A DNA stretch of 64,000 nt, from the NCBI GenBank assembly GCA_045531455.1, contig JAZSEA010000075.1, positions 83,878 through 147,877 on the forward strand. Direction: 5' to 3'. Positions 1 to 64,000 of the stretch are shown here, one piece after another; position 1 is the first letter of the stretch, and every line of letters begins with the position of its first letter. Both the position numbers and the translations under genes were made by a program. Under the pieces are notes generated by a model. That model was not told where the DNA came from. It saw nothing but the letters and a program-made list of their open reading frames with translations, and made no database searches. The DNA is from Eubacteriales bacterium. GTDB taxonomy: Bacteria; Bacillota; Clostridia; Oscillospirales; CAG-272.

Positions 1-21
1 ATAGTTTTCATTCCTTTAACA

Positions 22-651
22 ATGTATATGGGGTATAACGTTTTCGGGCTTACGAAGAAGAACAGACTATCCGTTTTGCTCTGCACACTCATCCCGCTTG
101 CAGTAGTGATTAACAATTTACCGATAATCGGCTTGATCACAGGTGCTGCTTATCTCACAAAACCGTCATACTATATAGTCGTATTCGCGCTTGAAACGTT
201 TTTGATTGGCCTGTTTGAAGAATTTGCATTCAGAGGAGTTCTACTTCCTTACGTTCTCGAAAAGAGAAGATCAACTAAGAAGAGTATTTTCTGGGCAACT
301 GTGATCTCATCTGCTGCTTTCGGCGCTATACACCTTTTCAATCTGTTCGCGGGTGCAGGAATTGGAGGAGTTATCCTACAGGTTGGATATTCTTTCCTTA
401 TTGGCGGAATGTGCGCTATCGTCTTGCTTTACACAAGATGTATCTGGATTTGTGTAATACTTCACGCAATTTATGATTTCTGCGGATATCTTGTTCCGAC
501 GCTCGGAGACGGTATCATATGGGATCCTGCAACAGTAGTTATTACAGCTATACTCGGCGTTTTTGCATTGATTTTTATGCTTGTATGGCTACTCAAAATC
601 GATCCTCAAAGAGTCAATGAACTATACAAAGATAAAACAGCATCCGATTAA
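22..651 (+). CDS. CPBP family intramembrane glutamic endopeptidase (CAAX-protease-like); N-terminus may lie upstream of the window
   Basis: Carries the CPBP signature motifs EEFAFRG and HAIYDF plus FGAIHLFN, and is hydrophobic with multiple TM segments. The reading frame is open from nt 1, so the true start is uncertain. Confidence 0.8.
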   Translation: MYMGYNVFGLTKKNRLSVLLCTLIPLAVVINNLPIIGLITGAAYLTKPSYYIVVFALETFLIGLFEEFAFRGVLLPYVLEKRRSTKKSIFWATVISSAAFGAIHLFNLFAGAGIGGVILQVGYSFLIGGMCAIVLLYTRCIWICVILHAIYDFCGYLVPTLGDGIIWDPATVVITAILGVFALIFMLVWLLKIDPQRVNELYKDKTASD

Positions 652-668
652 TGGATGCTGTTTTATTA
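636..668. terminator. Bidirectional hairpin terminator between the CPBP gene and rnhA
   Basis: 10-bp stem AACAGCATCC/GGATGCTGTT with a 7-nt loop containing the + strand stop codon, followed by TTTATTATTT. Confidence 0.75.
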
Positions 669-1103
669 TTTGTACTTATCAGCAGAGGCTGTTGCGAGCT
701 GATCACATCTTTCATTGTAGGGGTGACCTGCGTGTCCTTTCACCCAAACGAAAGTGACGTCGTGCTTATCAAGCAAAACAAGTAATCTTTCCCAAAGATC
801 GGGATTTGCCGCAGGCTCTTTATTGCTTCTCATCCAGCCTTTTTTCTTCCAAGAGTATACCCATCCTTTTGTAACCGCATCGCAAAGATACTTCGAGTCG
901 GTCGTCAAAGTTACCTTGCAAGGGAATTTCAATTCTTCCAGCGCACGAATTGCTCCCATGAGCTCCATTCTGTTGTTGGTAGTCGATGCTTCGCCGTCTG
1001 TCAGCTCCTTTTCGTGCACGCCAAATACTAGTATTGCGCCCCACCCTCCGGGACCAGGATTACCTCTGCAGGCTCCGTCTGTATATATCTGAACTTCTTT
1101 CAT
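666..1103 (-). CDS. rnhA: Ribonuclease HI
   Basis: [22 protein letters not shown]... and the C-terminal [17 protein letters not shown] are typical of RNase H1. GAGG lies 6 nt before the ATG at 1103, so the ORF-track start at 1130 is probably 9 codons too long. Confidence 0.9.
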
Positions 1104-1222
1104 TATAACCTCACATACTGTTCTTTCCATTAAAGTATATCATAAATTTCCCATTCTTTCAAGAGAAATATTAAAAAATACGAATTTGCTTAGATAATAA
1201 ATCAATTATTTACAAATAAGTA

Positions 1223-1251
1223 TTGCAATTTGTCAATAATTAAGGTATAAT
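1223..1251 (+). promoter_or_regulatory. Promoter of the E2-like gene (TTGCAA-17-TATAAT)
   Basis: TTGCAA at 1223..1228 and TATAAT at 1246..1251. Confidence 0.6.
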
Positions 1252-1289
1252 TTATCATCTGAAAATATCCTTGAAAGCAGGAAATTACT

Positions 1290-2231
1290 ATGAGTAATAA
1301 AAAAGATCAGGTTCAGGCTTCCGAAGCGCAGACCGAAAACCGCCTCCAATACAAGAAGAGACGCAGAAGACTCGGTGACCGAAAGGATGGACGAAAGCTC
1401 AGAACTCTTCAGCCGATGAACAGACTCATGCCTTACATCATGAAGAAGAGAAGTGACGCACAGAACACTTTCGCCGATAAGATCGAGGTATCCAAGGCTG
1501 ACGTTCTTTGCAGAAAGAAGGTCCTTGAGGGCAAGACAAATTTTTCTTTCTTGCATATCCTTTTAGCCGCATATCTCCGAGTAATTACTCAGAGGCCTGC
1601 TGTCAACAGATTCGTCAGCGGTCAGAAGATCTACGCAAGAAACGAGATCGTATTTGTTATGACGATCAAAAAGGAAATGTCTCTCAGCGCACCCGACACC
1701 GTTATAAAGATCAAATTTTCCCCCGACGATACTCTCGATGAGGTATACGAAAAGTTTAATACGGTTGCTACCGATGCAATTGCTGCACTTGATAAGCAGA
1801 CTGCGTTTGACAAACTCATCAAAGTATTCAATTTCATCCCCGGATTCTTCCTCAGATTTATCGTCTGGATAGTTGAAAAGCTCGATTATATCGGATGGCT
1901 CCCCAAGGGATTTATGGATCTCCTTCCTTTCTACGGCTCTATGATCGTAACAAGTATGGGATCGCTGGGAATCAATCCAATTTACCATCATATCTACGAC
2001 TTCGGCAACCTTCCTGTTTTCCTTTCTTACGGAAGAAAGCGAAGCGTGTTTGAGTATGATAAATCTGGCAATCTCAACAAGAAGAGATATATAGATATAA
2101 AAGCTGTTACAGACGAGAGAATCTGCGACGGATATTACTTTGCTTCGGCATTCAAATATTTTAAGAAGCTTGTTGAATCTCCGGAGATACTCGAAACACG
2201 AGTAACAGAACTCATAGAAGATATAGAATAA
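1290..2231 (+). CDS. Stand-alone 2-oxoacid dehydrogenase E2-type (CAT-fold) acyltransferase-domain protein with a basic N-terminus; motif His replaced by Glu
   Basis: The C-terminus IDIKAVTDERICDGYYFASAFKYFKKLVESPEIL aligns with the E2 signature (S)DHRxxDG....F.....E.P. There is no lipoyl or E3-binding domain. The N-terminal ~35 aa are Arg/Lys rich (KKRRRRLGDRKDGRK). Confidence 0.6.
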   Translation: MSNKKDQVQASEAQTENRLQYKKRRRRLGDRKDGRKLRTLQPMNRLMPYIMKKRSDAQNTFADKIEVSKADVLCRKKVLEGKTNFSFLHILLAAYLRVITQRPAVNRFVSGQKIYARNEIVFVMTIKKEMSLSAPDTVIKIKFSPDDTLDEVYEKFNTVATDAIAALDKQTAFDKLIKVFNFIPGFFLRFIVWIVEKLDYIGWLPKGFMDLLPFYGSMIVTSMGSLGINPIYHHIYDFGNLPVFLSYGRKRSVFEYDKSGNLNKKRYIDIKAVTDERICDGYYFASAFKYFKKLVESPEILETRVTELIEDIE

Positions 2232-2236
2232 AAAAT

Positions 2237-2262
2237 AAAACCCCAATTTGGGGTTTTATTTT
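2237..2262. terminator. Bidirectional hairpin terminator between the E2-like gene and udp
   Basis: AAAACCCCA-ATT-TGGGGTTTT followed by ATTTTTTATT. Confidence 0.8.
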
Positions 2263-3030
2263 TTATTGCTGTTCGATCATAATCTGAAGTGCTCTGATGG
2301 CTGTTCTGATCGCCTTGTCGGTATCGTGATCCTCTTCGGCGTCAGTATCAAGTCCAAGAGCTGCACGCTCTTGATTCCAGACAACGTGGAATACGGCTCC
2401 GCATCTTAGTCCGAGAGCGGCACCGACAACAAATAGAGTTGACGCTTCCATCTCGCTTGCAAGAACGCCAAGCCTCTTCCATGCTTCCCATTTCTCGTTA
2501 AGAGCAGATGCTATAGGCATTTTATTGGGACTGTGCTGACCGTAGAAAGAGTCCTTGCTTTGAACCACTCCGGCGTGATAAGGATAACCTATATCTTTTG
2601 CTGCTTCGATCAATGCAAAGAGAACATCCGGATCGGATACGGCAGGAAACTCGTATGGAGCGTATTCACCGCTGGTACCATCCTGTCTGACAGCTCCGGT
2701 TGCCACAACAACGTCTCCTGCACGAACCATTGTTGATATTCCTCCGCTTGTGCCGACTCGAATAAAAGTATGTGCTCCGCAAGCAGCTAGTTCTTCAACA
2801 GCAATGGCTGTTGAAGGGCCTCCGATTCCTGTAGAACAAACGCTGACTCTCTCTCCGAGGAGCGTTCCGGTAAAAATTGTGTATTCACGGTTTTGCGCAG
2901 TCAAAACGGGATCATCGAGATATGCTGCAATTTTCGGTACTCTGCCGGGATCTCCCGGAAGTATGCAATATCCTCCGACATCACCGGGGCAGCAATTGAT
3001 ATGATACTGAAGTCCTTCGGTTTTTAACAT
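2263..3030 (-). CDS. udp: Uridine phosphorylase (PNP/UDP family 1)
   Basis: [16 protein letters not shown]..., [23 protein letters not shown] and EMEASTLF align closely with E. coli Udp. GGAGG lies upstream of the ATG. Confidence 0.88.
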
Positions 3031-3048
3031 AATCTACCTCCTGAAAGG

Positions 3049-3077
3049 ATTATACATATATTATTACAGAAAATCAA
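3049..3077 (-). promoter_or_regulatory. Promoter of udp (TTGATT-17-TATAAT)
   Basis: Minus-strand TTGATT (3077..3072) and TATAAT (3054..3049). Confidence 0.6.
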
Positions 3078-3253
3078 GCAAAAATCAAGTACTTTTGTAA
3101 AAAAATACTGATAAATATTCAATAATTTCTAAACTCAATGACAAAATATTAACAGTATTTGACATAAGTTGAAATCTCGGATGCCAAAAGTTGCATAATT
3201 CAGCATATAATTGCTTAATAATCGTTAATTTATGAAAAGTTTTGTCAAAAGGC

Positions 3254-3282
3254 TTGCAATTTGTACTGGTTTGTAGTATAAT
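3254..3282 (+). promoter_or_regulatory. Promoter of the citrate synthase-acn-icd cluster (TTGCAA-17-TATAAT)
   Basis: TTGCAA at 3254..3259 and TATAAT at 3277..3282. Confidence 0.65.
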
Positions 3283-3314
3283 ATTAAGAAATTATTAAAG
3301 ACGGAGGAACAACA

Positions 3315-4682
3315 ATGATTGAAATATCAAAAAAATCAAATTTACTTGAGCAGAAATCGTACAGATATCAGCTCCAGGATATTGATGAACCTAATCTCTA
3401 CCGCGAGATTTACACATATACAGAGATACCCAAGGTACCCTTTAACCACCGCAGAGTTCCTCTCGGAATGCCCTCGGAAATCTGGATAACAGATACATCT
3501 TTCAGAGACGGTATGCAGTCTCAAGCCCCTTATACTCCGCAGCAGATCGTAGATCTCTATAAGCTATTAAATAAGCTCGGTGGTCCAAAGGGTATCATCA
3601 GAGCTACAGAGTTCTTTGTTTACAGTGAAAACGACAGAAAAGCTCTTCACGCTTGTCAGGAGCTCGGACTTGAATTTCCTGAGATCACCACATGGATCCG
3701 AGCAAGCCTTGAAGATTTCAAGCTTGTAAAAGATCTCGGAATCAAGGAAACAGGAATTCTTGTTTCCTGTTCCGATTACCATATTTTCAAAAAACTGGGC
3801 ATGTCCCGCGGTGAAGCGATGGATCATTATCTGAGAACCATAAGTGCCGCTCTCGAAATGGGCATCAGACCGCGTTGCCACTTTGAAGATATTACAAGAG
3901 CTGATTTTTACGGTTTTGTAGTACCTTTCGTAAATGCTATTCAAGCACTCTCCCGTGAAGCAGGTATCCCCGTTAAGATCAGAGCCTGTGATACGATGGG
4001 ATACGGTGTACCTTATAGCGAAGTAGCGCTTCCTCGAAGCGTCCCCGGTATTATTTACGGACTTCAGCATTATTCCGATGTTCCCAGCGAACAGCTCGAA
4101 TGGCACGGTCATAACGATTTCTATAAGGGCGTTGCCAATGCAACCTGCGCTTGGCTCTTCGGTGCTTGTGCAGTAAACTGCTCGCTCCTCGGTATAGGAG
4201 AGAGAACAGGTAACGTTCCGCTTGAAGCTATGGTATTTGAATATGCATCTCTCAGAGGAACACTCGACGGTATGGATCCCACGGTTATTACCGAAATTGC
4301 AGATTATTTCTCAACAGAAATGAACTATCATATTCCGCCTATGACTCCTTTTGTAGGCGAGGATTTCAACAAGACCCGCGCGGGAATCCACGCAGATGGT
4401 ATGCTTAAGGATGAAGAGATATATAACATCTTTGACACCGGTGCTATTCTTAACAGACCCGCAGGCGTCACCGTAAGCTCCACATCCGGTGCCGCAGGAA
4501 TCGCTTATTGGATCAACTCTCATTACCGTCTCAGCGGAGACGATATTATCTCAAAACGCGACCCGATGGTCACAGAGATCAAAAAGTGGGTTGATGAGCA
4601 ATATGCTAACGGAAGGCAGACGGTAATCTCTACCGCTGAACTTGAGAAGTTTATTGTAACATATAAAAAGGATAATGAATGA
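3315..4682 (+). CDS. Homocitrate/2-isopropylmalate synthase-family (HMGL-like) enzyme; gene context suggests Re-face citrate synthase
   Basis: DTSFRDGMQS and HGHNDFY... are DRE-TIM metallolyase motifs. The size is 455 aa. It lies directly upstream of, and overlaps, the aconitase gene, which is followed by icd. GGAGG RBS present. Confidence 0.7.
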   Translation: MIEISKKSNLLEQKSYRYQLQDIDEPNLYREIYTYTEIPKVPFNHRRVPLGMPSEIWITDTSFRDGMQSQAPYTPQQIVDLYKLLNKLGGPKGIIRATEFFVYSENDRKALHACQELGLEFPEITTWIRASLEDFKLVKDLGIKETGILVSCSDYHIFKKLGMSRGEAMDHYLRTISAALEMGIRPRCHFEDITRADFYGFVVPFVNAIQALSREAGIPVKIRACDTMGYGVPYSEVALPRSVPGIIYGLQHYSDVPSEQLEWHGHNDFYKGVANATCAWLFGACAVNCSLLGIGERTGNVPLEAMVFEYASLRGTLDGMDPTVITEIADYFSTEMNYHIPPMTPFVGEDFNKTRAGIHADGMLKDEEIYNIFDTGAILNRPAGVTVSSTSGAAGIAYWINSHYRLSGDDIISKRDPMVTEIKKWVDEQYANGRQTVISTAELEKFIVTYKKDNE

Positions 4683-6621
4683 TATGAAAACACCAAAAAC
4701 AATTGCAGAAAAGATTCTGGCCGCACATCTTGTTTCGGGTGATATGACCCCGGGTAGTGAGATCTCAATAAAGATCGACAGAACCCTTACACAGGATGCA
4801 ACGGGCACGATGGCTTACATTGAATTTGAAGCAATGGGCATCGATCGCGTAAAAACTGATCTTTCCGTCGCTTATATTGACCATAACACTCTCCAATCGG
4901 GATTTATGAATGCCGATGACCATAGGTTTATCAGAACGGCTGCGGCAAAGTACGGTATTCATTATTCCAGACCCGGCAACGGTATTTGCCATCAGGTAAA
5001 CCTTGAGAGATTCGGTGTTCCGGGTAAAACTCTTATAGGTTCAGACAGCCATACGCCTACCGCCGGCGGTATCGGTATGCTTGCATTCGGTGCGGGTGGG
5101 CTTGACGTAGCCGTTGCTATGGGTGGCGGCGCATATTCTATGATTATGCCTAAGATGTATAAGGTCAATCTTACCGGAAAGCTCTCGCCCTGGGTCACCG
5201 CCAAAGACGTAAGCCTTGAGATCCTCAGAATTCTGTCTGTAAAGGGCGGAGTCGGTGCGATAATAGAATGGGGCGGTGAAGGTGTTAAGACGCTCACGGT
5301 GCCCCAGAGGGCAACCATAACCAATATGGGTGCAGAGCTTGGGGCAACCACTTCGATCTTTCCTGCAGATGAATACACAAGAGCGTTCCTGGCAGCGCAA
5401 GGCAGAGAAGAGGATTATACGCCTGTATTCTCTGACGACGATGCAGAGTATGACAAGATAATTGAAATTGATCTTTCAACTCTCGAGCCTATGGCAGCCT
5501 GCCCCCACTCTCCTGATAATATTAAGAAGATCAGTGAGCTTGCCGGAACCCCAGTGTCGCAGGTTTGCGTAGGTTCGTGTACAAACTCCTCGCTCGCTGA
5601 TATGATGACCGTAGCGGCGATCCTGAAGGGTAATAACGTCGCCTCTCACGTAAGTATGTCGGTTTCTCCCGGCTCTAAGCAAGTTCTTACAATGCTCGCC
5701 GATTGCGGTGCGCTTACTGATATCATTTCGTCTGGAGCAAGATTACTCGAATGTGCTTGCGGTCCCTGCATAGGTATGGGATTCTCGCCCGAGTCGGGCG
5801 GACTTTCGCTTCGTACCTTCAACAGAAACTTTGAAGGCAGAAGCGGTACAAGAGATGCGGGGGTTTACCTTGTATCTCCTGAGGTTGCAGCCGCATCTGC
5901 AATCACGGGCGTTATAACAGACCCGAGAACTCTCGGAGACTATCCTGAAATTACTATTCCCGATGAATTCATTATTGATGACAGCGGCGTGATTCCGCCT
6001 CTGTCTGCAGAAGAAGCAAAGAACGCCGAAGTGCTCAGAGGCCCCAATATCAAGAGCTATCCCGATACGGAACCTCTTGAAGATACAATTGATCTGCGCG
6101 TATCTCTTAAAGTTGGCGACAATATCACTACCGACCACATTATGCCCGCTGGTGCAGCGGTTCTCCCTTACAGATCGAACATACCGAAGATGAGTGAGTT
6201 CTGCTTCAACGTATGCGATCCTGAATTTCCAAGCAGAGCAAAGAATTACGGTAAGAGCGTTATTATTGGCGGAGTAAACTACGGTCAGGGATCGTCCAGA
6301 GAACACGCGGCACTTGTTCCGCTATATCTTGGCGTAAAGGCGGTGATAGCAAAGAGCTTTGCAAGAATCCACAAGGATAATCTGATAAACGCAGGTATTC
6401 TTCCTTTGACCTTTACCGATCCTTTTGATTATGATTTGCTCTCCCTTGGAGATGAAATAGAAATCTACGGACTGCATTCAAGCATAAATAGCGGAAAATA
6501 TACTCTGATAAATAAGACAAACGGCACAAAAATATCTCTTGAATGTGTTCTGTCCGATCGACAGATTGAAATTGTGCTTGCAGGCGGTTTGATCGCCGCG
6601 ACCGCAAACAAACAGAAATGA
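4675..6621 (+). CDS. acn: Aconitate hydratase (4Fe-4S)
   Basis: Cluster and substrate motifs IGSDSHTPTAGG, VGSCTNSS and CACGPCIGMG are present, with the swivel domain at the C-terminus. Overlaps the upstream gene by 8 nt. The start could alternatively be the ATG at 4684. Confidence 0.92.
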   Translation: MNDMKTPKTIAEKILAAHLVSGDMTPGSEISIKIDRTLTQDATGTMAYIEFEAMGIDRVKTDLSVAYIDHNTLQSGFMNADDHRFIRTAAAKYGIHYSRPGNGICHQVNLERFGVPGKTLIGSDSHTPTAGGIGMLAFGAGGLDVAVAMGGGAYSMIMPKMYKVNLTGKLSPWVTAKDVSLEILRILSVKGGVGAIIEWGGEGVKTLTVPQRATITNMGAELGATTSIFPADEYTRAFLAAQGREEDYTPVFSDDDAEYDKIIEIDLSTLEPMAACPHSPDNIKKISELAGTPVSQVCVGSCTNSSLADMMTVAAILKGNNVASHVSMSVSPGSKQVLTMLADCGALTDIISSGARLLECACGPCIGMGFSPESGGLSLRTFNRNFEGRSGTRDAGVYLVSPEVAAASAITGVITDPRTLGDYPEITIPDEFIIDDSGVIPPLSAEEAKNAEVLRGPNIKSYPDTEPLEDTIDLRVSLKVGDNITTDHIMPAGAAVLPYRSNIPKMSEFCFNVCDPEFPSRAKNYGKSVIIGGVNYGQGSSREHAALVPLYLGVKAVIAKSFARIHKDNLINAGILPLTFTDPFDYDLLSLGDEIEIYGLHSSINSGKYTLINKTNGTKISLECVLSDRQIEIVLAGGLIAATANKQK

Positions 6622-6631
6622 GGATGATACG

Positions 6632-7804
6632 ATGAGTAATAATGAACAGTATATAAAGAATTGTGTAGAGCAGTTTGAGACTCTCCTTAAAGAACAGTAT
6701 GCACGTGCTGAAAAGATGAAGAACGCTCCTGCTGCAATAGATTATACTAAGCTTGACAAAATAATTATAGGATGCTGCGGTGGAGACGGTATCGGTCCGA
6801 TAATCACCGCTGAGGCGAGAAGAGTTCTTGAGTTTCTTCTTAAAGACGCAGTATCTGCAGGCAAAGTAGAGCTTCGCGATATCGAAGGATTGACTATTGA
6901 GAACAGAATTGCACATGATAAGGCTATTCCCGATGACGTCCTTGCAGAGATCAAGGAGTGCCACGTGCTTCTGAAAGGTCCGACCACCACTCCAAAGGGC
7001 GGTACCGGTGCCAAAGAGCTTGAAAGTGCAAACGTGGCTATGAGACGTGAGCTTGATCTTTTCGCAAACGTACGTCCCGTTGCTATTCCCGAGGAAGGTG
7101 TTGATTGGACATTCTTCCGCGAGAACACTGAGGGCGAATACGTCCTCGGAAGCAGAGGAGTTGAGATCCCCGATTATCTTTGCTGTGATTTCAAGGTTAC
7201 AACTGACGCCGGATGCGAACGTATTGCAAGAATGGCGTTTGATTTTGCAGTAAAGAACGGTAAGACCAACGTAGCAGTCGTTACCAAGGCGAATATTATG
7301 AAGAAGACAGACGGTAAATTTGCTAGAATTGCTCGTCAGATTGCCGCCGCTGACTATCCTTCGCTTACCGTAGAAGACTGGTACATCGATATTATGACCG
7401 CAAAGCTTGTTGACACGCGTGGAAGATCTGATTTCCAGGTATTCCTCCTTCCCAATCTCTATGGCGATATAATTACCGATGAGGCTGCTCAGCTCCAGGG
7501 CGGTGTAGGAACAGCAGGTAGCGCAAATATTGGTAACAGATACGCAATGTTTGAAGCTATCCACGGATCTGCTCCGCGTATGATCGAAAGAGGTGACGGA
7601 GATTACGCTAATCCTGCAAGTATGCTTCGCGCTGCTGAGTTGCTTCTCAAGCATATCGGATATACCAATGAAGCAGCAAAGCTCGGTAAGGCGCTTGATA
7701 TTTGCACAGCTCCTGATGCAGAGCTTAAGATCACCGGAAGAAAAGACGGCGCAAGCTGTAAGGAATTCGGCGACTATATTATGAAGGTCTGCGAAAGCTT
7801 ATAA
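6632..7804 (+). CDS. icd: Isocitrate dehydrogenase (isocitrate/isopropylmalate dehydrogenase family)
   Basis: NLYGDIITDEAAQLQGGVGTAGSANIG and EAIHGSAP are family motifs. GAGGA RBS present. Third gene of the citrate-aconitate-isocitrate cluster. Confidence 0.88.
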   Translation: MSNNEQYIKNCVEQFETLLKEQYARAEKMKNAPAAIDYTKLDKIIIGCCGGDGIGPIITAEARRVLEFLLKDAVSAGKVELRDIEGLTIENRIAHDKAIPDDVLAEIKECHVLLKGPTTTPKGGTGAKELESANVAMRRELDLFANVRPVAIPEEGVDWTFFRENTEGEYVLGSRGVEIPDYLCCDFKVTTDAGCERIARMAFDFAVKNGKTNVAVVTKANIMKKTDGKFARIARQIAAADYPSLTVEDWYIDIMTAKLVDTRGRSDFQVFLLPNLYGDIITDEAAQLQGGVGTAGSANIGNRYAMFEAIHGSAPRMIERGDGDYANPASMLRAAELLLKHIGYTNEAAKLGKALDICTAPDAELKITGRKDGASCKEFGDYIMKVCESL

Positions 7805-7815
7805 TTCATACTATA

Positions 7816-7846
7816 AAAGCCTTTGGCATTTGCCAAAGGCTTTTTC
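7816..7846. terminator. Bidirectional hairpin terminator between icd and addA
   Basis: AAAGCCTTTGGC-ATTT-GCCAAAGGCTTT followed by TTTC. Confidence 0.85.
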
Positions 7847-10800
7847 TTATATATCGATTTCCAGCGTATCTCCGAAAGCTAAGGAATATATATATACCTT
7901 ATCGGGCTTTCTGCCAAGAATCGATTCAATTGCTTTACTGTAATAGCTAAGCTGTTGACTGTGCTTTTCGGCTAAATATCGTGTTGCGAGATCCTTATTT
8001 TTAAGCATTTCTCCGGAGAGCCTATCAGTTTTATAGTCGCATAGCACGATTTGATCGTCCGAGCTGATAAAACAAAGGTCAATAACGCCTTGCACAAGAA
8101 TTTTTTCATCTCCCAAAGATCCAATCAGCGATTCTTGGGTGGTAAATTCACTTGCGGGTAAGAATATATTGAAGCGCAATTCTCTGTACATTTTCTTTGA
8201 ATTGCGGATTTCAGTGAAAAGTCCGCTTTTTACAAACCCGACAATTTCATTGACTCTGATCAATTCTGCAATATCATTGGTGATAAATCTTTCTGCAAGC
8301 AGCCTTCCGATTTCTTCTCTCACGGATTCTTCGGTTGGAACAAGTCTTTCGTAATTACAGAACTGCATGAATAGATGAGTAGCAGTGCCTTTTTGCGTGG
8401 CATCATCACCGCCGCCCATAAAACGCGGCTTTCTTGATTCAAGACTTTCTACTTTGATTATCAGATCAGAGTAATCGCTTTCTTCATTCAATAGTTCCGG
8501 ATAGAGCTTTGAAACAGATACCTTAGCGGGAATCATAGACGATTTATCATCGGGATAATTGAATTTAAGAGAAGGGAGGAGTTCATTGTAAACCGATTCT
8601 GCTTGCGCTTCATCAGCTCTATCATCTTTGCTTGATTCAACTATGATTTGCGAATTATCAGAAATCACAGGAGTTTCGATAACGTACGACCTGTTATCAG
8701 GAGAAGCAGCGAGCGGAATCAATATACGGTCAAGCCACCGCGATGTATCCAAAACAGTATACCTGCCGCCTATTTCGGCTTTTCTCATCGCGCTTGATAT
8801 TCTTGACTCCGCGAATCCTTCTTTACCTGAGGCAACAACATATAATACGTCTCTTGCTCGTGTCAGTGCAACATAAAGAATGCGTATCTCTTCTTCTGAA
8901 GATATCTCGGTTATCTGCTTTGCAGCAATCTGTCTGTAAGGAGTATCAAGCTGAGCAAGTCCGGTTGAATCCGGTACCTTACAAGCCAATCCGATATCGT
9001 CAGAAGTCGTGAAAACTATTGATTTTCTCGAATCCTGATCGTTAAGCTGTTTATCACAGCCTACAAGAAATACGATGGGAAACTCGAGACCTTTTGATTT
9101 ATGAACAGTCATTATCCTGACAGTATTTTCTGTTACCGCATCCTCATCCGTGATCTTGGTTCCGCGAGAAATAATGCCGTTTATGTATTCAACAAATTCA
9201 TGCAACCCTTTGAAAGATGACGCTTCGAATTTTCTCGCGTAATCATAGAATTTTCGCAAATTTCGACGACGTTCAATAGGCGTTCTGTTTTTAGATTTGT
9301 CATCCGATCCAGCAAAAGATAATGCGTTAGTGTCCTTCCAAATATATCTCATAAAGAGATGTACGGGCATTGCCTCGGCTTCTCTACGATATTTATCAAG
9401 TGTTTCTATCGCAAATCTGCATTTGTTTTGAATTGATATGTCACGATCGGGCTCATTGGCATACTCGTTAAGAGCATCATACAGAGACATATTACTCTTA
9501 CCGATTCTTATATTCACGAGTTCAGTCATAGTAAAGCCGAAAAGAGGAGACCTTAATGCGCCTGCAAGAGGAATATCTCTCTGAGGATTATCCGATGCCG
9601 TCAAAAGACAAAGCATCAAAAGCACTTCTTGGTTTTCAAAAAGATCGTTTCCTGCGCTATTGGCATGCTGGATTCCTGCATCAGCAAGTGAATCCGCTAT
9701 CTTCATAGCCTCTTTGTTTGAGCGCGTCAGAATTGCGATATCTGATGGTTTGAGCGGACTACCGTCAACTCTTGATCCTTCCTTCAGCAATCTTTTTATC
9801 TCGTTAATGATGTATTCTGATTCAACGTCCGAATCTTCGTTTTCTTCATTTTTCTCAAGCAGAACGATCTTTACCTTTTCGTCACTTACGGGTGCAGATC
9901 TTGACGCGATAAGATCGTCTTCAGCAACGTATCCAATACCGTGTCCGTTGCCGTCTGTTTCTCTGAAAAGATAGGAGCATACTGCATTTGTAAACGAAAT
10001 AATATTAGGTGAACATCTGAAATTCTCAGACATAAATACAGAAAGCGGAATCGAAGGAATATCTGCGCGTCCGTCTGCGGGAAGATAATCTTTTCTATAT
10101 GCTGAAAAGACCGAGGGCTCAGCTCCGCGAAAAGAGTAAATACTTTGCTTGATGTCTCCTACGAAAAACAAATTCGAGCCGTTTGATATAGTTCTGAATA
10201 CAAGATCCTGAATTGCGTCGGTATCCTGATATTCATCTACGAAAATATGTGAATATTTCTTCTGTTCCTCGATTGCAATCAAAGTAGGTGAACCGTTATT
10301 ATCCAAAAGAAGATCAAGCGCATATTTTCTCAAGTCGGAAAATTCGCATATGTTTCTTGATGATTTTTCGTTGCTATATGCCATAAAATAATCATCAAGT
10401 ATATCTTTGGTTTTCGAGCAGAATTTTCCGCTCATTTCAGCCATTTGAGCGATATCCTCGGGTATAGCGGAGAATTCACGTTTGCGGAATTCAATGATCC
10501 GATCTTTGATTTCGGTTCTTTCCGTTTTTATCTCTTCGGTGAGCTCCGACTTATTTGCAGAAGGGATTCGATCAAGACCAACAGGAGAATAATCGAACAA
10601 ATGCGCTCTGATATCTTCGTATGTTGAGTGGTCAAGTATTTCGTAAAGATCCAACAGATAGTCCCTGTCAGCAGATACGGCTTTTCCGTAGGCAACGGCT
10701 TCATTATGCAGATCGATGAGTTTTATCAACCGATCCGTTCTACGGAGAAGATACTCGACTTCTTCCTTAAACGACTTTAAATAGCGCTTACCTAGAGAGG

Positions 10801-11419
10801 TATCAAAGAATTCCAAAGAAGAATCTTTGAAATATCTATCAGCACACGCTGCAAGATATTCCGTACCTTTGGGAATCATTATAATTTTGTTTGCAAGCTC
10901 AAGCAGAGGCTCCGCGAGTTTGCTTTCTCCCTTTGCTGTCGTAAGCTGATCTGCATAAGGTATAAATTCTTCGTCAGTTTCGTATCTGCGTTCAATTACC
11001 GCATTCATGACCTCTTCACGAAGAAGCGCAAGCTCGGTCTCATCGGCAAGTCTGAATCGAGCGGGGAGATCCAATCTTTGAAAATTAGATCTTACAAGGT
11101 CAAGATAGTAAGCATCTATAGTGCAAATAGATGCACTTCCCAATGAGGTAAGCTGATTTGCAATATGCTTATTCGTAGGATCGAGCGCAAGAGCCTTTGA
11201 CAAAGCTTTTGATATTCTTGTGCGTAATTCGCCCGCCGCAGCTCTTGTAAACGTAACAATAAGCATTGAATTGATATCAGCGGGGGTTTCTTTATCCGTC
11301 AAAAGCCTTATGATGCGCTCGGTTAAGGTTGCAGTTTTGCCCGAGCCCGCAGCAGCGGAAACAAGAATATTTCTGTTTCTGAGCTCTATTGCTAAATTTT
11401 GTGATTTTGTAAATTCCAT
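7847..11419 (-). CDS. addA: ATP-dependent helicase/nuclease AddA
   Basis: UvrD-type helicase motifs (AAAGSGKT, VDEYQDT, TVHKSKGLEF) and a C-terminal RecB-type nuclease (GVIDLCF...DYKTD). GAGGG lies 5 nt before the ATG at 11419; the ORF-track start at 11431 is 4 codons upstream. Confidence 0.93.
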   Translation of the reverse strand: MEFTKSQNLAIELRNRNILVSAAAGSGKTATLTERIIRLLTDKETPADINSMLIVTFTRAAAGELRTRISKALSKALALDPTNKHIANQLTSLGSASICTIDAYYLDLVRSNFQRLDLPARFRLADETELALLREEVMNAVIERRYETDEEFIPYADQLTTAKGESKLAEPLLELANKIIMIPKGTEYLAACADRYFKDSSLEFFDTSLGKRYLKSFKEEVEYLLRRTDRLIKLIDLHNEAVAYGKAVSADRDYLLDLYEILDHSTYEDIRAHLFDYSPVGLDRIPSANKSELTEEIKTERTEIKDRIIEFRKREFSAIPEDIAQMAEMSGKFCSKTKDILDDYFMAYSNEKSSRNICEFSDLRKYALDLLLDNNGSPTLIAIEEQKKYSHIFVDEYQDTDAIQDLVFRTISNGSNLFFVGDIKQSIYSFRGAEPSVFSAYRKDYLPADGRADIPSIPLSVFMSENFRCSPNIISFTNAVCSYLFRETDGNGHGIGYVAEDDLIASRSAPVSDEKVKIVLLEKNEENEDSDVESEYIINEIKRLLKEGSRVDGSPLKPSDIAILTRSNKEAMKIADSLADAGIQHANSAGNDLFENQEVLLMLCLLTASDNPQRDIPLAGALRSPLFGFTMTELVNIRIGKSNMSLYDALNEYANEPDRDISIQNKCRFAIETLDKYRREAEAMPVHLFMRYIWKDTNALSFAGSDDKSKNRTPIERRRNLRKFYDYARKFEASSFKGLHEFVEYINGIISRGTKITDEDAVTENTVRIMTVHKSKGLEFPIVFLVGCDKQLNDQDSRKSIVFTTSDDIGLACKVPDSTGLAQLDTPYRQIAAKQITEISSEEEIRILYVALTRARDVLYVVASGKEGFAESRISSAMRKAEIGGRYTVLDTSRWLDRILIPLAASPDNRSYVIETPVISDNSQIIVESSKDDRADEAQAESVYNELLPSLKFNYPDDKSSMIPAKVSVSKLYPELLNEESDYSDLIIKVESLESRKPRFMGGGDDATQKGTATHLFMQFCNYERLVPTEESVREEIGRLLAERFITNDIAELIRVNEIVGFVKSGLFTEIRNSKKMYRELRFNIFLPASEFTTQESLIGSLGDEKILVQGVIDLCFISSDDQIVLCDYKTDRLSGEMLKNKDLATRYLAEKHSQQLSYYSKAIESILGRKPDKVYIYSLAFGDTLEIDI

Positions 11420-11430
11420 AGTAACCCTCA

Positions 11431-14400
11431 TTATGATTTCCGAGAAGCTTTACAAATAAACGAATACTTGCAATATTTGCAATGATCGCTTCCGGACTTG
11501 GGTATAGCGTTGATATTTCCCGAAATCATTGTGTTTCCGATCTCGGTAAGTACTTCGCAAACGGTATTGTAAAGTGTATCGAGCCCTTGAGAATCAATAT
11601 ATGAATTCTTTCTGGCAGTCTTCATAAGCAGTCTGTCGTCTCCCGAGTGAGAAACGGCTTCAATTACAGAATCGTCGTTCAGAATCAATCCCGTACGTTT
11701 AATGTCTGCAATAGCGTTTCCTACTGCTTTATCTGTATCCGATAAACTGTCTGCCTTGACCTTAGCTGAAGTTGCCGAGAGATAGGTGATTGCACCCGCG
11801 ACGGGCATTCCTCCGAATAATTTCTCAATATTTTTGTTCTTTTGCTTTGTCAATGAGAAAATGTAGAGAAGAAGCTGAAGATTGAGTCCTTCGGAAATAT
11901 CGGAAACAGAGAAAGTTTTGCTTCCGGTCTTGTAGTCAACGACTCTTAGGTATACTTTCTCGCCGTCTCTGAACACGTCAACTCTGTCAATTACCCCATT
12001 CAGAGAAATCGTGCTTCCGTCCTTCAGGTTAAGTCTGATCGAAGGAATATCCTTGGAACCGATTCGGAGCTCAAAGAATTCGGGCTTGAAGCTACTATCC
12101 GAAAATTCATTCATAAGGTCGTCGATTATCAGCTTCGAAGTCTTCTTAAGTCTTGCGACAAGATGCATAAGTCTCGCGCTCTTTCTGTTCTTATCGGAAA
12201 ACAGATCATTGATATATAAATCGATAATTTCATCGATGATCTCATTGATCTTATCTTCCTCTGGATAGATTCCTTTTTCAATAACAAAGACTCTGAAGAG
12301 GAATTTCTCAAGAACGTAATGAATGAACGTGCCTATGCTGTTGTACGCAAATTCAGCACGATCTGAATCATTGAGTGATAAATAATATTTACATGAATAG
12401 GCAAATTTACAATTTGTATATTGCTCTATCTTTGATTGACTGATGCGAAGATCCAAGCCAAGAACAGAACGCAGGACCTGAGGATCGACTACATCGGCTG
12501 AAGCGTCAATTGTGATATCTTGGTAAGATAATGAAGACTCTACTTCATCATTGTTATGATCATTTATAAGCCTTATGATGGCTTCGCCCTCGGGTGTACC
12601 TTTCAATACACGTGCGTATTCACGAATTGACGGAAGCGACTTAAGCCTGGGGAGCAGCAGAGAAGAAGTGTCCTTGACAATTATACGACTAAATATGTTA
12701 CAAATTTTTGTGAATGCAATTGAAGGCTCGCTGTCGGCTCTTGTAAATATGATCAACTTTTCTGATGGAGCTGCAACTGCTCTGCGGAAGTAGTATAGTT
12801 CATCAGAGGCTTTGATGCTGCTGTCTCCTGATACTTGTACACCGAGAGATATTAGTTCGCTTCGTTCATTATCTGTCAGCAAACCTGCATTTTCGGTTCC
12901 TGCAGGAAATTCTCCGTCACAAGCGCCCAGAATAACTGCGCATTTGATATTATCGGTTCTCAACATATTTGCTGAACCAATAGTTATCTCGTCTTGTGAA
13001 GTGGGGATGGATCCGAGATCACTCTCCGAAAATGAGATCTTCAGAGCAGTTGCAAACGTGCTTATATCAGGTTTAACGTCATCGGGAAATGCATCGCATA
13101 CGCAGTCGAGCGCTTCTAGAGTGGTATCATATAGTTTTGCACAGTCCGATGCTTCTCGGAGTTTATTATCGGCAAGATACCTGGAAGCAAGCTCGATCAA
13201 ACTGCCTCTTACATCAAGAAGCTCGAGATAGTTTACGATCGCTATGCACATTTCGGAATAAGTCTGGGCGGATTTCATTTCTGAAATCAGTGATTTGAGA
13301 TTACCGATAAATACTTTCTTTACTTCGTTTGCAATGCGTAGAGTTTCTGCACCACGCTCGGACCATACAGTTGTGTATCCGTCGGGATTCATACTCCATG
13401 GATCGGCGGTTGTAATGCCTTTGCCGTTAATATTCCATTTTGCGGTATAGCTCTCGAAGATATCAGCATCGTGAGGAGATATTTTACAAAGACCCGTCTT
13501 GAGATGTGCAATAACGTCTCCGCGCTTCCAACCATAATTGATTACCTTAATTGCAGAAAGAATAAGCCTTGCAACAGGAGAAAGGCTGAGATCTGTTTTC
13601 TCGGAAATGAAATATCTCAACTCCATATTATCAAGAGCGGGTTCGATTATACCCTTGTACTTATCAGCATTTCTGGCAATTATTGCAATGTCCTTGTACC
13701 TGTAACCGGATTCGACAAGCTCTCTGATCTTTGCAGCCGCAAACTCACACTCATCATAGATATCTGCCGCACGATATAGTTCAACCGAATGATCTGATTC
13801 ATCGTATTCAAAATCTGTTTCAGAATCTATTGACCAAAGATCAGATGACAAATACGAAAGATCAGCTTTTTGTGTTCTGCGGTTTTCTGACAGATATACG
13901 TTTTCGGATTTGGTTCCAATGGCAGCAGTGTCTCTTCTTAACCTATCCGAGCATTGCTTGAGCGAAAGCGTATCAATTCCATTATAGCTCGGGCTCGGAA
14001 GACCGATAGTCACAGTAAGAACGTCCGCTTGTCCTATTATCTGCTTGATGATCTTATGTTCAAGCCCCGTAAAGCTTGTAAATCCATCGAGATAAACGCG
14101 ATAGCCTTTGAGACACTGAGTATCCTCGAGAAGAGCAGCAAGTCTTCCGAGTTCGTTGTTGCTATCGGTGTATTTGTCACTTAACATAGCCGAGTAGACG
14201 GAACAAACAGTTGAAATATCTTTAAGCTTATTTGAAAGTAAGCTCCCTCTTTTTACTTGAGAAATATTATCAAGCGACTCGAATGATATTCCTCCTGCCG
14301 TTATCTCTTTATATGTAGTAAGCATAGCATCTGATAGCGAAGAATCATCAGAAGAAGATACTCGATATTCGGAAAGGAAGGGAAGAGCTGTATGCAAGGC

Positions 14401-14682
14401 TCTCCACATCAACAATTTCTGAAGTCCGCTTGAAGCATAATTATACGCAAGTCCGCCGTGGACTCTGAAAAGCTTGTTTGCCAATCTCGAAAAGTTCAAT
14501 ACCTCGATATTCAACTGCGAGGAAGGCGGTAACAGCTTGACTACGTCACGCTCAGCCGCGACAGTCATCTGTTCGGGAACGATGAGCAAGGCATTATTGC
14601 CTTCGGCGGCATCCTTCTCGAGATAAGAGTATACTAATTGCGTTTTTCCCGTACCGGGATTTCCGTAAATGAATCTAACCAT
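11431..14682 (-). CDS. addB: ATP-dependent helicase/deoxyribonuclease AddB
   Basis: N-terminal P-loop GNPGTGKT and the nuclease motif VDYKTG. Fe-S cysteines are present (C in YTNCKFAYSC plus CKYCKYSFIC at the C-terminus). AAGGA lies 8 nt before the ATG at 14682, and the alternative start at 14706 has no SD. Confidence 0.92.
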   Translation of the reverse strand: MVRFIYGNPGTGKTQLVYSYLEKDAAEGNNALLIVPEQMTVAAERDVVKLLPPSSQLNIEVLNFSRLANKLFRVHGGLAYNYASSGLQKLLMWRALHTALPFLSEYRVSSSDDSSLSDAMLTTYKEITAGGISFESLDNISQVKRGSLLSNKLKDISTVCSVYSAMLSDKYTDSNNELGRLAALLEDTQCLKGYRVYLDGFTSFTGLEHKIIKQIIGQADVLTVTIGLPSPSYNGIDTLSLKQCSDRLRRDTAAIGTKSENVYLSENRRTQKADLSYLSSDLWSIDSETDFEYDESDHSVELYRAADIYDECEFAAAKIRELVESGYRYKDIAIIARNADKYKGIIEPALDNMELRYFISEKTDLSLSPVARLILSAIKVINYGWKRGDVIAHLKTGLCKISPHDADIFESYTAKWNINGKGITTADPWSMNPDGYTTVWSERGAETLRIANEVKKVFIGNLKSLISEMKSAQTYSEMCIAIVNYLELLDVRGSLIELASRYLADNKLREASDCAKLYDTTLEALDCVCDAFPDDVKPDISTFATALKISFSESDLGSIPTSQDEITIGSANMLRTDNIKCAVILGACDGEFPAGTENAGLLTDNERSELISLGVQVSGDSSIKASDELYYFRRAVAAPSEKLIIFTRADSEPSIAFTKICNIFSRIIVKDTSSLLLPRLKSLPSIREYARVLKGTPEGEAIIRLINDHNNDEVESSLSYQDITIDASADVVDPQVLRSVLGLDLRISQSKIEQYTNCKFAYSCKYYLSLNDSDRAEFAYNSIGTFIHYVLEKFLFRVFVIEKGIYPEEDKINEIIDEIIDLYINDLFSDKNRKSARLMHLVARLKKTSKLIIDDLMNEFSDSSFKPEFFELRIGSKDIPSIRLNLKDGSTISLNGVIDRVDVFRDGEKVYLRVVDYKTGSKTFSVSDISEGLNLQLLLYIFSLTKQKNKNIEKLFGGMPVAGAITYLSATSAKVKADSLSDTDKAVGNAIADIKRTGLILNDDSVIEAVSHSGDDRLLMKTARKNSYIDSQGLDTLYNTVCEVLTEIGNTMISGNINAIPKSGSDHCKYCKYSFICKASRKS

Positions 14683-14686
14683 ATTA

Positions 14687-15502
14687 TCAATCCTTATCAA
14701 CTTCATTCAAGATATTGATATTTCTCAAAATCGTATTAACACCGCGCCAACTGTAAGCCCTTGATTTGTAATCTGTTACATTATTTATGCTTTCTTCATC
14801 CGGACAAGTTATTACGTTGCTTTCAAACCAATTAACATCGGTATATATTTCACCGTTTTTTATGGCTTTGATTGTATGCGGACAGACCTCCTGACAAATA
14901 TCACATCCCCATACAGTTTTGTATTTACGTATTAGTTCTTTTTCTTCTTCAGAGAGCGCGCCCTTCTTTTGTGTGATAGATGACAAACAATCACAAGTAC
15001 CCGAGAGGAAGCCCGGACAGGCATTTATACACCTACCGCAATTCTCGCAATACTTCATCTCTTGAGCAACAGCATTGCAATCAAGATCGGTAATTAATTC
15101 ACATAGAAACACGTATGAGGAATACTTAGGAGTTATTAGCAGACTGTGAGTGCCGATTATTCCCAATCCAGCTTTTGCTGCAGCGTTCTTTTCATTAATA
15201 GGAGAATGATCGCAGAAAAAACGGAAATTATTATCGTGAAAGATCGATTTTGCAGATGCAACAATCGCTTCGCCAATATTTTGGATCAAGTTATGGTAGT
15301 CATAAGCCAGCGCATATGCCGAGACAGTTTTTTCATCGTTACAAAATTTGGTGTAATACGGAATGGTACAGATATACACACTTTGGGGCGTGAAGCCAAT
15401 GTTTGAAGCAAGACGCTCGTTTATGATTTCACAGTCTTCATATTTAATTATTGCAACGTCGGCAACGCCGCATTTCTTGATTTCCGGTATAAGTCTTTCC
15501 AT
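14687..15502 (-). CDS. queG: Epoxyqueuosine reductase QueG-like (short form, no C-terminal HEAT-repeat region)
   Basis: AAKAGLGIIGTHSLLITP plus two 4Fe-4S motifs (CENCGRCINACP and CDICQEVCP). At 271 aa the protein ends soon after SWRGVNTILRN. GGGAGG RBS present. Confidence 0.75.
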   Translation of the reverse strand: MERLIPEIKKCGVADVAIIKYEDCEIINERLASNIGFTPQSVYICTIPYYTKFCNDEKTVSAYALAYDYHNLIQNIGEAIVASAKSIFHDNNFRFFCDHSPINEKNAAAKAGLGIIGTHSLLITPKYSSYVFLCELITDLDCNAVAQEMKYCENCGRCINACPGFLSGTCDCLSSITQKKGALSEEEKELIRKYKTVWGCDICQEVCPHTIKAIKNGEIYTDVNWFESNVITCPDEESINNVTDYKSRAYSWRGVNTILRNINILNEVDKD

Positions 15503-15680
15503 TGAGTTCCTCCCTTTGTTTCATATTAAAGTATATCATATTTTTTATATTAATACAATAAGAAAATCAAAAATCTTTCTATCAATATTTCAATACTTCA
15601 ACTTATTTTTATTGGAACATCATAGAATCTTCACATTTCCGAGTTATAATTAGTTTGTAATAATTTAAGGAGGATTGATC

Positions 15681-17108
15681 ATGTTAGATTATGAAGATAA
15701 AAACAATAATTCTGAAATCAATGAAGTAAAAGAATCAAATGATACTTCGGAAAGTAAGATAGAGATTGCGGAATTACACGAAAATACTGAGCAGAAGATA
15801 ACGTACGGAGCAGTTTACTATCCGCAAAAGGATGGAAAGACATACACCTGCAACCAGTATTCAGCAAGCCAAGATGTTGGCGCACCCACTTCACCAGAGA
15901 ACATCGATAACGCACATAGATCTTCTGAAAAGAAAAAGAAGAGATCAAGGAGTATTATTGGTGTAATAGCTTTTTCGATAGTATTGATCGTAGTATTTTC
16001 TGCATTATCGGCGATTGCGGCAGCTTATTTAACTTATAATTTCTATCTGCCCGAAGAAATACCGGGTACATCCGAAGTTCAGAATACCAGACCTACTCCG
16101 CCCGAAAAGAACGACGTGTATATTGATAAGACTCGTCCCGATTATTCAACACATACAAAAGAGCCGGGAAATCTTATGACTATGGAGGAGGCTATCCTCG
16201 CTGTCAAGGATTCTGTTGTAGAAATCACAACCGAAAGAGTTCAAAGCGGATTTGGAGGTTATTCACAGTACGTTGTCAGCGGAGCAGGAAGCGGAGTTAT
16301 CATTTCGACAGGCGGGTATATCATAACCAATCACCACGTTATCGAAGGTGCAAGCAACATTATAGTCAGACTTACCGATGGCACCGAATATGATGCCACG
16401 CTTATTGCAACGGACAGTAAGACAGACGTTGCTGTCATCGCTATCACGCCCCTTGAAGGTGTTGAACTGACTACAGCGGTTATCGGAAGCAGCGAAAGCC
16501 TCACTCTCGGACAAACCGTTATAGCGATCGGTAATCCTCTCGGAAAGCTCGGAGGAACGGTTACCAACGGCATTATAAGCTCGCTTGCACGAGAAATCGC
16601 AACCGAGGGAAGCGGAACTATGACACTTCTACAGACAAATGCAGCAGTAAGCCCCGGTAATTCAGGCGGAGGACTATTTGACCTTTACGGCAGACTTATC
16701 GGAGTGGTGAATGCAAAATCCACCGGTGAAGGCGTAGAAGGAATCAGCTTTGCTATCCCGATCGATACGGCTTGGGACGTTGCAACTCAGCTTATTGACA
16801 AAGGTTACGTTTCGGGGCGTCCGACACTCGGAATCACAATAAAACAAATACAATATGGTGTAGCAATTTTCGGCGAAACCTATTATCAGCTTGTTGTTGC
16901 TGATAATAACGGAAATTCCGATTTTAAAGATAATGATATTATTCTCGGTATCGAAGGAATAGAGGTTGCCTCACTAACCGATCTCAACGATATCATCTAT
17001 TCCCACAAGATCGGTGACACTATTACCGTTAACGTCTATAGAAACAGAAAGCAGGTTGACATAGAGGTTACTTTGACTGAATTTATCCCTCAGTCGTCGC
17101 AATCATAA
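15681..17108 (+). CDS. htrA: HtrA/DegP-family (S1C) serine protease with N-terminal membrane anchor and C-terminal PDZ domain
   Basis: Trypsin-fold motifs TNHHV, D(V)AVI and GNSGGGLF, one TM helix (IIGVIAFSIVLIVVF...), and a PDZ-like C-terminus. AAGGAGG lies 7 nt before the ATG at 15681. Confidence 0.9.
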   Translation: MLDYEDKNNNSEINEVKESNDTSESKIEIAELHENTEQKITYGAVYYPQKDGKTYTCNQYSASQDVGAPTSPENIDNAHRSSEKKKKRSRSIIGVIAFSIVLIVVFSALSAIAAAYLTYNFYLPEEIPGTSEVQNTRPTPPEKNDVYIDKTRPDYSTHTKEPGNLMTMEEAILAVKDSVVEITTERVQSGFGGYSQYVVSGAGSGVIISTGGYIITNHHVIEGASNIIVRLTDGTEYDATLIATDSKTDVAVIAITPLEGVELTTAVIGSSESLTLGQTVIAIGNPLGKLGGTVTNGIISSLAREIATEGSGTMTLLQTNAAVSPGNSGGGLFDLYGRLIGVVNAKSTGEGVEGISFAIPIDTAWDVATQLIDKGYVSGRPTLGITIKQIQYGVAIFGETYYQLVVADNNGNSDFKDNDIILGIEGIEVASLTDLNDIIYSHKIGDTITVNVYRNRKQVDIEVTLTEFIPQSSQS

Positions 17109-17123
17109 CGGAGGAAATCGGAA

Positions 17124-17834
17124 TTGTACAAAATACTTGTTGTAGATGACGAGCTTGGAATAAGATCTATAATCAGAAAATATGCCGAATTCCAAGGACA
17201 CACAGTTTATGAGGCATCGGACGGTATGGAAGCAGTAATGCTATGCAAGGACACGGCTTTGGATATCATTATTATGGACATTATGATGCCCGAGCTTGAC
17301 GGCTTTTCAGCTGTTCGCGAGATTCGAAAAACAAGCAGCATTCCAATCATTATGCTTTCTGCGCGTGGGGAAGAGTATGACAAGATCAACGGTTTTAACC
17401 TCGGAATTGACGATTACGTTGTCAAGCCTTTCTCTCCTCGAGAGCTGATGTTGAGGATTGAAGCTGTAATGAAGCGAGTTTCTGTTCACGGCGAAATTGA
17501 TAAAAGCGACGAGCTCGAACACGATATAGTTGAAATTGACGGCGGCGGGCTTAAAATTGATATTACCGCTAGGATCGTTTATATTGATGGCAACAGGATC
17601 GAAATGTCTCCGAAGGAATACGAGCTGTTTTTCTATATGCTTTTGAACAGAAATATTGCTCTTTCAAGGGAGAAGCTGATATGCGAAGTTTGGGGATACG
17701 ATTTTTACGGCGACGCTCGTACTCTTGATACGCACATAAAACTTTTGCGCAAATCACTTGGCAGATATTCAAATCTGATCGTTACCTTACGCGGAATCGG
17801 TTACAGATTTGAAGCAAAAATCGAAAGGAAATAA
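17124..17834 (+). CDS. OmpR/PhoB-family response regulator
   Basis: Receiver domain (VVDDE ... DIIIMDIMMP ... K) plus a winged-helix trans_reg_C domain (LDTHIKLLRKSL...TLRGIGYRF). TTG start 9 nt after GGAGG. Confidence 0.92.
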   Translation: MYKILVVDDELGIRSIIRKYAEFQGHTVYEASDGMEAVMLCKDTALDIIIMDIMMPELDGFSAVREIRKTSSIPIIMLSARGEEYDKINGFNLGIDDYVVKPFSPRELMLRIEAVMKRVSVHGEIDKSDELEHDIVEIDGGGLKIDITARIVYIDGNRIEMSPKEYELFFYMLLNRNIALSREKLICEVWGYDFYGDARTLDTHIKLLRKSLGRYSNLIVTLRGIGYRFEAKIERK

Positions 17835-17846
17835 TTAAAATTCGAT

Positions 17847-19367
17847 ATGAACAACAAAAGGTCAAAGAAATCAAGCGGATTGGGTATTCGCAGTCAGCTT
17901 GTAATCGGGTTTACTCTGTTTGTGCTGATTGTTTTGATTATCGTTTGGATATTCCAGGTGTTGCTTCTCGATTTCTTTTACGAACAAACTAAACTATCAG
18001 ACTTAAGGGCGGTTCAGCAAGGAATTGATGACGCAATAGCACTTGACAATCTTGAATCTGCTTGCAGTGATCTCGCTGTTGATTATGACGTATGCATAGC
18101 TGTCTATGAAGTAAATGAAGGCAAACTTGGGGATATAATTATCAGTAAAGAGGTATCTCCGACTTGTATGATCCATTATTCAAATTCTCAAGTGTTGAAT
18201 TCTTATTATGAAAGAGCACTTGAAGGAGGTGGCGAGTACACAGAAAGATTCAGTCTGACAGCTCAAGAGACACTTCCTTCGAAGTCCGAAGGACACAAGG
18301 ATAAACCGCGCCCTTCTCATAAGGAGGAGATTCAGAAAGATTCTACTGTAAACGATGTGTTCGTTATTGCCGTTTCGGTAAAATCTCTCCTTGATTCCGA
18401 TGGGAACGAGTATGCGGCTTTCATTAATCTGAGATTCACACCGGTTAATGCCGTACAACATACAAGAAGCGTACAATATATATATATTGCAATCGTAGTC
18501 GTTTTTTCAGCAATTATATTTTCGTTTCTCTTCTCGTCAAAAATCGCGCGTCCGCTTGAACGAATGACTGTTTCGGCAGAAAAAATGGCAAACGGCGATT
18601 ATTCAACTGTCTTTAAGGGCGAAGGGTATCGTGAAACAAGGCGTTTGGCGCAAACCCTTAATTACGCTGTAACTGAAATATCGCAAACAGAGAAGCTTCA
18701 ACGAGAATTGATTGCGAATGTTTCGCACGATCTCAGAACCCCACTTACTTTGATCTCTGGATACGCTGAAATGATGAGAGACATTCCCGGAGAAAACACC
18801 CCGGAGAACAATCAAGTGATCATTGATGAAACGAAGAGACTTACTACGCTCGTCAACGATATGCTTGACTTTTCAAAATATAATTCGGGGTTTGAAGAGC
18901 CGGATCTTCGCGCGTTTAATCTAACCGAATCGGTGAGAAGCGTTATCAAAAGATACAGCGAGCTCGTTCGTCAAAAGAATTACCGATTTATCTTCTCAGC
19001 TTCTGAGGAAGTAACTGTAGTTGCAGATGAACGTATGATCCTGCAGGTCATTTACAATCTGATAAACAATGCTGTAAATTATACCGGAGATGATAAGACT
19101 GTAACAATAGAACAGACGATTATCGATGGTGAAACCGTAAAGATCTCTTTTTCTGATACAGGCAACGGAATCCCCGAAGACGTTATAACCCAGATCTGGA
19201 ATCGCTATTATAAAGTCGAAAAGTCGCACAAGAGGGCTGTTACTGGGAGCGGTCTCGGTCTCTCGATAGTCAGCAAGCTTCTGCAACTACACTCTGCCGA
19301 ATACGGAGTTGAATCTTCCGTTAACGCCGGATCCACCTTCTGGTTTAAACTCAAAATAAAAAAATAA
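17847..19367 (+). CDS. Sensor histidine kinase (two TM, HAMP, HisKA, HATPase_c)
   Basis: H-box VSHDLRTPLT, N box NLINNAVNYT, and G boxes DTGNGI and GSGLGLSI. Starts 12 nt after the response regulator gene. Confidence 0.92.
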   Translation: MNNKRSKKSSGLGIRSQLVIGFTLFVLIVLIIVWIFQVLLLDFFYEQTKLSDLRAVQQGIDDAIALDNLESACSDLAVDYDVCIAVYEVNEGKLGDIIISKEVSPTCMIHYSNSQVLNSYYERALEGGGEYTERFSLTAQETLPSKSEGHKDKPRPSHKEEIQKDSTVNDVFVIAVSVKSLLDSDGNEYAAFINLRFTPVNAVQHTRSVQYIYIAIVVVFSAIIFSFLFSSKIARPLERMTVSAEKMANGDYSTVFKGEGYRETRRLAQTLNYAVTEISQTEKLQRELIANVSHDLRTPLTLISGYAEMMRDIPGENTPENNQVIIDETKRLTTLVNDMLDFSKYNSGFEEPDLRAFNLTESVRSVIKRYSELVRQKNYRFIFSASEEVTVVADERMILQVIYNLINNAVNYTGDDKTVTIEQTIIDGETVKISFSDTGNGIPEDVITQIWNRYYKVEKSHKRAVTGSGLGLSIVSKLLQLHSAEYGVESSVNAGSTFWFKLKIKK

Positions 19368-19377
19368 TTCCAACTCA

Positions 19378-19420
19378 TATTCCCGTCAAAAGCTAAATTA
19401 TTAATGCTTTTGGCGGGAAT
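19378..19420 (+). terminator. Candidate terminator hairpin after the histidine kinase gene
   Basis: ATTCCCGTCAAAAGC...GCTTTTGGCGGGAAT forms a 15-bp stem with one G.U pair. The T tract after it is weak. Confidence 0.5.
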
Positions 19421-19533
19421 ATTGTGTACTTTCTGTATAATTTTCTTAAAAAAAGAGAGATTTATCTTGTATTTTATTCAATATTGTAATATAATTTGAT
19501 GTGAATATAATTATTTTGAAAGGAGGCACACGA

Positions 19534-20550
19534 ATGTCAAACGTCACAAATAACTTCGTACCCGCCGCAAATACCCCTGATAACACAGACTTTATCGATT
19601 CTCTTAACAGTTTGAGTGTAGAGGACATTGTACCTCCTCATAAAAAGAAGAATAAAAAGAAAAGCTTTTCTTTTTTCAAGATTTCGCGTCTTCTTGTTGT
19701 TTTTCTTTGTATCGGTGTATTTGTTTACTGTATTTCCGAGCTATCATCTATTATGAATGATTATCAGCGAGGAGACAATCTTTACGGTGAAATTGAAAAC
19801 GGATATCAATCCATTATCGAAGGTTGGACTCTTTCCAACGTATCTGCTATGAATATCTCGAAATCAGATATTCCGATGGCAAATTACGATGATGTCAAAA
19901 CAAACGGTATTACAATTTATGAGCCTCCTGCAAACAGCATCGACCGCGTTACCTCGAGCCCGAAATTCAGAGCGTTGCTTTCCTTCATTGAAAACCTTAG
20001 AGATACGAAGAACAAGGATATGTACGGATATATTTATATCCCCAATACCCAGGTTCAATATCCTATGGTTCAAACAACCGATAATGATTATTATCTTAAA
20101 CACGCTTTTGATGGAGACTATCTTGCCGTAGGTTCAATTTTCATCGATTGCAGAAACGAAAAAAAGGTTGAGGATAATAAAAATATCGTTATTTACGGTC
20201 ATAATATGCTCAACGGATCGATGTTTTGCGATGCAACGAAATTCCTTGACGAGAGCTTCTTTATGAATCCCGCCAACGATATTGAGATTACTACCTTTGA
20301 CGGCCTTTATACTTTCCGCGTTTTCTCGGCTTATACGACCAACAAATACGATAATTACTTCAAAACCTATTTTCCGACCAATGATTCTTTTCTTGAATTT
20401 TTGACCGAAAGAGAAGCTAAATCGCATTTTCATAAGGAAGGCATCACATTCTCTCCCGATGATGTAATTATCACTCTGTCTACCTGCATTCTTGGAGATG
20501 ACGACGGAAGATACGCAATTCACGCAAAGCTTATTAAGGTTGAAAGATAA
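19534..20550 (+). CDS. srtB: Class B sortase
   Basis: YPMVQTTDNDYYLKH, GSIFIDCRN, IVIYGHNMLNGSMF, the catalytic TLSTC and a downstream Arg. N-terminal TM anchor. AGGAGG lies 7 nt before the ATG at 19534; the ORF-track GTG start at 19501 is unlikely. Confidence 0.88.
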   Translation: MSNVTNNFVPAANTPDNTDFIDSLNSLSVEDIVPPHKKKNKKKSFSFFKISRLLVVFLCIGVFVYCISELSSIMNDYQRGDNLYGEIENGYQSIIEGWTLSNVSAMNISKSDIPMANYDDVKTNGITIYEPPANSIDRVTSSPKFRALLSFIENLRDTKNKDMYGYIYIPNTQVQYPMVQTTDNDYYLKHAFDGDYLAVGSIFIDCRNEKKVEDNKNIVIYGHNMLNGSMFCDATKFLDESFFMNPANDIEITTFDGLYTFRVFSAYTTNKYDNYFKTYFPTNDSFLEFLTEREAKSHFHKEGITFSPDDVIITLSTCILGDDDGRYAIHAKLIKVER

Positions 20551-20556
20551 CAAATA

Positions 20557-21396
20557 ATGAAAGAAACCGATTTTCTCATTTGTCCTATCTGCCATTCAAA
20601 GCTTGAAAGAACCGAAAAAAGCCTGATTTGTACCGGTGACTCTCATAAACGTCATTGTTTTGACCTGTCGTCATCGGGATACTCCGATCTTTCATACAGG
20701 TCCGGCGGAGGAGGAGACCCCAAGGATGCTGTTACCGATAGGACAGCTTTTCTTGACAAGGGATATTATCAGCCGCTTTCTGAATGCATTAACTCTATCT
20801 GTAAAGATTATCTCCAGCACGATTTTTTCCTTGTTGACGCAGGTTGCGGGGAAGGGTATTATTCCGAAAGGATCGCGTCTGAATTCAGCCAAGCTTTTGT
20901 TTTCGGAGTTGATCTTTCTAAGCATGCAGCTCATCGAGCGAGCGTAAGAAGGAATATCAGAAATGGAAACAATAGCTTCTATTCTGTTGCATCTGTATTT
21001 CAGCTTCCTGTTGCTGACAACTCCGCAGATTGTATTCTCTCGATGTTTGCTCCTGTTGCTCAAGCCGAAGCAGAACGAGTACTCAAAAACGATGGCATTA
21101 TGATCATCGGAGCCGCGGGCGAAAGACATCTTTATCAGCTCAAGGAATCTATCTATGATACTGTTCATTTAAATGACGAAAGAGCCGATCTTCCTCAAGA
21201 CACGGAACTACTCGACAAAAGAAAAGTATCATATATTTGTCATATAGATAACGCAGAAGACATCCGCAGACTGTTCGGTATGACACCTTACAGATTCAGG
21301 ACTTCCGAAAGCTCACTGAAATTATTGGACGAATTAACAAGTATAGATGTAGAAATTAACGTAGACTTCTATGTCTACAGATTTTCTCATAATTGA
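20557..21396 (+). CDS. rlmA: 23S rRNA (guanine-N1)-methyltransferase RlmA family
   Basis: N-terminal Zn-ribbon CPICHSKL...C, FLDKGYYQPL and the SAM motif VDAGCGEGYY. Colinear with E. coli RrmA by eye. Confidence 0.85.
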   Translation: MKETDFLICPICHSKLERTEKSLICTGDSHKRHCFDLSSSGYSDLSYRSGGGGDPKDAVTDRTAFLDKGYYQPLSECINSICKDYLQHDFFLVDAGCGEGYYSERIASEFSQAFVFGVDLSKHAAHRASVRRNIRNGNNSFYSVASVFQLPVADNSADCILSMFAPVAQAEAERVLKNDGIMIIGAAGERHLYQLKESIYDTVHLNDERADLPQDTELLDKRKVSYICHIDNAEDIRRLFGMTPYRFRTSESSLKLLDELTSIDVEINVDFYVYRFSHN

Positions 21397-21409
21397 AAGG
21401 ATATTTACT

Positions 21410-22141
21410 TTGAAAGTATCAGTTTGTATTCCTATGTACAACGAAGCTTCTGTAATTGCAGAAAATGCAAAGAGGCTTTGGGAGTATATGGAAAGCAATT
21501 TTGTAACCGAAAACGGTGAACGAGATTATGAAATTATATATTCCAACGATGGAAGCACCGACGGATGCGATAAGATTGTAAAAGATCTCGCGCTTCCCGG
21601 AATCAAGGTCGTTGGATATGAGAATAACAAAGGCAAAGGATGCGCCGTAAGAACCGCTATGCTCGCTTCTTCGGGAGATATTGCTATGTTTACCGACGCT
21701 GATCTTGCTTACGGCACAGATGTCATTTCCGCTATGGTGGATGCTTTTGACAAGAACCCTCATAGTCATCTTGTTATAGGTTCGAGAAATCTCGCCGAAG
21801 ACGGATACGCAAATTATACCTTCATACGCAAGCTTGCTTCTAAAACTTACATCAAAGTACTTTCCATTGTCGGCGGTTTCAAACTTTCTGATTCGCAATG
21901 CGGATGCAAGGGCTTCAGAAGAGAAGCAGTTGATAAAATTTTTCCGCGGATGGAAGTAAACAGTTTTGCGTTTGATTTCGAGGCATTGCTTTGGGCAAAT
22001 AAGTTCAATATGAAGATCACAGAAATGCCCGTCAGCGTCCTAGTTCACGGAGAATCCAAGGTACACATCGTTCGTGATACAGTTAAAATGCTTCGCGATA
22101 TTCTCAAGATGAAGAAGAGAATCAATAAAACAAAAATTTAA
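21410..22141 (+). CDS. Family 2 glycosyltransferase (dolichyl-phosphate glucosyltransferase-like)
   Basis: VSVCIPMYNE, NDGSTDG and FTDADL (DxD) are GT-A motifs. TTG at 21410 follows AAAGGA and avoids overlap with rlmA; the ORF-track ATG at 21371 would overlap it by 26 nt. Confidence 0.8.
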   Translation: MKVSVCIPMYNEASVIAENAKRLWEYMESNFVTENGERDYEIIYSNDGSTDGCDKIVKDLALPGIKVVGYENNKGKGCAVRTAMLASSGDIAMFTDADLAYGTDVISAMVDAFDKNPHSHLVIGSRNLAEDGYANYTFIRKLASKTYIKVLSIVGGFKLSDSQCGCKGFRREAVDKIFPRMEVNSFAFDFEALLWANKFNMKITEMPVSVLVHGESKVHIVRDTVKMLRDILKMKKRINKTKI

Positions 22142-22155
22142 CGGAGTCAAATTTT

Positions 22156-23694
22156 ATGCATTTGAACAAAAAATCTATTAAACGATTCACGATACTGTTC
22201 CTGGTAGCACTCATTCTGTTGCCTTGCTTCAGCTTTATGGTAGCTTCCGAGGAAGTCAAGGAGCCTTCAAATCAAGATGACGTACAGGTATCGGAAATGG
22301 TATGCAGGATCAAGAACGTTTCAACGGGACTGTATCTTGATTCCTATAAATACACTCTCAAAACGAAGGGAAAGTCATATACCGAAAAGTACAGCGAAAG
22401 CAGTCTAGGCCAGGTGTTTCATCTTTCTCCTTGTGATGACGGCACCTACAAGATAATTCCTCAGAACGACAACGCTGAATACGCATACGTTTATTCCAAG
22501 GATACAACTTCTGACAAGAAGATCAAAAAGGTCAGAACCTCATCCGCAGGTGATCTTTCAAAGTTTGATATTGTAGAATATCAAGATGATCAATTCTTGT
22601 TTGCACCTTCTAATACAAAGAACAATAAGCTTGTATTAACACAGTCTTCTACGATTTCCGAATACAAAGACAATTACATAGAGCTTCTCGAACTTGACAA
22701 GAATGCGACTAATCAGCTCTGGTCGATCGAACCGATTAAAACTGAAAAGTTGTCCGTAATTTATACGAGTACCAAAGTAAGACTTTATTCTTCGGGCACA
22801 TTTTATGCCCGTAAGTATCCTTATAACGCGTATACTCATGATATCAAATGGACATCGAGTGATGACAGCGTTATTATGATCGGCGAAGACGGTACTTGGT
22901 GCGCGCTCAGTTCCGGTGAGGCAAAGATCACGGCGTCTGTTGACGGAGTTTCAAAATCATTTATAGTGAAGGTCACTGACAGAGATGCTTTCACTTGGTA
23001 CAGCCAAAATAATATCTATACAAGCGATTGGGATGCAACGCAGCTTAAATTCCTTTCATTCTATTCGGGCAGAACGGGACAGACAAAGAAATTTGCCATT
23101 GACTCGAAGGAACCCGGGGGAAATAACTGCTGGCTTGATCAGGGCTGCGGAAACTGTTCGGTTGCAATGGTTCTCAACAATATGGGAGCAACCAAAACAA
23201 CAGGTTTCGATTTCAGATCGGGTCAGGTTGGTGAGCTGATAGCAGACCCTTATACAGTAGCTCTCGCAAATAGCGGAAATTACGGTTCGGACACTAAGAC
23301 CACTTGGCTTCGCGGCGATCCAATTTATATGGCTTGGGCTTATACAGCAGAGCAGTTCAACGTTGACGGACAGAAGGTAATACTCAACAAGATGTATAAT
23401 CCTTCAACGAAGACAATTAAGAATCTTCTTGCCGACCATCCCGAAGGAGTTATCGTTCAGGTCTCCAAGGGAGTCAAAAATCATTATATAGTTTTTGCAA
23501 AATGCACCAATCCGGAAGAGAAGTACAATTCCAGACTCAAGTTTATTGTGTGTGACTCTGCTGCATACTTACCCGAAAACGGAGATTACGTTATGTTCGA
23601 ACAGTCCACCTCTTACCTCTACGAAGGATACAGGTACAGCAATATCGCATCGGTAATGTATTTCACACTTGAAGAAAAAAAGGAAGGTAATTAA
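22156..23694 (+). CDS. Secreted multidomain protein: signal peptide, ricin-type beta-trefoil-like lectin region, Big_2 Ig-like domain, C-terminal C39-like (papain-fold) peptidase domain
   Basis: Signal peptide KKSIKRFTILFLVALILLPCFSFMVA|SEE. IKNVSTGLYLD...NQLWSIEP is QxW-type. IKWTSSDDSVIMIGEDG...AKITASVDGVSKSFIVKV is Big_2-like. GCGNCSVAMVLNNMG ... NHYIVFAK is the C39_2-like Cys/His pair. Confidence 0.6.
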   Translation: MHLNKKSIKRFTILFLVALILLPCFSFMVASEEVKEPSNQDDVQVSEMVCRIKNVSTGLYLDSYKYTLKTKGKSYTEKYSESSLGQVFHLSPCDDGTYKIIPQNDNAEYAYVYSKDTTSDKKIKKVRTSSAGDLSKFDIVEYQDDQFLFAPSNTKNNKLVLTQSSTISEYKDNYIELLELDKNATNQLWSIEPIKTEKLSVIYTSTKVRLYSSGTFYARKYPYNAYTHDIKWTSSDDSVIMIGEDGTWCALSSGEAKITASVDGVSKSFIVKVTDRDAFTWYSQNNIYTSDWDATQLKFLSFYSGRTGQTKKFAIDSKEPGGNNCWLDQGCGNCSVAMVLNNMGATKTTGFDFRSGQVGELIADPYTVALANSGNYGSDTKTTWLRGDPIYMAWAYTAEQFNVDGQKVILNKMYNPSTKTIKNLLADHPEGVIVQVSKGVKNHYIVFAKCTNPEEKYNSRLKFIVCDSAAYLPENGDYVMFEQSTSYLYEGYRYSNIASVMYFTLEEKKEGN

Positions 23695-23695
23695 A

Positions 23696-23989
23696 ATGAT
23701 CGCCACTTTGGTTTATGTTGATGTCAAGCCCGAATTTGTCGAAGAATTCAAGGCTATAACTTGCTATAATCACGATAATACAAGGAAAGAGCCCGGAAAC
23801 GTTAGATTTGACGTTTTGCAGGCTAACAATGATCCAACACAGTTTGTCCTCTATGAAGTTTTTGTTGACGAAAACGCTGCTGCCGCTCATAAGGAGACCG
23901 AGCATTATCTCAAATGGAGAGCTACTGTAGCTGACTTTATGGCGTCCCCCAGACACGCTACCGCAACTACTCCTATTGCTTTTGACTAA
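23696..23989 (+). CDS. Antibiotic-biosynthesis-monooxygenase (ABM) domain protein, YgiN-like
   Basis: MIATLVYVDVKPEFVEEF...VRFDVLQANNDPTQFVLYEVF.DENAAAAHKETEHY fits the ferredoxin-like ABM fold pattern. AAGGAAGG lies upstream of the ATG at 23696, so the ORF-track start at 23669 is too long. Confidence 0.75.
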   Translation: MIATLVYVDVKPEFVEEFKAITCYNHDNTRKEPGNVRFDVLQANNDPTQFVLYEVFVDENAAAAHKETEHYLKWRATVADFMASPRHATATTPIAFD

Positions 23990-24035
23990 AATCAGAAAAA
24001 AATCTAAAAAAGTCAAAAAAACTTTCAAAAAACTA

Positions 24036-24064
24036 TTGACAAACGCGTTCTCTTGTGGTATAAT
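24036..24064 (+). promoter_or_regulatory. Sigma-A type promoter of tRNA-Thr (TTGACA-17-TATAAT)
   Basis: TTGACA at 24036..24041, a 17-nt spacer, then TATAAT at 24059..24064, about 20 nt upstream of the tRNA 5' end. Confidence 0.75.
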
Positions 24065-24085
24065 ATTAAACGTGCTGTGAGAGAC

Positions 24086-24161
24086 GCTGCTATGGCTCAG
24101 TTGGTAGAGCACATGCTTGGTAAGCATGAGGTCATCAGTTCGACTCTGATTAGCAGCTCCA
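24086..24161 (+). tRNA. tRNA-Thr (anticodon GGU), CCA encoded
   Basis: Manual cloverleaf: 7-bp acceptor stem GCTGCTA/TAGCAGC, D arm GCTC/GAGC, anticodon stem CATGC/GCATG with loop TTGGTAA, T arm ATCAG-TTCGACT-CTGAT, discriminator T and CCA. Length 76 nt. Confidence 0.93.
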
Positions 24162-24167
24162 ACGCAC

Positions 24168-24205
24168 AAGCCCTTGAATCATCAGATTCAAGGGCTTTTT
24201 CTTTT
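24168..24205 (+). terminator. Rho-independent terminator after tRNA-Thr
   Basis: 13-bp stem AAGCCCTTGAATC/GATTCAAGGGCTT with loop ATCA, followed by TTTTTCTTTT. Confidence 0.85.
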
Positions 24206-24212
24206 AAAACAC

Positions 24213-24242
24213 TTGACAAAATATATCAAAATCTGTTATACT
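24213..24242 (+). promoter_or_regulatory. Promoter of the MBL-fold lipoprotein gene (TTGACA-18-TGtTATACT)
   Basis: TTGACA at 24213..24218 and an extended -10 TGTTATACT ending at 24242. Confidence 0.6.
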
Positions 24243-24273
24243 ATATATAACGCAACTTCGGAGGTAGTTAATA

Positions 24274-26472
24274 ATGAAGAAATCCATAAAGGCATTAAGC
24301 ATTTTTATTGTAATCATTTGCCTGGTTTTATGCTTCGCTGCTTGCAACGCTGAAGTTCCCGGTATAGACCCCGATACAAGCGAGCCAAAAGCAGAAACTG
24401 TAGCATTGCCAATAACAGAATATACCTTGATCAGACCCGAAAAAGCTCCCACTGAGCTTATTTACGCAACGGTTTCTCTCAGAAAGCATATCAATTCATT
24501 TCTGGGCGATTTTTCTCTTCCGATCACAGACGACTGGGTGAAGGGAGGAGTCATTCCCGATGAACTTTTGAACGCAAAAGAGATACTTGTCGGTAACACA
24601 AACCGTCCCGAATCTGCGCAAGCGCTCGAGGGTGTTGATCCTACTTCTTACGTTATTAAAGTAATCGGAAACAAGATCGTTATCAACGCGGAGAAAACAT
24701 CGATTCTATATGCTGCTATTGAGCATTTTATTTCCGAATACGTAAACATCACCGATAACAATCTGGTTATCCCTAACGAATTGTGCTATATCAGCGAGCC
24801 TGTTCCTCAGGTTGAATTCATCAAGAATAACGAGCAGTCTGTTAAGGTCGTATATCTTGATTCTCTCGATAATTCACAGAATTCTGCAAACGAGAATGAC
24901 CGTCTCGACCTCGACGTTATCTATGCAAAGGATCTCCGAGATACCATTAATAAGTACTCGGGCGTTAAGTTTGGCCTTTCCACCGACTGGTATAAGCCAG
25001 GCACAGACATCTCGGGTAATCAGGAGATTCTTGTAGGTAATACATCAAGAGAAGAAACAATGCAGTTTCTCAAAGGTCTCAATTACAATCAATACGGTTT
25101 CACCGTAATTGGAAACAAGATTATTGTTGCGGGTTGGAATGAGACGACGACCGAGCTTGCTGTAGAACAGTTCATCGATTATTTCAAAGCAAATCTTGTA
25201 AAGAACGAAGACGGTACCTGCAGCTTCAGTATGCTTCTCAATGAAAAGATCGTTTACGATTATGAGACCTGGTACGTTGATTACCCCGAGTTTAAGGGTG
25301 GAAAGATCATAGGTACTCAAGATTCCGGTTACGGAAATCTTCAGGCTTACTTTGAGGAAGCCACGCTCGATTCTTATAACGAGTATTGCAAAACTCTTGA
25401 GGACTCCGGCTTCAAGCTTTATATGGAGAATACAATTACTGATAACGTGCATAAGTGCTATACCTCTGATAAAGGTATGCTATACGTCTACTACGTAGGT
25501 GTCGAAAAATCCGTTCGAATTGTAAGCTGTCCTAAGGGCAAATATAATCTTCCCCAGTATCCGACTCCCGAATCTGTACCTGCTTATGAGAAGATCGCAG
25601 AGTCTTCGATTACACAGATGAGCCTGAGTTATTCCGCAGGCAACTTCGGTCTTTGCCACATTATCACTCTTGAGGACGGATCCTTCATTGTTTATGACGG
25701 TGGAGGAAACTCCAACAATGACTATATTCAGCTCTATAACACGCTCAAGAGCTTAAATAAGCGCAAGGACGGCAAAATTGTTATAGCAGCCTGGATACTT
25801 ACTCATGAGCATTGGGACCACTACACGAACTTCTCGACCTTCTGTAAGAACTATTCCACTCAGGTTGTTCTCGAAGGAATGTATTGTAATACTCCCTCGG
25901 GAAGCTATGCTTATAACGGATACAATCCCAACTATTATATGACCAATGACTTTGCAAATCTTTCGAGTACCCTCGGTAACGTCCCTAAATACATCGTTCA
26001 CACGGGTATGAAATTCTACATCAGAAACGCTTGCGTCGAGATCATTTATACACAAGAAGATCTCTATCCCACAAAGCTCTATTACTTCAATGACTGCACA
26101 ATGGTTTCAACCGTTACCATCGCGGGACAAAAGATCACTTATCTCGGCGACGTAAGATATGAGGGCTCGGATAGAATGTCCGACAAATATAAGAATTATC
26201 TCCAGTGCGATATAGTTCAGATTTCGCACCACGGTTGGGACGGTGGCACCGTAGAGCTTTACAGGTATCTAAATCCCGAAACATGCTTGTGGCCTACTTC
26301 AAAAGACAACTTTGATATGATGAATTCGGGTAAGACTTCAAGCGGATATCTCTCGGTTGACACATATATCCTCAAGACTCTTGCTGTTCCGACTAATATT
26401 TATGCAGAACCAACCACAACTATTATGCTCCCCTTTAAAACCGGTGACAAGGTAACTTATTGGGACAAATAA
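24274..26472 (+). CDS. Lipoprotein with duplicated N-terminal alpha/beta modules and a C-terminal metallo-beta-lactamase-fold domain
   Basis: Signal peptide plus lipobox-like FAAC. Two related modules carry EILVGNT(N/S)R.E......G......Y...VIGNKI(V/I). The MBL motif THEHWDH (HxHxDH) and a later ISHHGWDG are present. GGAGG RBS. Confidence 0.7.
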   Translation: MKKSIKALSIFIVIICLVLCFAACNAEVPGIDPDTSEPKAETVALPITEYTLIRPEKAPTELIYATVSLRKHINSFLGDFSLPITDDWVKGGVIPDELLNAKEILVGNTNRPESAQALEGVDPTSYVIKVIGNKIVINAEKTSILYAAIEHFISEYVNITDNNLVIPNELCYISEPVPQVEFIKNNEQSVKVVYLDSLDNSQNSANENDRLDLDVIYAKDLRDTINKYSGVKFGLSTDWYKPGTDISGNQEILVGNTSREETMQFLKGLNYNQYGFTVIGNKIIVAGWNETTTELAVEQFIDYFKANLVKNEDGTCSFSMLLNEKIVYDYETWYVDYPEFKGGKIIGTQDSGYGNLQAYFEEATLDSYNEYCKTLEDSGFKLYMENTITDNVHKCYTSDKGMLYVYYVGVEKSVRIVSCPKGKYNLPQYPTPESVPAYEKIAESSITQMSLSYSAGNFGLCHIITLEDGSFIVYDGGGNSNNDYIQLYNTLKSLNKRKDGKIVIAAWILTHEHWDHYTNFSTFCKNYSTQVVLEGMYCNTPSGSYAYNGYNPNYYMTNDFANLSSTLGNVPKYIVHTGMKFYIRNACVEIIYTQEDLYPTKLYYFNDCTMVSTVTIAGQKITYLGDVRYEGSDRMSDKYKNYLQCDIVQISHHGWDGGTVELYRYLNPETCLWPTSKDNFDMMNSGKTSSGYLSVDTYILKTLAVPTNIYAEPTTTIMLPFKTGDKVTYWDK

Positions 26473-26480
26473 TATAGCAA

Positions 26481-26515
26481 AAATGCCACGACTCAATGTC
26501 GTGGCATTTATTTTA
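26481..26515. terminator. Bidirectional hairpin terminator between convergent genes
   Basis: 12-bp stem AAATGCCACGAC/GTCGTGGCATTT with loop TCAAT, flanked by A and T runs. Confidence 0.8.
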
Positions 26516-27646
26516 TCTTTGCGGCTTATAGAATTGATAGAGAAAGGCGGGAATTGTGCCGTTGTACAGTTTTCTTACTCTGTCAGCGCGTCTGCCGTAC
26601 AGGCGTTCAAAGTACTCACAAGACGTAAGAACGTATATCTGCCAGGGTTCCATATTGGCAAAGCATTTTCCAATATTTCTATAGAGAGTTTCTGCATCCT
26701 TCATACTCATCATACGTTCTCCGTAAGGTGGATTGCAGATAAGCGTTCCCTTACAATCAAACGAAGGCTTTTCTATCTTTTGAGCATCGGCAACAAAGAA
26801 TTTGATATGTTTACCGACGCCGGCACGGTCTGCGTTGGATATAGCTGTATCTATACATTCGGGATTGATATCCGAGCCGTAGCTCATATATTCCGAATCC
26901 TTAACGATCGCAGACATTGCCTCTTCTTTAGCCAAATTCCATGATGAAGTTGGAAGAAAAGCGAGTTGTTCGCCGGAGAACGCCCTATGAAGTCCGGGAG
27001 CACGCTTTGTGGCGATCAAAGCTCCTTCTATAGCGATCGTACCCGAACCGCAGAAAGGGTCCCAGAGGAAGATCTCGGGCCTTATGCGAGCTGTCATCGC
27101 CATTGCGGCTGCAAGTGTTTCTCTCAACGGTGCCGCGTTTGCTACAGGTCTGTATCCTCTCTTATGAAGTGCGATTCCTGACGTATCGATCATAAGGTAA
27201 GCCATATTCTTGAAAATAAAGAATTCGATCTTGCAGAGATCTCCGTTCTCGGGCAGATAATTAATACCGTACTTTTCGCCGAGCTTTACCGCAATAGCTT
27301 TTTTAATTATTTTCTGACAATTCGGGATCGATGTAAGTGCACTCTTTATAGAGTGACCCGATACGGGAAATGCATTATCTCGGGTAATATAATTCTGCCA
27401 ATCAAGAGCTTTGCAGCCTTCAAAGAGTTCATCGAATGTCTGCGCGGAAAAAGCTTCTCCTACGAGAACGTACACTCTTTCAGCTACTCGCAGATTTACG
27501 TTTGCGCGTGCGCAGTCAAATTCGTTTCCTGTAAAGAAAACTCTGCCATCCATTGTCAGGCTTCTTTTTAGTCCTAAAGCGTCGATCTCTTCGCCGAGAA
27601 GCTTTTCGAGACCGAACATACAAGTTGCAACGTAAGTATAATTCAT
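26513..27646 (-). CDS. THUMP-domain class I SAM-dependent RNA methyltransferase (RlmL/YpsC-like)
   Basis: N-terminal THUMP pattern (ATCMFGLEKLLGEEI...NLRVAERVY), the SAM site DPFCGSGTI and the catalytic NPPYGERM. Confidence 0.85.
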   Translation of the reverse strand: MNYTYVATCMFGLEKLLGEEIDALGLKRSLTMDGRVFFTGNEFDCARANVNLRVAERVYVLVGEAFSAQTFDELFEGCKALDWQNYITRDNAFPVSGHSIKSALTSIPNCQKIIKKAIAVKLGEKYGINYLPENGDLCKIEFFIFKNMAYLMIDTSGIALHKRGYRPVANAAPLRETLAAAMAMTARIRPEIFLWDPFCGSGTIAIEGALIATKRAPGLHRAFSGEQLAFLPTSSWNLAKEEAMSAIVKDSEYMSYGSDINPECIDTAISNADRAGVGKHIKFFVADAQKIEKPSFDCKGTLICNPPYGERMMSMKDAETLYRNIGKCFANMEPWQIYVLTSCEYFERLYGRRADRVRKLYNGTIPAFLYQFYKPQR

Positions 27647-27649
27647 AAT

Positions 27650-28513
27650 TTACAGAGCCTCAAGATTTCTTAGAGTTTCGAGAGCATATCTTGCACCTGC
27701 ATCCTTTAATGCGTCGGGTGCGGAGTTGTTGATTCCGATCTCGAGATTTAGTACGCCGGGATAGTTGATCTCACGGAGCGCCTTCATAACTGTCTCCCAT
27801 TTTACGTTTCCTGAGAAGGGTGCGAGATGAAGGTCATCCTTACCGAGATTGTCATTAATATGCGTGCAATGGAGTCTGTGACCAAGCTTGAGAATGGCTT
27901 CGTACTGGTCATCATATACCATATTGGCGTGACCTGTATCCAGACACGCGCCGATTCTATCATCAGCATACGAATCTATGAGATGAACGAGCTGATCAAC
28001 GTAGGTGCAGTAACCTGCGCATTTACCTAATACCATATTTTCGTATGCAATACTAACGTTACGGTCAAGCGCATATTCAATATATCTGTCATTTTCTTCG
28101 TGATTGACCATACAGCATTCATCGTCTGAAAGTCCGCTGTCTCTGAGTGTTTCGGGATGAATTACACCCCACGGAATTCCGAGAAAGGACGCAACATCTA
28201 TTGCACGGTAGAACATTTCGTAATAATATTCAAGGTCTTCGGGAGTATGGCACTTTACCTTTTTTCCTTTGAAAGGCAGATGACATTGAGCAAGCTCGAT
28301 TCCTGTATCTTCAGCCGCAAGTGCGATCAATTCGGCTTCCTTTTTCCAATCATCGGTATGCAGACGAAGTGTTTTATTGCAAACCATTACGAGATTGATA
28401 TCCGTCGCATCAAATCCCGCAGCCGCAATTCGCCTGACTGCTTCGTGTATCGCCATTTTTTCCGCAGAACCGCGAATATCTCTGTACAAGAGGGTCATTC
28501 CGCAAAGCTTCAT
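27650..28513 (-). CDS. Sugar phosphate isomerase/epimerase (xylose-isomerase-like TIM barrel)
   Basis: Pattern ...YENM..., DTGHAN and LHLAPF...LNLEI is typical of the AP_endonuc_2/TIM family. GGAGG lies 8 nt before the ATG at 28513; the ORF-track TTG start at 28528 sits inside the RBS. Confidence 0.75.
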   Translation of the reverse strand: MKLCGMTLLYRDIRGSAEKMAIHEAVRRIAAAGFDATDINLVMVCNKTLRLHTDDWKKEAELIALAAEDTGIELAQCHLPFKGKKVKCHTPEDLEYYYEMFYRAIDVASFLGIPWGVIHPETLRDSGLSDDECCMVNHEENDRYIEYALDRNVSIAYENMVLGKCAGYCTYVDQLVHLIDSYADDRIGACLDTGHANMVYDDQYEAILKLGHRLHCTHINDNLGKDDLHLAPFSGNVKWETVMKALREINYPGVLNLEIGINNSAPDALKDAGARYALETLRNLEAL

Positions 28514-28601
28514 ATTAATAACCTCCAAAACAATATAACATTATTATACAATAAAAGACAACTTTTATCAAGTGGAAATCAAATAAAATCTCTCCTTGAT
28601 C

Positions 28602-28630
28602 TTGAATTATGGCATTAATTGTGATATAAT
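28602..28630 (+). promoter_or_regulatory. Promoter of the aminopeptidase gene (TTGAAT-17-TGaTATAAT)
   Basis: TTGAAT at 28602..28607 and an extended -10 TGATATAAT ending at 28630. Confidence 0.6.
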
Positions 28631-28663
28631 TTTCTATAATAATCTCACTTAAGGAGAATCGTA

Positions 28664-29893
28664 ATGAAAAAAACGGTATTAAGAAAATATGCAAAGCTTA
28701 TCGCAGTTAAGGGCGCCAACGTGCAGAAGGGTCAGGAGGTTATGATCAGCGCGTCTGTCGAGAACCCAGAATTTGTAAAAATGCTTGTTGAAGAATGTTA
28801 CAAGGCAGGCGCAGGAAAAGTCATCGTTGAATGGTCATATCAGCCGCTTACAAAGGTCAACTACAGATACAGAAGCCTCAAGACTCTTTCGAAGATCGAG
28901 GATTGGGAGATCGCAAGGCTCGAGCACCGTGCAACCAAGCTTCCCGTAATGATCTACCTTGAGTCCGAGGATCCCGACGGACTTGCAGGCATAAATCAGA
29001 TGAAAATGGCTAAGTCTCAGCAGGCAATTTACCCGATTGTAAAGCCCTACCGTGACAGAATGGAGAACAGATATCAGTGGTGCATCGCTGCTATCCCAGG
29101 AGAGAAATGGGCAAGGAAAATGTTCCCGGGTGAAAAGAAGAACGCCGCGATCGAAAAGCTTTGGGAAGCGATTCTTTATACTTCGAGAGCTGACGGCGAA
29201 GATCCCGTTCAGGCCTGGGTCGATCACAATGAGGATCTTTCAAACAGATGCAATTATCTCAACTCTCTTGTTATCAAGGAGCTTCATTATACCTCATCCA
29301 ACGGAACAGATTTCAAGGTAGGAATGATGCCTAACGCGCTGTTCCTTGGTGGAAGTGAGGATGCGCTCGGCTCGGGCATTGAATTCAATCCGAATATTCC
29401 CTCCGAAGAATGCTTTACAACTCCCATGAGAGGACTCGCAGAGGGTATAGTTTATGCAACCCGTCCGCTTTCCTACAGAGGTGAGCTGATCGAAAACTTC
29501 AGCATTCGTTTTGAAGGCGGCAAAGCAGTTGAGGTAAAGGCAGAGAAGAACGAGGATCTTCTCAAGCAGATGGTTTCTATGGACGAAGGTGCCGCATATC
29601 TTGGCGAAGTTGCGCTCGTTCCTTATGACTCTCCTATCAGAAACTCCGAGCTCACCTTCTATAACACTCTGTTTGATGAAAACGCTTGCTGTCACCTTGC
29701 TCTCGGTATGGGATTTGCAAACTGCGTTAAGGATTACGGCAACTACACGCTTGAAGAGTGCAGAGAAATGGGAGTAAACGATTCTATGATCCACGTGGAC
29801 TTTATGATAGGTTCCGAGGATCTTTGCATCGATGCTATTTGCGAAAACGGAACCACCGTTCCCGTATTCAGAAACGGAAATTGGGCATTTTAA
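28664..29893 (+). CDS. M29 family aminopeptidase (AmpS/PepS-like)
   Basis: The N-terminus LRKYAKLIAVKGANVQKGQEV and the 409-aa size are typical of thermophilic-metalloprotease M29 aminopeptidases. AAGGAG RBS. Confidence 0.8.
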   Translation: MKKTVLRKYAKLIAVKGANVQKGQEVMISASVENPEFVKMLVEECYKAGAGKVIVEWSYQPLTKVNYRYRSLKTLSKIEDWEIARLEHRATKLPVMIYLESEDPDGLAGINQMKMAKSQQAIYPIVKPYRDRMENRYQWCIAAIPGEKWARKMFPGEKKNAAIEKLWEAILYTSRADGEDPVQAWVDHNEDLSNRCNYLNSLVIKELHYTSSNGTDFKVGMMPNALFLGGSEDALGSGIEFNPNIPSEECFTTPMRGLAEGIVYATRPLSYRGELIENFSIRFEGGKAVEVKAEKNEDLLKQMVSMDEGAAYLGEVALVPYDSPIRNSELTFYNTLFDENACCHLALGMGFANCVKDYGNYTLEECREMGVNDSMIHVDFMIGSEDLCIDAICENGTTVPVFRNGNWAF

Positions 29894-29900
29894 TGTAAAG

Positions 29901-29927
29901 AAAGAGGCGCAAAACGCGCCTCTTTTT
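29901..29927. terminator. Bidirectional hairpin terminator
   Basis: GAGGCGC-AAAAC-GCGCCTC flanked by AAA and TTTTT, between convergent stop codons. Confidence 0.8.
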
Positions 29928-30885
29928 AATTGAAATAATCGTCAAATATTCTTTGAAGCTCTGCATCTACCCGTTCTTGATCGATAATATACGAAATACC
30001 GTGTGCGGCTCCGGGCACTGTAATCAATTGTTTTTCACTCGCGCAGGCTGCGAAATTATCAAGAGAGTTCTGAGTTACAACAAAATAATCCGCTTCGCCG
30101 TGGATGAAAGTTACAGGTGCCGGAAGGTGCTTGACTGCCTCGAGCGTAGAAAATTCATCAAAAGAAAATCCTGCACGATCGCGGCAAATATAATCAGCGA
30201 TATTTAAAATAGGGAAGGGCGGCAGATGATACCACTGCTTAAACACATCAGTAAAGATTCTTCGCGGCGTTGTATATCCGCAATCGGCAGTAATATAGTT
30301 CAGCTTTATCATATCGGGTTCAGCGGCAGCAAGAAGCACGGTGGTTGCTCCCATAGAAACACCGCTCAGAATGAACTGACACTTGTTGCCTGTATAATCA
30401 TCAACGTATTTGCACCAATCGACAATATCATATCTTTCAAAAGCACCGAAAGTAATATAGTTACCTTCACTCTGACAATGAGCACGCTGATCGGGGAGAA
30501 AGAGCGAAAATCCGTTTTTATAATAGAATTTAGCGGCAGCGGAAAAATCTATTGAAGGTGTTCCTTGGTATCCGTGAACCATAACTGCTACTCTGTTTGA
30601 ATCGGAATCAACATTTCTTATGAAAATACCGTGTAGCTTCAATCCGTCTCGTGAGGTTATGTAATGGTGCTCGGCTTCCTGAGATAACATCCAGGCTTTG
30701 CCGCTTCTTATAACGTCTGCATTGCCTCCTCCTTTTTCAATAAGCCTGATCGTCTTTTCGGCATTATCCTCGGGCGACTTTGCACGCGTAAAGCAAAGAT
30801 TGAATACGATTAATGCAAAGAAACCACAAGCAGACAGGAGAATGAGAAAAACTCCGGCAATCAAAAGAATAACATTAATTATCAT
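29926..30885 (-). CDS. Membrane-anchored alpha/beta hydrolase
   Basis: N-terminal TM helix, HGYQG and the nucleophile elbow GVSMGA. GGAG lies 6 nt before the ATG at 30885. The ORF-track start at 30945 lies inside the gene's own promoter (TTGACA-17-TAAAAT, 30917..30945). Confidence 0.78.
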   Translation of the reverse strand: MIINVILLIAGVFLILLSACGFFALIVFNLCFTRAKSPEDNAEKTIRLIEKGGGNADVIRSGKAWMLSQEAEHHYITSRDGLKLHGIFIRNVDSDSNRVAVMVHGYQGTPSIDFSAAAKFYYKNGFSLFLPDQRAHCQSEGNYITFGAFERYDIVDWCKYVDDYTGNKCQFILSGVSMGATTVLLAAAEPDMIKLNYITADCGYTTPRRIFTDVFKQWYHLPPFPILNIADYICRDRAGFSFDEFSTLEAVKHLPAPVTFIHGEADYFVVTQNSLDNFAACASEKQLITVPGAAHGISYIIDQERVDAELQRIFDDYFN

Positions 30886-30916
30886 TGTTTTCTCCAGAAT
30901 ACATTTGATAAATGAT

Positions 30917-30945
30917 ATTTTATCACTAAATTGTCGGTTTGTCAA
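30917..30945 (-). promoter_or_regulatory. Promoter of the alpha/beta hydrolase gene
   Basis: Minus-strand TTGACA (30945..30940), a 17-nt spacer, then TAAAAT (30922..30917). Confidence 0.6.
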
Positions 30946-30957
30946 GTAAAAGATGTA

Positions 30958-30986
30958 TTGACAATCCGAGAAAAGAGTGGTATACT
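30958..30986 (+). promoter_or_regulatory. Promoter of the metallophosphoesterase gene (TTGACA-17-TATACT)
   Basis: TTGACA at 30958..30963 and TATACT at 30981..30986, divergent from the hydrolase promoter. Confidence 0.65.
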
Positions 30987-31014
30987 TATCACATAATCAT
31001 TAAAGGAGGACGCT

Positions 31015-32118
31015 ATGAGTAATTATCCCGAAATTTTCATGACATATCCGTCCGTTTACGCTGTTGCGGACAGATATATTATCATCGTGCCCGTAAAGGA
31101 GCATTGCACAATGTGGGCGAAAGTCGGAGACCGCGAGTACTTTGACGATTCAAACGGTATCCTCAGAACAGCATCGCTCACTCACAAGGTGGAGGTCCCC
31201 GCAGCTGCTTTGAATGAAGCAAAATCTTATACTCTATATTTCAGAAAGGTAATCGAAAGAAAGCCTTATTTTTCCGAACTTTCCGATGTAGAGGAGTTTT
31301 CTTGCGAATTCAGACCTCTTCCCGAAGACAACATCAGAATCTTCCATATTGCCGATGCTCATAACAGAGTAGATGGCCCCGTAACTGCCGCAAAGAAAGC
31401 AGGAGAACACGACCTTCTCGTTCTCAACGGTGATATTCCCAATCATTCAGGAGATATCAAATATTTCTCAGCAATTCATTGCATAGCCGGTCAGATCACC
31501 GAGGGTAAATACCCCGTAATTTTCTCCCGTGGCAACCACGACATGCGCGGCATTTACGCTGAAAATATAGCCGATCACACCCCAACCGACAACGGTAAAT
31601 CATACTATACAGTAAAGCTCGGTCCGATCTGGGCAGTCCTGCTTGATTGCGGCGAAGATAAGCCCGATGGAAACGCCGAATACGGACATACAATTTGCTG
31701 TGCAGATTTCCGTCAGCGTCAGTCCGAGTTCCTTGAAGCGTTAGTTAACGCTTCAGAAAAAGAGTATCTCGAAGAGCAGGTAAAATACCGCTTGGTAATA
31801 TCTCACATACCTTTCAGTATGCATTTCAATCCTCCCTTTAATATAGAAGAGGACAGATACACCGACTGGTGCAATACAATCAAATCCGAAATCAAGCCCA
31901 ATCTTATGCTTGCGGGTCATATTCACAACTGTAAGATCGTTACCCCTGAGGATGATCCGAGACACCCCTGCACGGTTGTTTCGGCCTCCAAGCCCTTTAA
32001 GGGATCCGAGAACATAGTTTGCGGTGCTATTACTTTAAATCAGGGTATCGCAAATGTAAAATTCATCGACTCGGAAGGTGAGATTTCCGGTGAGTATACT
32101 TTTTCTGTAGTAGAATAA
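31015..32118 (+). CDS. Calcineurin-like metallophosphoesterase
   Basis: Motifs IADAHN (DxH), NGDIPNH (GD), SRGNHD (GNHD) and AGHIH. AAAGGAGG RBS. Confidence 0.8.
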   Translation: MSNYPEIFMTYPSVYAVADRYIIIVPVKEHCTMWAKVGDREYFDDSNGILRTASLTHKVEVPAAALNEAKSYTLYFRKVIERKPYFSELSDVEEFSCEFRPLPEDNIRIFHIADAHNRVDGPVTAAKKAGEHDLLVLNGDIPNHSGDIKYFSAIHCIAGQITEGKYPVIFSRGNHDMRGIYAENIADHTPTDNGKSYYTVKLGPIWAVLLDCGEDKPDGNAEYGHTICCADFRQRQSEFLEALVNASEKEYLEEQVKYRLVISHIPFSMHFNPPFNIEEDRYTDWCNTIKSEIKPNLMLAGHIHNCKIVTPEDDPRHPCTVVSASKPFKGSENIVCGAITLNQGIANVKFIDSEGEISGEYTFSVVE

Positions 32119-32169
32119 TTATTCGAAATCCATCATATCTTTGATCAAACCCAAAATCGGAGATATGGT

Positions 32170-32556
32170 ATGAAGCTTACACAGCATAGAGAATCGTTTT
32201 GCGCATTTGACGGAAAGACTATCCTTAGGATCAATATTGACTTTCCCTATGATGTTATTGACACTGCATCCTCGTATATCGAAGAGTATTCGAATTGTTG
32301 TTTATCTTTTGCCAAGGAAATACTATTTGAACATTTCGCAAGAGAATACAATAATTACTTTTCGATATCTAAGAGATTTACTCCTTATCTCTATAGCGTT
32401 TCTGTAAGAGAAGACGCTGAAGGAGATATTATATATCTTTCTATCAGCGCCACGTTAAGCAGAAGCGGACAAACGATATCAGCGTGCAAGAAAAATGTGA
32501 CAATTTGCAACAACTACATATTATTTCATAAGCATAAAAAGCATCCCGCACGTTAG
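32170..32556 (+). CDS. Hypothetical protein (128 aa)
   Basis: ORF with GGAG 7 nt upstream of the ATG, ending inside a strong terminator hairpin. No motif recognised. Confidence 0.5.
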   Translation: MKLTQHRESFCAFDGKTILRINIDFPYDVIDTASSYIEEYSNCCLSFAKEILFEHFAREYNNYFSISKRFTPYLYSVSVREDAEGDIIYLSISATLSRSGQTISACKKNVTICNNYILFHKHKKHPAR

Positions 32557-32576
32557 TGCGGGATGCTTCATTTTAT
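32539..32576. terminator. Bidirectional hairpin terminator
   Basis: 13-bp stem AAGCATCCCGCAC/GTGCGGGATGCTT with loop GTTA, then CATTTTATT. Confidence 0.85.
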
Positions 32577-33868
32577 TCTTCTTCCTCGTCTTCGGAAACA
32601 ATCTCTCCGACTAAAACGTGAAGTTTAGTTACAAGTATACCGTCTTCCATTTCGGTAACGGTTATGGTAAGATGTTCAAACGTAAAGCTGTCTCCTACGT
32701 GAGGATCGGAATCAAGGCTTTCGACAGCCCAACCGCCGACTGTGGAGTATTCACATTCAAAGTTCTTCGGATGGAAATCAAGCTCATAGAAGAAGTCTCC
32801 GATACTCATTTCGCCGAGGATCTCATATTCATTTGATGTCTTCTGCGTAAACTCAGATACGATTTCATCAGATTCGTCCCAAATATCACCAACGATCTCC
32901 TCAAGGATATCTTCGATGGTTACTACACCAAGAGTACCGCCGAATTCATCGATAACGATGGCAAGGTGGATCTGTTTTTCTCTCATCTGCTTGAGAGCAG
33001 CAGGAAGCTTGAGCGTCTTGTGCATATAGCAAGGTTCAAGAAGCATAGACTCAATGTCAATGGGCTTGCCGTCAACAGCTTCCTTATAATACTGATTGAG
33101 ATGAAGCACGCCGATAATATCGTCGATACTGTCACGGTAAACGGGAAGTCTTGAGAATGTTGAGTTTTCGATCGTCTCTTTGATCTCGTCGAAATCATCA
33201 TCGAGGTCAATGGTAAGCAAATCGATTCGAGGAGTCATTATCTCCTCAACGGTAGTGTCAGAGAACTCAAGCGACGACTGAAGAAGGTCGCTTTGCTCCT
33301 CATCGATTACTCCTTCCTTTTCGACGGTATCGATAATGGAAGAAAGCTCATCCTCGGTAAACTCGGGAGCGCCGTCAGAATCCTTACCCCAAAGCTTTCT
33401 GAGAAGATTCATAAGAAGCATAACAATAAATACTATGGGGTAGAGAATATAAGTAAGTATCTGCATAGGCCATGCTGTAATCTTACAGAGCAAGTTTGCA
33501 TGCTGCTTTGCTACGATCTTGGGCACAATCTCTCCACAAATGAGGACGATGATCGTAAGAACAGCGGTATTAACAACGGATGCAATAGCTTCGCCGCCAC
33601 TGATGTTTGCGAAAAGCTGCATAAATACTGCGGTACCGCAAGCAGACGCTGCAATATTTACTACGTTGTTGCCTATAAGAATTGTACAAAGGGTATTGGC
33701 GAAGTTTTCACTGATCATGTAAGCAAGCTTTGCCGATTTAGAGCCTTTTTCCTCTGCCTCTCTGCGCAAATGCATATTGTTGGCGGTATTAAAAGCAGCT
33801 TCGGTTCCGGAGAAGCAAGCAGAAAGAACAACCATCACAAAAATTATAACAATATATGCGCCAATCAT
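32573..33868 (-). CDS. CNNM/CorB-type hemolysin-family transporter (DUF21 + CBS pair + CorC_HlyC domain)
   Basis: TM DUF21 region (GEIVPK), a CBS pair, EDILEEIVGDIWDESDE, and about 95 further aa of transporter-associated domain. Its ATG overlaps the upstream paralogue's stop (ATGA). Confidence 0.88.
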   Translation of the reverse strand: MIGAYIVIIFVMVVLSACFSGTEAAFNTANNMHLRREAEEKGSKSAKLAYMISENFANTLCTILIGNNVVNIAASACGTAVFMQLFANISGGEAIASVVNTAVLTIIVLICGEIVPKIVAKQHANLLCKITAWPMQILTYILYPIVFIVMLLMNLLRKLWGKDSDGAPEFTEDELSSIIDTVEKEGVIDEEQSDLLQSSLEFSDTTVEEIMTPRIDLLTIDLDDDFDEIKETIENSTFSRLPVYRDSIDDIIGVLHLNQYYKEAVDGKPIDIESMLLEPCYMHKTLKLPAALKQMREKQIHLAIVIDEFGGTLGVVTIEDILEEIVGDIWDESDEIVSEFTQKTSNEYEILGEMSIGDFFYELDFHPKNFECEYSTVGGWAVESLDSDPHVGDSFTFEHLTITVTEMEDGILVTKLHVLVGEIVSEDEEEE

Positions 33869-34905
33869 CTCTCCACCTCCGTAACGGTAGCAGAGGCCTC
33901 GACTTCATCCTCTTCGTCCCAGATCTCGCCAACGAGCTCTTCAAGGAAGTCCTCGATAGTTACAAGTCCCTGGACCTTATTAGTGTCGTCTCGGACAATT
34001 GCTATGTATTTTCTGTGATTTCGCATATTATCAAGAAGATCCTGAATTTCATCGGTAGTTCTGACATAATGCGGTTTGATTAATATGGAACGAATATCGA
34101 AGTTCTTGTTAGCCATATACTCGCGGAGGAACGCTCTCGTAGACACAATACCGACGATGTGGTCGATACTGCCGTTTGTAACGGGCATTCTGGAATACTG
34201 ACTGTTCTTCAAAACATTGATGATCTCTTTATACGAAAGATTTATATCGATAGAATCGATCTTATCACGAGGAGTCATAACATCTGCGGCTGTTTTATCG
34301 GGGAATTCAAGAACCGAAAGCAACAGATCGGACTGCTCCTCGTCAACAACACCTTGTTCTTCCGCCTTCTCAATAATCTCGATAAGGTCCTCTTCGGTAA
34401 TAGAAGGAACGTTTTCTGCTTTAAATAGCTTTGTTATACCGTTTGAAATCAGAGAGAAGAGAAATACGAAGGGTTTCAGAATTGTCATAATGACACGAAG
34501 AATTGAGCCGCTGAAAAGTGCCGTGGTATCAGGTCTGTCGTTGGCAAACGTCTTGGGGATCATTTCTCCGAAAATAAAGACAATTACTGTTGTGACTAAT
34601 GTTGTAATAGCGGGCAAGCTTTCGGGATCTGCATCCTTGAGTATTTTAGCCATAATCAAGGTTGCGATCGAAGATGCTCCGATATTTACGATATTGTTTC
34701 CAATTAAAATTGCGGTGAGCGCTTTATTGTGATTGTTTGAAATGTAGATTGCGTTCTTGGCTTTCTTATCGCCATCGTCGGCGCGATTCTTGATTCGGAT
34801 CTTGTTCATACGGGCAAAGCCGCTCTCCGAACCCGAGAAGTAAGCGCTGAAGATTACGCAAACTACAAATAAGACTACCAACAATAATAAACTGCCATCG
34901 TCCAT
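33865..34905 (-). CDS. CNNM/DUF21 + CBS-pair protein lacking the C-terminal CorC_HlyC domain
   Basis: Paralogue of the downstream gene (GEMIPK, CBS pair, EDFLEELVGEIWDEEDE), but it terminates 14 aa after that motif. The likely start is the MDDGS Met at 34905; the ORF-track start at 34980 adds 25 AT-rich codons. Confidence 0.8.
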   Translation of the reverse strand: MDDGSLLLLVVLFVVCVIFSAYFSGSESGFARMNKIRIKNRADDGDKKAKNAIYISNNHNKALTAILIGNNIVNIGASSIATLIMAKILKDADPESLPAITTLVTTVIVFIFGEMIPKTFANDRPDTTALFSGSILRVIMTILKPFVFLFSLISNGITKLFKAENVPSITEEDLIEIIEKAEEQGVVDEEQSDLLLSVLEFPDKTAADVMTPRDKIDSIDINLSYKEIINVLKNSQYSRMPVTNGSIDHIVGIVSTRAFLREYMANKNFDIRSILIKPHYVRTTDEIQDLLDNMRNHRKYIAIVRDDTNKVQGLVTIEDFLEELVGEIWDEEDEVEASATVTEVER

Positions 34906-35081
34906 GATGAAATAAAAGATCTCCTTTTCTTTATTTATTTTATATTTATGTATTATACAATATTTTGCATAGAAAGTCAATAGATTTCCATTAAAATATC
35001 AAATAATTGCTTCTATTTGTCTTTTTTATTGTTCAATAATTACAGTTCGTCACTAAATCTCTTCCGAATTCGATTTATCTA

Positions 35082-35110
35082 TTGACTTTTTTACTTTTTT
35101 GTTGTATTAT
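35082..35110 (+). promoter_or_regulatory. Candidate promoter of the murT-like operon (TTGACT-17-TATTAT)
   Basis: TTGACT at 35082..35087 and TATTAT at 35105..35110, with an overlapping TATAAT at 35108..35113. Confidence 0.5.
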
Positions 35111-35128
35111 AATATATTATAATATTTA

Positions 35129-36520
35129 TTGGAACGGTGCCAAACATTGAGAAAAATTCGATTTATTATAGCAATGCTTGCGGGCAAAGCAGCTTTGTTT
35201 CTACTAAAACTTTTGAAGCGTACAGCTTCGTATACGCCGGGATACGTAGCCCTGAAGATTTATCCCGATTTTCTCGGATCACTCCAAATGCCAAAAAAAG
35301 TCATTTGCGTAACCGGAACTAACGGAAAAACAACAACGAGCAATCTTCTCGCAGACGTGCTGAGAGATTGCGGATACTCTGTTACAAACAATAGCGCGGG
35401 CTCAAACGTACAGGCAGGTGTCGCTACAGCGCTTCTTGCCGACGCAACTATATCTGGCAAGCCGACAAAGAAAATTGCCGTTCTCGAGGTCGACGAGAGA
35501 AGTTCTATCAAAGTATATTCTTATATCTCCCCCGATTATCTTGTTTGCAACAATATTATGAGAGATTCTCTCAAGAGAAACGCTCATACCGATTTTATCG
35601 TTTATATCATAAATAAGGCTCTTTCTCCAAACACTCACATCATTCTTAACGCAGACGATCTTATTTGCTGCTCTGTTGCAGAAGCTAATGTCAAAAAGAC
35701 TTACTTTGGTATGGATGCAAACAAACCGCTGACATGGGATACGAACGCTCCGCGAGATATTTATTACTGTCCAATCTGCGGCAATAAGCTTGAGCCCGAG
35801 TATATCAGATATAATCACATCGGAAGATTCGAGTGTACGGGATGTGATTTCGCTTCTCCCAAACGTGATTATACCGTTACCGCAATCGACGTAGAACACA
35901 GCACATTTACCGTAGAACACAAAGGACAAGCTCACGATTACAAGCTCGTCAACGATAATATTGTTAACGTATACAACTGTTGCGGTGCAATTGCAGTCCT
36001 CTCTGAATTCGGGCTATCTTACGAACAGATCTCCGGTGCGTTGCAGAAGCAGAAGATCGTTAAATCAAGATTCGATACTCTTACCGCAGGAAAGCTCAAT
36101 ATCACTATGCAGCTCGCCAAAGGACAAAATCCGATCGCTTGCGCAAGAGCTTACAGCTACGTTACCGGTTGCCCTGCCGAGAAGAAGTCTCTGCTGATTA
36201 TGGTCGACGATAAGTCGGACAACAACGGCAATTCCGAAAGCGTTTGCTGGATCTATGACTGTGACTACAGCGCGCTAACCAATGACAGCGTCGGAGAGAT
36301 CATATTCTCGGGACCTCGCTGCAGAGACCAGAAGCTTCGTGCCTTGATGGCAGGGGTAGATCCTTCAAAAATCAAAACAGCAGACACCTTCACAGGTGGA
36401 GTTCATCTTGTCGACACAGAAAAGTATAATGATATTTTCGTTCTGTATGATCCTTATCTGCTCGCGGAAGCAAACTATACAAAGAACGAGCTCATCCGCA
36501 AAGGAGGAGAAAAGGTATGA
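35129..36520 (+). CDS. murT: MurT-like Mur-ligase-family protein (lipid II isoglutaminyl synthase ligase-subunit homologue)
   Basis: P-loop GTNGKTTT, LEVDE, LNADD, the Cys4 ribbon CPICGNKL...CTGCDF and a C-terminal ...VCWIYDCDY region, colinear with S. aureus MurT by eye. The start is uncertain: TTG at 35129 or TTG at 35147. Confidence 0.75.
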   Translation: MERCQTLRKIRFIIAMLAGKAALFLLKLLKRTASYTPGYVALKIYPDFLGSLQMPKKVICVTGTNGKTTTSNLLADVLRDCGYSVTNNSAGSNVQAGVATALLADATISGKPTKKIAVLEVDERSSIKVYSYISPDYLVCNNIMRDSLKRNAHTDFIVYIINKALSPNTHIILNADDLICCSVAEANVKKTYFGMDANKPLTWDTNAPRDIYYCPICGNKLEPEYIRYNHIGRFECTGCDFASPKRDYTVTAIDVEHSTFTVEHKGQAHDYKLVNDNIVNVYNCCGAIAVLSEFGLSYEQISGALQKQKIVKSRFDTLTAGKLNITMQLAKGQNPIACARAYSYVTGCPAEKKSLLIMVDDKSDNNGNSESVCWIYDCDYSALTNDSVGEIIFSGPRCRDQKLRALMAGVDPSKIKTADTFTGGVHLVDTEKYNDIFVLYDPYLLAEANYTKNELIRKGGEKV

Positions 36521-37227
36521 TAATCGAAGTTCTTTTTGACGAAATTTGTAATCTCTACGGAGATCCGCAAAACGTTATATATCTGCAAAAAACTTTACCC
36601 GACGCCAAGATCATACGTACCACTCTTGATTCGGAACCCTATTTTCTGAATAACAGACCCGATATTATCATAATGGGTTCTATGAGTGACAGTATGACGT
36701 CGAACGTAATAGAAAAACTAAAGCCTTATATCGATCGCATCAACGAGCTGATTGATGATAACGTAGTTTTCCTTATAACAGGAAACGCTTGCGAAGTGTT
36801 CTGCAAAACAATCGAAAACATCACTCTCGATACTAAGCTTGAAGGACTCGGCTTGTTCCCGTTCGACGTGAAGATAAATTGGTTTGACAGATATAATGGT
36901 AAGGTTCTCGGAAAAGTTGAAAATATGACAATAACGGGCTTCAGATCACAGTTTTCTATGATCTACGGTGATGATAATGCGTATCCGTTTGTCACAATAG
37001 ATCGAGGAATAGGCAAAAACAGGGAAAGCAAGATTGAAGGCTTCCGTAAAAATAACTTTATCGGTACGCAAATTCTCGGACCGATACTTCCGCTCAATCC
37101 GGAATTCTGTGAGTACTTGATCTCACTTACCGGCGCAACCGCAGAAGCAGCATTCAAAGAAGAAGCTATGGATGCCTATAATCAGAGGATCAAGGAATTC
37201 TCCGATCCCAAAATCAAATTTGAATAA
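36517..37227 (+). CDS. GatD-like CobB/CobQ-type amidotransferase-fold protein, histidine-free (predicted glutaminase-inactive)
   Basis: Overlaps murT-like by ATGA, with a GGAGGAG RBS. NLYGDPQN and GTQILGPILPLN align with GatD. There is no His codon in all 236 codons. The nucleophile elbow reads LITGNACEVF instead of (L/A)(T/I)ICGG(Y/F)Q. Confidence 0.65.
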   Translation: MIIEVLFDEICNLYGDPQNVIYLQKTLPDAKIIRTTLDSEPYFLNNRPDIIIMGSMSDSMTSNVIEKLKPYIDRINELIDDNVVFLITGNACEVFCKTIENITLDTKLEGLGLFPFDVKINWFDRYNGKVLGKVENMTITGFRSQFSMIYGDDNAYPFVTIDRGIGKNRESKIEGFRKNNFIGTQILGPILPLNPEFCEYLISLTGATAEAAFKEEAMDAYNQRIKEFSDPKIKFE

Positions 37228-37248
37228 TTTCCAAACGAGGTAAATAAT

Positions 37249-38475
37249 ATGAAACTTATCAAGACCCCCACCAAAGGTATGAACGACTATCTCCCCTCCG
37301 AGGTAGCTCTTCGCGAATACGTTAAGAACGTAATTATTAATTCCTATACCGCTGACGGATTCTGTATGATTGAAACCCCCGCAGTAGAGCACATCGAGAA
37401 TCTGACAGGAAAGAACGGCGGCGAAAACGAAAAGCTCATCTTCAAGATCATGAAAAGAGGCGAAAAGCTCGCTAATGCCTCTTCGGAAGACGAGCTTTGT
37501 GACAGCGGTCTCAGATACGACCTGACTGTTCCGCTTTCGCGCTATTATGCCAACAACTCCGCAAAGCTTCCTTCCCCTTTTCTTGCAATGCAGATCGGTA
37601 ACGTATGGCGAGCAGACCGCCCCCAGAAGGGAAGATACCGCCAGTTCACTCAGTGTGACATAGACATTCTCGGCGATGCAACGCAGACCGCAGAGATCAC
37701 CCTCATTTCTTCAACTGCAGGTGTTCTCCGTAAGCTCGGATTTGACAATTTCACTATCCGAATTAACGACAGAAGAATGCTCAAGCTTTGCGCCGAGGCG
37801 TGTGGATTCGCACCTAAAGATCACGATAAGGTGTTTATTATCCTCGACAAAATGGATAAGATCGGTCTTGAAGGCGTCAAGAACGAACTCCTTAACGAAG
37901 GATATGCTGAAGAGAACGTTACCAAGTATATTGCGCTCTATGAAGGCTGTGACACTGTAGCCGTTGAAGATTTCGCATCTACTCTCGGTGAACAGGGCAA
38001 GCAGATCGCTTCTGATATCGCGACTATTATGAGATGCGCTTCTGCCGCTACCGTTGGAGGCTGCAAACTTGCATTTGACCCCACGCTTGTAAGAGGTATG
38101 TCATATTATACCGGTACCATCTTCGAGATCAGAATGGACGGGTACGGATACTCTGTCGGAGGCGGCGGAAGATACGATGAAATGCTCGGCAAATTTATGG
38201 GTCAGAAGGTACCCGCTTGCGGATTCTCTCTTGGATTCGAGAGAATCGTTTCTGCGCTCGCAGATTCGGGCTTTGTACCTCCCGCAGCAAGCAGATCGGT
38301 TGCATTCCTTGCATCCAAAAAGATGGATGAGGAAGCAATGCTTAAGATGTATTCGGATGCTGCCGCACTTCGCGCAGAAGGAGTCAGAGTTCTCGTTACC
38401 GCGAGAATGAAGAATGTATACTTCCAGAAGACCAAGCTTGAAGAGGAAGGATATACCGAGTTCATCGAATATTGA
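37249..38475 (+). CDS. hisS: Histidine--tRNA ligase (class IIa; LRYDLTVP-type)
   Basis: GMNDYLP, LRYDLTVPLSRY, RADRPQKGRYRQFTQCD, VRGMSYYTGTIFE, GGGGRYD and GFSLGFERI, plus a C-terminal anticodon-binding-like domain. GAGG RBS. Starts 21 nt after the gatD-like gene. Confidence 0.85.
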   Translation: MKLIKTPTKGMNDYLPSEVALREYVKNVIINSYTADGFCMIETPAVEHIENLTGKNGGENEKLIFKIMKRGEKLANASSEDELCDSGLRYDLTVPLSRYYANNSAKLPSPFLAMQIGNVWRADRPQKGRYRQFTQCDIDILGDATQTAEITLISSTAGVLRKLGFDNFTIRINDRRMLKLCAEACGFAPKDHDKVFIILDKMDKIGLEGVKNELLNEGYAEENVTKYIALYEGCDTVAVEDFASTLGEQGKQIASDIATIMRCASAATVGGCKLAFDPTLVRGMSYYTGTIFEIRMDGYGYSVGGGGRYDEMLGKFMGQKVPACGFSLGFERIVSALADSGFVPPAASRSVAFLASKKMDEEAMLKMYSDAAALRAEGVRVLVTARMKNVYFQKTKLEEEGYTEFIEY

Positions 38476-38491
38476 TCGGAGGGCATTTTAA

Positions 38492-39424
38492 ATGTATATC
38501 GTTGATTCGCATTGCGACAGTATAGCTTACGTAGACTCCGGCAAATATCCGCTCGTGAATCCTCATAATTTCAGCCAAAAATACAATCAATTGCAGTTTG
38601 TTGCAATGTTCTGTATGGCAAAAGACGGTGTTTTGGAAGAAGCCTACAAGAAAACTGTTCGCTATATTGGACACTTTGCCATTGCTATGCAAAAAGAATC
38701 CGATAAGATCATTCAAGTTAAGACTTATAATGATATCGAAACCGCTTTTTCAACGGGTAAGCATGCGGCAATACTTGCCATCGAAGGCGGATCCGGAATC
38801 AAAGGCTCGCCTGACGTACTCGAAGATTTCTACAAGATCGGCGTCCGTGTTATGGGGCTTGCGTGGCTCACAAACGAACTTGCCAAAAGCAACAGAATCA
38901 CAGACGGGGAAGAGGATACAGGGCTTACAGACCTTGGAAAAGCAATAGTCGAAAAAGGTAACTCTCTAGGTATGATCTTCGACGTATCTCATCTTTCGGA
39001 TAAGAGTTTTTGGGATCTTACAGAAATTTCGAAGAAGCCGATCATTGCTTCTCACTCGAATTTCAGAACTCTTTGTCCTCACAGCAGAAATCTTACCGAT
39101 GATATGGCAAGGTTTATTGTCGAGCACGACGGTATGATCGGTCTGAATATGTATCCCGAATTCGTTGACAAAGACCCCAAGAAGCAGTCCGTAGACAGGT
39201 TCTTTGACCATCTTGATTATTGTATCGACAATTTTGGCTCGGATAACATAGGTTTTGGCGGTGATATTGACGGCACAAGCGGAATGTATCCCTCTCCAAT
39301 AACCGAAGAAAGATCGATTCACGATCAGTTTATTGAAGCAATGTTCAAGCGCGGTTATTCCACCACAATGATAGAAAAATTCGTTGGTGGTAACTATCTC
39401 AACTACTTAAGAAAATACTTGTAA
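38492..39424 (+). CDS. Membrane-dipeptidase family (M19) dipeptidase
   Basis: The N-terminus VDSHCDS (HxD metal ligands) and the overall pattern (...IEGG......LAWL.N...SHSN...GGDIDG) fit renal-dipeptidase-type enzymes. GGAGGG RBS. Confidence 0.8.
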   Translation: MYIVDSHCDSIAYVDSGKYPLVNPHNFSQKYNQLQFVAMFCMAKDGVLEEAYKKTVRYIGHFAIAMQKESDKIIQVKTYNDIETAFSTGKHAAILAIEGGSGIKGSPDVLEDFYKIGVRVMGLAWLTNELAKSNRITDGEEDTGLTDLGKAIVEKGNSLGMIFDVSHLSDKSFWDLTEISKKPIIASHSNFRTLCPHSRNLTDDMARFIVEHDGMIGLNMYPEFVDKDPKKQSVDRFFDHLDYCIDNFGSDNIGFGGDIDGTSGMYPSPITEERSIHDQFIEAMFKRGYSTTMIEKFVGGNYLNYLRKYL

Positions 39425-39428
39425 GCAT

Positions 39429-39455
39429 AAAAGCTGCCATTACGGCAGCTTTTTG
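39429..39455. terminator. Bidirectional hairpin terminator
   Basis: AAAAGCTGCC-ATTAC-GGCAGCTTTTT between convergent genes, overlapping the minus-strand stop codon. Confidence 0.8.
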
Positions 39456-40132
39456 CTTTCAATTTTAACTATTTCAGAGGTTGATTTAACAATAGAATCG
39501 GGCGGTATTACACCTCTTACAGACACGAGAGGATATACTCTTGAATTCTTCATAATTACTGTTCCCGGATTCAGAACAGATCCGCATCCAACTTCAACAT
39601 GATCAGAAAGGATCGCACCAAGTTTGCCGAGTCCTGTAGGAATCGTATCTGCGAATCTGATATTAATCTCGCTCTTATCTTGCTTTTGATTAGAGCAAAC
39701 CGCTCCTGCACCCATATGTGAATAATTGCCGATTACCGAATCCCCTACATAATTATAATGCGGAAGCTGAGCATTATCAAAAATAATGCTGTTCTTTATC
39801 TCGGTGGAATTACCTATAACACAGTTATCGCCAATAATTACGTTTCCTCTGATATATGCTCCTGGGCGTATTTCACAATTCTTACCTATTATGCAAGGTG
39901 ATACGATAACCGACGTCGGAGCAATTTCAGTCCCATCTCCGACCCACACATCCTTTGAATATTCACGATACCCCAGTAAAGTTTGATTATCAATTATTTG
40001 ATAAATGAATTCATCGATATAAGGCAAAACTTCCCAGGGGAAATCAAATGAATCAAATAATTCTTTGACCAACTCGGGAATATGATCAAAGAACACTTTT
40101 GTTCTAATATTGTTCTTGTCAATCATTTGCAT
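39440..40132 (-). CDS. Stand-alone left-handed beta-helix (hexapeptide-repeat) acyltransferase resembling the GlmU C-terminal GlcN-1-P acetyltransferase domain
   Basis: IRPGAYIRGNVIIGDNCVIGNSTEIKNSIIFDNAQLPHYNYVGDSVIGNYSHMGAGAVCSN matches the GlmU LbH pattern. No nucleotidyltransferase domain is present. Overlaps the glmM stop by 8-14 nt. Confidence 0.7.
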   Translation of the reverse strand: MQMIDKNNIRTKVFFDHIPELVKELFDSFDFPWEVLPYIDEFIYQIIDNQTLLGYREYSKDVWVGDGTEIAPTSVIVSPCIIGKNCEIRPGAYIRGNVIIGDNCVIGNSTEIKNSIIFDNAQLPHYNYVGDSVIGNYSHMGAGAVCSNQKQDKSEINIRFADTIPTGLGKLGAILSDHVEVGCGSVLNPGTVIMKNSRVYPLVSVRGVIPPDSIVKSTSEIVKIESKKLP

Positions 40133-41519
40133 TCAACCCTCTCTTAATTATTGCATTCTTTATTGTTTCAATACACTTCGTGCAAATTTCATAGGATGAC
40201 GCCTCAACCATAATTCTTACAACGGGTTCAGTGCCGCTTGCTCGAAGGAGAACTCGACCGTTATCCCCAAGATTCTCATCAACCTCACGCAATGAAGCAA
40301 GAACAAGAGCATCTTCCATAACCTTATCTTTATTTTTAACAGCTAAGTTTTCGGTTATCTGAGGAAAAAGCTTAACGTTCTCACATAGCTTCGAGAGATT
40401 TGTTTTGTTATCCTTCATCTCTTCGGTAAGCATTATAGCGGTAAGAATTGCGTCACCCGTTGTAGCATATTTTCCGATAATGATATGCCCCGACTGCTCT
40501 CCTCCAAGTCCGTATGCGTTTTCCTGCATCTTCTGATAAACGAATCTATCGCCTACGGATGTTATTTCATATGATATTCCGCAATTATCGAAGGCTTTCA
40601 GGAGCCCCATATTGGACATAACAGTCAGTACAACCGTATCTTTGTTAAGGTTACCGCATGATTTCAATCTTTTTGCCAAGATATACATAATCTTATCACC
40701 GTCAACTACGTTTCCGTTCTCATCAACGGCGATACACCTGTCTGCGTCACCATCGAATGCAAATCCTACATCAAGTTGATTCTCTTTAACATATTTGGTG
40801 AGATTGTCGATATGAGTAGATCCAACGCTGTCATTGATATTTACTCCGTCGGGAGATGCACCGATAACGTACGTCTGTGCCCCTAAGGCATCAAATACGG
40901 CTTTTGCTATTGTCCAAGCTGCACCGTTTGCGCAGTCGAGACCAATCTTGAGATTTTTATACGAATGTGAAGCAAGGGAAATCAAGTATCCGACGTATCT
41001 GTTTCTGCCTGCGACGTAGTCAACTATCAATCCGATATTTTCACGTGTTGCTAGCGGTAGATCATCGCCGTTGACATTAATAGTAGATAGATCTCCGTCA
41101 AGATATGATTCTATCATTGACACTATTTTGTCATCAAGCTTTTCGCCGTACCTATTTACGATCTTAATTCCGTTATCGTAATAAGGGTTATGAGAAGCGG
41201 TGATCATAATTCCGCAATCGAATTCATCCTGTCTTGTAACGTAAGAGACACTCGGAGTGGTTGTGACATGTAGCATATACGCATCCGCGCCCGAAGCTGT
41301 GATACCTGCTACTATCGAATATTCAAGCATATAGCTTGATCTTCTCGTGTCTTTTCCGATAAGAATCTTTCGGCGTGCATTTGTTTTTCCGGCATAATAC
41401 CACCCCAAGAATCGTCCGACTTTATAGGCGTGTAAAGAAGTCAGGTCAACGTTTGCCTCACCTCTGAAGCCATCCGTACCAAAATACTTGCCACAGGCGT
41501 TCTTTTTATCATTATTCAT
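40119..41519 (-). CDS. glmM: Phosphoglucosamine mutase
   Basis: Active-site ITASHNPYYDNGIK, the metal-binding loop FDGDADR, and the GEQSGH loop. Confidence 0.92.
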   Translation of the reverse strand: MNNDKKNACGKYFGTDGFRGEANVDLTSLHAYKVGRFLGWYYAGKTNARRKILIGKDTRRSSYMLEYSIVAGITASGADAYMLHVTTTPSVSYVTRQDEFDCGIMITASHNPYYDNGIKIVNRYGEKLDDKIVSMIESYLDGDLSTINVNGDDLPLATRENIGLIVDYVAGRNRYVGYLISLASHSYKNLKIGLDCANGAAWTIAKAVFDALGAQTYVIGASPDGVNINDSVGSTHIDNLTKYVKENQLDVGFAFDGDADRCIAVDENGNVVDGDKIMYILAKRLKSCGNLNKDTVVLTVMSNMGLLKAFDNCGISYEITSVGDRFVYQKMQENAYGLGGEQSGHIIIGKYATTGDAILTAIMLTEEMKDNKTNLSKLCENVKLFPQITENLAVKNKDKVMEDALVLASLREVDENLGDNGRVLLRASGTEPVVRIMVEASSYEICTKCIETIKNAIIKRGLNAND

Positions 41520-41580
41520 CTAAACACCGTCCCTTCATTAATCAATATAATATATGCGCAGTCATAAATTATGCGACACA

Positions 41581-41624
41581 GAAAAGAAAACACCGTCGGA
41601 ATCAAAATTGCGACACCGACGGTG
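41581..41624 (-). terminator. Rho-independent terminator upstream of glmM (downstream of the 146-aa membrane protein gene)
   Basis: On the minus strand, CACCGTCGG...CCGACGGTG (9-bp stem, 16-nt loop) is followed by TTTTCTTTTC. Confidence 0.7.
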
Positions 41625-41631
41625 AAATATT

Positions 41632-42069
41632 TTATGCGTAATCTTCCTCGCTTGCCTCTTCATCGAGAGGAATGTGATTAGCGGCAAGCTTTTCGTGATC
41701 GGCAGCATCCTCATTTCCGCAGAGCTCGGATTTAATTATGGATTCTGCGGGACACTCTTCATCAGGTTCAATAACATCGTAGGAATCTCCATCAAAGAGA
41801 TCAAGAAGATAGCCCTTTTTGAGGTGTTTGATATACTTGATAAGTCCTGCAAAAGCAACAACTATTGCAGATGTCCATGCCAAAACCGATAGAACAATCA
41901 AAGCGTTTTTCTTGTGAAGCTCCTTCTTGCGCTTCTCAGCACGAAGCTCCAAAATATGAGTAGTAAGATTGTAGCATGTTATAACTGTTATAACAAACAT
42001 ACTGTATTTACCGAGTCTGTAGAGACCTCTGCGAAATTTGATTCCTACCTTTGAAATCTTTTCCTTCAA
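41632..42069 (-). CDS. Hypothetical small membrane protein with acidic C-terminal tail
   Basis: Two predicted TM helices and the C-terminus DEEASEEDYA. GGAGG lies 8 nt before the TTG at 42069; the ORF-track GTG at 42078 abuts the SD. Confidence 0.55.
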   Translation of the reverse strand: MKEKISKVGIKFRRGLYRLGKYSMFVITVITCYNLTTHILELRAEKRKKELHKKNALIVLSVLAWTSAIVVAFAGLIKYIKHLKKGYLLDLFDGDSYDVIEPDEECPAESIIKSELCGNEDAADHEKLAANHIPLDEEASEEDYA

Positions 42070-42088
42070 GAAAAACACCTCCCAAAAA

Positions 42089-43207
42089 TTAATTATCGTT
42101 CTGCTTTGAAATATGCTTCAGGTAAGCATTAATGAAACCGTCTATCTCGCCGTTCATAACAGCTCCGATATTACCCGTCTCGTAACCCGTTCTCGTATCC
42201 TTTGCGAGAGTATAGGGCATAAATACGTAAGAGCGGATCTGCGATCCCCACTCAATATTCGTCTTGTTACCCTGAATTTCCTCGATTGTATCAAGTCTTT
42301 CACGGATCTTGATCTCCATAAGCTTCGACTTGAGCATCTTCATTGCGGTTTCCTTGTTCTGAAGCTGAGAACGCTCGGTCTGACATGTAACTACGATGCC
42401 AGTAGCCTTATGGATCAAACGCACAGCGGACGATACCTTGTTTACGTTCTGACCGCCTGCTCCGCTCGAGTGGAAAGCAATGAATTCGTAATCGTCATCC
42501 TTGATAACGATCTCGTCGAGCTTATCAAATTCGGGCATAACCTCAATCGAAGCAAAAGATGTGTGGCGTCTGCCCTGTGAATCGTAAGGAGAAACACGTA
42601 CAAGTCTGTGAACGCCATTCTCACTCTTGAGGTAACCGTAAGCGTTGATACCCTCAACCATGATCGTTGCGCTCTTGATGCCCGCTTCTTCGCCGTCAAG
42701 CCAATCAGTAAGTTTGACCTTGAATCCCGAACGTTCAGCGTATCTTGTGATCATTCTGTAAAGCATAAGTGCCCAATCCTGCGCCTCGGTACCGCCTGCG
42801 CCGGGGTGGAAGGAGATGATCGCGTTATTTCTGTCATATTCACCTGAAAGGAGAATAGAGATTCTTTCCTTTTCTTCCTCTGCGACTATTGCAGCGAGCT
42901 CGGATTCAACTTCTTCGACACAGCTTTCGTCGTTTTCTTCTATAGCGAGCTCGGCAAGTGCAATAGCATCCTCGAGTCTTGCGCAAAGAGCTTCATAACC
43001 GGCAACCGTATCCTTGGCCTGCTTTATGGTCTGAAGTACCTTAGAGGAATTTTCCTGATTTGACCAAAAGTCAGGATCCATTGTCTGAGCCTCAAGCTCA
43101 GTGATTTTTACTTTCTGTTCGTCAATACGAAGAGCATTACCAAGTTCAACTATTACAGGTCGCATACCTGTCAGCTTATATTTAGCTTCTTCAAGTGCAA
43201 CTATCAA
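42089..43207 (-). CDS. prfB: Peptide chain release factor 2 (single uninterrupted ORF, TTG start)
   Basis: The SPF tripeptide context (VRVSPYDSQGRRHTSF) and the GGQ motif (SSGAGGQNVNKV) are present. GGGAGG lies 6 nt before the TTG. Confidence 0.93.
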   Translation of the reverse strand: MIVALEEAKYKLTGMRPVIVELGNALRIDEQKVKITELEAQTMDPDFWSNQENSSKVLQTIKQAKDTVAGYEALCARLEDAIALAELAIEENDESCVEEVESELAAIVAEEEKERISILLSGEYDRNNAIISFHPGAGGTEAQDWALMLYRMITRYAERSGFKVKLTDWLDGEEAGIKSATIMVEGINAYGYLKSENGVHRLVRVSPYDSQGRRHTSFASIEVMPEFDKLDEIVIKDDDYEFIAFHSSGAGGQNVNKVSSAVRLIHKATGIVVTCQTERSQLQNKETAMKMLKSKLMEIKIRERLDTIEEIQGNKTNIEWGSQIRSYVFMPYTLAKDTRTGYETGNIGAVMNGEIDGFINAYLKHISKQNDN

Positions 43208-43257
43208 AAAAGACCTCCCGTCCCGTATTCGGGACTATACACATATATTTTCATTAT

Positions 43258-43287
43258 ATTATATCACATTTATACACCCCTTTGCAA
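43258..43287 (-). promoter_or_regulatory. Candidate prfB promoter (TTGCAA-18-TGaTATAAT)
   Basis: Minus-strand TTGCAA (43287..43282) and an extended -10 whose TATAAT lies at 43263..43258. Confidence 0.55.
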
Positions 43288-43390
43288 TGGGTATTTTAAA
43301 AAATTCAAAAAAGTTATATAAATATTCAATCTTTTTTGACAACATTATATATTCCAAAGGGATCATTTTCCCTTTTTATCAAAATTATTA

Positions 43391-43419
43391 TTGTAAGTTT
43401 TAGAAAAATGTGTTATAAT
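43391..43419 (+). promoter_or_regulatory. Promoter of the DUF1343 gene (TTGTAA-17-TGtTATAAT)
   Basis: TTGTAA at 43391..43396 and TATAAT at 43414..43419 preceded by TGT. Confidence 0.6.
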
Positions 43420-43451
43420 ATGATCGTTAAATAATTTTCTGAGCAGGTAAC

Positions 43452-44591
43452 ATGAATATGGGAAGAATTTTATTAGGCGCTGACAGATTTGATGAATTAA
43501 TTAACATTATCCGCAATAAGCGTTGCGGATTACTTACCGCGGCTTCAGGGGTTGATTCATTCGGTATTCCAACCTATTACAAGCTTCATAGTCTCGGAGT
43601 ATTAAGCGTATTGTTTTCACCTGAACACGGAGTTCATTCTGTGATGCAGGACGGTGGATGGAGCGGAGAATACGTCGATAAGGAAACAGGACTTCCTGTT
43701 TTTGATCTTCCATCAAAAGGTAATCCGAATATCGACCGTGCTCTTTCACTCTGTGATATCGTAATTTACGATATTCAGGATGTTGGTGCCAGATTCTATA
43801 CATACGTTTATTGTCTTACATATCTTATGGAGGAATGCGCCAAACGAGCAATTCCGGTTTACGTGCTTGACAGACCTGATCCGATAAGCGGAAGTTTGGA
43901 CAAAATATCGGGGGCAGTACTTGACGAAGAGCGTTATTCTTCGTTTGTCGGTAAATATGCTATGCCCGTTCGTTATTCGCTTACATGCGGCGAATTTGCT
44001 CTATATATTAACAGAACCAAGAATATTAATTGCGATCTTCATATCGTTAAGTGCGAAAATTGGCATCGTGAGCAGTATTGGGACGATACCAATCTTTTGT
44101 GGATCAATCCCTCTCCGAACATACCAACAGTTCATTCAGCGGTCAACTATATCGGTACCTGCCTCATAGAAGCGACAAACGCTTCGGAAGGAAGAGGGAC
44201 TACACGTCCTTTTGATATAGTAGGTGCGCCTTTTGTTGACTCATTAAAGCTGACTGAGCATCTCAACAGCTTAAAGCTTGACGGCATCATTTTCAGCCGT
44301 GCTTTCTTTACTCCTATGTTCGGTAAATGGCAAGGCGAGTGCTGTGAAGGTGTTCAACTCAACATAATAGACAAGCGAAGCTATAATCCCCATCTCGCGG
44401 GATTGCATATACTTGCCGCACTTCGTAATTATAAGGAACTTACGATTCGTGACAACGGTCTTTGTCTGCGATACGGTAATGATGCATTGATCGATCCGCG
44501 CGGATTCGATCCGATTGAAGTATTTAAGTCGGAATCATCGGGTATCGAAAAATTCAAGACTGAGATGAATAATTATTTGTTGTACAATTAA
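43452..44591 (+). CDS. DUF1343 family protein (NamZ-like exo-beta-N-acetylmuramidase family)
   Basis: FSPEHG and the IYDIQDVGARFYTYVY motif are characteristic of DUF1343/YbbC. No signal peptide is visible. Confidence 0.78.
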   Translation: MNMGRILLGADRFDELINIIRNKRCGLLTAASGVDSFGIPTYYKLHSLGVLSVLFSPEHGVHSVMQDGGWSGEYVDKETGLPVFDLPSKGNPNIDRALSLCDIVIYDIQDVGARFYTYVYCLTYLMEECAKRAIPVYVLDRPDPISGSLDKISGAVLDEERYSSFVGKYAMPVRYSLTCGEFALYINRTKNINCDLHIVKCENWHREQYWDDTNLLWINPSPNIPTVHSAVNYIGTCLIEATNASEGRGTTRPFDIVGAPFVDSLKLTEHLNSLKLDGIIFSRAFFTPMFGKWQGECCEGVQLNIIDKRSYNPHLAGLHILAALRNYKELTIRDNGLCLRYGNDALIDPRGFDPIEVFKSESSGIEKFKTEMNNYLLYN

Positions 44592-44611
44592 TCTTAATCA
44601 TTGAGGTAAAT

Positions 44612-47131
44612 ATGAAAACTTTATTGGTCGTTGACGGAAACAGTATACTTAACAGAGCGTTTTACGGTATCAGGACACTAACCAACTCTGCGGGACTCCC
44701 CACAAACGCTGTATACGGAATGATTACTATGCTTAGTCGTCAGCTTGAAAAATACAATCCAGATTATACAGCAATAGCTTTTGACGTACACTCGCCGACG
44801 TTCCGTCACAAAATGTACGACGGTTATAAGGCAACAAGAAAAGGAATGCCCGAAGAGTTAGCTCTCCAAATGCCTTATGCCAAAAAAGCCGCTGAAGCAC
44901 TTGGTTTCACAATTATTGAAAAATCCGGCTACGAAGCAGATGACATTCTCGGTACTCTCGCCAAAAAAGCAAGCACTTCCGAAGAAGAGATTTTGACACT
45001 TCTAATGACCGGAGACAGAGATTCGCTTCAGCTGATTTCCGATTCAACCGTTGTTCTGCTTGCAACCAATTCGGATTATATCTATTTTGACAGAGCTGCT
45101 TTTGTCGAAAAATACGGCGTACAGCCCGAACAATTTGTCGACGTAAAAGCGATCATGGGCGACACCTCAGATAACATCCCCGGTATCAGCGGAATTGGCG
45201 AGAAAGGTGCACTCAGCCTTATTTCAGAATTCGGAACACTTGAAAATATTTATGAAAACTATTCCTCATCCGATCTAAAGCCCTCTGTTGTCAAAAAGCT
45301 TGAAGCCGGAAAAGACTCTGCATTTCTTTCAAAAGCGCTCGCAACTATCAACTGCGACGTTCCCGATGTTTCAGATATTTCAGAAATAATTAACCGAGGC
45401 ATAAATAAAAGCGACGCATTCAAATTGTTCAGGGAGTTGGAATTTTCTGCATTAATTAAGAAATTTGAACTCGAAAAGTCACATTCCGAAGAAAAGGCAG
45501 AAGTCGTCGATCGTGTTGTTTCGAAAGAAAGCAAAGATGAGCTGATCAAGCTATTAAAAGATATCAATACTGCGGTAATCATCGACAACGGTATCATTTA
45601 TGCTTACAATGGTGCAACCGCATCTCATTGCTCGTACGACAGGGAATGTGCTGAATATCTAGCGGAAAACGCAAATGAACTAATTTCATATGATATCAAG
45701 AGTATTTACGAGGCATCAGATAAACTTGGCGTCAGATTCAGAACAATCAAGGACGATGTTATGTTATCTGCATACGTACTCGATTCCCAGGGCGGACACG
45801 ATCTCGAAAGACTTGTATCAAAATATCTTTCGGGAACGATTAACGCTGATGAATCCAAGGCTGCTTACGTTTACAGAATTGCTGCAGTTATAACTGCGAA
45901 AAATTCCGATACACCCGAGGAAAAGCTTTATCGAGAAATCGAGCTGCCTCTTGCTGCTGTTCTTGCTGATATGGAAGAAGCAGGCTTCCTTATTGACCGA
46001 GAAGGTATTGCGGCTTACGGTGAAAAACTCAAGGAAGAGGCTGACTATCTTGCAGAAAGGATCTATTTCCTTGCGGGAGAAGAATTCAATATCAACTCTC
46101 CGAAGCAGCTTGGTGATATCTTGTTCGAAAAGCTCAAGCTTCCCAGTGGTAAAAAAACAAAGACCGGATACTCAACCAATGCTGAGATTCTCCAGAAGCT
46201 CGCACCCAAACATCCGATAGTATCCGATATTCTCGACTACCGTCAGCTGACAAAGCTTATCGGAACTTACGTAACGGGTCTTTTGAAGCTTGCCACCGAG
46301 GATGGAAGAATTCACACGAATTTCAAGCAAACAGGTACGGCAACAGGTCGTCTTTCATCCGCCGAACCCAATCTACAAAATATTCCAGTACGTACAGAAG
46401 CGGGCAGAGAATTGCGCAAATATTTCCTTCCGAGAAAGGGTTACAAGCTTATTTCTGCCGACTATTCGCAGATTGAGCTCAGACTACTTGCGTGTATTTC
46501 CGGAGACGAGAATATGTTAAATGCGTTTGCTTCCGGAGAAGATATCCATACGTCAACTGCTTCAGCTGTATTCAACGTCCCGATAGAATCGGTTACTCCT
46601 CTCCTGCGTAAGCGAGCAAAGGCTGTAAACTTCGGTATAGTCTACGGAATCGGTGATTATTCGCTTTCCCAAGACCTCGATATTTCCGTCAAACAAGCCA
46701 AGGAGTACATTGACAGCTATCTGTCATCATATCCCGGAGTTCAGGCATATCTCAAGAATATTGTCGAAATAGCCGCAGAGAACGGTTACGTAGATACACT
46801 TTACGGCAGAAAGAGATATATTCCCGAAATCAATTCCAAAAATGGTGTAATGCGTAAGTTTGGCGAACGAGTTGCTATGAACAGCCCGATTCAGGGAAGT
46901 GCCGCAGATATTATCAAGATTGCTATGCTCAACGTAAGTAAAAAGCTATCAGAGGCTAGAATCGATGCGAGAATTATCCTTCAGGTACACGATGAATTGA
47001 TCATCGAAGCATCAGCAGATTGTGCCGATTCAGCAGCAGAGATACTTCGCAATGAAATGGAAAATGCCGCTCAATTGCCAATTCCTTTGAGCGTTGACCT
47101 CTCTATCGGAGACAGATGGTACGAAACTTAA
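44612..47131 (+). CDS. polA: DNA polymerase I (5'-3' exonuclease + vestigial 3'-5' exo region + family A polymerase)
   Basis: The 5' nuclease region (LLVVDGNS...GDRDSLQL...GIGEKGA) and pol motif A (LISADYSQIELRLLA), motif B (RKRAKAVNFGIVYG) and motif C (QVHDELI). The central region has no DxE exo motif. Confidence 0.95.
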   Translation: MKTLLVVDGNSILNRAFYGIRTLTNSAGLPTNAVYGMITMLSRQLEKYNPDYTAIAFDVHSPTFRHKMYDGYKATRKGMPEELALQMPYAKKAAEALGFTIIEKSGYEADDILGTLAKKASTSEEEILTLLMTGDRDSLQLISDSTVVLLATNSDYIYFDRAAFVEKYGVQPEQFVDVKAIMGDTSDNIPGISGIGEKGALSLISEFGTLENIYENYSSSDLKPSVVKKLEAGKDSAFLSKALATINCDVPDVSDISEIINRGINKSDAFKLFRELEFSALIKKFELEKSHSEEKAEVVDRVVSKESKDELIKLLKDINTAVIIDNGIIYAYNGATASHCSYDRECAEYLAENANELISYDIKSIYEASDKLGVRFRTIKDDVMLSAYVLDSQGGHDLERLVSKYLSGTINADESKAAYVYRIAAVITAKNSDTPEEKLYREIELPLAAVLADMEEAGFLIDREGIAAYGEKLKEEADYLAERIYFLAGEEFNINSPKQLGDILFEKLKLPSGKKTKTGYSTNAEILQKLAPKHPIVSDILDYRQLTKLIGTYVTGLLKLATEDGRIHTNFKQTGTATGRLSSAEPNLQNIPVRTEAGRELRKYFLPRKGYKLISADYSQIELRLLACISGDENMLNAFASGEDIHTSTASAVFNVPIESVTPLLRKRAKAVNFGIVYGIGDYSLSQDLDISVKQAKEYIDSYLSSYPGVQAYLKNIVEIAAENGYVDTLYGRKRYIPEINSKNGVMRKFGERVAMNSPIQGSAADIIKIAMLNVSKKLSEARIDARIILQVHDELIIEASADCADSAAEILRNEMENAAQLPIPLSVDLSIGDRWYET

Positions 47132-47137
47132 ACCTCA

Positions 47138-47170
47138 GATCCGTTGCAAATTTTGCAACGGATCATTTTT
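47138..47170 (+). terminator. Rho-independent terminator after polA
   Basis: 13-bp stem GATCCGTTGCAAA/TTTGCAACGGATC followed by ATTTTTATT. Confidence 0.85.
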
Positions 47171-47183
47171 ATTCAAATAATTC

Positions 47184-47212
47184 TTGACATCTGCTTATTT
47201 TTTTATTATAAT
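47184..47212 (+). promoter_or_regulatory. Promoter (TTGACA-17-TATAAT) of the DUF4965-dapF-lysA unit
   Basis: TTGACA at 47184..47189 and TATAAT at 47207..47212. Confidence 0.7.
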
Positions 47213-47243
47213 ATAGACAACAAAAAATAAAGGAGAAATTAGC

Positions 47244-49166
47244 ATGAGACTCCGTGCACCTTCTTATCCTCTGATCACAATTGATCCTTATTTCAGCATT
47301 TGGTCCCCCGCAGACAAGCCTACCGAAATAGATACCACACATTGGACAGGCAAGCCGATAACCCTTTCAGTTATAGCAAATATCGACGGCAAGGATTTCA
47401 GACTCATCGGAAAATACGGTAGTGAAGCGATCCCTGCTGCAAACCTTGAATCTGTAGATTGCTCCGCATTTTCTACCACTTACGTATATAACGAGAACGG
47501 CGTAAAGCTGTCTTTGATTTTTACCTCACCTGTAATTCCTGATGACCTTTATATGCTCTCGAGACCTATCAGTTATCTTGAAGTTAAGAAAGAATCGGCA
47601 GACGGCGGAAGACATAACGTTTCTCTCAAAATAGAAATGTCGGAAGAGGTCTGCATGAACCTCCGCGGCGACGACACTGTAGAGATCGCAAAGATCGAGC
47701 TTGGTCAGCTTTCAAGCATTAAAATGGGCAAGACAGAGCAAAAGATCCTCGGAAGATGCGGCGACGATCTTCGCATCGAATGGGGTTACTTCTACCTTAC
47801 CGGTGTTGGAAATACATATTCAAGAACTGATGCAGAAGGCATGACCTTTGTGGGAATCGAGTCCCAGATCAAGTCTTCGTCCTTGTTCACGTTTGCATAT
47901 GACGACATTGAGAGTATGCAGTACTTCGGAAAGAACCTCAAGACCTATTGGAACAAGGACGGCGCAAAGATCGAAGATGAGATCCTCAAGGCTCACGGTG
48001 ATTATAAGCACGTAATGCGAAAATGCTCTCAGATCGGCGAGAAGCTCTTCTGCGATGCTGTACGCGCCGGAGGAGAGAAGTATGCCGAGATCTGCGAGCT
48101 TTCCTTCAGACAGGCTATTGCGGCTCACAAGCTTGTTCTTGATGAAAACGGCGACGTCCTCTTTATATCCAAGGAGTGCTTCTCCAACGGCTGTGCCGCT
48201 ACAGTTGACGTAAGCTATCCATCTATCCCGCTTTTCCTCATCTACAACCCCGAACTCGTTAAGGGTATGATGAGACCTATCTATAAATATGCTGCTTCCG
48301 AAGATTGGAAGTACGACTTTGCGCCTCACGATGCAGGCTGCTATCCCCATGTAAACGGTCAGGTTTACGGCGGTAACAGACTCGAAAAGCAGATGCCCGT
48401 TGAAGAATGCGGCAATATGCTGATTATGGAAACCGCTGTTGCTATTGCAACAAAGGATGCCTCCTTTGCCGCTTCTCATATGGGCATTCTTGATCAATGG
48501 GTAAAGTACCTCATTGACAACGGTAGAGACCCCGAGAACCAGCTTTGCACCGATGACTTTGCAGGTCACCTTGCTCATAACTGTAATCTTACCCTCAAGG
48601 CTATTATGGGTATCACGGGATACGCGATCATCAAGGGAATGCTCGGAGACAAGAGAGCCAAGAGAAAGTTTATTGCGATGGCAAGAAGTATGGCTTCCGA
48701 TTGGGCAGTGAGAGCTTCTAACGGCGACGGAAGCTACAGACTTGCTTTTGACAAGCCCGGCACCTTCAGCATGAAGTACAATATAGTTTGGGATAAGCTT
48801 TTCGGTACAGAGATCATGTCCAAAACTGTAATAGAATCTGAGGTTGCAAGCTACCGCAAGCACACTGATGCCTACGGCCTTCCTCTCGATAACCGTCAGC
48901 CCTACACCAAGAGCGACTGGCTTATCTGGACCGCAACACTTGCTGAGAACAGAGACACCTTTGAGGATATGGTAGAGCCTCTTTGGAACGCTTACAACAG
49001 TATGCTTTCGAGAGTTCCTATGACGGACTGGTATTACACCGTAACAGGTCAGCACAAGAACTATCTCAGCCGCTCGGAAAACGTTGACAAGAGCTTCAGA
49101 AACAGAACTGTTGTCGGCGGTCATTTCATCAAGCTTCTTGAATACAAGGGCATTATGAAGCTCTGA
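47244..49166 (+). CDS. Glutaminase-A-like family protein (DUF4964/DUF5127/DUF4965/DUF1793 architecture), cytoplasmic form
   Basis: The N-terminus MRLRAPSYPLITIDPYFSIWS and the overall 640-aa layout are typical of this family. No signal peptide. AAAGGAG RBS. Confidence 0.65.
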   Translation: MRLRAPSYPLITIDPYFSIWSPADKPTEIDTTHWTGKPITLSVIANIDGKDFRLIGKYGSEAIPAANLESVDCSAFSTTYVYNENGVKLSLIFTSPVIPDDLYMLSRPISYLEVKKESADGGRHNVSLKIEMSEEVCMNLRGDDTVEIAKIELGQLSSIKMGKTEQKILGRCGDDLRIEWGYFYLTGVGNTYSRTDAEGMTFVGIESQIKSSSLFTFAYDDIESMQYFGKNLKTYWNKDGAKIEDEILKAHGDYKHVMRKCSQIGEKLFCDAVRAGGEKYAEICELSFRQAIAAHKLVLDENGDVLFISKECFSNGCAATVDVSYPSIPLFLIYNPELVKGMMRPIYKYAASEDWKYDFAPHDAGCYPHVNGQVYGGNRLEKQMPVEECGNMLIMETAVAIATKDASFAASHMGILDQWVKYLIDNGRDPENQLCTDDFAGHLAHNCNLTLKAIMGITGYAIIKGMLGDKRAKRKFIAMARSMASDWAVRASNGDGSYRLAFDKPGTFSMKYNIVWDKLFGTEIMSKTVIESEVASYRKHTDAYGLPLDNRQPYTKSDWLIWTATLAENRDTFEDMVEPLWNAYNSMLSRVPMTDWYYTVTGQHKNYLSRSENVDKSFRNRTVVGGHFIKLLEYKGIMKL

Positions 49167-50002
49167 TGAAGATCAATTTCACCAAAATTCAATCCTGCGG
49201 AAACGATTACATATACGTCAATTGCCTCGAAGGCATAGATTTTGATCCCTCCGGGCTTGCACTCAGAATGTCACCAAGACATTTGTCCGTAGGCTCGGAC
49301 GGCGTGATCCTCGCTTGTCCTTCGGATATTGCGGATTTCAAGATGCGCATTTTCAATGCCGACGGCAGTGAAGCGAAAATGTGCGGTAACGGAATCCGAG
49401 GCTTGGCGGCATTTCTTGCTGATGAAGGTCTTATCTCCGCAAGTACACCCACCCTAAAGATTGAATCCAATTCAGGCGTTCACGCTGTTAATTTCAATTC
49501 AGATGGTACAATATCAGCTGAAATGGTTAGTCATTCATTCGATCCATCTGATATTCCTATGAAAAGAAGAGCCCCTCTTCGAGGCGATTCGATATTAGTA
49601 AGTGGCGTTGAATATAAATCTTACGCCGTTTCTGTCGGAAATCCGCATCTCGTATTATTCGTCGATAACGTTAACATATTCGAACTTGAAGATACAGCAA
49701 AACCTATCAACGAATCCTGGCTCTTTCCTGATGGAGTAAACGTTGAAATCGTTTCTGTTTCGACAGACAAAAGAACTAGTATGCGGGTTTACGAGCGCGG
49801 AAGCGGAGAGACTTATTCATGCGGAACAGGTGCATGTGCAGTTGCTCTCTCACTAATCGAAGAGGGAATTGCAGATCGGGATAATGTAGTTATTCATACA
49901 CGCGGCGGTATACTCAAATGTTCGATGTCAGCAAGCGGAAGAATGATTCTTTCCGGAAACTCGCAGATAGTATATAAAGGAATTTACGAGTACAATAAAT
50001 AA
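49166..50002 (+). CDS. dapF: Diaminopimelate epimerase
   Basis: CGNDYIYV, plus both catalytic Cys motifs (MCGNGIRG and SCGTGACA). Its ATG shares one base with the upstream TGA (TGATG). Confidence 0.93.
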   Translation: MKINFTKIQSCGNDYIYVNCLEGIDFDPSGLALRMSPRHLSVGSDGVILACPSDIADFKMRIFNADGSEAKMCGNGIRGLAAFLADEGLISASTPTLKIESNSGVHAVNFNSDGTISAEMVSHSFDPSDIPMKRRAPLRGDSILVSGVEYKSYAVSVGNPHLVLFVDNVNIFELEDTAKPINESWLFPDGVNVEIVSVSTDKRTSMRVYERGSGETYSCGTGACAVALSLIEEGIADRDNVVIHTRGGILKCSMSASGRMILSGNSQIVYKGIYEYNK

Positions 50003-50003
50003 A

Positions 50004-51329
50004 ATGATTACTAAAGAAAGAAAAATAACATCACTTAACCCCAATATTTCTGTGACCGAGGATGACGGTCATCTCCATTTTGCTGGTTACGATACCATTA
50101 AACTTGCAGATAAGTACGGCACGCCTCTCTATCTCATAGATGAGGAACATATCCGAAAAATGTGCAGGATCTACGTAGAGTCTATGAAGGAAGCTTTTGA
50201 CAACTATTCAATGCCGCTATTTGCAAGCAAATCGCTCTCCTTCAAAAAGATATATAATATCATTGATTCCGAGGGAATGGGTGCTGACGTTGCTTCTATC
50301 GGCGAACTTTTTACAGCCTTACAAGCAGATTTTCCTGCCGAAAAGCTGATGTTCCACGGCAATAACAAAACCGATTCGGATATTACTTTTGCAATCACGC
50401 ACGGAGTCGGATGCTTCGTCTGCGACAACAGAGAAGAGCTTACTTCAATTGACAATATTGCTGGCCAATTCGGTATCAAGCAGAGAATCATGATAAGAGT
50501 CACTCCCGGCATTGATCCGCATACCCATGCAAAGATCAACACGGGCAGAATTGACAGCAAATTCGGTGCGGCGATCGAAACTCATCAGGCAGAAGAGCTT
50601 ACAGCATATGCTTTAAGTCTTAAGAACATCGATCTTCGCGGTTTTCATTGCCATATAGGTTCTCAGATATTTGATTTCGAGCCTTTCTGCGATGCCGCAA
50701 GAATTATGCTGAAATTCATCGCTGATATCAAGAACAGCCTTGGATATAGCGCGCGTTATCTCAATCTCGGCGGAGGAATGGGAGTCAGATACGTTTCATC
50801 CGATCCAGAGATAGATTACAGAGCAAATATTCTGAAAATAGGCGAGATCGTTAAAGAAGAATGCAAAAAGCTTCATATAAACCGTCCGCACATCTTTATG
50901 GAGCCTGGTAGAAGTATCGTTGCAGCCGCAGGCATGACTCTTTATACCGTAGGCGCAATCAAAGAGATCGAAGGCTTCAAGAACTACGTTTCGATCGACG
51001 GCGGAATGACCGATAATCCTCGTTACGCTCTTTACAATTCTTCCTATACAGTCGCTCTCGCCAATAAGATGAATGAGGCCGATAATTTCACTTGCACTGT
51101 AGCGGGCAGATGCTGTGAAAGCGGTGATCTCATCCAGGAAGATGTTACGATTCCACGCCCTGTAAGAGGAGACATTCTTGCCGTTGCTACAACAGGTGCG
51201 TACAATTACTCGATGGCTTCGAATTACAACAGAATTCCGCGACCTCCCGTAGTAATTCTTAATAATCAAAAGGACTACATAGCAGTAAGACGCGAAACTC
51301 TCGATGATTTGGTTTCTTATGACAAATAA
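50004..51329 (+). CDS. lysA: Diaminopimelate decarboxylase
   Basis: Fold-III PLP enzyme motifs (ASKSL Lys, HCHIGSQ, LGGGMGV, EPGRS, CESGD). Starts 1 nt after the dapF stop. Confidence 0.93.
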   Translation: MITKERKITSLNPNISVTEDDGHLHFAGYDTIKLADKYGTPLYLIDEEHIRKMCRIYVESMKEAFDNYSMPLFASKSLSFKKIYNIIDSEGMGADVASIGELFTALQADFPAEKLMFHGNNKTDSDITFAITHGVGCFVCDNREELTSIDNIAGQFGIKQRIMIRVTPGIDPHTHAKINTGRIDSKFGAAIETHQAEELTAYALSLKNIDLRGFHCHIGSQIFDFEPFCDAARIMLKFIADIKNSLGYSARYLNLGGGMGVRYVSSDPEIDYRANILKIGEIVKEECKKLHINRPHIFMEPGRSIVAAAGMTLYTVGAIKEIEGFKNYVSIDGGMTDNPRYALYNSSYTVALANKMNEADNFTCTVAGRCCESGDLIQEDVTIPRPVRGDILAVATTGAYNYSMASNYNRIPRPPVVILNNQKDYIAVRRETLDDLVSYDK

Positions 51330-51332
51330 AAG

Positions 51333-51368
51333 CAATGGCTTCCTCGCAAGGAAGCCATTGTTTTATTT
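51333..51368. terminator. Bidirectional hairpin terminator between lysA and proC
   Basis: 11-bp stem CAATGGCTTCC/GGAAGCCATTG, then TTTTATTT. Confidence 0.85.
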
Positions 51369-52157
51369 CAGTTCAAGCGTTCTTTTGTATGCCGCAACCA
51401 CGGCATTCATCGCAGCTGCGCGGAATCCCGAATCTTCAAGTGCGTGAACACCGGCAATCGTCGTACCGCCGGGACTGCACACGTTATCTTTCAATGTGCC
51501 CGGATTGCCGTTTTGAAGCAGTAGCTCTGCGCTGCCTTTCAACATTTGTGCAGCGTATTTCAACGCTTTGTCACGAGGCAATCCACATTCAACTCCCGCA
51601 TCCGCAAGAGCCTCCGCGAAGATAAAGGCATAAGCGGGCCCGCATCCGGAAACAGCACTTCCGGCGTCTATCAATTTCTCGGGAAGGCGGTCAAGAAGTC
51701 CCGCTCCCTCCATGATTCTCTCAAACAATTCGATGTCGGATATATTGACCGAATCATTGAAAGCATAAAGTATCATTCCAGAGCCCACACCGCAAGGGGT
51801 ATTAGGCATAATTCTGATGATCGGTCTCGTGATTCCGAGAACCTCTTCATAATATGCAATTTCAAGTCCCGCTGCCATTGTGACCACAACGCATTTACTG
51901 CTGTTGATCTTTTCAACGAGAGGACGAATGGCTTCAAACATAAACTGAGGTTTGATACCAAGAAAGACAAATTTCGAATTTTCAATGAGGTCTTCAGGTT
52001 CGACGCACATAGTTTTGCATTCAGAGCAGAGAAGTGCAGTTTTTGATTCGTCCATATCGTATACTGCAACGCCGACACCGCCTACTGCGCGAGCCACCGC
52101 ACGGGCGAGAGCACCGCCCATATTTCCGCATCCGATAAATCCGGCTTTAAATAACAT
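51363..52157 (-). CDS. proC: Pyrroline-5-carboxylate reductase
   Basis: The N-terminus GFIGCGNMGGAL and the C-terminal SPGGTTIAG motif. Confidence 0.92.
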   Translation of the reverse strand: MLFKAGFIGCGNMGGALARAVARAVGGVGVAVYDMDESKTALLCSECKTMCVEPEDLIENSKFVFLGIKPQFMFEAIRPLVEKINSSKCVVVTMAAGLEIAYYEEVLGITRPIIRIMPNTPCGVGSGMILYAFNDSVNISDIELFERIMEGAGLLDRLPEKLIDAGSAVSGCGPAYAFIFAEALADAGVECGLPRDKALKYAAQMLKGSAELLLQNGNPGTLKDNVCSPGGTTIAGVHALEDSGFRAAAMNAVVAAYKRTLELK

Positions 52158-52169
52158 AATAATTCCTCC

Positions 52170-53426
52170 TTATCGAATCTGTCCGTTTCCGCGGATCTTG
52201 TATTTGTAAGAAGTCAATTCGCAGAGTCCCATCGGACCTCTTGCGTGCATTTTTTGCGTCGATATTCCAATCTCGCATCCGAGACCGAATTCACCGCCGT
52301 CGGTAAATCTTGTAGAAGCGTTCCAATATACTGACGTGCTGTCGATCTCATTTAGGAATTTTTCAGCGATCTCAGCATTTTCGGTAATTATCGCCTCACT
52401 ATGCTGAGTAGAATGCTTTGAAATATGAGAAATCGCTTCATCTACAGAATCGACTACTTTGACAGCGAGAATATAATCGAGAAACTCCGTGTCAAAATCG
52501 GTTTCCGACGCGGATTTTGCATCGATGAATTCCATAGCCTTAGCATCAACTCTTAATTCAACGGGTTTCAACCCCGAGGAAGCGCGCCGGTCAACTAAAA
52601 CACTCGCGAGTGAAGGGAGAAACGTTGGCGCAATATCCTTATGAACCAAACAAACCTCTGCGGCGTTACAAACCGAAGGACGCTGAGTCTTTGCGTTCTC
52701 AATAATTCGCAGAGCTTTACAGAAATCAGCATCTTTGTCTACGTAGACATGACAAACGCCCGTGCCGGTTCTTATGCAAGGAACCTTTGCATTTTCAACG
52801 CAATAATTGATGAGTCCTGCACCTCCGCGAGGAATAAGTGCATCAAGATATTCTACCGCTTGCATCATTTCTGCGGCGGCTTCACGGGTGTTATCCTCGA
52901 GAATATTAACAGTATCGGCGGAACAGAAAGGAGTTATTGCTTGTCTTATAGCATTTATGATCGCTACAGAGGTTCTGTGAGCTTCCTTGCCGCATTTGAG
53001 AACACAAGAATTACCGCTTTTAAAGCAGAGTGCAGCGGCATCAGAGGTTACGTTCGGACGGCTCTCATAAATAATTCCGATCACCCCGAGTGGAACACCG
53101 ACCTTTTCTATAACAAGACCGTTTTCAAGCGTATCGATAGATATTTGTCTTCCGACCGGGTCGGGAAGCTTGATGACGTCGCGTATACCGTTGGCCATAC
53201 CCTTGATTCTGGATTCGGTTAAGATCAATCTGTCGATCATTACGTCGGATAAGACCCCTCTTGACACTTCAACATCAGCAAGATTCGCCGAAAGAATAAC
53301 AGAAGCATTTGATTCTATAGCATCAGCCATTGCCGCCAGGGCTTGATTTTTTCTTTCGGTTGAAAGCAAAGCAAGCTCGGAAGAGGCTGTTTTTACTCTT
53401 TTAAGAATTTCTAAAGTAGAGTTCAT
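52170..53426 (-). CDS. proA: Glutamate-5-semialdehyde dehydrogenase
   Basis: Aldehyde dehydrogenase fold with catalytic PSVCNAAE and the GISTQKMHARGPMG motif. Confidence 0.93.
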   Translation of the reverse strand: MNSTLEILKRVKTASSELALLSTERKNQALAAMADAIESNASVILSANLADVEVSRGVLSDVMIDRLILTESRIKGMANGIRDVIKLPDPVGRQISIDTLENGLVIEKVGVPLGVIGIIYESRPNVTSDAAALCFKSGNSCVLKCGKEAHRTSVAIINAIRQAITPFCSADTVNILEDNTREAAAEMMQAVEYLDALIPRGGAGLINYCVENAKVPCIRTGTGVCHVYVDKDADFCKALRIIENAKTQRPSVCNAAEVCLVHKDIAPTFLPSLASVLVDRRASSGLKPVELRVDAKAMEFIDAKSASETDFDTEFLDYILAVKVVDSVDEAISHISKHSTQHSEAIITENAEIAEKFLNEIDSTSVYWNASTRFTDGGEFGLGCEIGISTQKMHARGPMGLCELTSYKYKIRGNGQIR

Positions 53427-53427
53427 A

Positions 53428-54204
53428 TCAAATTACCTTTTTTGAGTAAAATCGCGTGCAGTTAGTATAAGTATTGGCAACAATGTCATAAAGAGCTTTT
53501 GGTTCTGCACCGTTTGCGATAACCATATCGCAACCGCCGTTCATACAGATTTCGGCAGCGGAAAGCTTAGTCCTCATGCCTCCGGTGCCCAATCCTGATG
53601 AGGTATCGCCTGCAAGAGCTCGAACACTATCGTCAATTTCATTTATTTGGTGTATTAACTTTGCATTGTGATCCTTATGAGGATCAGCAGTAAACAAGCC
53701 GTCAATATCAGAAAGGAGAATCAATAAATCAGCCGACACACTTACACTTACAAGAGCGGAAAGAGTATCATTGTCGCCAACCTTAATCTCGTCGGTTGCT
53801 ATAGTATCATTTTCATTAATTATTGGTAAAGCTCTGAGTTCAAGAAGTTTGCTTATTGTATTAATGAAGTTCTGATGTCTGTCCTCGTGATTGAAATCAG
53901 CTCCGGTAAGAAGTATTTGCGCAACGGTATGGTGGTATTCTGCAAAAAGCTTATCATACCTGTACATAAGCTCGCATTGTCCTACAGCGGCAGCAGCCTG
54001 CTTTGTTGCAATATCCTGCGGTTTACCCGAAAGAGAGAGTTTGGCGGCCCCCATACCAATTGCTCCGCTTGATACTACTATAATCTCCTCGCCGGAATTC
54101 TTAATATCGCTTATGATCCGACAAAGCTCTTCGGTTCTTCTGATATTAAGTTCACCGGATTTATGAGCAAGCGTTGAAGTTCCGATTTTTATAACAATTC
54201 TCAT
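53428..54204 (-). CDS. proB: Glutamate 5-kinase (short form without PUA domain)
   Basis: The amino-acid kinase motifs IKIGTSTL, VSSGAIG and GDNDTLSA. At 258 aa there is no C-terminal PUA domain. Confidence 0.92.
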   Translation of the reverse strand: MRIVIKIGTSTLAHKSGELNIRRTEELCRIISDIKNSGEEIIVVSSGAIGMGAAKLSLSGKPQDIATKQAAAAVGQCELMYRYDKLFAEYHHTVAQILLTGADFNHEDRHQNFINTISKLLELRALPIINENDTIATDEIKVGDNDTLSALVSVSVSADLLILLSDIDGLFTADPHKDHNAKLIHQINEIDDSVRALAGDTSSGLGTGGMRTKLSAAEICMNGGCDMVIANGAEPKALYDIVANTYTNCTRFYSKKVI

Positions 54205-54217
54205 ATCAAAATCCTCA

Positions 54218-55009
54218 TTAAATTATGGAAATATACTTCACAAGATTGAAAATGCTCGTTGCAACAATTGCCACAAGCATACAGCAGAAGAGAATATCAA
54301 CGGCACGTGATGACATCTTCTTGTTGATTTTCCGTCCGACAAAACCTCCGATTACACCCGAAATTATCATTACAGCAAGTGTTAAATAATCAGTCTCGGG
54401 TATAGAAGCAGAAGCGAATGAATAAATCAAACTGGCAGACTGAGCAAAAAGAATCATATAAAGCGAATTAAGTGCCGCTGTTTTGGTATTCATAGAAAAG
54501 AAGAAATACAATACAGCGAGATTGATAGGACCGCCTCCTATTCCAAGAAAAGAAGAGAGAATACCCAAGACAAGCCCTATAGCGAGACAAACAAAAACAG
54601 AAGAGATGTTATTGGTCTTAATGTGTTTTTTATTAAGTACGTAAAGAAGTACACCTGCTGTAAGTATGATCATTATTATACTTTGAACAGTTCCGACAGC
54701 ACCGTCGTTTCCTGCGCTTTTTTTAATAACATCAAATAAAAGCTTACCGACAACTCCGCCGACAGCAGATCCTATAGCAAGTGGCGTGGTTCTTAACTTA
54801 TCAATTTTAGCTTCACCGCCTGTTGACGAAATCAATGAAACCACACTCATTGCAAGTACACTGCATCCCGAAAGGAAGCTGATCTGAGAGACAGAAAGAG
54901 AAGCAGTCGCATCAAGGACCGGTTTGATGATTACGCCTCCTCCAATACCCGATATTGCACCAAGAGTAGTAGCGAGCAAGCAAATCAAAGAATAAAATAC
55001 GTATGTCAT
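54218..55009 (-). CDS. TauE/SafE family sulfite/anion exporter-like membrane protein
   Basis: About 8 TM helices with repeated GIGGG(V/P)I motifs at both halves, typical of TauE. Lies 13 nt upstream of proB. Confidence 0.8.
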   Translation of the reverse strand: MTYVFYSLICLLATTLGAISGIGGGVIIKPVLDATASLSVSQISFLSGCSVLAMSVVSLISSTGGEAKIDKLRTTPLAIGSAVGGVVGKLLFDVIKKSAGNDGAVGTVQSIIMIILTAGVLLYVLNKKHIKTNNISSVFVCLAIGLVLGILSSFLGIGGGPINLAVLYFFFSMNTKTAALNSLYMILFAQSASLIYSFASASIPETDYLTLAVMIISGVIGGFVGRKINKKMSSRAVDILFCCMLVAIVATSIFNLVKYISII

Positions 55010-55036
55010 AAACTACCTCATAGAATTAATAAATAT

Positions 55037-55065
55037 ATTTTATCACAAACATAACAATAAATCAA
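55037..55065 (-). promoter_or_regulatory. Candidate promoter of tauE-proBAC (TTGATT-17-TGaTAAAAT)
   Basis: Minus-strand TTGATT (55065..55060) and TAAAAT (55042..55037) preceded by TGA. Confidence 0.55.
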
Positions 55066-55153
55066 TACACATAATGAACATTTTTTTAGCATTTGCAAGT
55101 TTTTCGTAAAGTTCTTGCATTTTATTGAATAATTATTCAATGTTTCATACATT

Positions 55154-55198
55154 CAAAAATAAAAAGCAAAAGAGATACCCAAAGGCATCTCTCTTGCT
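55154..55198 (-). terminator. Rho-independent terminator of ssrA
   Basis: On the minus strand, AGCAAGAGAGATGCC-TTT-GGGTATCTCTTTTGCT (with G.U pairs) is followed by TTTTTATTTTTG. Confidence 0.8.
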
Positions 55199-55205
55199 GA
55201 AAATT

Positions 55206-55575
55206 TGGTGGAGGCGAGGGGAATCGAACCCCTGTCCGAAAACCAATCCTTACGGCTTTCTACGAGTGTATACGGTTATTTACTTTCCCATCATTCGCCG
55301 GGAACCGTCACCCTGCGAAATCAAGTATCCTTTTTTTGCGTGATCACTTCAAAGGCTAAAAGGTGATTCACGTTCATCGCTGCATGACGCTCGCATCTCG
55401 GGCCGCGATACTCCCAAGCGGAACGGGCGGCTGCTTATGAGCCGCATCACTGCCGTTTAGGCAGCGTAAGCTACGTTATTGTTAGCGTTTAATTTTTAAG
55501 TTGAGCCGTTTAAGAGTTGCTCAGCTCTACCCGCTTACCGTATATCATAATCCCCGTCGAAACCTTTACGCCCCC
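55206..55575 (-). ncRNA. ssrA: tmRNA (SsrA), 370 nt, tag reading frame ANNNVAYAA-stop
   Basis: The 5' end GGGGGCGTAAAGGTTTCGACGGGG pairs with the 3' end GGGGTTCGATTCCCCTCGCCTCCACCA, forming the tRNA-Ala-like acceptor with G3.U70 and a T arm. The internal frame GCT AAC AAT AAC GTA GCT TAC GCT GCC TAA (55486..55457) follows AAAAATTAAAC, and the stop sits in a hairpin loop. Confidence 0.93.
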
Positions 55576-55602
55576 GTATAGATATTTGAGCAGGGAAGTG
55601 CA

Positions 55603-56073
55603 TCAATAATCATAATGTGTTTTACGAATTCTTTCGCTGTCCCGATTTGCTTGTTTTTCAGCTTCAGCATCGCGCTTATCATAAAGCTTTTTACCTCTAC
55701 ACAAACCAACCTCAACTTTGACTTTCGAATCCTTGAAGTAAAGAGAAAGAGGAATCAGCGTATACCCCTTTTGAGACGTTAACGAAAACAGCTTTAGAAT
55801 CTCTTTTTTATGCATCAAAAGTTTTCTGGTACGTCTTGGGTCCCTATTAAAGATATTACCTTTTTCATAAGGGCTGATATGAATACCGTTTGCAAAAAGT
55901 TCACCATCTTTAATGGAGCAGTATGAATCTTTTAAATTCACCTGACCTGCACGAAGACTTTTAACTTCGGTGCCCACAAGAGAAATACCGGCTTCGTATT
56001 TGTCATCAACAAAATAATCGTGATATGCTTTTCTGTTAGCGGCAATCTGCTTTGTGCCGCGAGCTTTAGCCAT
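55603..56073 (-). CDS. smpB: SsrA-binding protein SmpB
   Basis: [28 protein letters not shown]...LLMHKKEI is diagnostic. AGGAGG lies 8 nt before the ATG at 56073; the ORF-track GTG at 56079 is too close to the SD. Confidence 0.93.
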
Positions 56074-56104
56074 TCGCACAGCCTCCTTTCAAAGAGCTTT
56101 ATTC

Positions 56105-56133
56105 ATTATACTACAAATAAAACAAAAAATCAA
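56105..56133 (-). promoter_or_regulatory. Promoter of smpB(-ssrA) (TTGATT-17-TATAAT)
   Basis: Minus-strand TTGATT (56133..56128) and TATAAT (56110..56105). Confidence 0.6.
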
Positions 56134-56400
56134 GAGAATTTTGAAGAATCTTGTCATTCAATTAAAATGATCAAAAAACGGATCAAATCAGAGAGAAGAA
56201 AGGGACGGGAGTAATTCGCCCGGTTCGTACTACTTCGTAAAATCAAAGTTTTACGTAGTTTGGGGAAGAAGCTATTGATATATTCGCGTCTTTTTTCGGT
56301 ATTCTTTTTATTAACTGTCTTCGTACTTTTGTTTGTTTTGAACAAAAATCATATAAAAATCTGTACATTCCTACAAATTTTATTTTTTTGCAAAAATATT

Positions 56401-56429
56401 TTGACTTTTCACTTGATTAATGATATAAT
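56401..56429 (+). promoter_or_regulatory. Promoter (TTGACT-17-TATAAT) of the 141-aa gene
   Basis: TTGACT at 56401..56406 and TATAAT at 56424..56429. Confidence 0.65.
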
Positions 56430-56490
56430 AAATACATACAAAATTGTTTTTCATTTTGATTGTAATTTATTTTTTGGAGGTACATATAAT

Positions 56491-56916
56491 ATGGCTATCA
56501 AGATGCGTTACCTTTACGCTTCAGGCAAAAAGAAATTCGTTACCATCGGCGAGACTATTAAGCAAAAATTTTCTCTTACCGTCAACAATGCCGTTGACGT
56601 AATTCCGCCCGCGTATCCCTGCGATAAGGAAAGATTTGTTTTCATCGGTATTTCTGTTAAGGACGAACCCGAAAACAAGGTAAGACTTTTCTGTCAGCAC
56701 CTTGACAAGACTAAGGCAGCTTACGTAGCACTTATCGTTGACGGAAACGAAAAAGGCGCAAATGCTGTCAAGGATCTCCTTACTTCTGCGGGAACAAACG
56801 TTTTCCCCGAGATCCTTTATATCAAGGGCGGCCTTCCTTTCCTCGGCAATCTTAACGCCGACGAAAAGAAAGCTCTCGACGAATGGCTCGATCGCGCAGT
56901 TCAGTATATGAACTAA
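56491..56916 (+). CDS. Hypothetical protein (141 aa), possibly flavodoxin-like fold without an FMN loop
   Basis: GGAGG lies 10 nt before the ATG at 56491. The ORF-track start at 56260 runs through the promoter and AT-rich spacer. Only a weak alpha/beta pattern, with no diagnostic motif. Confidence 0.5.
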   Translation: MAIKMRYLYASGKKKFVTIGETIKQKFSLTVNNAVDVIPPAYPCDKERFVFIGISVKDEPENKVRLFCQHLDKTKAAYVALIVDGNEKGANAVKDLLTSAGTNVFPEILYIKGGLPFLGNLNADEKKALDEWLDRAVQYMN

Positions 56917-56932
56917 TTCACATATTATTCAT

Positions 56933-56968
56933 AAATTCCCGCCGATATTTTCGGCGGGAATTTATTAT
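56933..56968. terminator. Bidirectional hairpin terminator
   Basis: 12-bp stem AAATTCCCGCCG/CGGCGGGAATTT with loop ATATTTT, flanked by A/T runs. Confidence 0.85.
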
Positions 56969-57771
56969 TTCTTTCTCCTAATTATCCAGTATATACCAAT
57001 TCCTACAAGCAATATCAAAACGAACGATATCACAAATACTGTTATGATCTTTTCGGTTTCAATTGGATTTATATTCTGATTCTGTGTATTATAGGGAGCG
57101 AGAACGTCGATTCCGATATCGCCGGCTCTGTCGGTAACGCGAACGTATTCCTTTTTCACACAGTCGCTCTCCATATCGTTTCTGAACGTACCGTTGTTCT
57201 TTCTTATCATATATTCAAGCCAATAGTCATTGCTGACGTATGTTTCGCCGTCAACGACTTCACTCAGAGTCTGGATATACGTGATCTTTATGTTGTAAAG
57301 CTGCTGCATTGTAAATTCCATTTTTGTTTTGCCGTCAGCTTCTATGTACTCGTCACTGAATAATGCATTCAGAGCAGCAGAATCGCCGTTAATTGCATAA
57401 TTTACAAAGTCGCAAAGCAAGGAAACAAACTTATATTGATCGGTAGGAACGTCATCAAAGTTCCCGTCGACTATCGCGAACGTAATACCGTTAACAGGAT
57501 TCTCAAAGTATACATTTCTGTCAAGTTCAAGGTATCCTTTATCCGTCAAGATATCAAAGTCATAATCAGCTTCGTGAAAGATCAGAGTTTCGCCGCCGCT
57601 TTCTTCGGGCTGATTAAAGTGTTCTATGGCACCAACCAAAGCAAGACACGCTACAACGATTCCGGTTATAATAGTCAAAAGTGCAATAATTATTCTTTTG
57701 GCTGCCTTTTTATTATTCCGTGCTCTCTTATTTTTGATTTTGCTCTTCTCTACCGGCTTTTGGCTGTTCAT
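56965..57771 (-). CDS. Hypothetical bitopic membrane protein (N-terminal anchor, extracytoplasmic domain, C-terminal TM + RRKK tail)
   Basis: GAGG lies 6 nt before the ATG at 57771 (MNSQKP...). There are two hydrophobic segments, one at each end. No motif recognised. Confidence 0.55.
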   Translation of the reverse strand: MNSQKPVEKSKIKNKRARNNKKAAKRIIIALLTIITGIVVACLALVGAIEHFNQPEESGGETLIFHEADYDFDILTDKGYLELDRNVYFENPVNGITFAIVDGNFDDVPTDQYKFVSLLCDFVNYAINGDSAALNALFSDEYIEADGKTKMEFTMQQLYNIKITYIQTLSEVVDGETYVSNDYWLEYMIRKNNGTFRNDMESDCVKKEYVRVTDRAGDIGIDVLAPYNTQNQNINPIETEKIITVFVISFVLILLVGIGIYWIIRRKK

Positions 57772-57901
57772 TTTGCACCTCATTTTTCTTTTATTATAGC
57801 ATAAATCAAGAAAAAATCAAGTGAATTATTTGTTAATAATCAAAATAGAATTTAATCAACTCTGTAAAACAACGAATTTAGCTGTTTTTTTAATTAATAT
57901 A

Positions 57902-57930
57902 TTGAATTATTTTTTTTTTTGTGATATAAT
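57902..57930 (+). promoter_or_regulatory. Promoter of apgM (TTGAAT-17-TGaTATAAT) with T11 tract in the spacer
   Basis: TTGAAT at 57902..57907 and TATAAT at 57925..57930 preceded by TGA. The spacer contains 11 consecutive T (57910..57920). Confidence 0.6.
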
Positions 57931-57961
57931 ATAATGAAATATTTTTTCGAGGAATACTATA

Positions 57962-59173
57962 ATGAAATACCTTGTTTTAATACCTGACGGTATGGCTGAT
58001 TATCCTGTCGATGCTCTCGATTGCAAAACACCTATGGAAGCCGCATATAAACCGACAATGGATAAGCTTGCAAAGAACTCTTTCTACGGACTTGTACAGA
58101 ACGTTCCCGAAGGAATGGTTCCTGAATCCGATACTGCCAATATGGCGATCCTGTCCTTTGATCCCAAGATATATTCCAAAGGAAGATCTCCTCTTGAAGC
58201 AGTAAGTATGGGACTCAAATTAAGCGGAAACGACGTTGCGATAAGAGCTAATACGGTTTCACTTTCTGAAGCTGAAAATTATGAAGACAGAATTATGCTT
58301 GACAATGCCGCTGATGAGATCACCACAGAGGAAGCTGCAATTCTCATTGAAGAAATCAACAAGTATCTTTCCGACGATCTTAAAAAGCTTTACGTTGGAG
58401 TATCATACAGACACTGCCTTGTATGGAACGGTGCCGATGACAAGTACAATTTCACCCGCCCGCACGATATTATCGGAAAACGCATCGGAGATTATCTTCC
58501 GAATACCGAATCAGGAAAAGCATATCTTGAGTATATGAAAGCAAGCTGTAAAATTCTTGAAAATCATCCGCTTAATATCGAAAGAAAGAAGCGCGGCAGA
58601 CTGCCCGCTAACTCACTTTGGCTCTGGAGTCCCGGAAAACCTTTGACTCTTCCCTCTTTTAAAAACAAATTCGGCCTCAACGGAACCGCAATTTCTGCCG
58701 TTGATCTTATCAAGGGCATAGGAATCTGTGCTGAGATGAACACCGTAGACGTAGAAGGTGCTACAGGAACGGTCAATACCAACTACGAGGGCAAGGCTCA
58801 AACCGCAATCGATGCTTTCAAGCGCGGCGACGATCTTGTTTATCTCCATTTTGAAGGTCCCGACGAGCACGGACACGGCGGTCAGGCGGATCTCAAAACA
58901 AAGGCTATCGAATATATCGACTCAAGAGCTCTCAAGCCCATCCTTGAATATCTTGAAGGCTGCGGAGATGATTTCGGTATTATGATCCTTCCCGATCACC
59001 CCACCCCTATAAGTGTTCGTACGCATACGCGTGAGGCAGTACCGTATATTATCTATTCTTCAAAGAATCAGGGCAATGGTATTGATACCTACAGCGAAAA
59101 GAGCTGTGCCGACGGAGTTTATATTCCCGACGGTTGGAAGCTTATGGAATACTTTATTGACCTTTGCAAATAA
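57962..59173 (+). CDS. apgM: Cofactor-independent phosphoglycerate mutase, archaeal-type (ApgM family)
   Basis: MKYLVLIPDGMADYP..., ESDTANMAILSFDP, HFEGPDEHGH and ILPDHPTP are typical of the ApgM/alkaline-phosphatase-superfamily mutases. Confidence 0.85.
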   Translation: MKYLVLIPDGMADYPVDALDCKTPMEAAYKPTMDKLAKNSFYGLVQNVPEGMVPESDTANMAILSFDPKIYSKGRSPLEAVSMGLKLSGNDVAIRANTVSLSEAENYEDRIMLDNAADEITTEEAAILIEEINKYLSDDLKKLYVGVSYRHCLVWNGADDKYNFTRPHDIIGKRIGDYLPNTESGKAYLEYMKASCKILENHPLNIERKKRGRLPANSLWLWSPGKPLTLPSFKNKFGLNGTAISAVDLIKGIGICAEMNTVDVEGATGTVNTNYEGKAQTAIDAFKRGDDLVYLHFEGPDEHGHGGQADLKTKAIEYIDSRALKPILEYLEGCGDDFGIMILPDHPTPISVRTHTREAVPYIIYSSKNQGNGIDTYSEKSCADGVYIPDGWKLMEYFIDLCK

Positions 59174-59186
59174 GAGGTATTTGATA

Positions 59187-59837
59187 ATGAATGAAAATGA
59201 AATCATAACCGAAACCACCGAAAATAACGAGCAGGTTTCGGAATCCCCCAAAAATGAAAAGAAAAAGAATTCATTTCTCGGAGAGTTTTTTGAGTACTTT
59301 GAGTTATTCATTTTTTCCGCTTGTGCCGTGCTGATCCTTTTCAGCTTTGTTACCAGGATCTGCAGAGTTGACGGACCTTCGATGCTCAACACACTCCACG
59401 ACAGCGAAATGCTGATCGTATCGGATTTCCTTTATACTCCCGAACGCGGAGATATCATCGTATTCCATCAGACGGGTGATCAGCCCGGAGATCTCAACGA
59501 GCCGATCGTCAAGAGAGTCATTGCAACCGAGGGTGAATGGATGAGCATTGTCAAAAACAGCAATAACACTCTTACGGTAACTATTTACGATTCAAACAAA
59601 GAGAATCCCGTCGTTCTCGATGAACAGTATGCAAATTACGAAAACGGTCCGGGTTATTATTCCTACAACGGCGATCTGTTCGAGATACCCGAGGATTGTA
59701 TATTCGTAATGGGTGATAACAGAGGCAATTCACTTGACAGCCGTGCTGACAGCATAGGATTTGTAGATACTCGCAGAGTTCTCGGAAAAGTAATCTGCAG
59801 AGTTACTCCATTTGACAAATTCGGAAAAGTAGATTAA
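59187..59837 (+). CDS. lepB: Signal peptidase I
   Basis: TM anchor, the catalytic Ser box DGPSMLNTL, the Lys box VKRVIA and GDNRGNSLDSR. The ATG at 59187 follows the apgM stop; the ORF-track start at 59013 would overlap apgM by 161 nt. Confidence 0.9.
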   Translation: MNENEIITETTENNEQVSESPKNEKKKNSFLGEFFEYFELFIFSACAVLILFSFVTRICRVDGPSMLNTLHDSEMLIVSDFLYTPERGDIIVFHQTGDQPGDLNEPIVKRVIATEGEWMSIVKNSNNTLTVTIYDSNKENPVVLDEQYANYENGPGYYSYNGDLFEIPEDCIFVMGDNRGNSLDSRADSIGFVDTRRVLGKVICRVTPFDKFGKVD

Positions 59838-59855
59838 GGAAACGGAATTATAGAT

Positions 59856-60740
59856 ATGCCATCACAAGTTATTCAATGGTTCCCGGGGCATATGGCGAAA
59901 ACCCGCCGTATGATAACCGAGAATATCAAAAATGTAGACGCAATAATCGAGATGAGGGATGCGAGAATCCCGATCAGCTCGAAAAATCCCGAAATCGAAA
60001 AACTTACCCAGAACAAGCCGAGACTTATTTTGCTCAACAAAGCATCGCTTGCCAATCCGGCAGATTCTGCTAAATGGGTAAAGTTTCTATCGAAAAAGAA
60101 TACCATTTGTATTCTCACAGACTGTGCGGACGGAACGGGCTTCAACGAGATCCTTCCCGCGCTCAAAAAGCTTTGTGCGGATAAGCTTGCCGCTTACGAA
60201 AGCAAGGGCATGCACGGCAGACATATACGCGCAATGGTTCTCGGTATCCCCAACGTAGGCAAATCTTCATTCATCAACAGACTTGCGGGCGGAAAGCGTG
60301 CAAAGGTCGAGGACCGCCCCGGAGTAACGAGAGATAAGCAATGGGTTCAGACGAAGTATAATATAGATCTTCTTGATATGCCCGGTGTTCTTTGGCCGAA
60401 ATTCGATGATAAGGTCATCGGCGAAAATCTTGCTCTTACGGGAGCTGTTAAGGACGACGTTATTGATACCGTTGAGCTCTCCGCGGTTCTTGTAAACAGA
60501 TTGCGCGAAAGCTATCCCGATCTGCTATGCTCAAGATATAAGCTGACACCCGAGGACATTTCCGAGGACGTTACCGTAGGCGAGATCTTCGATATAATCG
60601 GACAAAAACGCGGATTTCTCCTTCGCGGTGGCGAGATCAACTATGACCGTGCCGCGGCTGTAATACTCGATGAATTCAGAGCAGCAAAGATTGGAAGAAT
60701 AACGCTCGATGCTTGTCCTGAAGAGGAAGGCGGTAACTGA
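59856..60740 (+). CDS. rbgA: Ribosome biogenesis GTPase A (YlqF/RbgA)
   Basis: IQWFPGHMAKTRR and circularly permuted G motifs (LNKASL, GIPNVGKSSFINRL, DMPGVLWPK). Confidence 0.93.
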   Translation: MPSQVIQWFPGHMAKTRRMITENIKNVDAIIEMRDARIPISSKNPEIEKLTQNKPRLILLNKASLANPADSAKWVKFLSKKNTICILTDCADGTGFNEILPALKKLCADKLAAYESKGMHGRHIRAMVLGIPNVGKSSFINRLAGGKRAKVEDRPGVTRDKQWVQTKYNIDLLDMPGVLWPKFDDKVIGENLALTGAVKDDVIDTVELSAVLVNRLRESYPDLLCSRYKLTPEDISEDVTVGEIFDIIGQKRGFLLRGGEINYDRAAAVILDEFRAAKIGRITLDACPEEEGGN

Positions 60741-60741
60741 T

Positions 60742-61350
60742 ATGCCCGACCTCAGCATTGAACTTCAAAAGCATTCTGAGGGATATAAATACGTTTGCGG
60801 AATAGATGAAGCAGGACGCGGTCCGCTTTGCGGTCCTGTAGTTGCCGCTGCTTGTATTCTGCCCGATGACGTTGAGATCCCCAAACTCAACGATTCAAAG
60901 AAGCTTTCTCCGAAAGTACGTATGGAGCTTTTTGAATTGATAAAGGAAAAAGCGATTGCTTATTCCATCGGTTACGGCACTGTTGAAGAAATCAACGAGA
61001 TCAACATTCTCGAAGCGACACTCCTTGCCATGAGAAGAGCAGTTGATGGGCTCGATATTTCTCCCGACTATCTTTTGGTAGACGGAAACATTTTCCGTGG
61101 ATTTGACAAACCGGGCGAGCCTGTCATTAAAGGTGATGCAAAATCATCATCTATTGCCGCTGCTTCAATTCTCGCAAAGGTAACGCGAGATATTCTTTGT
61201 GACGAGCTCGATGCTCTTTATCCCGGATACGGTATAAAGCAGCATAAGGGATACGGAACAAAGGTACATATCGAAGCTCTGAAAAATCTCGGACCTACTC
61301 CTTGCCACAGAAAACAGTTCATCAGATTTCTTGATAAGAAAACGATATGA
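60742..61350 (+). CDS. rnhB: Ribonuclease HII
   Basis: CGIDEAGRGPLCGPVVAAA, DSKKLS and ASILAKVTRD. The ATG at 60742 lies 1 nt after the rbgA stop. Confidence 0.92.
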   Translation: MPDLSIELQKHSEGYKYVCGIDEAGRGPLCGPVVAAACILPDDVEIPKLNDSKKLSPKVRMELFELIKEKAIAYSIGYGTVEEINEINILEATLLAMRRAVDGLDISPDYLLVDGNIFRGFDKPGEPVIKGDAKSSSIAAASILAKVTRDILCDELDALYPGYGIKQHKGYGTKVHIEALKNLGPTPCHRKQFIRFLDKKTI

Positions 61351-61751
61351 AACTGCTTAACACAAATCAGTTAGGAAAGACAGGCAAATTCGGTGAAGAT
61401 GCCGCATTTTCCTATCTTACCAATCTCGGATACGAAATCCTTGGCAGAAACGTTGTTTGTGACGGTCACGAAATCGACATCATCGCTTGCGACATAAAAT
61501 ATGTGGTGTTTGTCGAAGTAAAAACAAGAACAGCATATCACGGATTATCAAGATTCGGCTCCGCGGCATCAGCTGTAGACCGCAACAAGCAAAGATCGAT
61601 AATCACCGCATCCAAGGCATATATGAATCAAACAAGACTCAGACGAGTACCGCGTTATGACGTCATAGAGGTTTATGTAAATAAATCCTCTGATGGGTTT
61701 ACTATAGAAAAAATCAATCACATACCCCGAGCATTCGGCTCGGGCAGATAA
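61347..61751 (+). CDS. yraN: YraN family (UPF0102) endonuclease-like protein
   Basis: GEDAAFSYLTNLGYEILGRN...EIDIIA...VFVEVKTR matches the YraN pattern. Overlaps rnhB by 4 nt (ATGA). Confidence 0.88.
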   Translation: MKLLNTNQLGKTGKFGEDAAFSYLTNLGYEILGRNVVCDGHEIDIIACDIKYVVFVEVKTRTAYHGLSRFGSAASAVDRNKQRSIITASKAYMNQTRLRRVPRYDVIEVYVNKSSDGFTIEKINHIPRAFGSGR

Positions 61752-61761
61752 GAGGTTAAAA

Positions 61762-63249
61762 ATGAAATTTATCAGCACACGAGATATTAAGGGAGATACA
61801 CGAGTATCATCTGCTTTTGCTATTAAGCAAGGACTTGCCCCGGACGGCGGTCTTTACGTACCCGAATATATTCCCGCTATCGATCAGTCCTTTGTTTCTT
61901 CCCTTCTTGATATGTCCTATCCTGAAATGGCGGCAGAAATTCTATCCCTTTACCTCGACGATTTCAGCAAGGAAGAACTTCTTGAATACGCCAAGTCCGC
62001 ATATATCAACGGAGTATTCCCGAAAGAGGTAGCACCCCTGGCTACAGTAAGCGATAACCTTTCTGTTCTCGAGCTTTGGCACGGTCCCACAGCGGCTTTC
62101 AAGGATTTTGCTCTCTGTATTATGCCCCATCTTCTCACAGCATCGCTCAGGAAGCTCGGCGAGACCAGAACCGCTCTCATACTTGTCGCAACCTCCGGTG
62201 ACACAGGTAAGGCGGCTCTCGAAGGCTACAGAGACGTAAAGGGGGTCAAAATAAAAGTATTCTATCCCGTCGACGGTGTCAGCAAGGTACAGAAGCTTCA
62301 GATGATCACTCAGACAGGCACAAACGTTGACGTTTGTGCTATAAAAGGCAACTTTGATGACGCGCAAAGCGGGGTCAAAAAGATTTTCTCCGACGCGGAG
62401 ATCGCTTCTGATCTCAACAGCAAGGGATATTTCCTTTCAAGCGCAAACTCCATCAACTGGGGCAGACTTGCACCGCAGATCGTCTATTATTTCGCCGCAT
62501 ATTGCGAGCTTCTCAGAAGAAGAAGCATTTCTTACGGCGACAAGGTTGATTTCTGCGTTCCGACAGGTAACTTCGGCAATATTCTTGCAGGTTATATTGC
62601 AAAGAAGATGGGACTTCCGATCGGTAAGCTGATCTGCGCTTCTAATGCCAACAATATCCTTACCGACTTCCTCAATACCGGAGTCTACAACAGAAACCGC
62701 AAATTCCATACAACTATTTCACCTTCGATGGACATTCTCATTTCGAGCAATCTCGAAAGACTTCTGTATTTCGCAGCCGGAAGCGGTACCGTTGTTAATT
62801 GTATGAAATCTCTCGCAGATCAGGGATCGTATTCGATAGATAAAGACATTCTCGAGCTTATCAATAAAGATTTCTGCGGCTATTACGCCGACGAGAGTGC
62901 TACGACCGATACCATCGGAAGTGTTTATGACAACTACAACTATCTCTGCGATCCTCATACTGCCGTAGGTATGTACTGTGCCGAAGAATACAAATCGGAA
63001 TTCAATTCCGGAAGAAAGACCGTAGTACTTTCCACAGCAAGCCCCTTCAAATTTGCCGCAAGCGTATACAAGGCTCTCACGAACTGCATCCCTCCCGAAG
63101 GATACGAAGCACTTACAGCTCTTTCCGATCTGACAAGCATTCCGATCTCGACACCTCTCGCAGGTCTCGACAAGCGAACTGTAAGATTTGAACGCGTTAT
63201 CTCTCCCGAGGAAATGGCTGACGATGTCCTCGAGCATCTTGAAGATTAA
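61762..63249 (+). CDS. thrC: Threonine synthase (long form)
   Basis: MKFISTRD..., the PLP lysine context GPTAAFKDFAL, and the 495-aa size. Confidence 0.9.
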   Translation: MKFISTRDIKGDTRVSSAFAIKQGLAPDGGLYVPEYIPAIDQSFVSSLLDMSYPEMAAEILSLYLDDFSKEELLEYAKSAYINGVFPKEVAPLATVSDNLSVLELWHGPTAAFKDFALCIMPHLLTASLRKLGETRTALILVATSGDTGKAALEGYRDVKGVKIKVFYPVDGVSKVQKLQMITQTGTNVDVCAIKGNFDDAQSGVKKIFSDAEIASDLNSKGYFLSSANSINWGRLAPQIVYYFAAYCELLRRRSISYGDKVDFCVPTGNFGNILAGYIAKKMGLPIGKLICASNANNILTDFLNTGVYNRNRKFHTTISPSMDILISSNLERLLYFAAGSGTVVNCMKSLADQGSYSIDKDILELINKDFCGYYADESATTDTIGSVYDNYNYLCDPHTAVGMYCAEEYKSEFNSGRKTVVLSTASPFKFAASVYKALTNCIPPEGYEALTALSDLTSIPISTPLAGLDKRTVRFERVISPEEMADDVLEHLED

Positions 63250-63252
63250 AGA

Positions 63253-63275
63253 ATCCGACTGCTGAGCAGTCGGAT
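63253..63275. terminator. Hairpin between convergent thrC and the DUF1540 gene
   Basis: 10-bp stem ATCCGACTGC/GCAGTCGGAT with loop TGA. The T tracts are weak on both strands. Confidence 0.55.
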
Positions 63276-63281
63276 CTTGGA

Positions 63282-63476
63282 TCATTCGCAACGAGGCTTA
63301 AAGGTTGTACAAGCAGTATCTCCGCTGTTAGAGGCATTGGAGGGTCCTACAAGGATCTGCTTTGCAGTACAATGAGTTTCGCAATCGTGGTACTCGCAGT
63401 TCTTTACGTCGCAAACAATGCCCTCAATATGCTTATGACTCGATTTGCAGCAAGAGTTGATCTTCTTCTCTTCCAT
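63282..63476 (-). CDS. DUF1540 domain protein (Cys-rich, 64 aa)
   Basis: CDVKNCEYHDCETHCTAKQILVG is the DUF1540 repeat signature. Confidence 0.75.
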   Translation of the reverse strand: MEEKKINSCCKSSHKHIEGIVCDVKNCEYHDCETHCTAKQILVGPSNASNSGDTACTTFKPRCE

Positions 63477-63554
63477 CGCTCTTCTCCTTTCTGTTGTTTC
63501 CTTACTATTATCCCCCGATTATTATCACTTATTCTGTTATCAAGGAGGTTTTAC

Positions 63555-64000
63555 ATGGCTCTGTTTACAATCGCAGATCTTCATCTTGCCGGCCGTGAAG
63601 GCAACAAGAAATCAATGGAGATCTTCGGCAGTCGTTGGATCGGCGGAGTAGAAAAGCTGACAAAGAACTGGAATGCCATTATATCTCCCGAGGACAGCAT
63701 AATTTTACCTGGTGACTTTTCCTGGGCTATGACGCTTGAAGAAGCTACCGATGATTTTGCTTTTCTCGACTCACTACCCGGTACAAAATATATCGGCAAA
63801 GGCAACCACGACTTTTGGTGGGCAACAGCTTCAAAGATGTATAAACACTTTGAAACCAATCATTTTGATACATTAAAAATTCTCTATAATAATTCATTTG
63901 AACTTGAAAATTACGTCGTCTGCGGATCACGCGGTTGGTTTGCAGAGGAATCAAATCAGAAAACTGTCGGCGAAGTGTCTTGGCAAAGGATCACGGACAG
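63555..64000 (+). CDS. Metallophosphoesterase (Ser/Thr-phosphatase-like), 3'-truncated by window end
   Basis: Not in the ORF track because no stop is reached. AAGGAGG lies 6 nt before the ATG at 63555. My translation, MALFTIADLHLAG...ILPGDFSW...GKGNHDFWW, shows the DxH, GD and GNHD motifs. Confidence 0.8.
   Translation, partial: MALFTIADLHLAGREGNKKSMEIFGSRWIGGVEKLTKNWNAIISPEDSIILPGDFSWAMTLEEATDDFAFLDSLPGTKYIGKGNHDFWWATASKMYKHFETNHFDTLKILYNNSFELENYVVCGSRGWFAEESNQKTVGEVSWQRITD

Follow-up and report, generated by a model that had tools for sequence, protein, structure and literature searches.

A MurT/GatD-type gene pair from gut and rumen Clostridia with a GatD-like subunit predicted to lack glutaminase activity

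In staphylococci, streptococci and mycobacteria, the cell-wall enzyme MurT/GatD is essential or nearly so and is a drug target; its accepted mechanism couples the hydrolysis of glutamine to the amidation of lipid II. The roles of the triad residues, Cys94 and His189 of GatD and Asp349 of MurT in Staphylococcus aureus, are established (PMC6113224, PMC5871853, PMC6085368), and the Streptococcus pneumoniae counterpart of the Asp residue is D355 of MurT. The locus described here raises the question of what such an enzyme can do when the GatD half has lost its catalytic residues and both genes are nonetheless maintained. It lies in a window of 64,000 nt, i.e. the whole stretch of DNA that was analysed (GCA_045531455.1, contig JAZSEA010000075.1, positions 83,878 to 147,877 of the forward strand; Eubacteriales bacterium), for which an earlier note had proposed a MurT-like ligase paired with a probably glutaminase-dead GatD homologue. 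We propose, with a probability of about 0.55, that the two genes encode a lipid II isoglutaminyl synthase of the MurT/GatD type with a dead glutaminase half, which would amidate its substrate with free NH3 and in which the GatD-like protein would act as an obligatory structural partner.

The ORF coordinates given in the earlier note are correct (Table 1), as is the ATGA overlap (36517–36520), in which the murT stop TGA at 36518–36520 overlaps the gatD-like ATG at 36517. This overlap, together with the AGGAGG inside murT, suggests translational coupling of the two genes, and murT is located immediately upstream of the gatD-like gene in all loci compared. The TTG at 35129 yields a MurT-like protein of 463 aa, while the identical protein is annotated in databases from the TTG at 35147, with 457 aa. 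The hisS gene begins 21 nt past the gatD-like stop, a scan of the intergenic gap found no terminator-like site, and hisS is probably co-transcribed with the pair; it is a neighbour only, with no functional part in the MurT/GatD-like system, and the adjacency is kept only in the close relatives (loci L001–L005).

Table 1. Features of the murT/gatD-like locus (positions in the window)
Feature	Position	Strand	Basis or remark
Sigma-70-like promoter candidate TTGACT-17-TATTAT	35082..35110	+	Upstream of murT; consensus scan 10/12, pattern match only
murT-like gene, ATP-dependent Mur-ligase subunit	35129..36520	+	Pfam, PDB match, AF2/Foldseek
P-loop GTNGKTTT, MurT residues 63–70	35315..35338	+	Alignment of 116 relatives
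Cys4 zinc-ribbon insertion, C214, C217, C236, C239	35768..35845	+	4/4 Cys invariant, 116 relatives
MurT loop DDKSDNNGNSESVCWIYDCDY, residues 360–380	36206..36268	+	S. aureus equivalent NDNAADGRD349TSWIYDADF
AGGAGG Shine–Dalgarno of gatD-like gene	36502..36507	+	Within murT 3' end, read from sequence
gatD-like gene, 236-aa GatD-type class I glutamine-amidotransferase fold without catalytic residues (predicted pseudo-glutaminase)	36517..37227	+	phmmer, AF2, Foldseek
Former oxyanion strand G54-S-M-S-D58	36676..36690	+	Canonical GatD: G-G-G-S/Q-D
Former nucleophile elbow L86-I-T-G89-N-A-C-E93-V-F-C96	36772..36804	+	Gly89 = S. aureus Cys94 position
Arg125 = S. aureus GatD Arg128 ('glutamine sequestration' residue), retained	36889..36891	+	Arg in 95% of 162 members
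Former catalytic-His loop T184-Q-I-L187-G-P-I-L-P-L-N-P195	37066..37101	+	S. aureus G-T-Y-L-H189-G-P-I-L-P-K-N; Leu187 = His189 position
hisS (histidine–tRNA ligase)	37249..38475	+	TIGR00442, 298.6 bits vs cutoff 286.75

The upstream protein has the MurT layout that had been read from its motifs, and the Pfam and PDB matches agree. Mur_ligase_M (PF08245) is matched with 39.8 bits (cutoff 24) and MurT_C/DUF1727 (PF08353), over residues 333–439, with 63.8 bits (cutoff 25). The best PDB sequence match is S. aureus MurT (7q8e_A, E 3.7e-49), and Foldseek searches of the PDB with the AF2 model (pLDDT 83.7) place MurT chains at ranks 1-13 (E 2e-27 to 8e-24), followed by pMurC (7e-19) and then MurF (4e-17). 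Among 116 relatives, G63, T64, G66, K67, T68 and T69 of the P-loop are invariant, N65 is kept in 115, and either V or T stands at position 70; GTNGKTT and LEVDE, which includes the Mg/ATP glutamate (S. aureus E108), are invariant or nearly so, and the LNADD and WIYDCD motifs are also present. The Cys4 ribbon is, among Mur ligases, specific to MurT (PMC6113224, PMC6085368). Judged from these features, the ligase half is intact and of the MurT type.

The downstream protein (236 aa, with 4 Cys and 0 His residues) had been aligned with GatD by eye, and profile and structure comparisons bear this out. It matches S. aureus GatD (5n9m/6gs2_A) in phmmer with E 1.3e-13 and the NCBIfam GatD models with E 6e-15 and 2e-11; Pfam GATase_3 (PF07685) gives no match at E ≤ 1, and many members of the clade to which the protein belongs carry a precomputed PF07685 match. 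Its AF2 model (pLDDT 95.6) includes the extra C-terminal helix (residues 214–229) that accompanies the class I amidotransferase fold in known GatD, and Foldseek ranks 1-9 in the PDB are all GatD chains (TM up to 0.86; 6gs2_A, TM 0.85, E 7e-18). By both sequence and predicted fold, then, this protein is a GatD homologue. The closest matches of both proteins, in sequence and in structure, are MurT/GatD of S. aureus, S. pneumoniae and S. pyogenes (PDB 6GS2, 6H5E, 7Q8E, 6FQB, 9SQ9), with which the pair shares the two-gene operon and the murT-gatD order (S. aureus and streptococci) and a MurT that combines the Mur-ligase middle domain with the Cys4 ribbon and MurT_C. Also common to them are the NLYGD and xGPILPxN loops, Arg128 and the W-x-[YW]-D interface elements of MurT. 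The identity to the known proteins is only ~25% for the GatD-like and 27% for the MurT-like subunit.

This distance invites the suggestion that the pair merely resembles MurT/GatD and amidates or ligates another carboxylate, on some other envelope polymer or a metabolite. The scores lie far below the NCBIfam equivalog cutoffs, with 193.8 and 186.6 bits against 800 for the MurT-like protein (NF045635 and NF052464), and 55.6 against 450 and 43.8 against 400 for the GatD-like protein (NF052463 and NF045636). In addition, the DNAAD motif of MurT, proposed to contact the stem peptide (PMC6113224), is altered to SDNNGN and varies across the clade, and the gene neighbourhoods differ outside the close relatives. 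Both the scores and the altered motif count against the amidation of lipid II. However, lipid II-amidating MurT/GatD remain the top matches in sequence and structure, well above pMurC, MurF, CphA, HisH and Pdx2, and the Cys4 ribbon and MurT_C domain are those of MurT. The window also contains cell-wall-themed genes (GlmM, a GlmU-like acetyltransferase and NamZ), a polysaccharide deacetylase occurs near the pair in gut relatives, and GlmM, NamZ, the deacetylase, VanZ and a MurJ-like flippase recur across the loci. We therefore give a target outside peptidoglycan little credence, and regard D-iso-Glu of lipid II as the probable substrate.

The catalytic apparatus differs from that of the canonical enzyme. 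Alignment to S. aureus GatD (5n9m/6gs2_A) pairs residue 89 of the GatD-like protein with Cys94, residue 125 with Arg128 and residue 187 with His189; hence, the Cys position is occupied by Gly, the His position by Leu, and Arg128 is kept. Leu at the catalytic-His position and an altered elbow, LITGNACEVF in place of the canonical x-x-C-G-G motif, had both been noticed before. In the high-confidence model, which agrees with these replacements, strand 84–88 leads into helix 89–95, and C92 of the elbow lies three residues off the nucleophile position and is not conserved (Cys in 64 of 120 close and 10 of 150 distant relatives). The oxyanion strand, whose GGG has a described role in GatD (PMC6085368, PMC5871853), reads GSM (G54-S55-M56), i.e. 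two of the three glycines are replaced. The MurT segment contributing the third triad residue, which the earlier note had found changed, carries Ser371 at the position of Asp349 (alignment to 7q8e_A); it belongs to the loop of residues 360–380, whose low pLDDT in the monomer model is expected of an interface loop. Of the 116 close relatives, 112 have Ser and 4 have Asn at position 371. In 17 linked pairs it is Ser, Asn or Tyr in 15, the remaining two having Asp (L009) and Glu (L010); the same two loci retain G-A-G at the oxyanion strand. The prediction that the GatD-like subunit has no glutaminase activity is therefore strengthened, since the nucleophile, two of the oxyanion glycines and the MurT Asp residue are replaced in addition to the His residue, and glutamine-dependent amidation by this pair is not to be expected.

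The same substitutions recur throughout the clade, a survey of which the earlier note had recommended. The nucleophile column is Gly in 120 of 120 close relatives, and among 162 aligned members it comprises 146 Gly, 11 Ser, 2 Asn and one each of Ala, Thr and His, with Cys in none. The His column is Leu or Ile in 120 of 120 close homologues and, in the 162, comprises 80 Leu, 60 Ile, 10 Val, 5 Thr, 3 Met, 2 Ser, 1 Cys and 1 His; the single member with His has Gly at the nucleophile position, so that the Cys–His pair occurs in 0 of 162. The claim that the protein contains no His at all stands for the window's protein and does not extend to the clade, in which the His content ranges from 0 to 5; the robust feature is the loss of His from the catalytic position. 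A residual glutaminase activity based on a Ser nucleophile or on a nearby Cys (C11, C92 or C96) might be imagined from the 11 members with Ser at the nucleophile column and from C11, present in 56% of members. However, no Cys or His column is conserved clade-wide (the best are C11 with 56%, C26 with 50% and H126 with 31%), the 11 members with Ser all lack His at the His column, and the S. aureus variants C94A, C94S, C94G and H189A of GatD, like D349N of MurT, are inactive (PMC6113224, PMC3266927, PMC5871853). We consider such an activity very improbable.

Homologues of the GatD-like protein in the same state number more than 1,000 across families, with at least 143 clusters at 50% identity and E ≤ 1e-30. 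They are encoded by Eubacteriales, Lachnospiraceae and Oscillospiraceae, including the cultured Lawsonibacter hominis, and occur in MAGs of yak, sheep and rumen origin and in human-gut metagenomes; the gut and the rumen are ammonia-rich habitats, which agrees with the use of free ammonia. The clade is conserved under purifying selection, not decaying: dN/dS is ~0.05 (unsaturated pair L002/L004), and the two genes are coupled physically as well as genetically, with natural MurT–GatD-like fusions in four independent clusters. A decaying or strain-specific non-functional copy beside an intact paralogue was the scenario that the earlier note had set against its own reading, and the clade-wide conservation under selection removes it. 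The search for a paralogue covered 64 kb of the genome, which leaves some room for a canonical paralogue elsewhere, and no second, canonical murT-gatD pair was found within that window; moreover, most bacteria possess a single copy of murT (PMC11915815). With the state shared by so many homologues, a low dN/dS, intact and translationally coupled frames, and fusions, decay of the gatD-like gene is effectively refuted and has a practically negligible probability. A literature search found no published description of a GatD clade without the Cys and His residues, in line with the earlier note, to which no His-less clade was known; as far as this search showed, the clade is a hitherto undescribed form of a known system.

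The most informative precedent is the S. aureus GatD C94G mutant (Münch et al. 2012, PMC3266927), in which the nucleophile substitution is identical to that in the window's protein. The mutant complex has lost glutamine-dependent activity and keeps NH3-dependent amidation of lipid II, and MurT alone is inactive with glutamine or NH3 (PMC3266927, Table 2); thus, MurT requires even an inactive partner. By this analogy, free ammonia appears the best-supported of the nitrogen-source options, and a ligase whose glutaminase partner lacks its catalytic residues most likely draws ammonia directly from the cell. According to our proposal, the MurT-like ligase probably still uses ATP to phosphorylate the alpha-carboxyl of D-iso-Glu in lipid-linked peptidoglycan precursors. 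The activated carboxyl would then be amidated by free cytoplasmic ammonia, with none supplied from glutamine, which the GatD-like protein should be unable to hydrolyse without the Cys, the His, the Gly-rich oxyanion strand and the MurT Asp. The GatD-like protein would be retained because MurT needs a structural or activating partner, hence the translational coupling and, in some lineages, the fusion to MurT; the interface elements are indeed kept (the NLYGD loop, the HGP-like xGPILPxNP and W-I-Y-D of MurT), and G188, P189, N194 and P195 are conserved in at least 98% of the 162 members. However, C94G is an engineered single change in a canonical enzyme, and NH3 serves the S. aureus enzyme at pH 8.5 but not at pH 7.5 (PMC3266927). 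An enzyme confined to NH3 would require a high ammonia level in the cell or further adaptations, none of which was identified. The natural clade goes beyond C94G in its conserved changes of the His, the oxyanion strand, the MurT Asp and N90/E93, which may be adaptations to the use of NH3 or to another role.

The former active site (T88-G89-N90-A91-x-E93, E58 and Arg125) is in fact among the most conserved parts of the GatD-like protein, with the new clade motifs T-G-N-A-x-E and G-x-M-x-E. The oxyanion strand has the consensus G-[SPA]-M-[TS]-E, with Glu at position 58 in 92% of members, and the position of the elbow Gln98 is Glu in ~83%. A rebuilt, conserved pocket exceeds the obvious needs of a scaffold and gives a hint of ligand binding. 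Beyond mere inactivation, the former glutaminase pocket may have taken on a new function, given that the glutamine-capturing Arg residue was kept and that conserved Asn90, Glu93 and Glu58 were gained: it might capture and deprotonate ammonium for amidation at neutral pH, or sense glutamine or nitrogen status and gate amidation, or, more radically, the complex might install a non-amide substituent on the alpha-carboxyl of D-Glu. We put this idea forward tentatively, as an unlikely one.

In one specific version, the GatD-like subunit binds glutamine or ammonium without hydrolysing it and tunes MurT allosterically to the nitrogen status, the amidation itself being carried out with NH3. The role of Arg128 in GatD has been described (PMC5871853; the S. 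pneumoniae counterpart is R142), and with this residue kept in 95% of members and Glu at the elbow and oxyanion-strand Asp positions, the determinants of backbone binding persist or have become more acidic, although the chemistry has gone. On the other hand, Arg125 could be structural, and Met56 and Leu/Ile187 may merely fill the pocket, and we regard a sensor as decidedly improbable.

A different nucleophile, such as glycine, an amino-acid amide or a diamine, might instead be joined to the alpha-carboxyl of D-Glu, with the dead subunit binding or positioning it. Several bacteria bear Gly, amides or diamines at this carboxyl among the Schleifer–Kandler chemotypes, and to our knowledge the enzymes that add them are largely unassigned. 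The disappearance of the entire ammonia-generating machinery, the new and strongly conserved polar residues N90, E93 and E58 in a pocket that retains Arg125, and the changes in DNAAD and in the 'negative gate' region of MurT would all agree with such a role. However, no conserved neighbour gene for the supply of an unusual amine was found in the compared loci, and in the solved complexes the GatD pocket is far from the acyl-phosphate site of MurT and linked to it only by a narrow network of ammonia cavities (PMC6085368). The C94G precedent offers the simpler account of the data, and we rate a different nucleophile as quite unlikely.

The proposed use of free ammonia alongside a disabled glutaminase has a counterpart elsewhere. 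The ammonia-dependent carbamoyl-phosphate synthetase I (e.g. human CPS1, PDB 5DOU) is a free-ammonia synthetase that keeps a module of the class I amidotransferase fold without the catalytic Cys, and 5dou_B appears at rank 50 among the fold matches of the GatD-like protein. The likeness lies in a pseudo-glutaminase module that survives in a structural or regulatory capacity; the chemistry and architecture of the synthetases are unrelated, and the dead domain of CPS1, a eukaryotic and mitochondrial enzyme, is fused to its partner. CobQ and CobB (GATase_3, PF07685) belong to the same class I amidotransferase sub-family as GatD and the GatD-like protein, but they keep the Cys and His residues, and the synthetase domain to which they are fused is a different one.

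These results advise caution about the automatic 'glutamine amidotransferase' annotation of the GatD-like proteins of the clade. They also suggest that cell-wall amidation in the organisms that carry the pair depends on ammonia instead of glutamine. D-iso-Glu amidation alters the sensing of peptidoglycan by the host receptors NOD1/NOD2 (PMC11132681, PMC11382707). The peptidoglycan chemotype is uncharted in most genera of Lachnospiraceae, Ruminococcaceae and Oscillospiraceae (PMC11382707), and the variant thus offers a concrete and testable handle on the chemistry of these families. With the MurT Asp lost alongside the Cys and His of GatD and the ligase intact, the clade puts the model of an inter-subunit Cys–His–Asp triad to the test by natural mutation. 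The maintenance of both subunits under strong selection without glutaminase chemistry, in dominant gut and rumen Clostridia, would show that GatD has an essential non-catalytic role.

Searches with both proteins, together with comparisons of their predicted models, establish homology to MurT and GatD and the corresponding folds. The MurT-like protein matches Pfam MurT_C (63.8 bits; cutoff 25) as well as Mur_ligase_M, and in the PDB it matches MurT of S. aureus, S. pneumoniae and S. pyogenes (E 4e-49 to 7e-45), with pMurC, CphA and MurC-F scoring far behind. The NCBIfam MurT models recognize it with E 5e-57, but its 193.8 bits stay well short of the 800-bit cutoff. The GatD-like protein has no match in Pfam; NCBIfam GatD models detect it far below their cutoffs (E 6e-15 and 2e-11), and solved GatD chains match it in phmmer searches (5n9m/6gs2_A, E 1.3e-13). 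Its AlphaFold2 model is confident (pLDDT 95.6), and the top nine Foldseek matches of this model in the PDB are GatD chains (6gs2_A: TM 0.85, E 7e-18). The MurT-like model is good (pLDDT 83.7), its low-confidence stretches being the two GatD-contacting loops of the crystal structures, and its top 13 matches are MurT chains. The earlier note, which had read the overlapping 463-aa and 236-aa ORFs as a MurT/GatD-type pair, is thus borne out by the ORF listing, phmmer, NCBIfam and Foldseek. The overlap of the murT stop with the gatD-like start codon (ATGA), together with the Shine-Dalgarno sequence inside murT, indicates that the two genes are translationally coupled. In database gene calls the identical MurT protein starts at a TTG at 35147 and has 457 aa.

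The catalytic positions were mapped through phmmer: aligned to S. aureus GatD, residues 89, 125 and 187 of the window protein fall on positions 94, 128 and 189. In S. aureus, C94 and H189 are catalytic, R128 captures glutamine and MurT D349 is the third residue of the triad; the mutants C94S/G/A, H189A, R128A and D349N are inactive (PMC6113224, PMC5871853, PMC3266927). The window pair has lost the entire triad and retains the Arg (see the table). According to the AlphaFold2 model, Gly89 lies exactly at the strand-to-helix elbow (strand 84-88, helix 89-95). The GatD-like product has four Cys residues and lacks His altogether. Alignment and model agree with the earlier residue-level reading of a probably dead glutaminase, and show that the loss goes further than that note stated.

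Features of the window, counterparts of S. aureus catalytic residues, and the two most distant loci
Feature	Position	Strand	Basis or remark
murT-like ORF, 463 aa	35129-36520	+	ORF listing
gatD-like ORF, 236 aa	36517-37227	+	ORF listing
Putative sigma-70-like hexamer pair	35082-35110	+	sequence scan
AGGAGG Shine-Dalgarno, inside murT	36502-36507	+	read from sequence; ~10 nt before gatD-like ATG
hisS, then M19 dipeptidase	37249-39424		21 nt after gatD-like stop; hisS above TIGR00442 cutoff
GlmM, GlmU-C-terminal-like acetyltransferase, NamZ	39440-41519 and 43452-44591	- and +
Single tRNA	24086-24158	+	Rfam
tmRNA	55206-55575	-	157.8 bits; with the tRNA the sole Rfam matches in the window
S. aureus GatD Cys94	window Gly89		alignment
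S. aureus GatD His189	window Leu187		alignment
GatD oxyanion strand G-G-G-S-D	window G-S-M-S-D		alignment
S. aureus GatD Arg128	window Arg125, kept		alignment
S. aureus MurT Asp349	window Ser371, within S-E-S-V-C-W-I-Y-D		alignment
GatD-like gene of locus L009	6001-6711		MurT upstream; Clostridia MAG
GatD-like gene of locus L010	6001-6717		MurT upstream; Lawsonibacter hominis

A decayed copy would be one explanation for such a protein. The GatD-like protein, however, has 1,045 homologues in a 90%-clustered database, and in a library clustered at 50% identity it matches 143 clusters at E <= 1e-30, rising to 451 with the looser limit of 1e-10. Among the 120 closest relatives (58-100% identity) the nucleophile column is always Gly, and the His column holds Leu (114) or Ile (6). 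The earlier note had proposed a survey of orthologues; in a diverse sample of 162 full-length members reaching down to ~33% identity, which includes a second, profile-based sample, the dead state is kept across the clade, with no Cys at the nucleophile position and no Cys-His pair in any member. The nucleophile column of this sample reads G146, S11, N2, A1, T1 and H1, and the His column L80, I60, V10, T5, M3, S2, C1 and H1. The sole pair of loci that is unsaturated at synonymous sites gives dN/dS = 0.05 (in the remaining pairs pN is 0.1-0.25 and pS is saturated), and new motifs have become conserved, namely T88-G89-N90-A91-x-E93 and G54-x-M56-x-E58, along with R125, N127, T184, G188-P189 and N194-P195. 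The number of homologues, the clade-wide absence of Cys and His, the low dN/dS and the new motifs lead us to reject decay. Relocation of the catalytic residues is rejected as well, as the best candidate columns (C11, 56%; C26, 50%; H126, 31%) are not conserved throughout the clade.

The ligase partner is intact. In 116 full-length MurT relatives the P-loop GTNGKT, the ATP/Mg glutamate region LEVDE, the ligase motifs N-x-D-D and LAKGQNP, the four zinc-ribbon Cys and the NNIMRDSLKRN motif (N141-N151), part of a loop that touches GatD in crystal structures, are invariant or nearly so. The column equivalent to Asp349 contains Ser (112) or Asn (4). Interface elements described for the pneumococcal complex are retained: in MurT the W-x-[YW]-D motif, and besides it the NLY-x-D and x-G-P-I-L-P-x-N loops.

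The co-variation of the two subunits can be followed in 17 pairs that are physically linked, one from the window, 12 from relatives' loci and four as natural fusions. In all 17 the GatD-like partner has neither the Cys nor the His at the triad positions, and in 15 the Asp349 equivalent has been lost from MurT. The two exceptions, L009 with Asp and L010 with Glu, are the most distant members; their oxyanion strand still reads G-A-G, and the NLYGxxGN loop has kept its Gly. The residue states thus look like a graded series, in which these two loci may be evolutionary intermediates between the canonical and the fully degenerate form. This pattern fits a MurT Asp that serves only the glutaminase half, and the graded loss lends independent natural support to the model of Nöldeke et al., in which the triad spans both subunits. 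In four independent clusters a single polypeptide of 698-758 aa comprises MurT together with the GatD-like domain, which argues for an obligate 1:1 complex. The fusions have 698 (P0241), 728 (P0248), 730 (P0287) and 758 aa (P0327), with variable linkers.

The most economical interpretation is that the pair would be a lipid II isoglutaminyl synthase that depends on ammonia and has a pseudo-glutaminase as its second subunit: the ligase would amidate lipid II with NH3 as the donor, and the GatD-like protein would serve as a scaffold. The rumen and colon are rich in ammonia, which makes this donor plausible. An analogous arrangement is known from the ammonia-dependent carbamoyl-phosphate synthetase I, which keeps a Cys-less glutaminase-like domain; human CPS1 is among the PDB fold matches of the GatD-like model. 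The deciding precedent, an experimental one, is the S. aureus C94G mutant, which carries the same nucleophile substitution as window Gly89. MurT/GatD-C94G has no glutamine-dependent activity, yet its NH3-dependent amidation of lipid II at pH 8.5 is unaffected, and MurT alone is inactive with either glutamine or NH3 (PMC3266927, Table 2), which explains why the chemistry can be lost while the subunit must stay. On the other hand, at pH 7.5 ammonium is no substrate for the S. aureus enzyme (PMC3266927), and the former pocket is among the best-conserved regions of the GatD-like protein, with new invariant polar residues and the glutamine-capturing Arg kept; it may have been repurposed as a ligand-binding site, either for ammonium capture or as a glutamine sensor. 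The ligase may also use a different nucleophile or, less likely, a substrate other than peptidoglycan. These alternatives are kept open, in addition, by the changed MurT DNAAD motif, thought to touch the stem peptide, by the scores of both proteins far below the equivalog thresholds, and by the peptidoglycan chemotype, which is unrecorded for most genera of Lachnospiraceae, Ruminococcaceae and Oscillospiraceae (PMC11382707).

According to a pangenomic study, murT is mostly single-copy in bacteria (PMC11915815), and tblastn with both proteins found no other MurT/GatD copy in the 64-kb window. A pair of 477-aa and 236-aa ORFs at 15675-17834, considered as a possible canonical paralogue, encodes HtrA and an OmpR-type response regulator. 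No terminator separates the gatD-like gene from hisS, and the Rfam matches in the window include no T-box or other RNA element that would tie the pair to hisS. The order murT, gatD-like, hisS, dipeptidase is kept in the five closest loci (L001-L005), the only loci where hisS and the M19 dipeptidase follow the pair. Two tandem genes for CNNM/CBS-domain (CorC/TlyC-type) membrane proteins (32573-34980, -), divergent from murT, are kept in L001 and L003. GlmM adjoins a stand-alone 230-aa GlmU-C-terminal-like hexapeptide acetyltransferase without a nucleotidyltransferase domain, and the exo-N-acetylmuramidase NamZ lies nearby; these genes loosely suggest a theme of cell-wall precursors and recycling around the pair. 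The presence of dapF and a lysA-like decarboxylase gene shows that the organism makes meso-DAP. In the segment 47244-51329 a 'glutaminase A' six-hairpin protein (PF16335, DUF4964, DUF5127) lies directly upstream of these two genes; it is probably not a true glutaminase but a glycoside-hydrolase-like protein. A small cluster at 19501-23694 (+) encodes a sortase-domain protein, an RlmA-like methyltransferase, a GT2 glycosyltransferase and a 512-aa ORF without a Pfam match.

In every locus murT lies directly upstream of the gatD-like gene, and among the genome loci compared nothing but the pair itself is conserved beyond the close relatives. In abundant human-gut relatives (L011-L018) a polysaccharide deacetylase gene (about 80-990, -) is divergent from murT at 1115; its family, PF01522, includes peptidoglycan N-deacetylases. 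Judged from 10 genome loci and a few MAG names, the carriers are Eubacteriales MAGs of yak, sheep and rumen, Lachnospiraceae MAGs, a Clostridia MAG and one cultured human-gut isolate, Lawsonibacter hominis NSJ-51, where the variant sits on contig NZ_JACOPP010000014.1; abundant clade members are also found on many human-gut metagenome contigs. A search of open-access papers yielded no description of a triad-less GatD clade or of a natural ammonia-dependent MurT/GatD, and nothing specific on MurT/GatD in Clostridia; a distribution survey of 2018 says of the operon only that it is 'widespread in the Clostridiales'. In databases the proteins of the clade are annotated as 'glutamine amidotransferase' or 'hypothetical protein'. 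While not categorically new, the finding reveals a sizeable and so far unrecognized clade of pseudoenzymes within an important cell-wall pathway.
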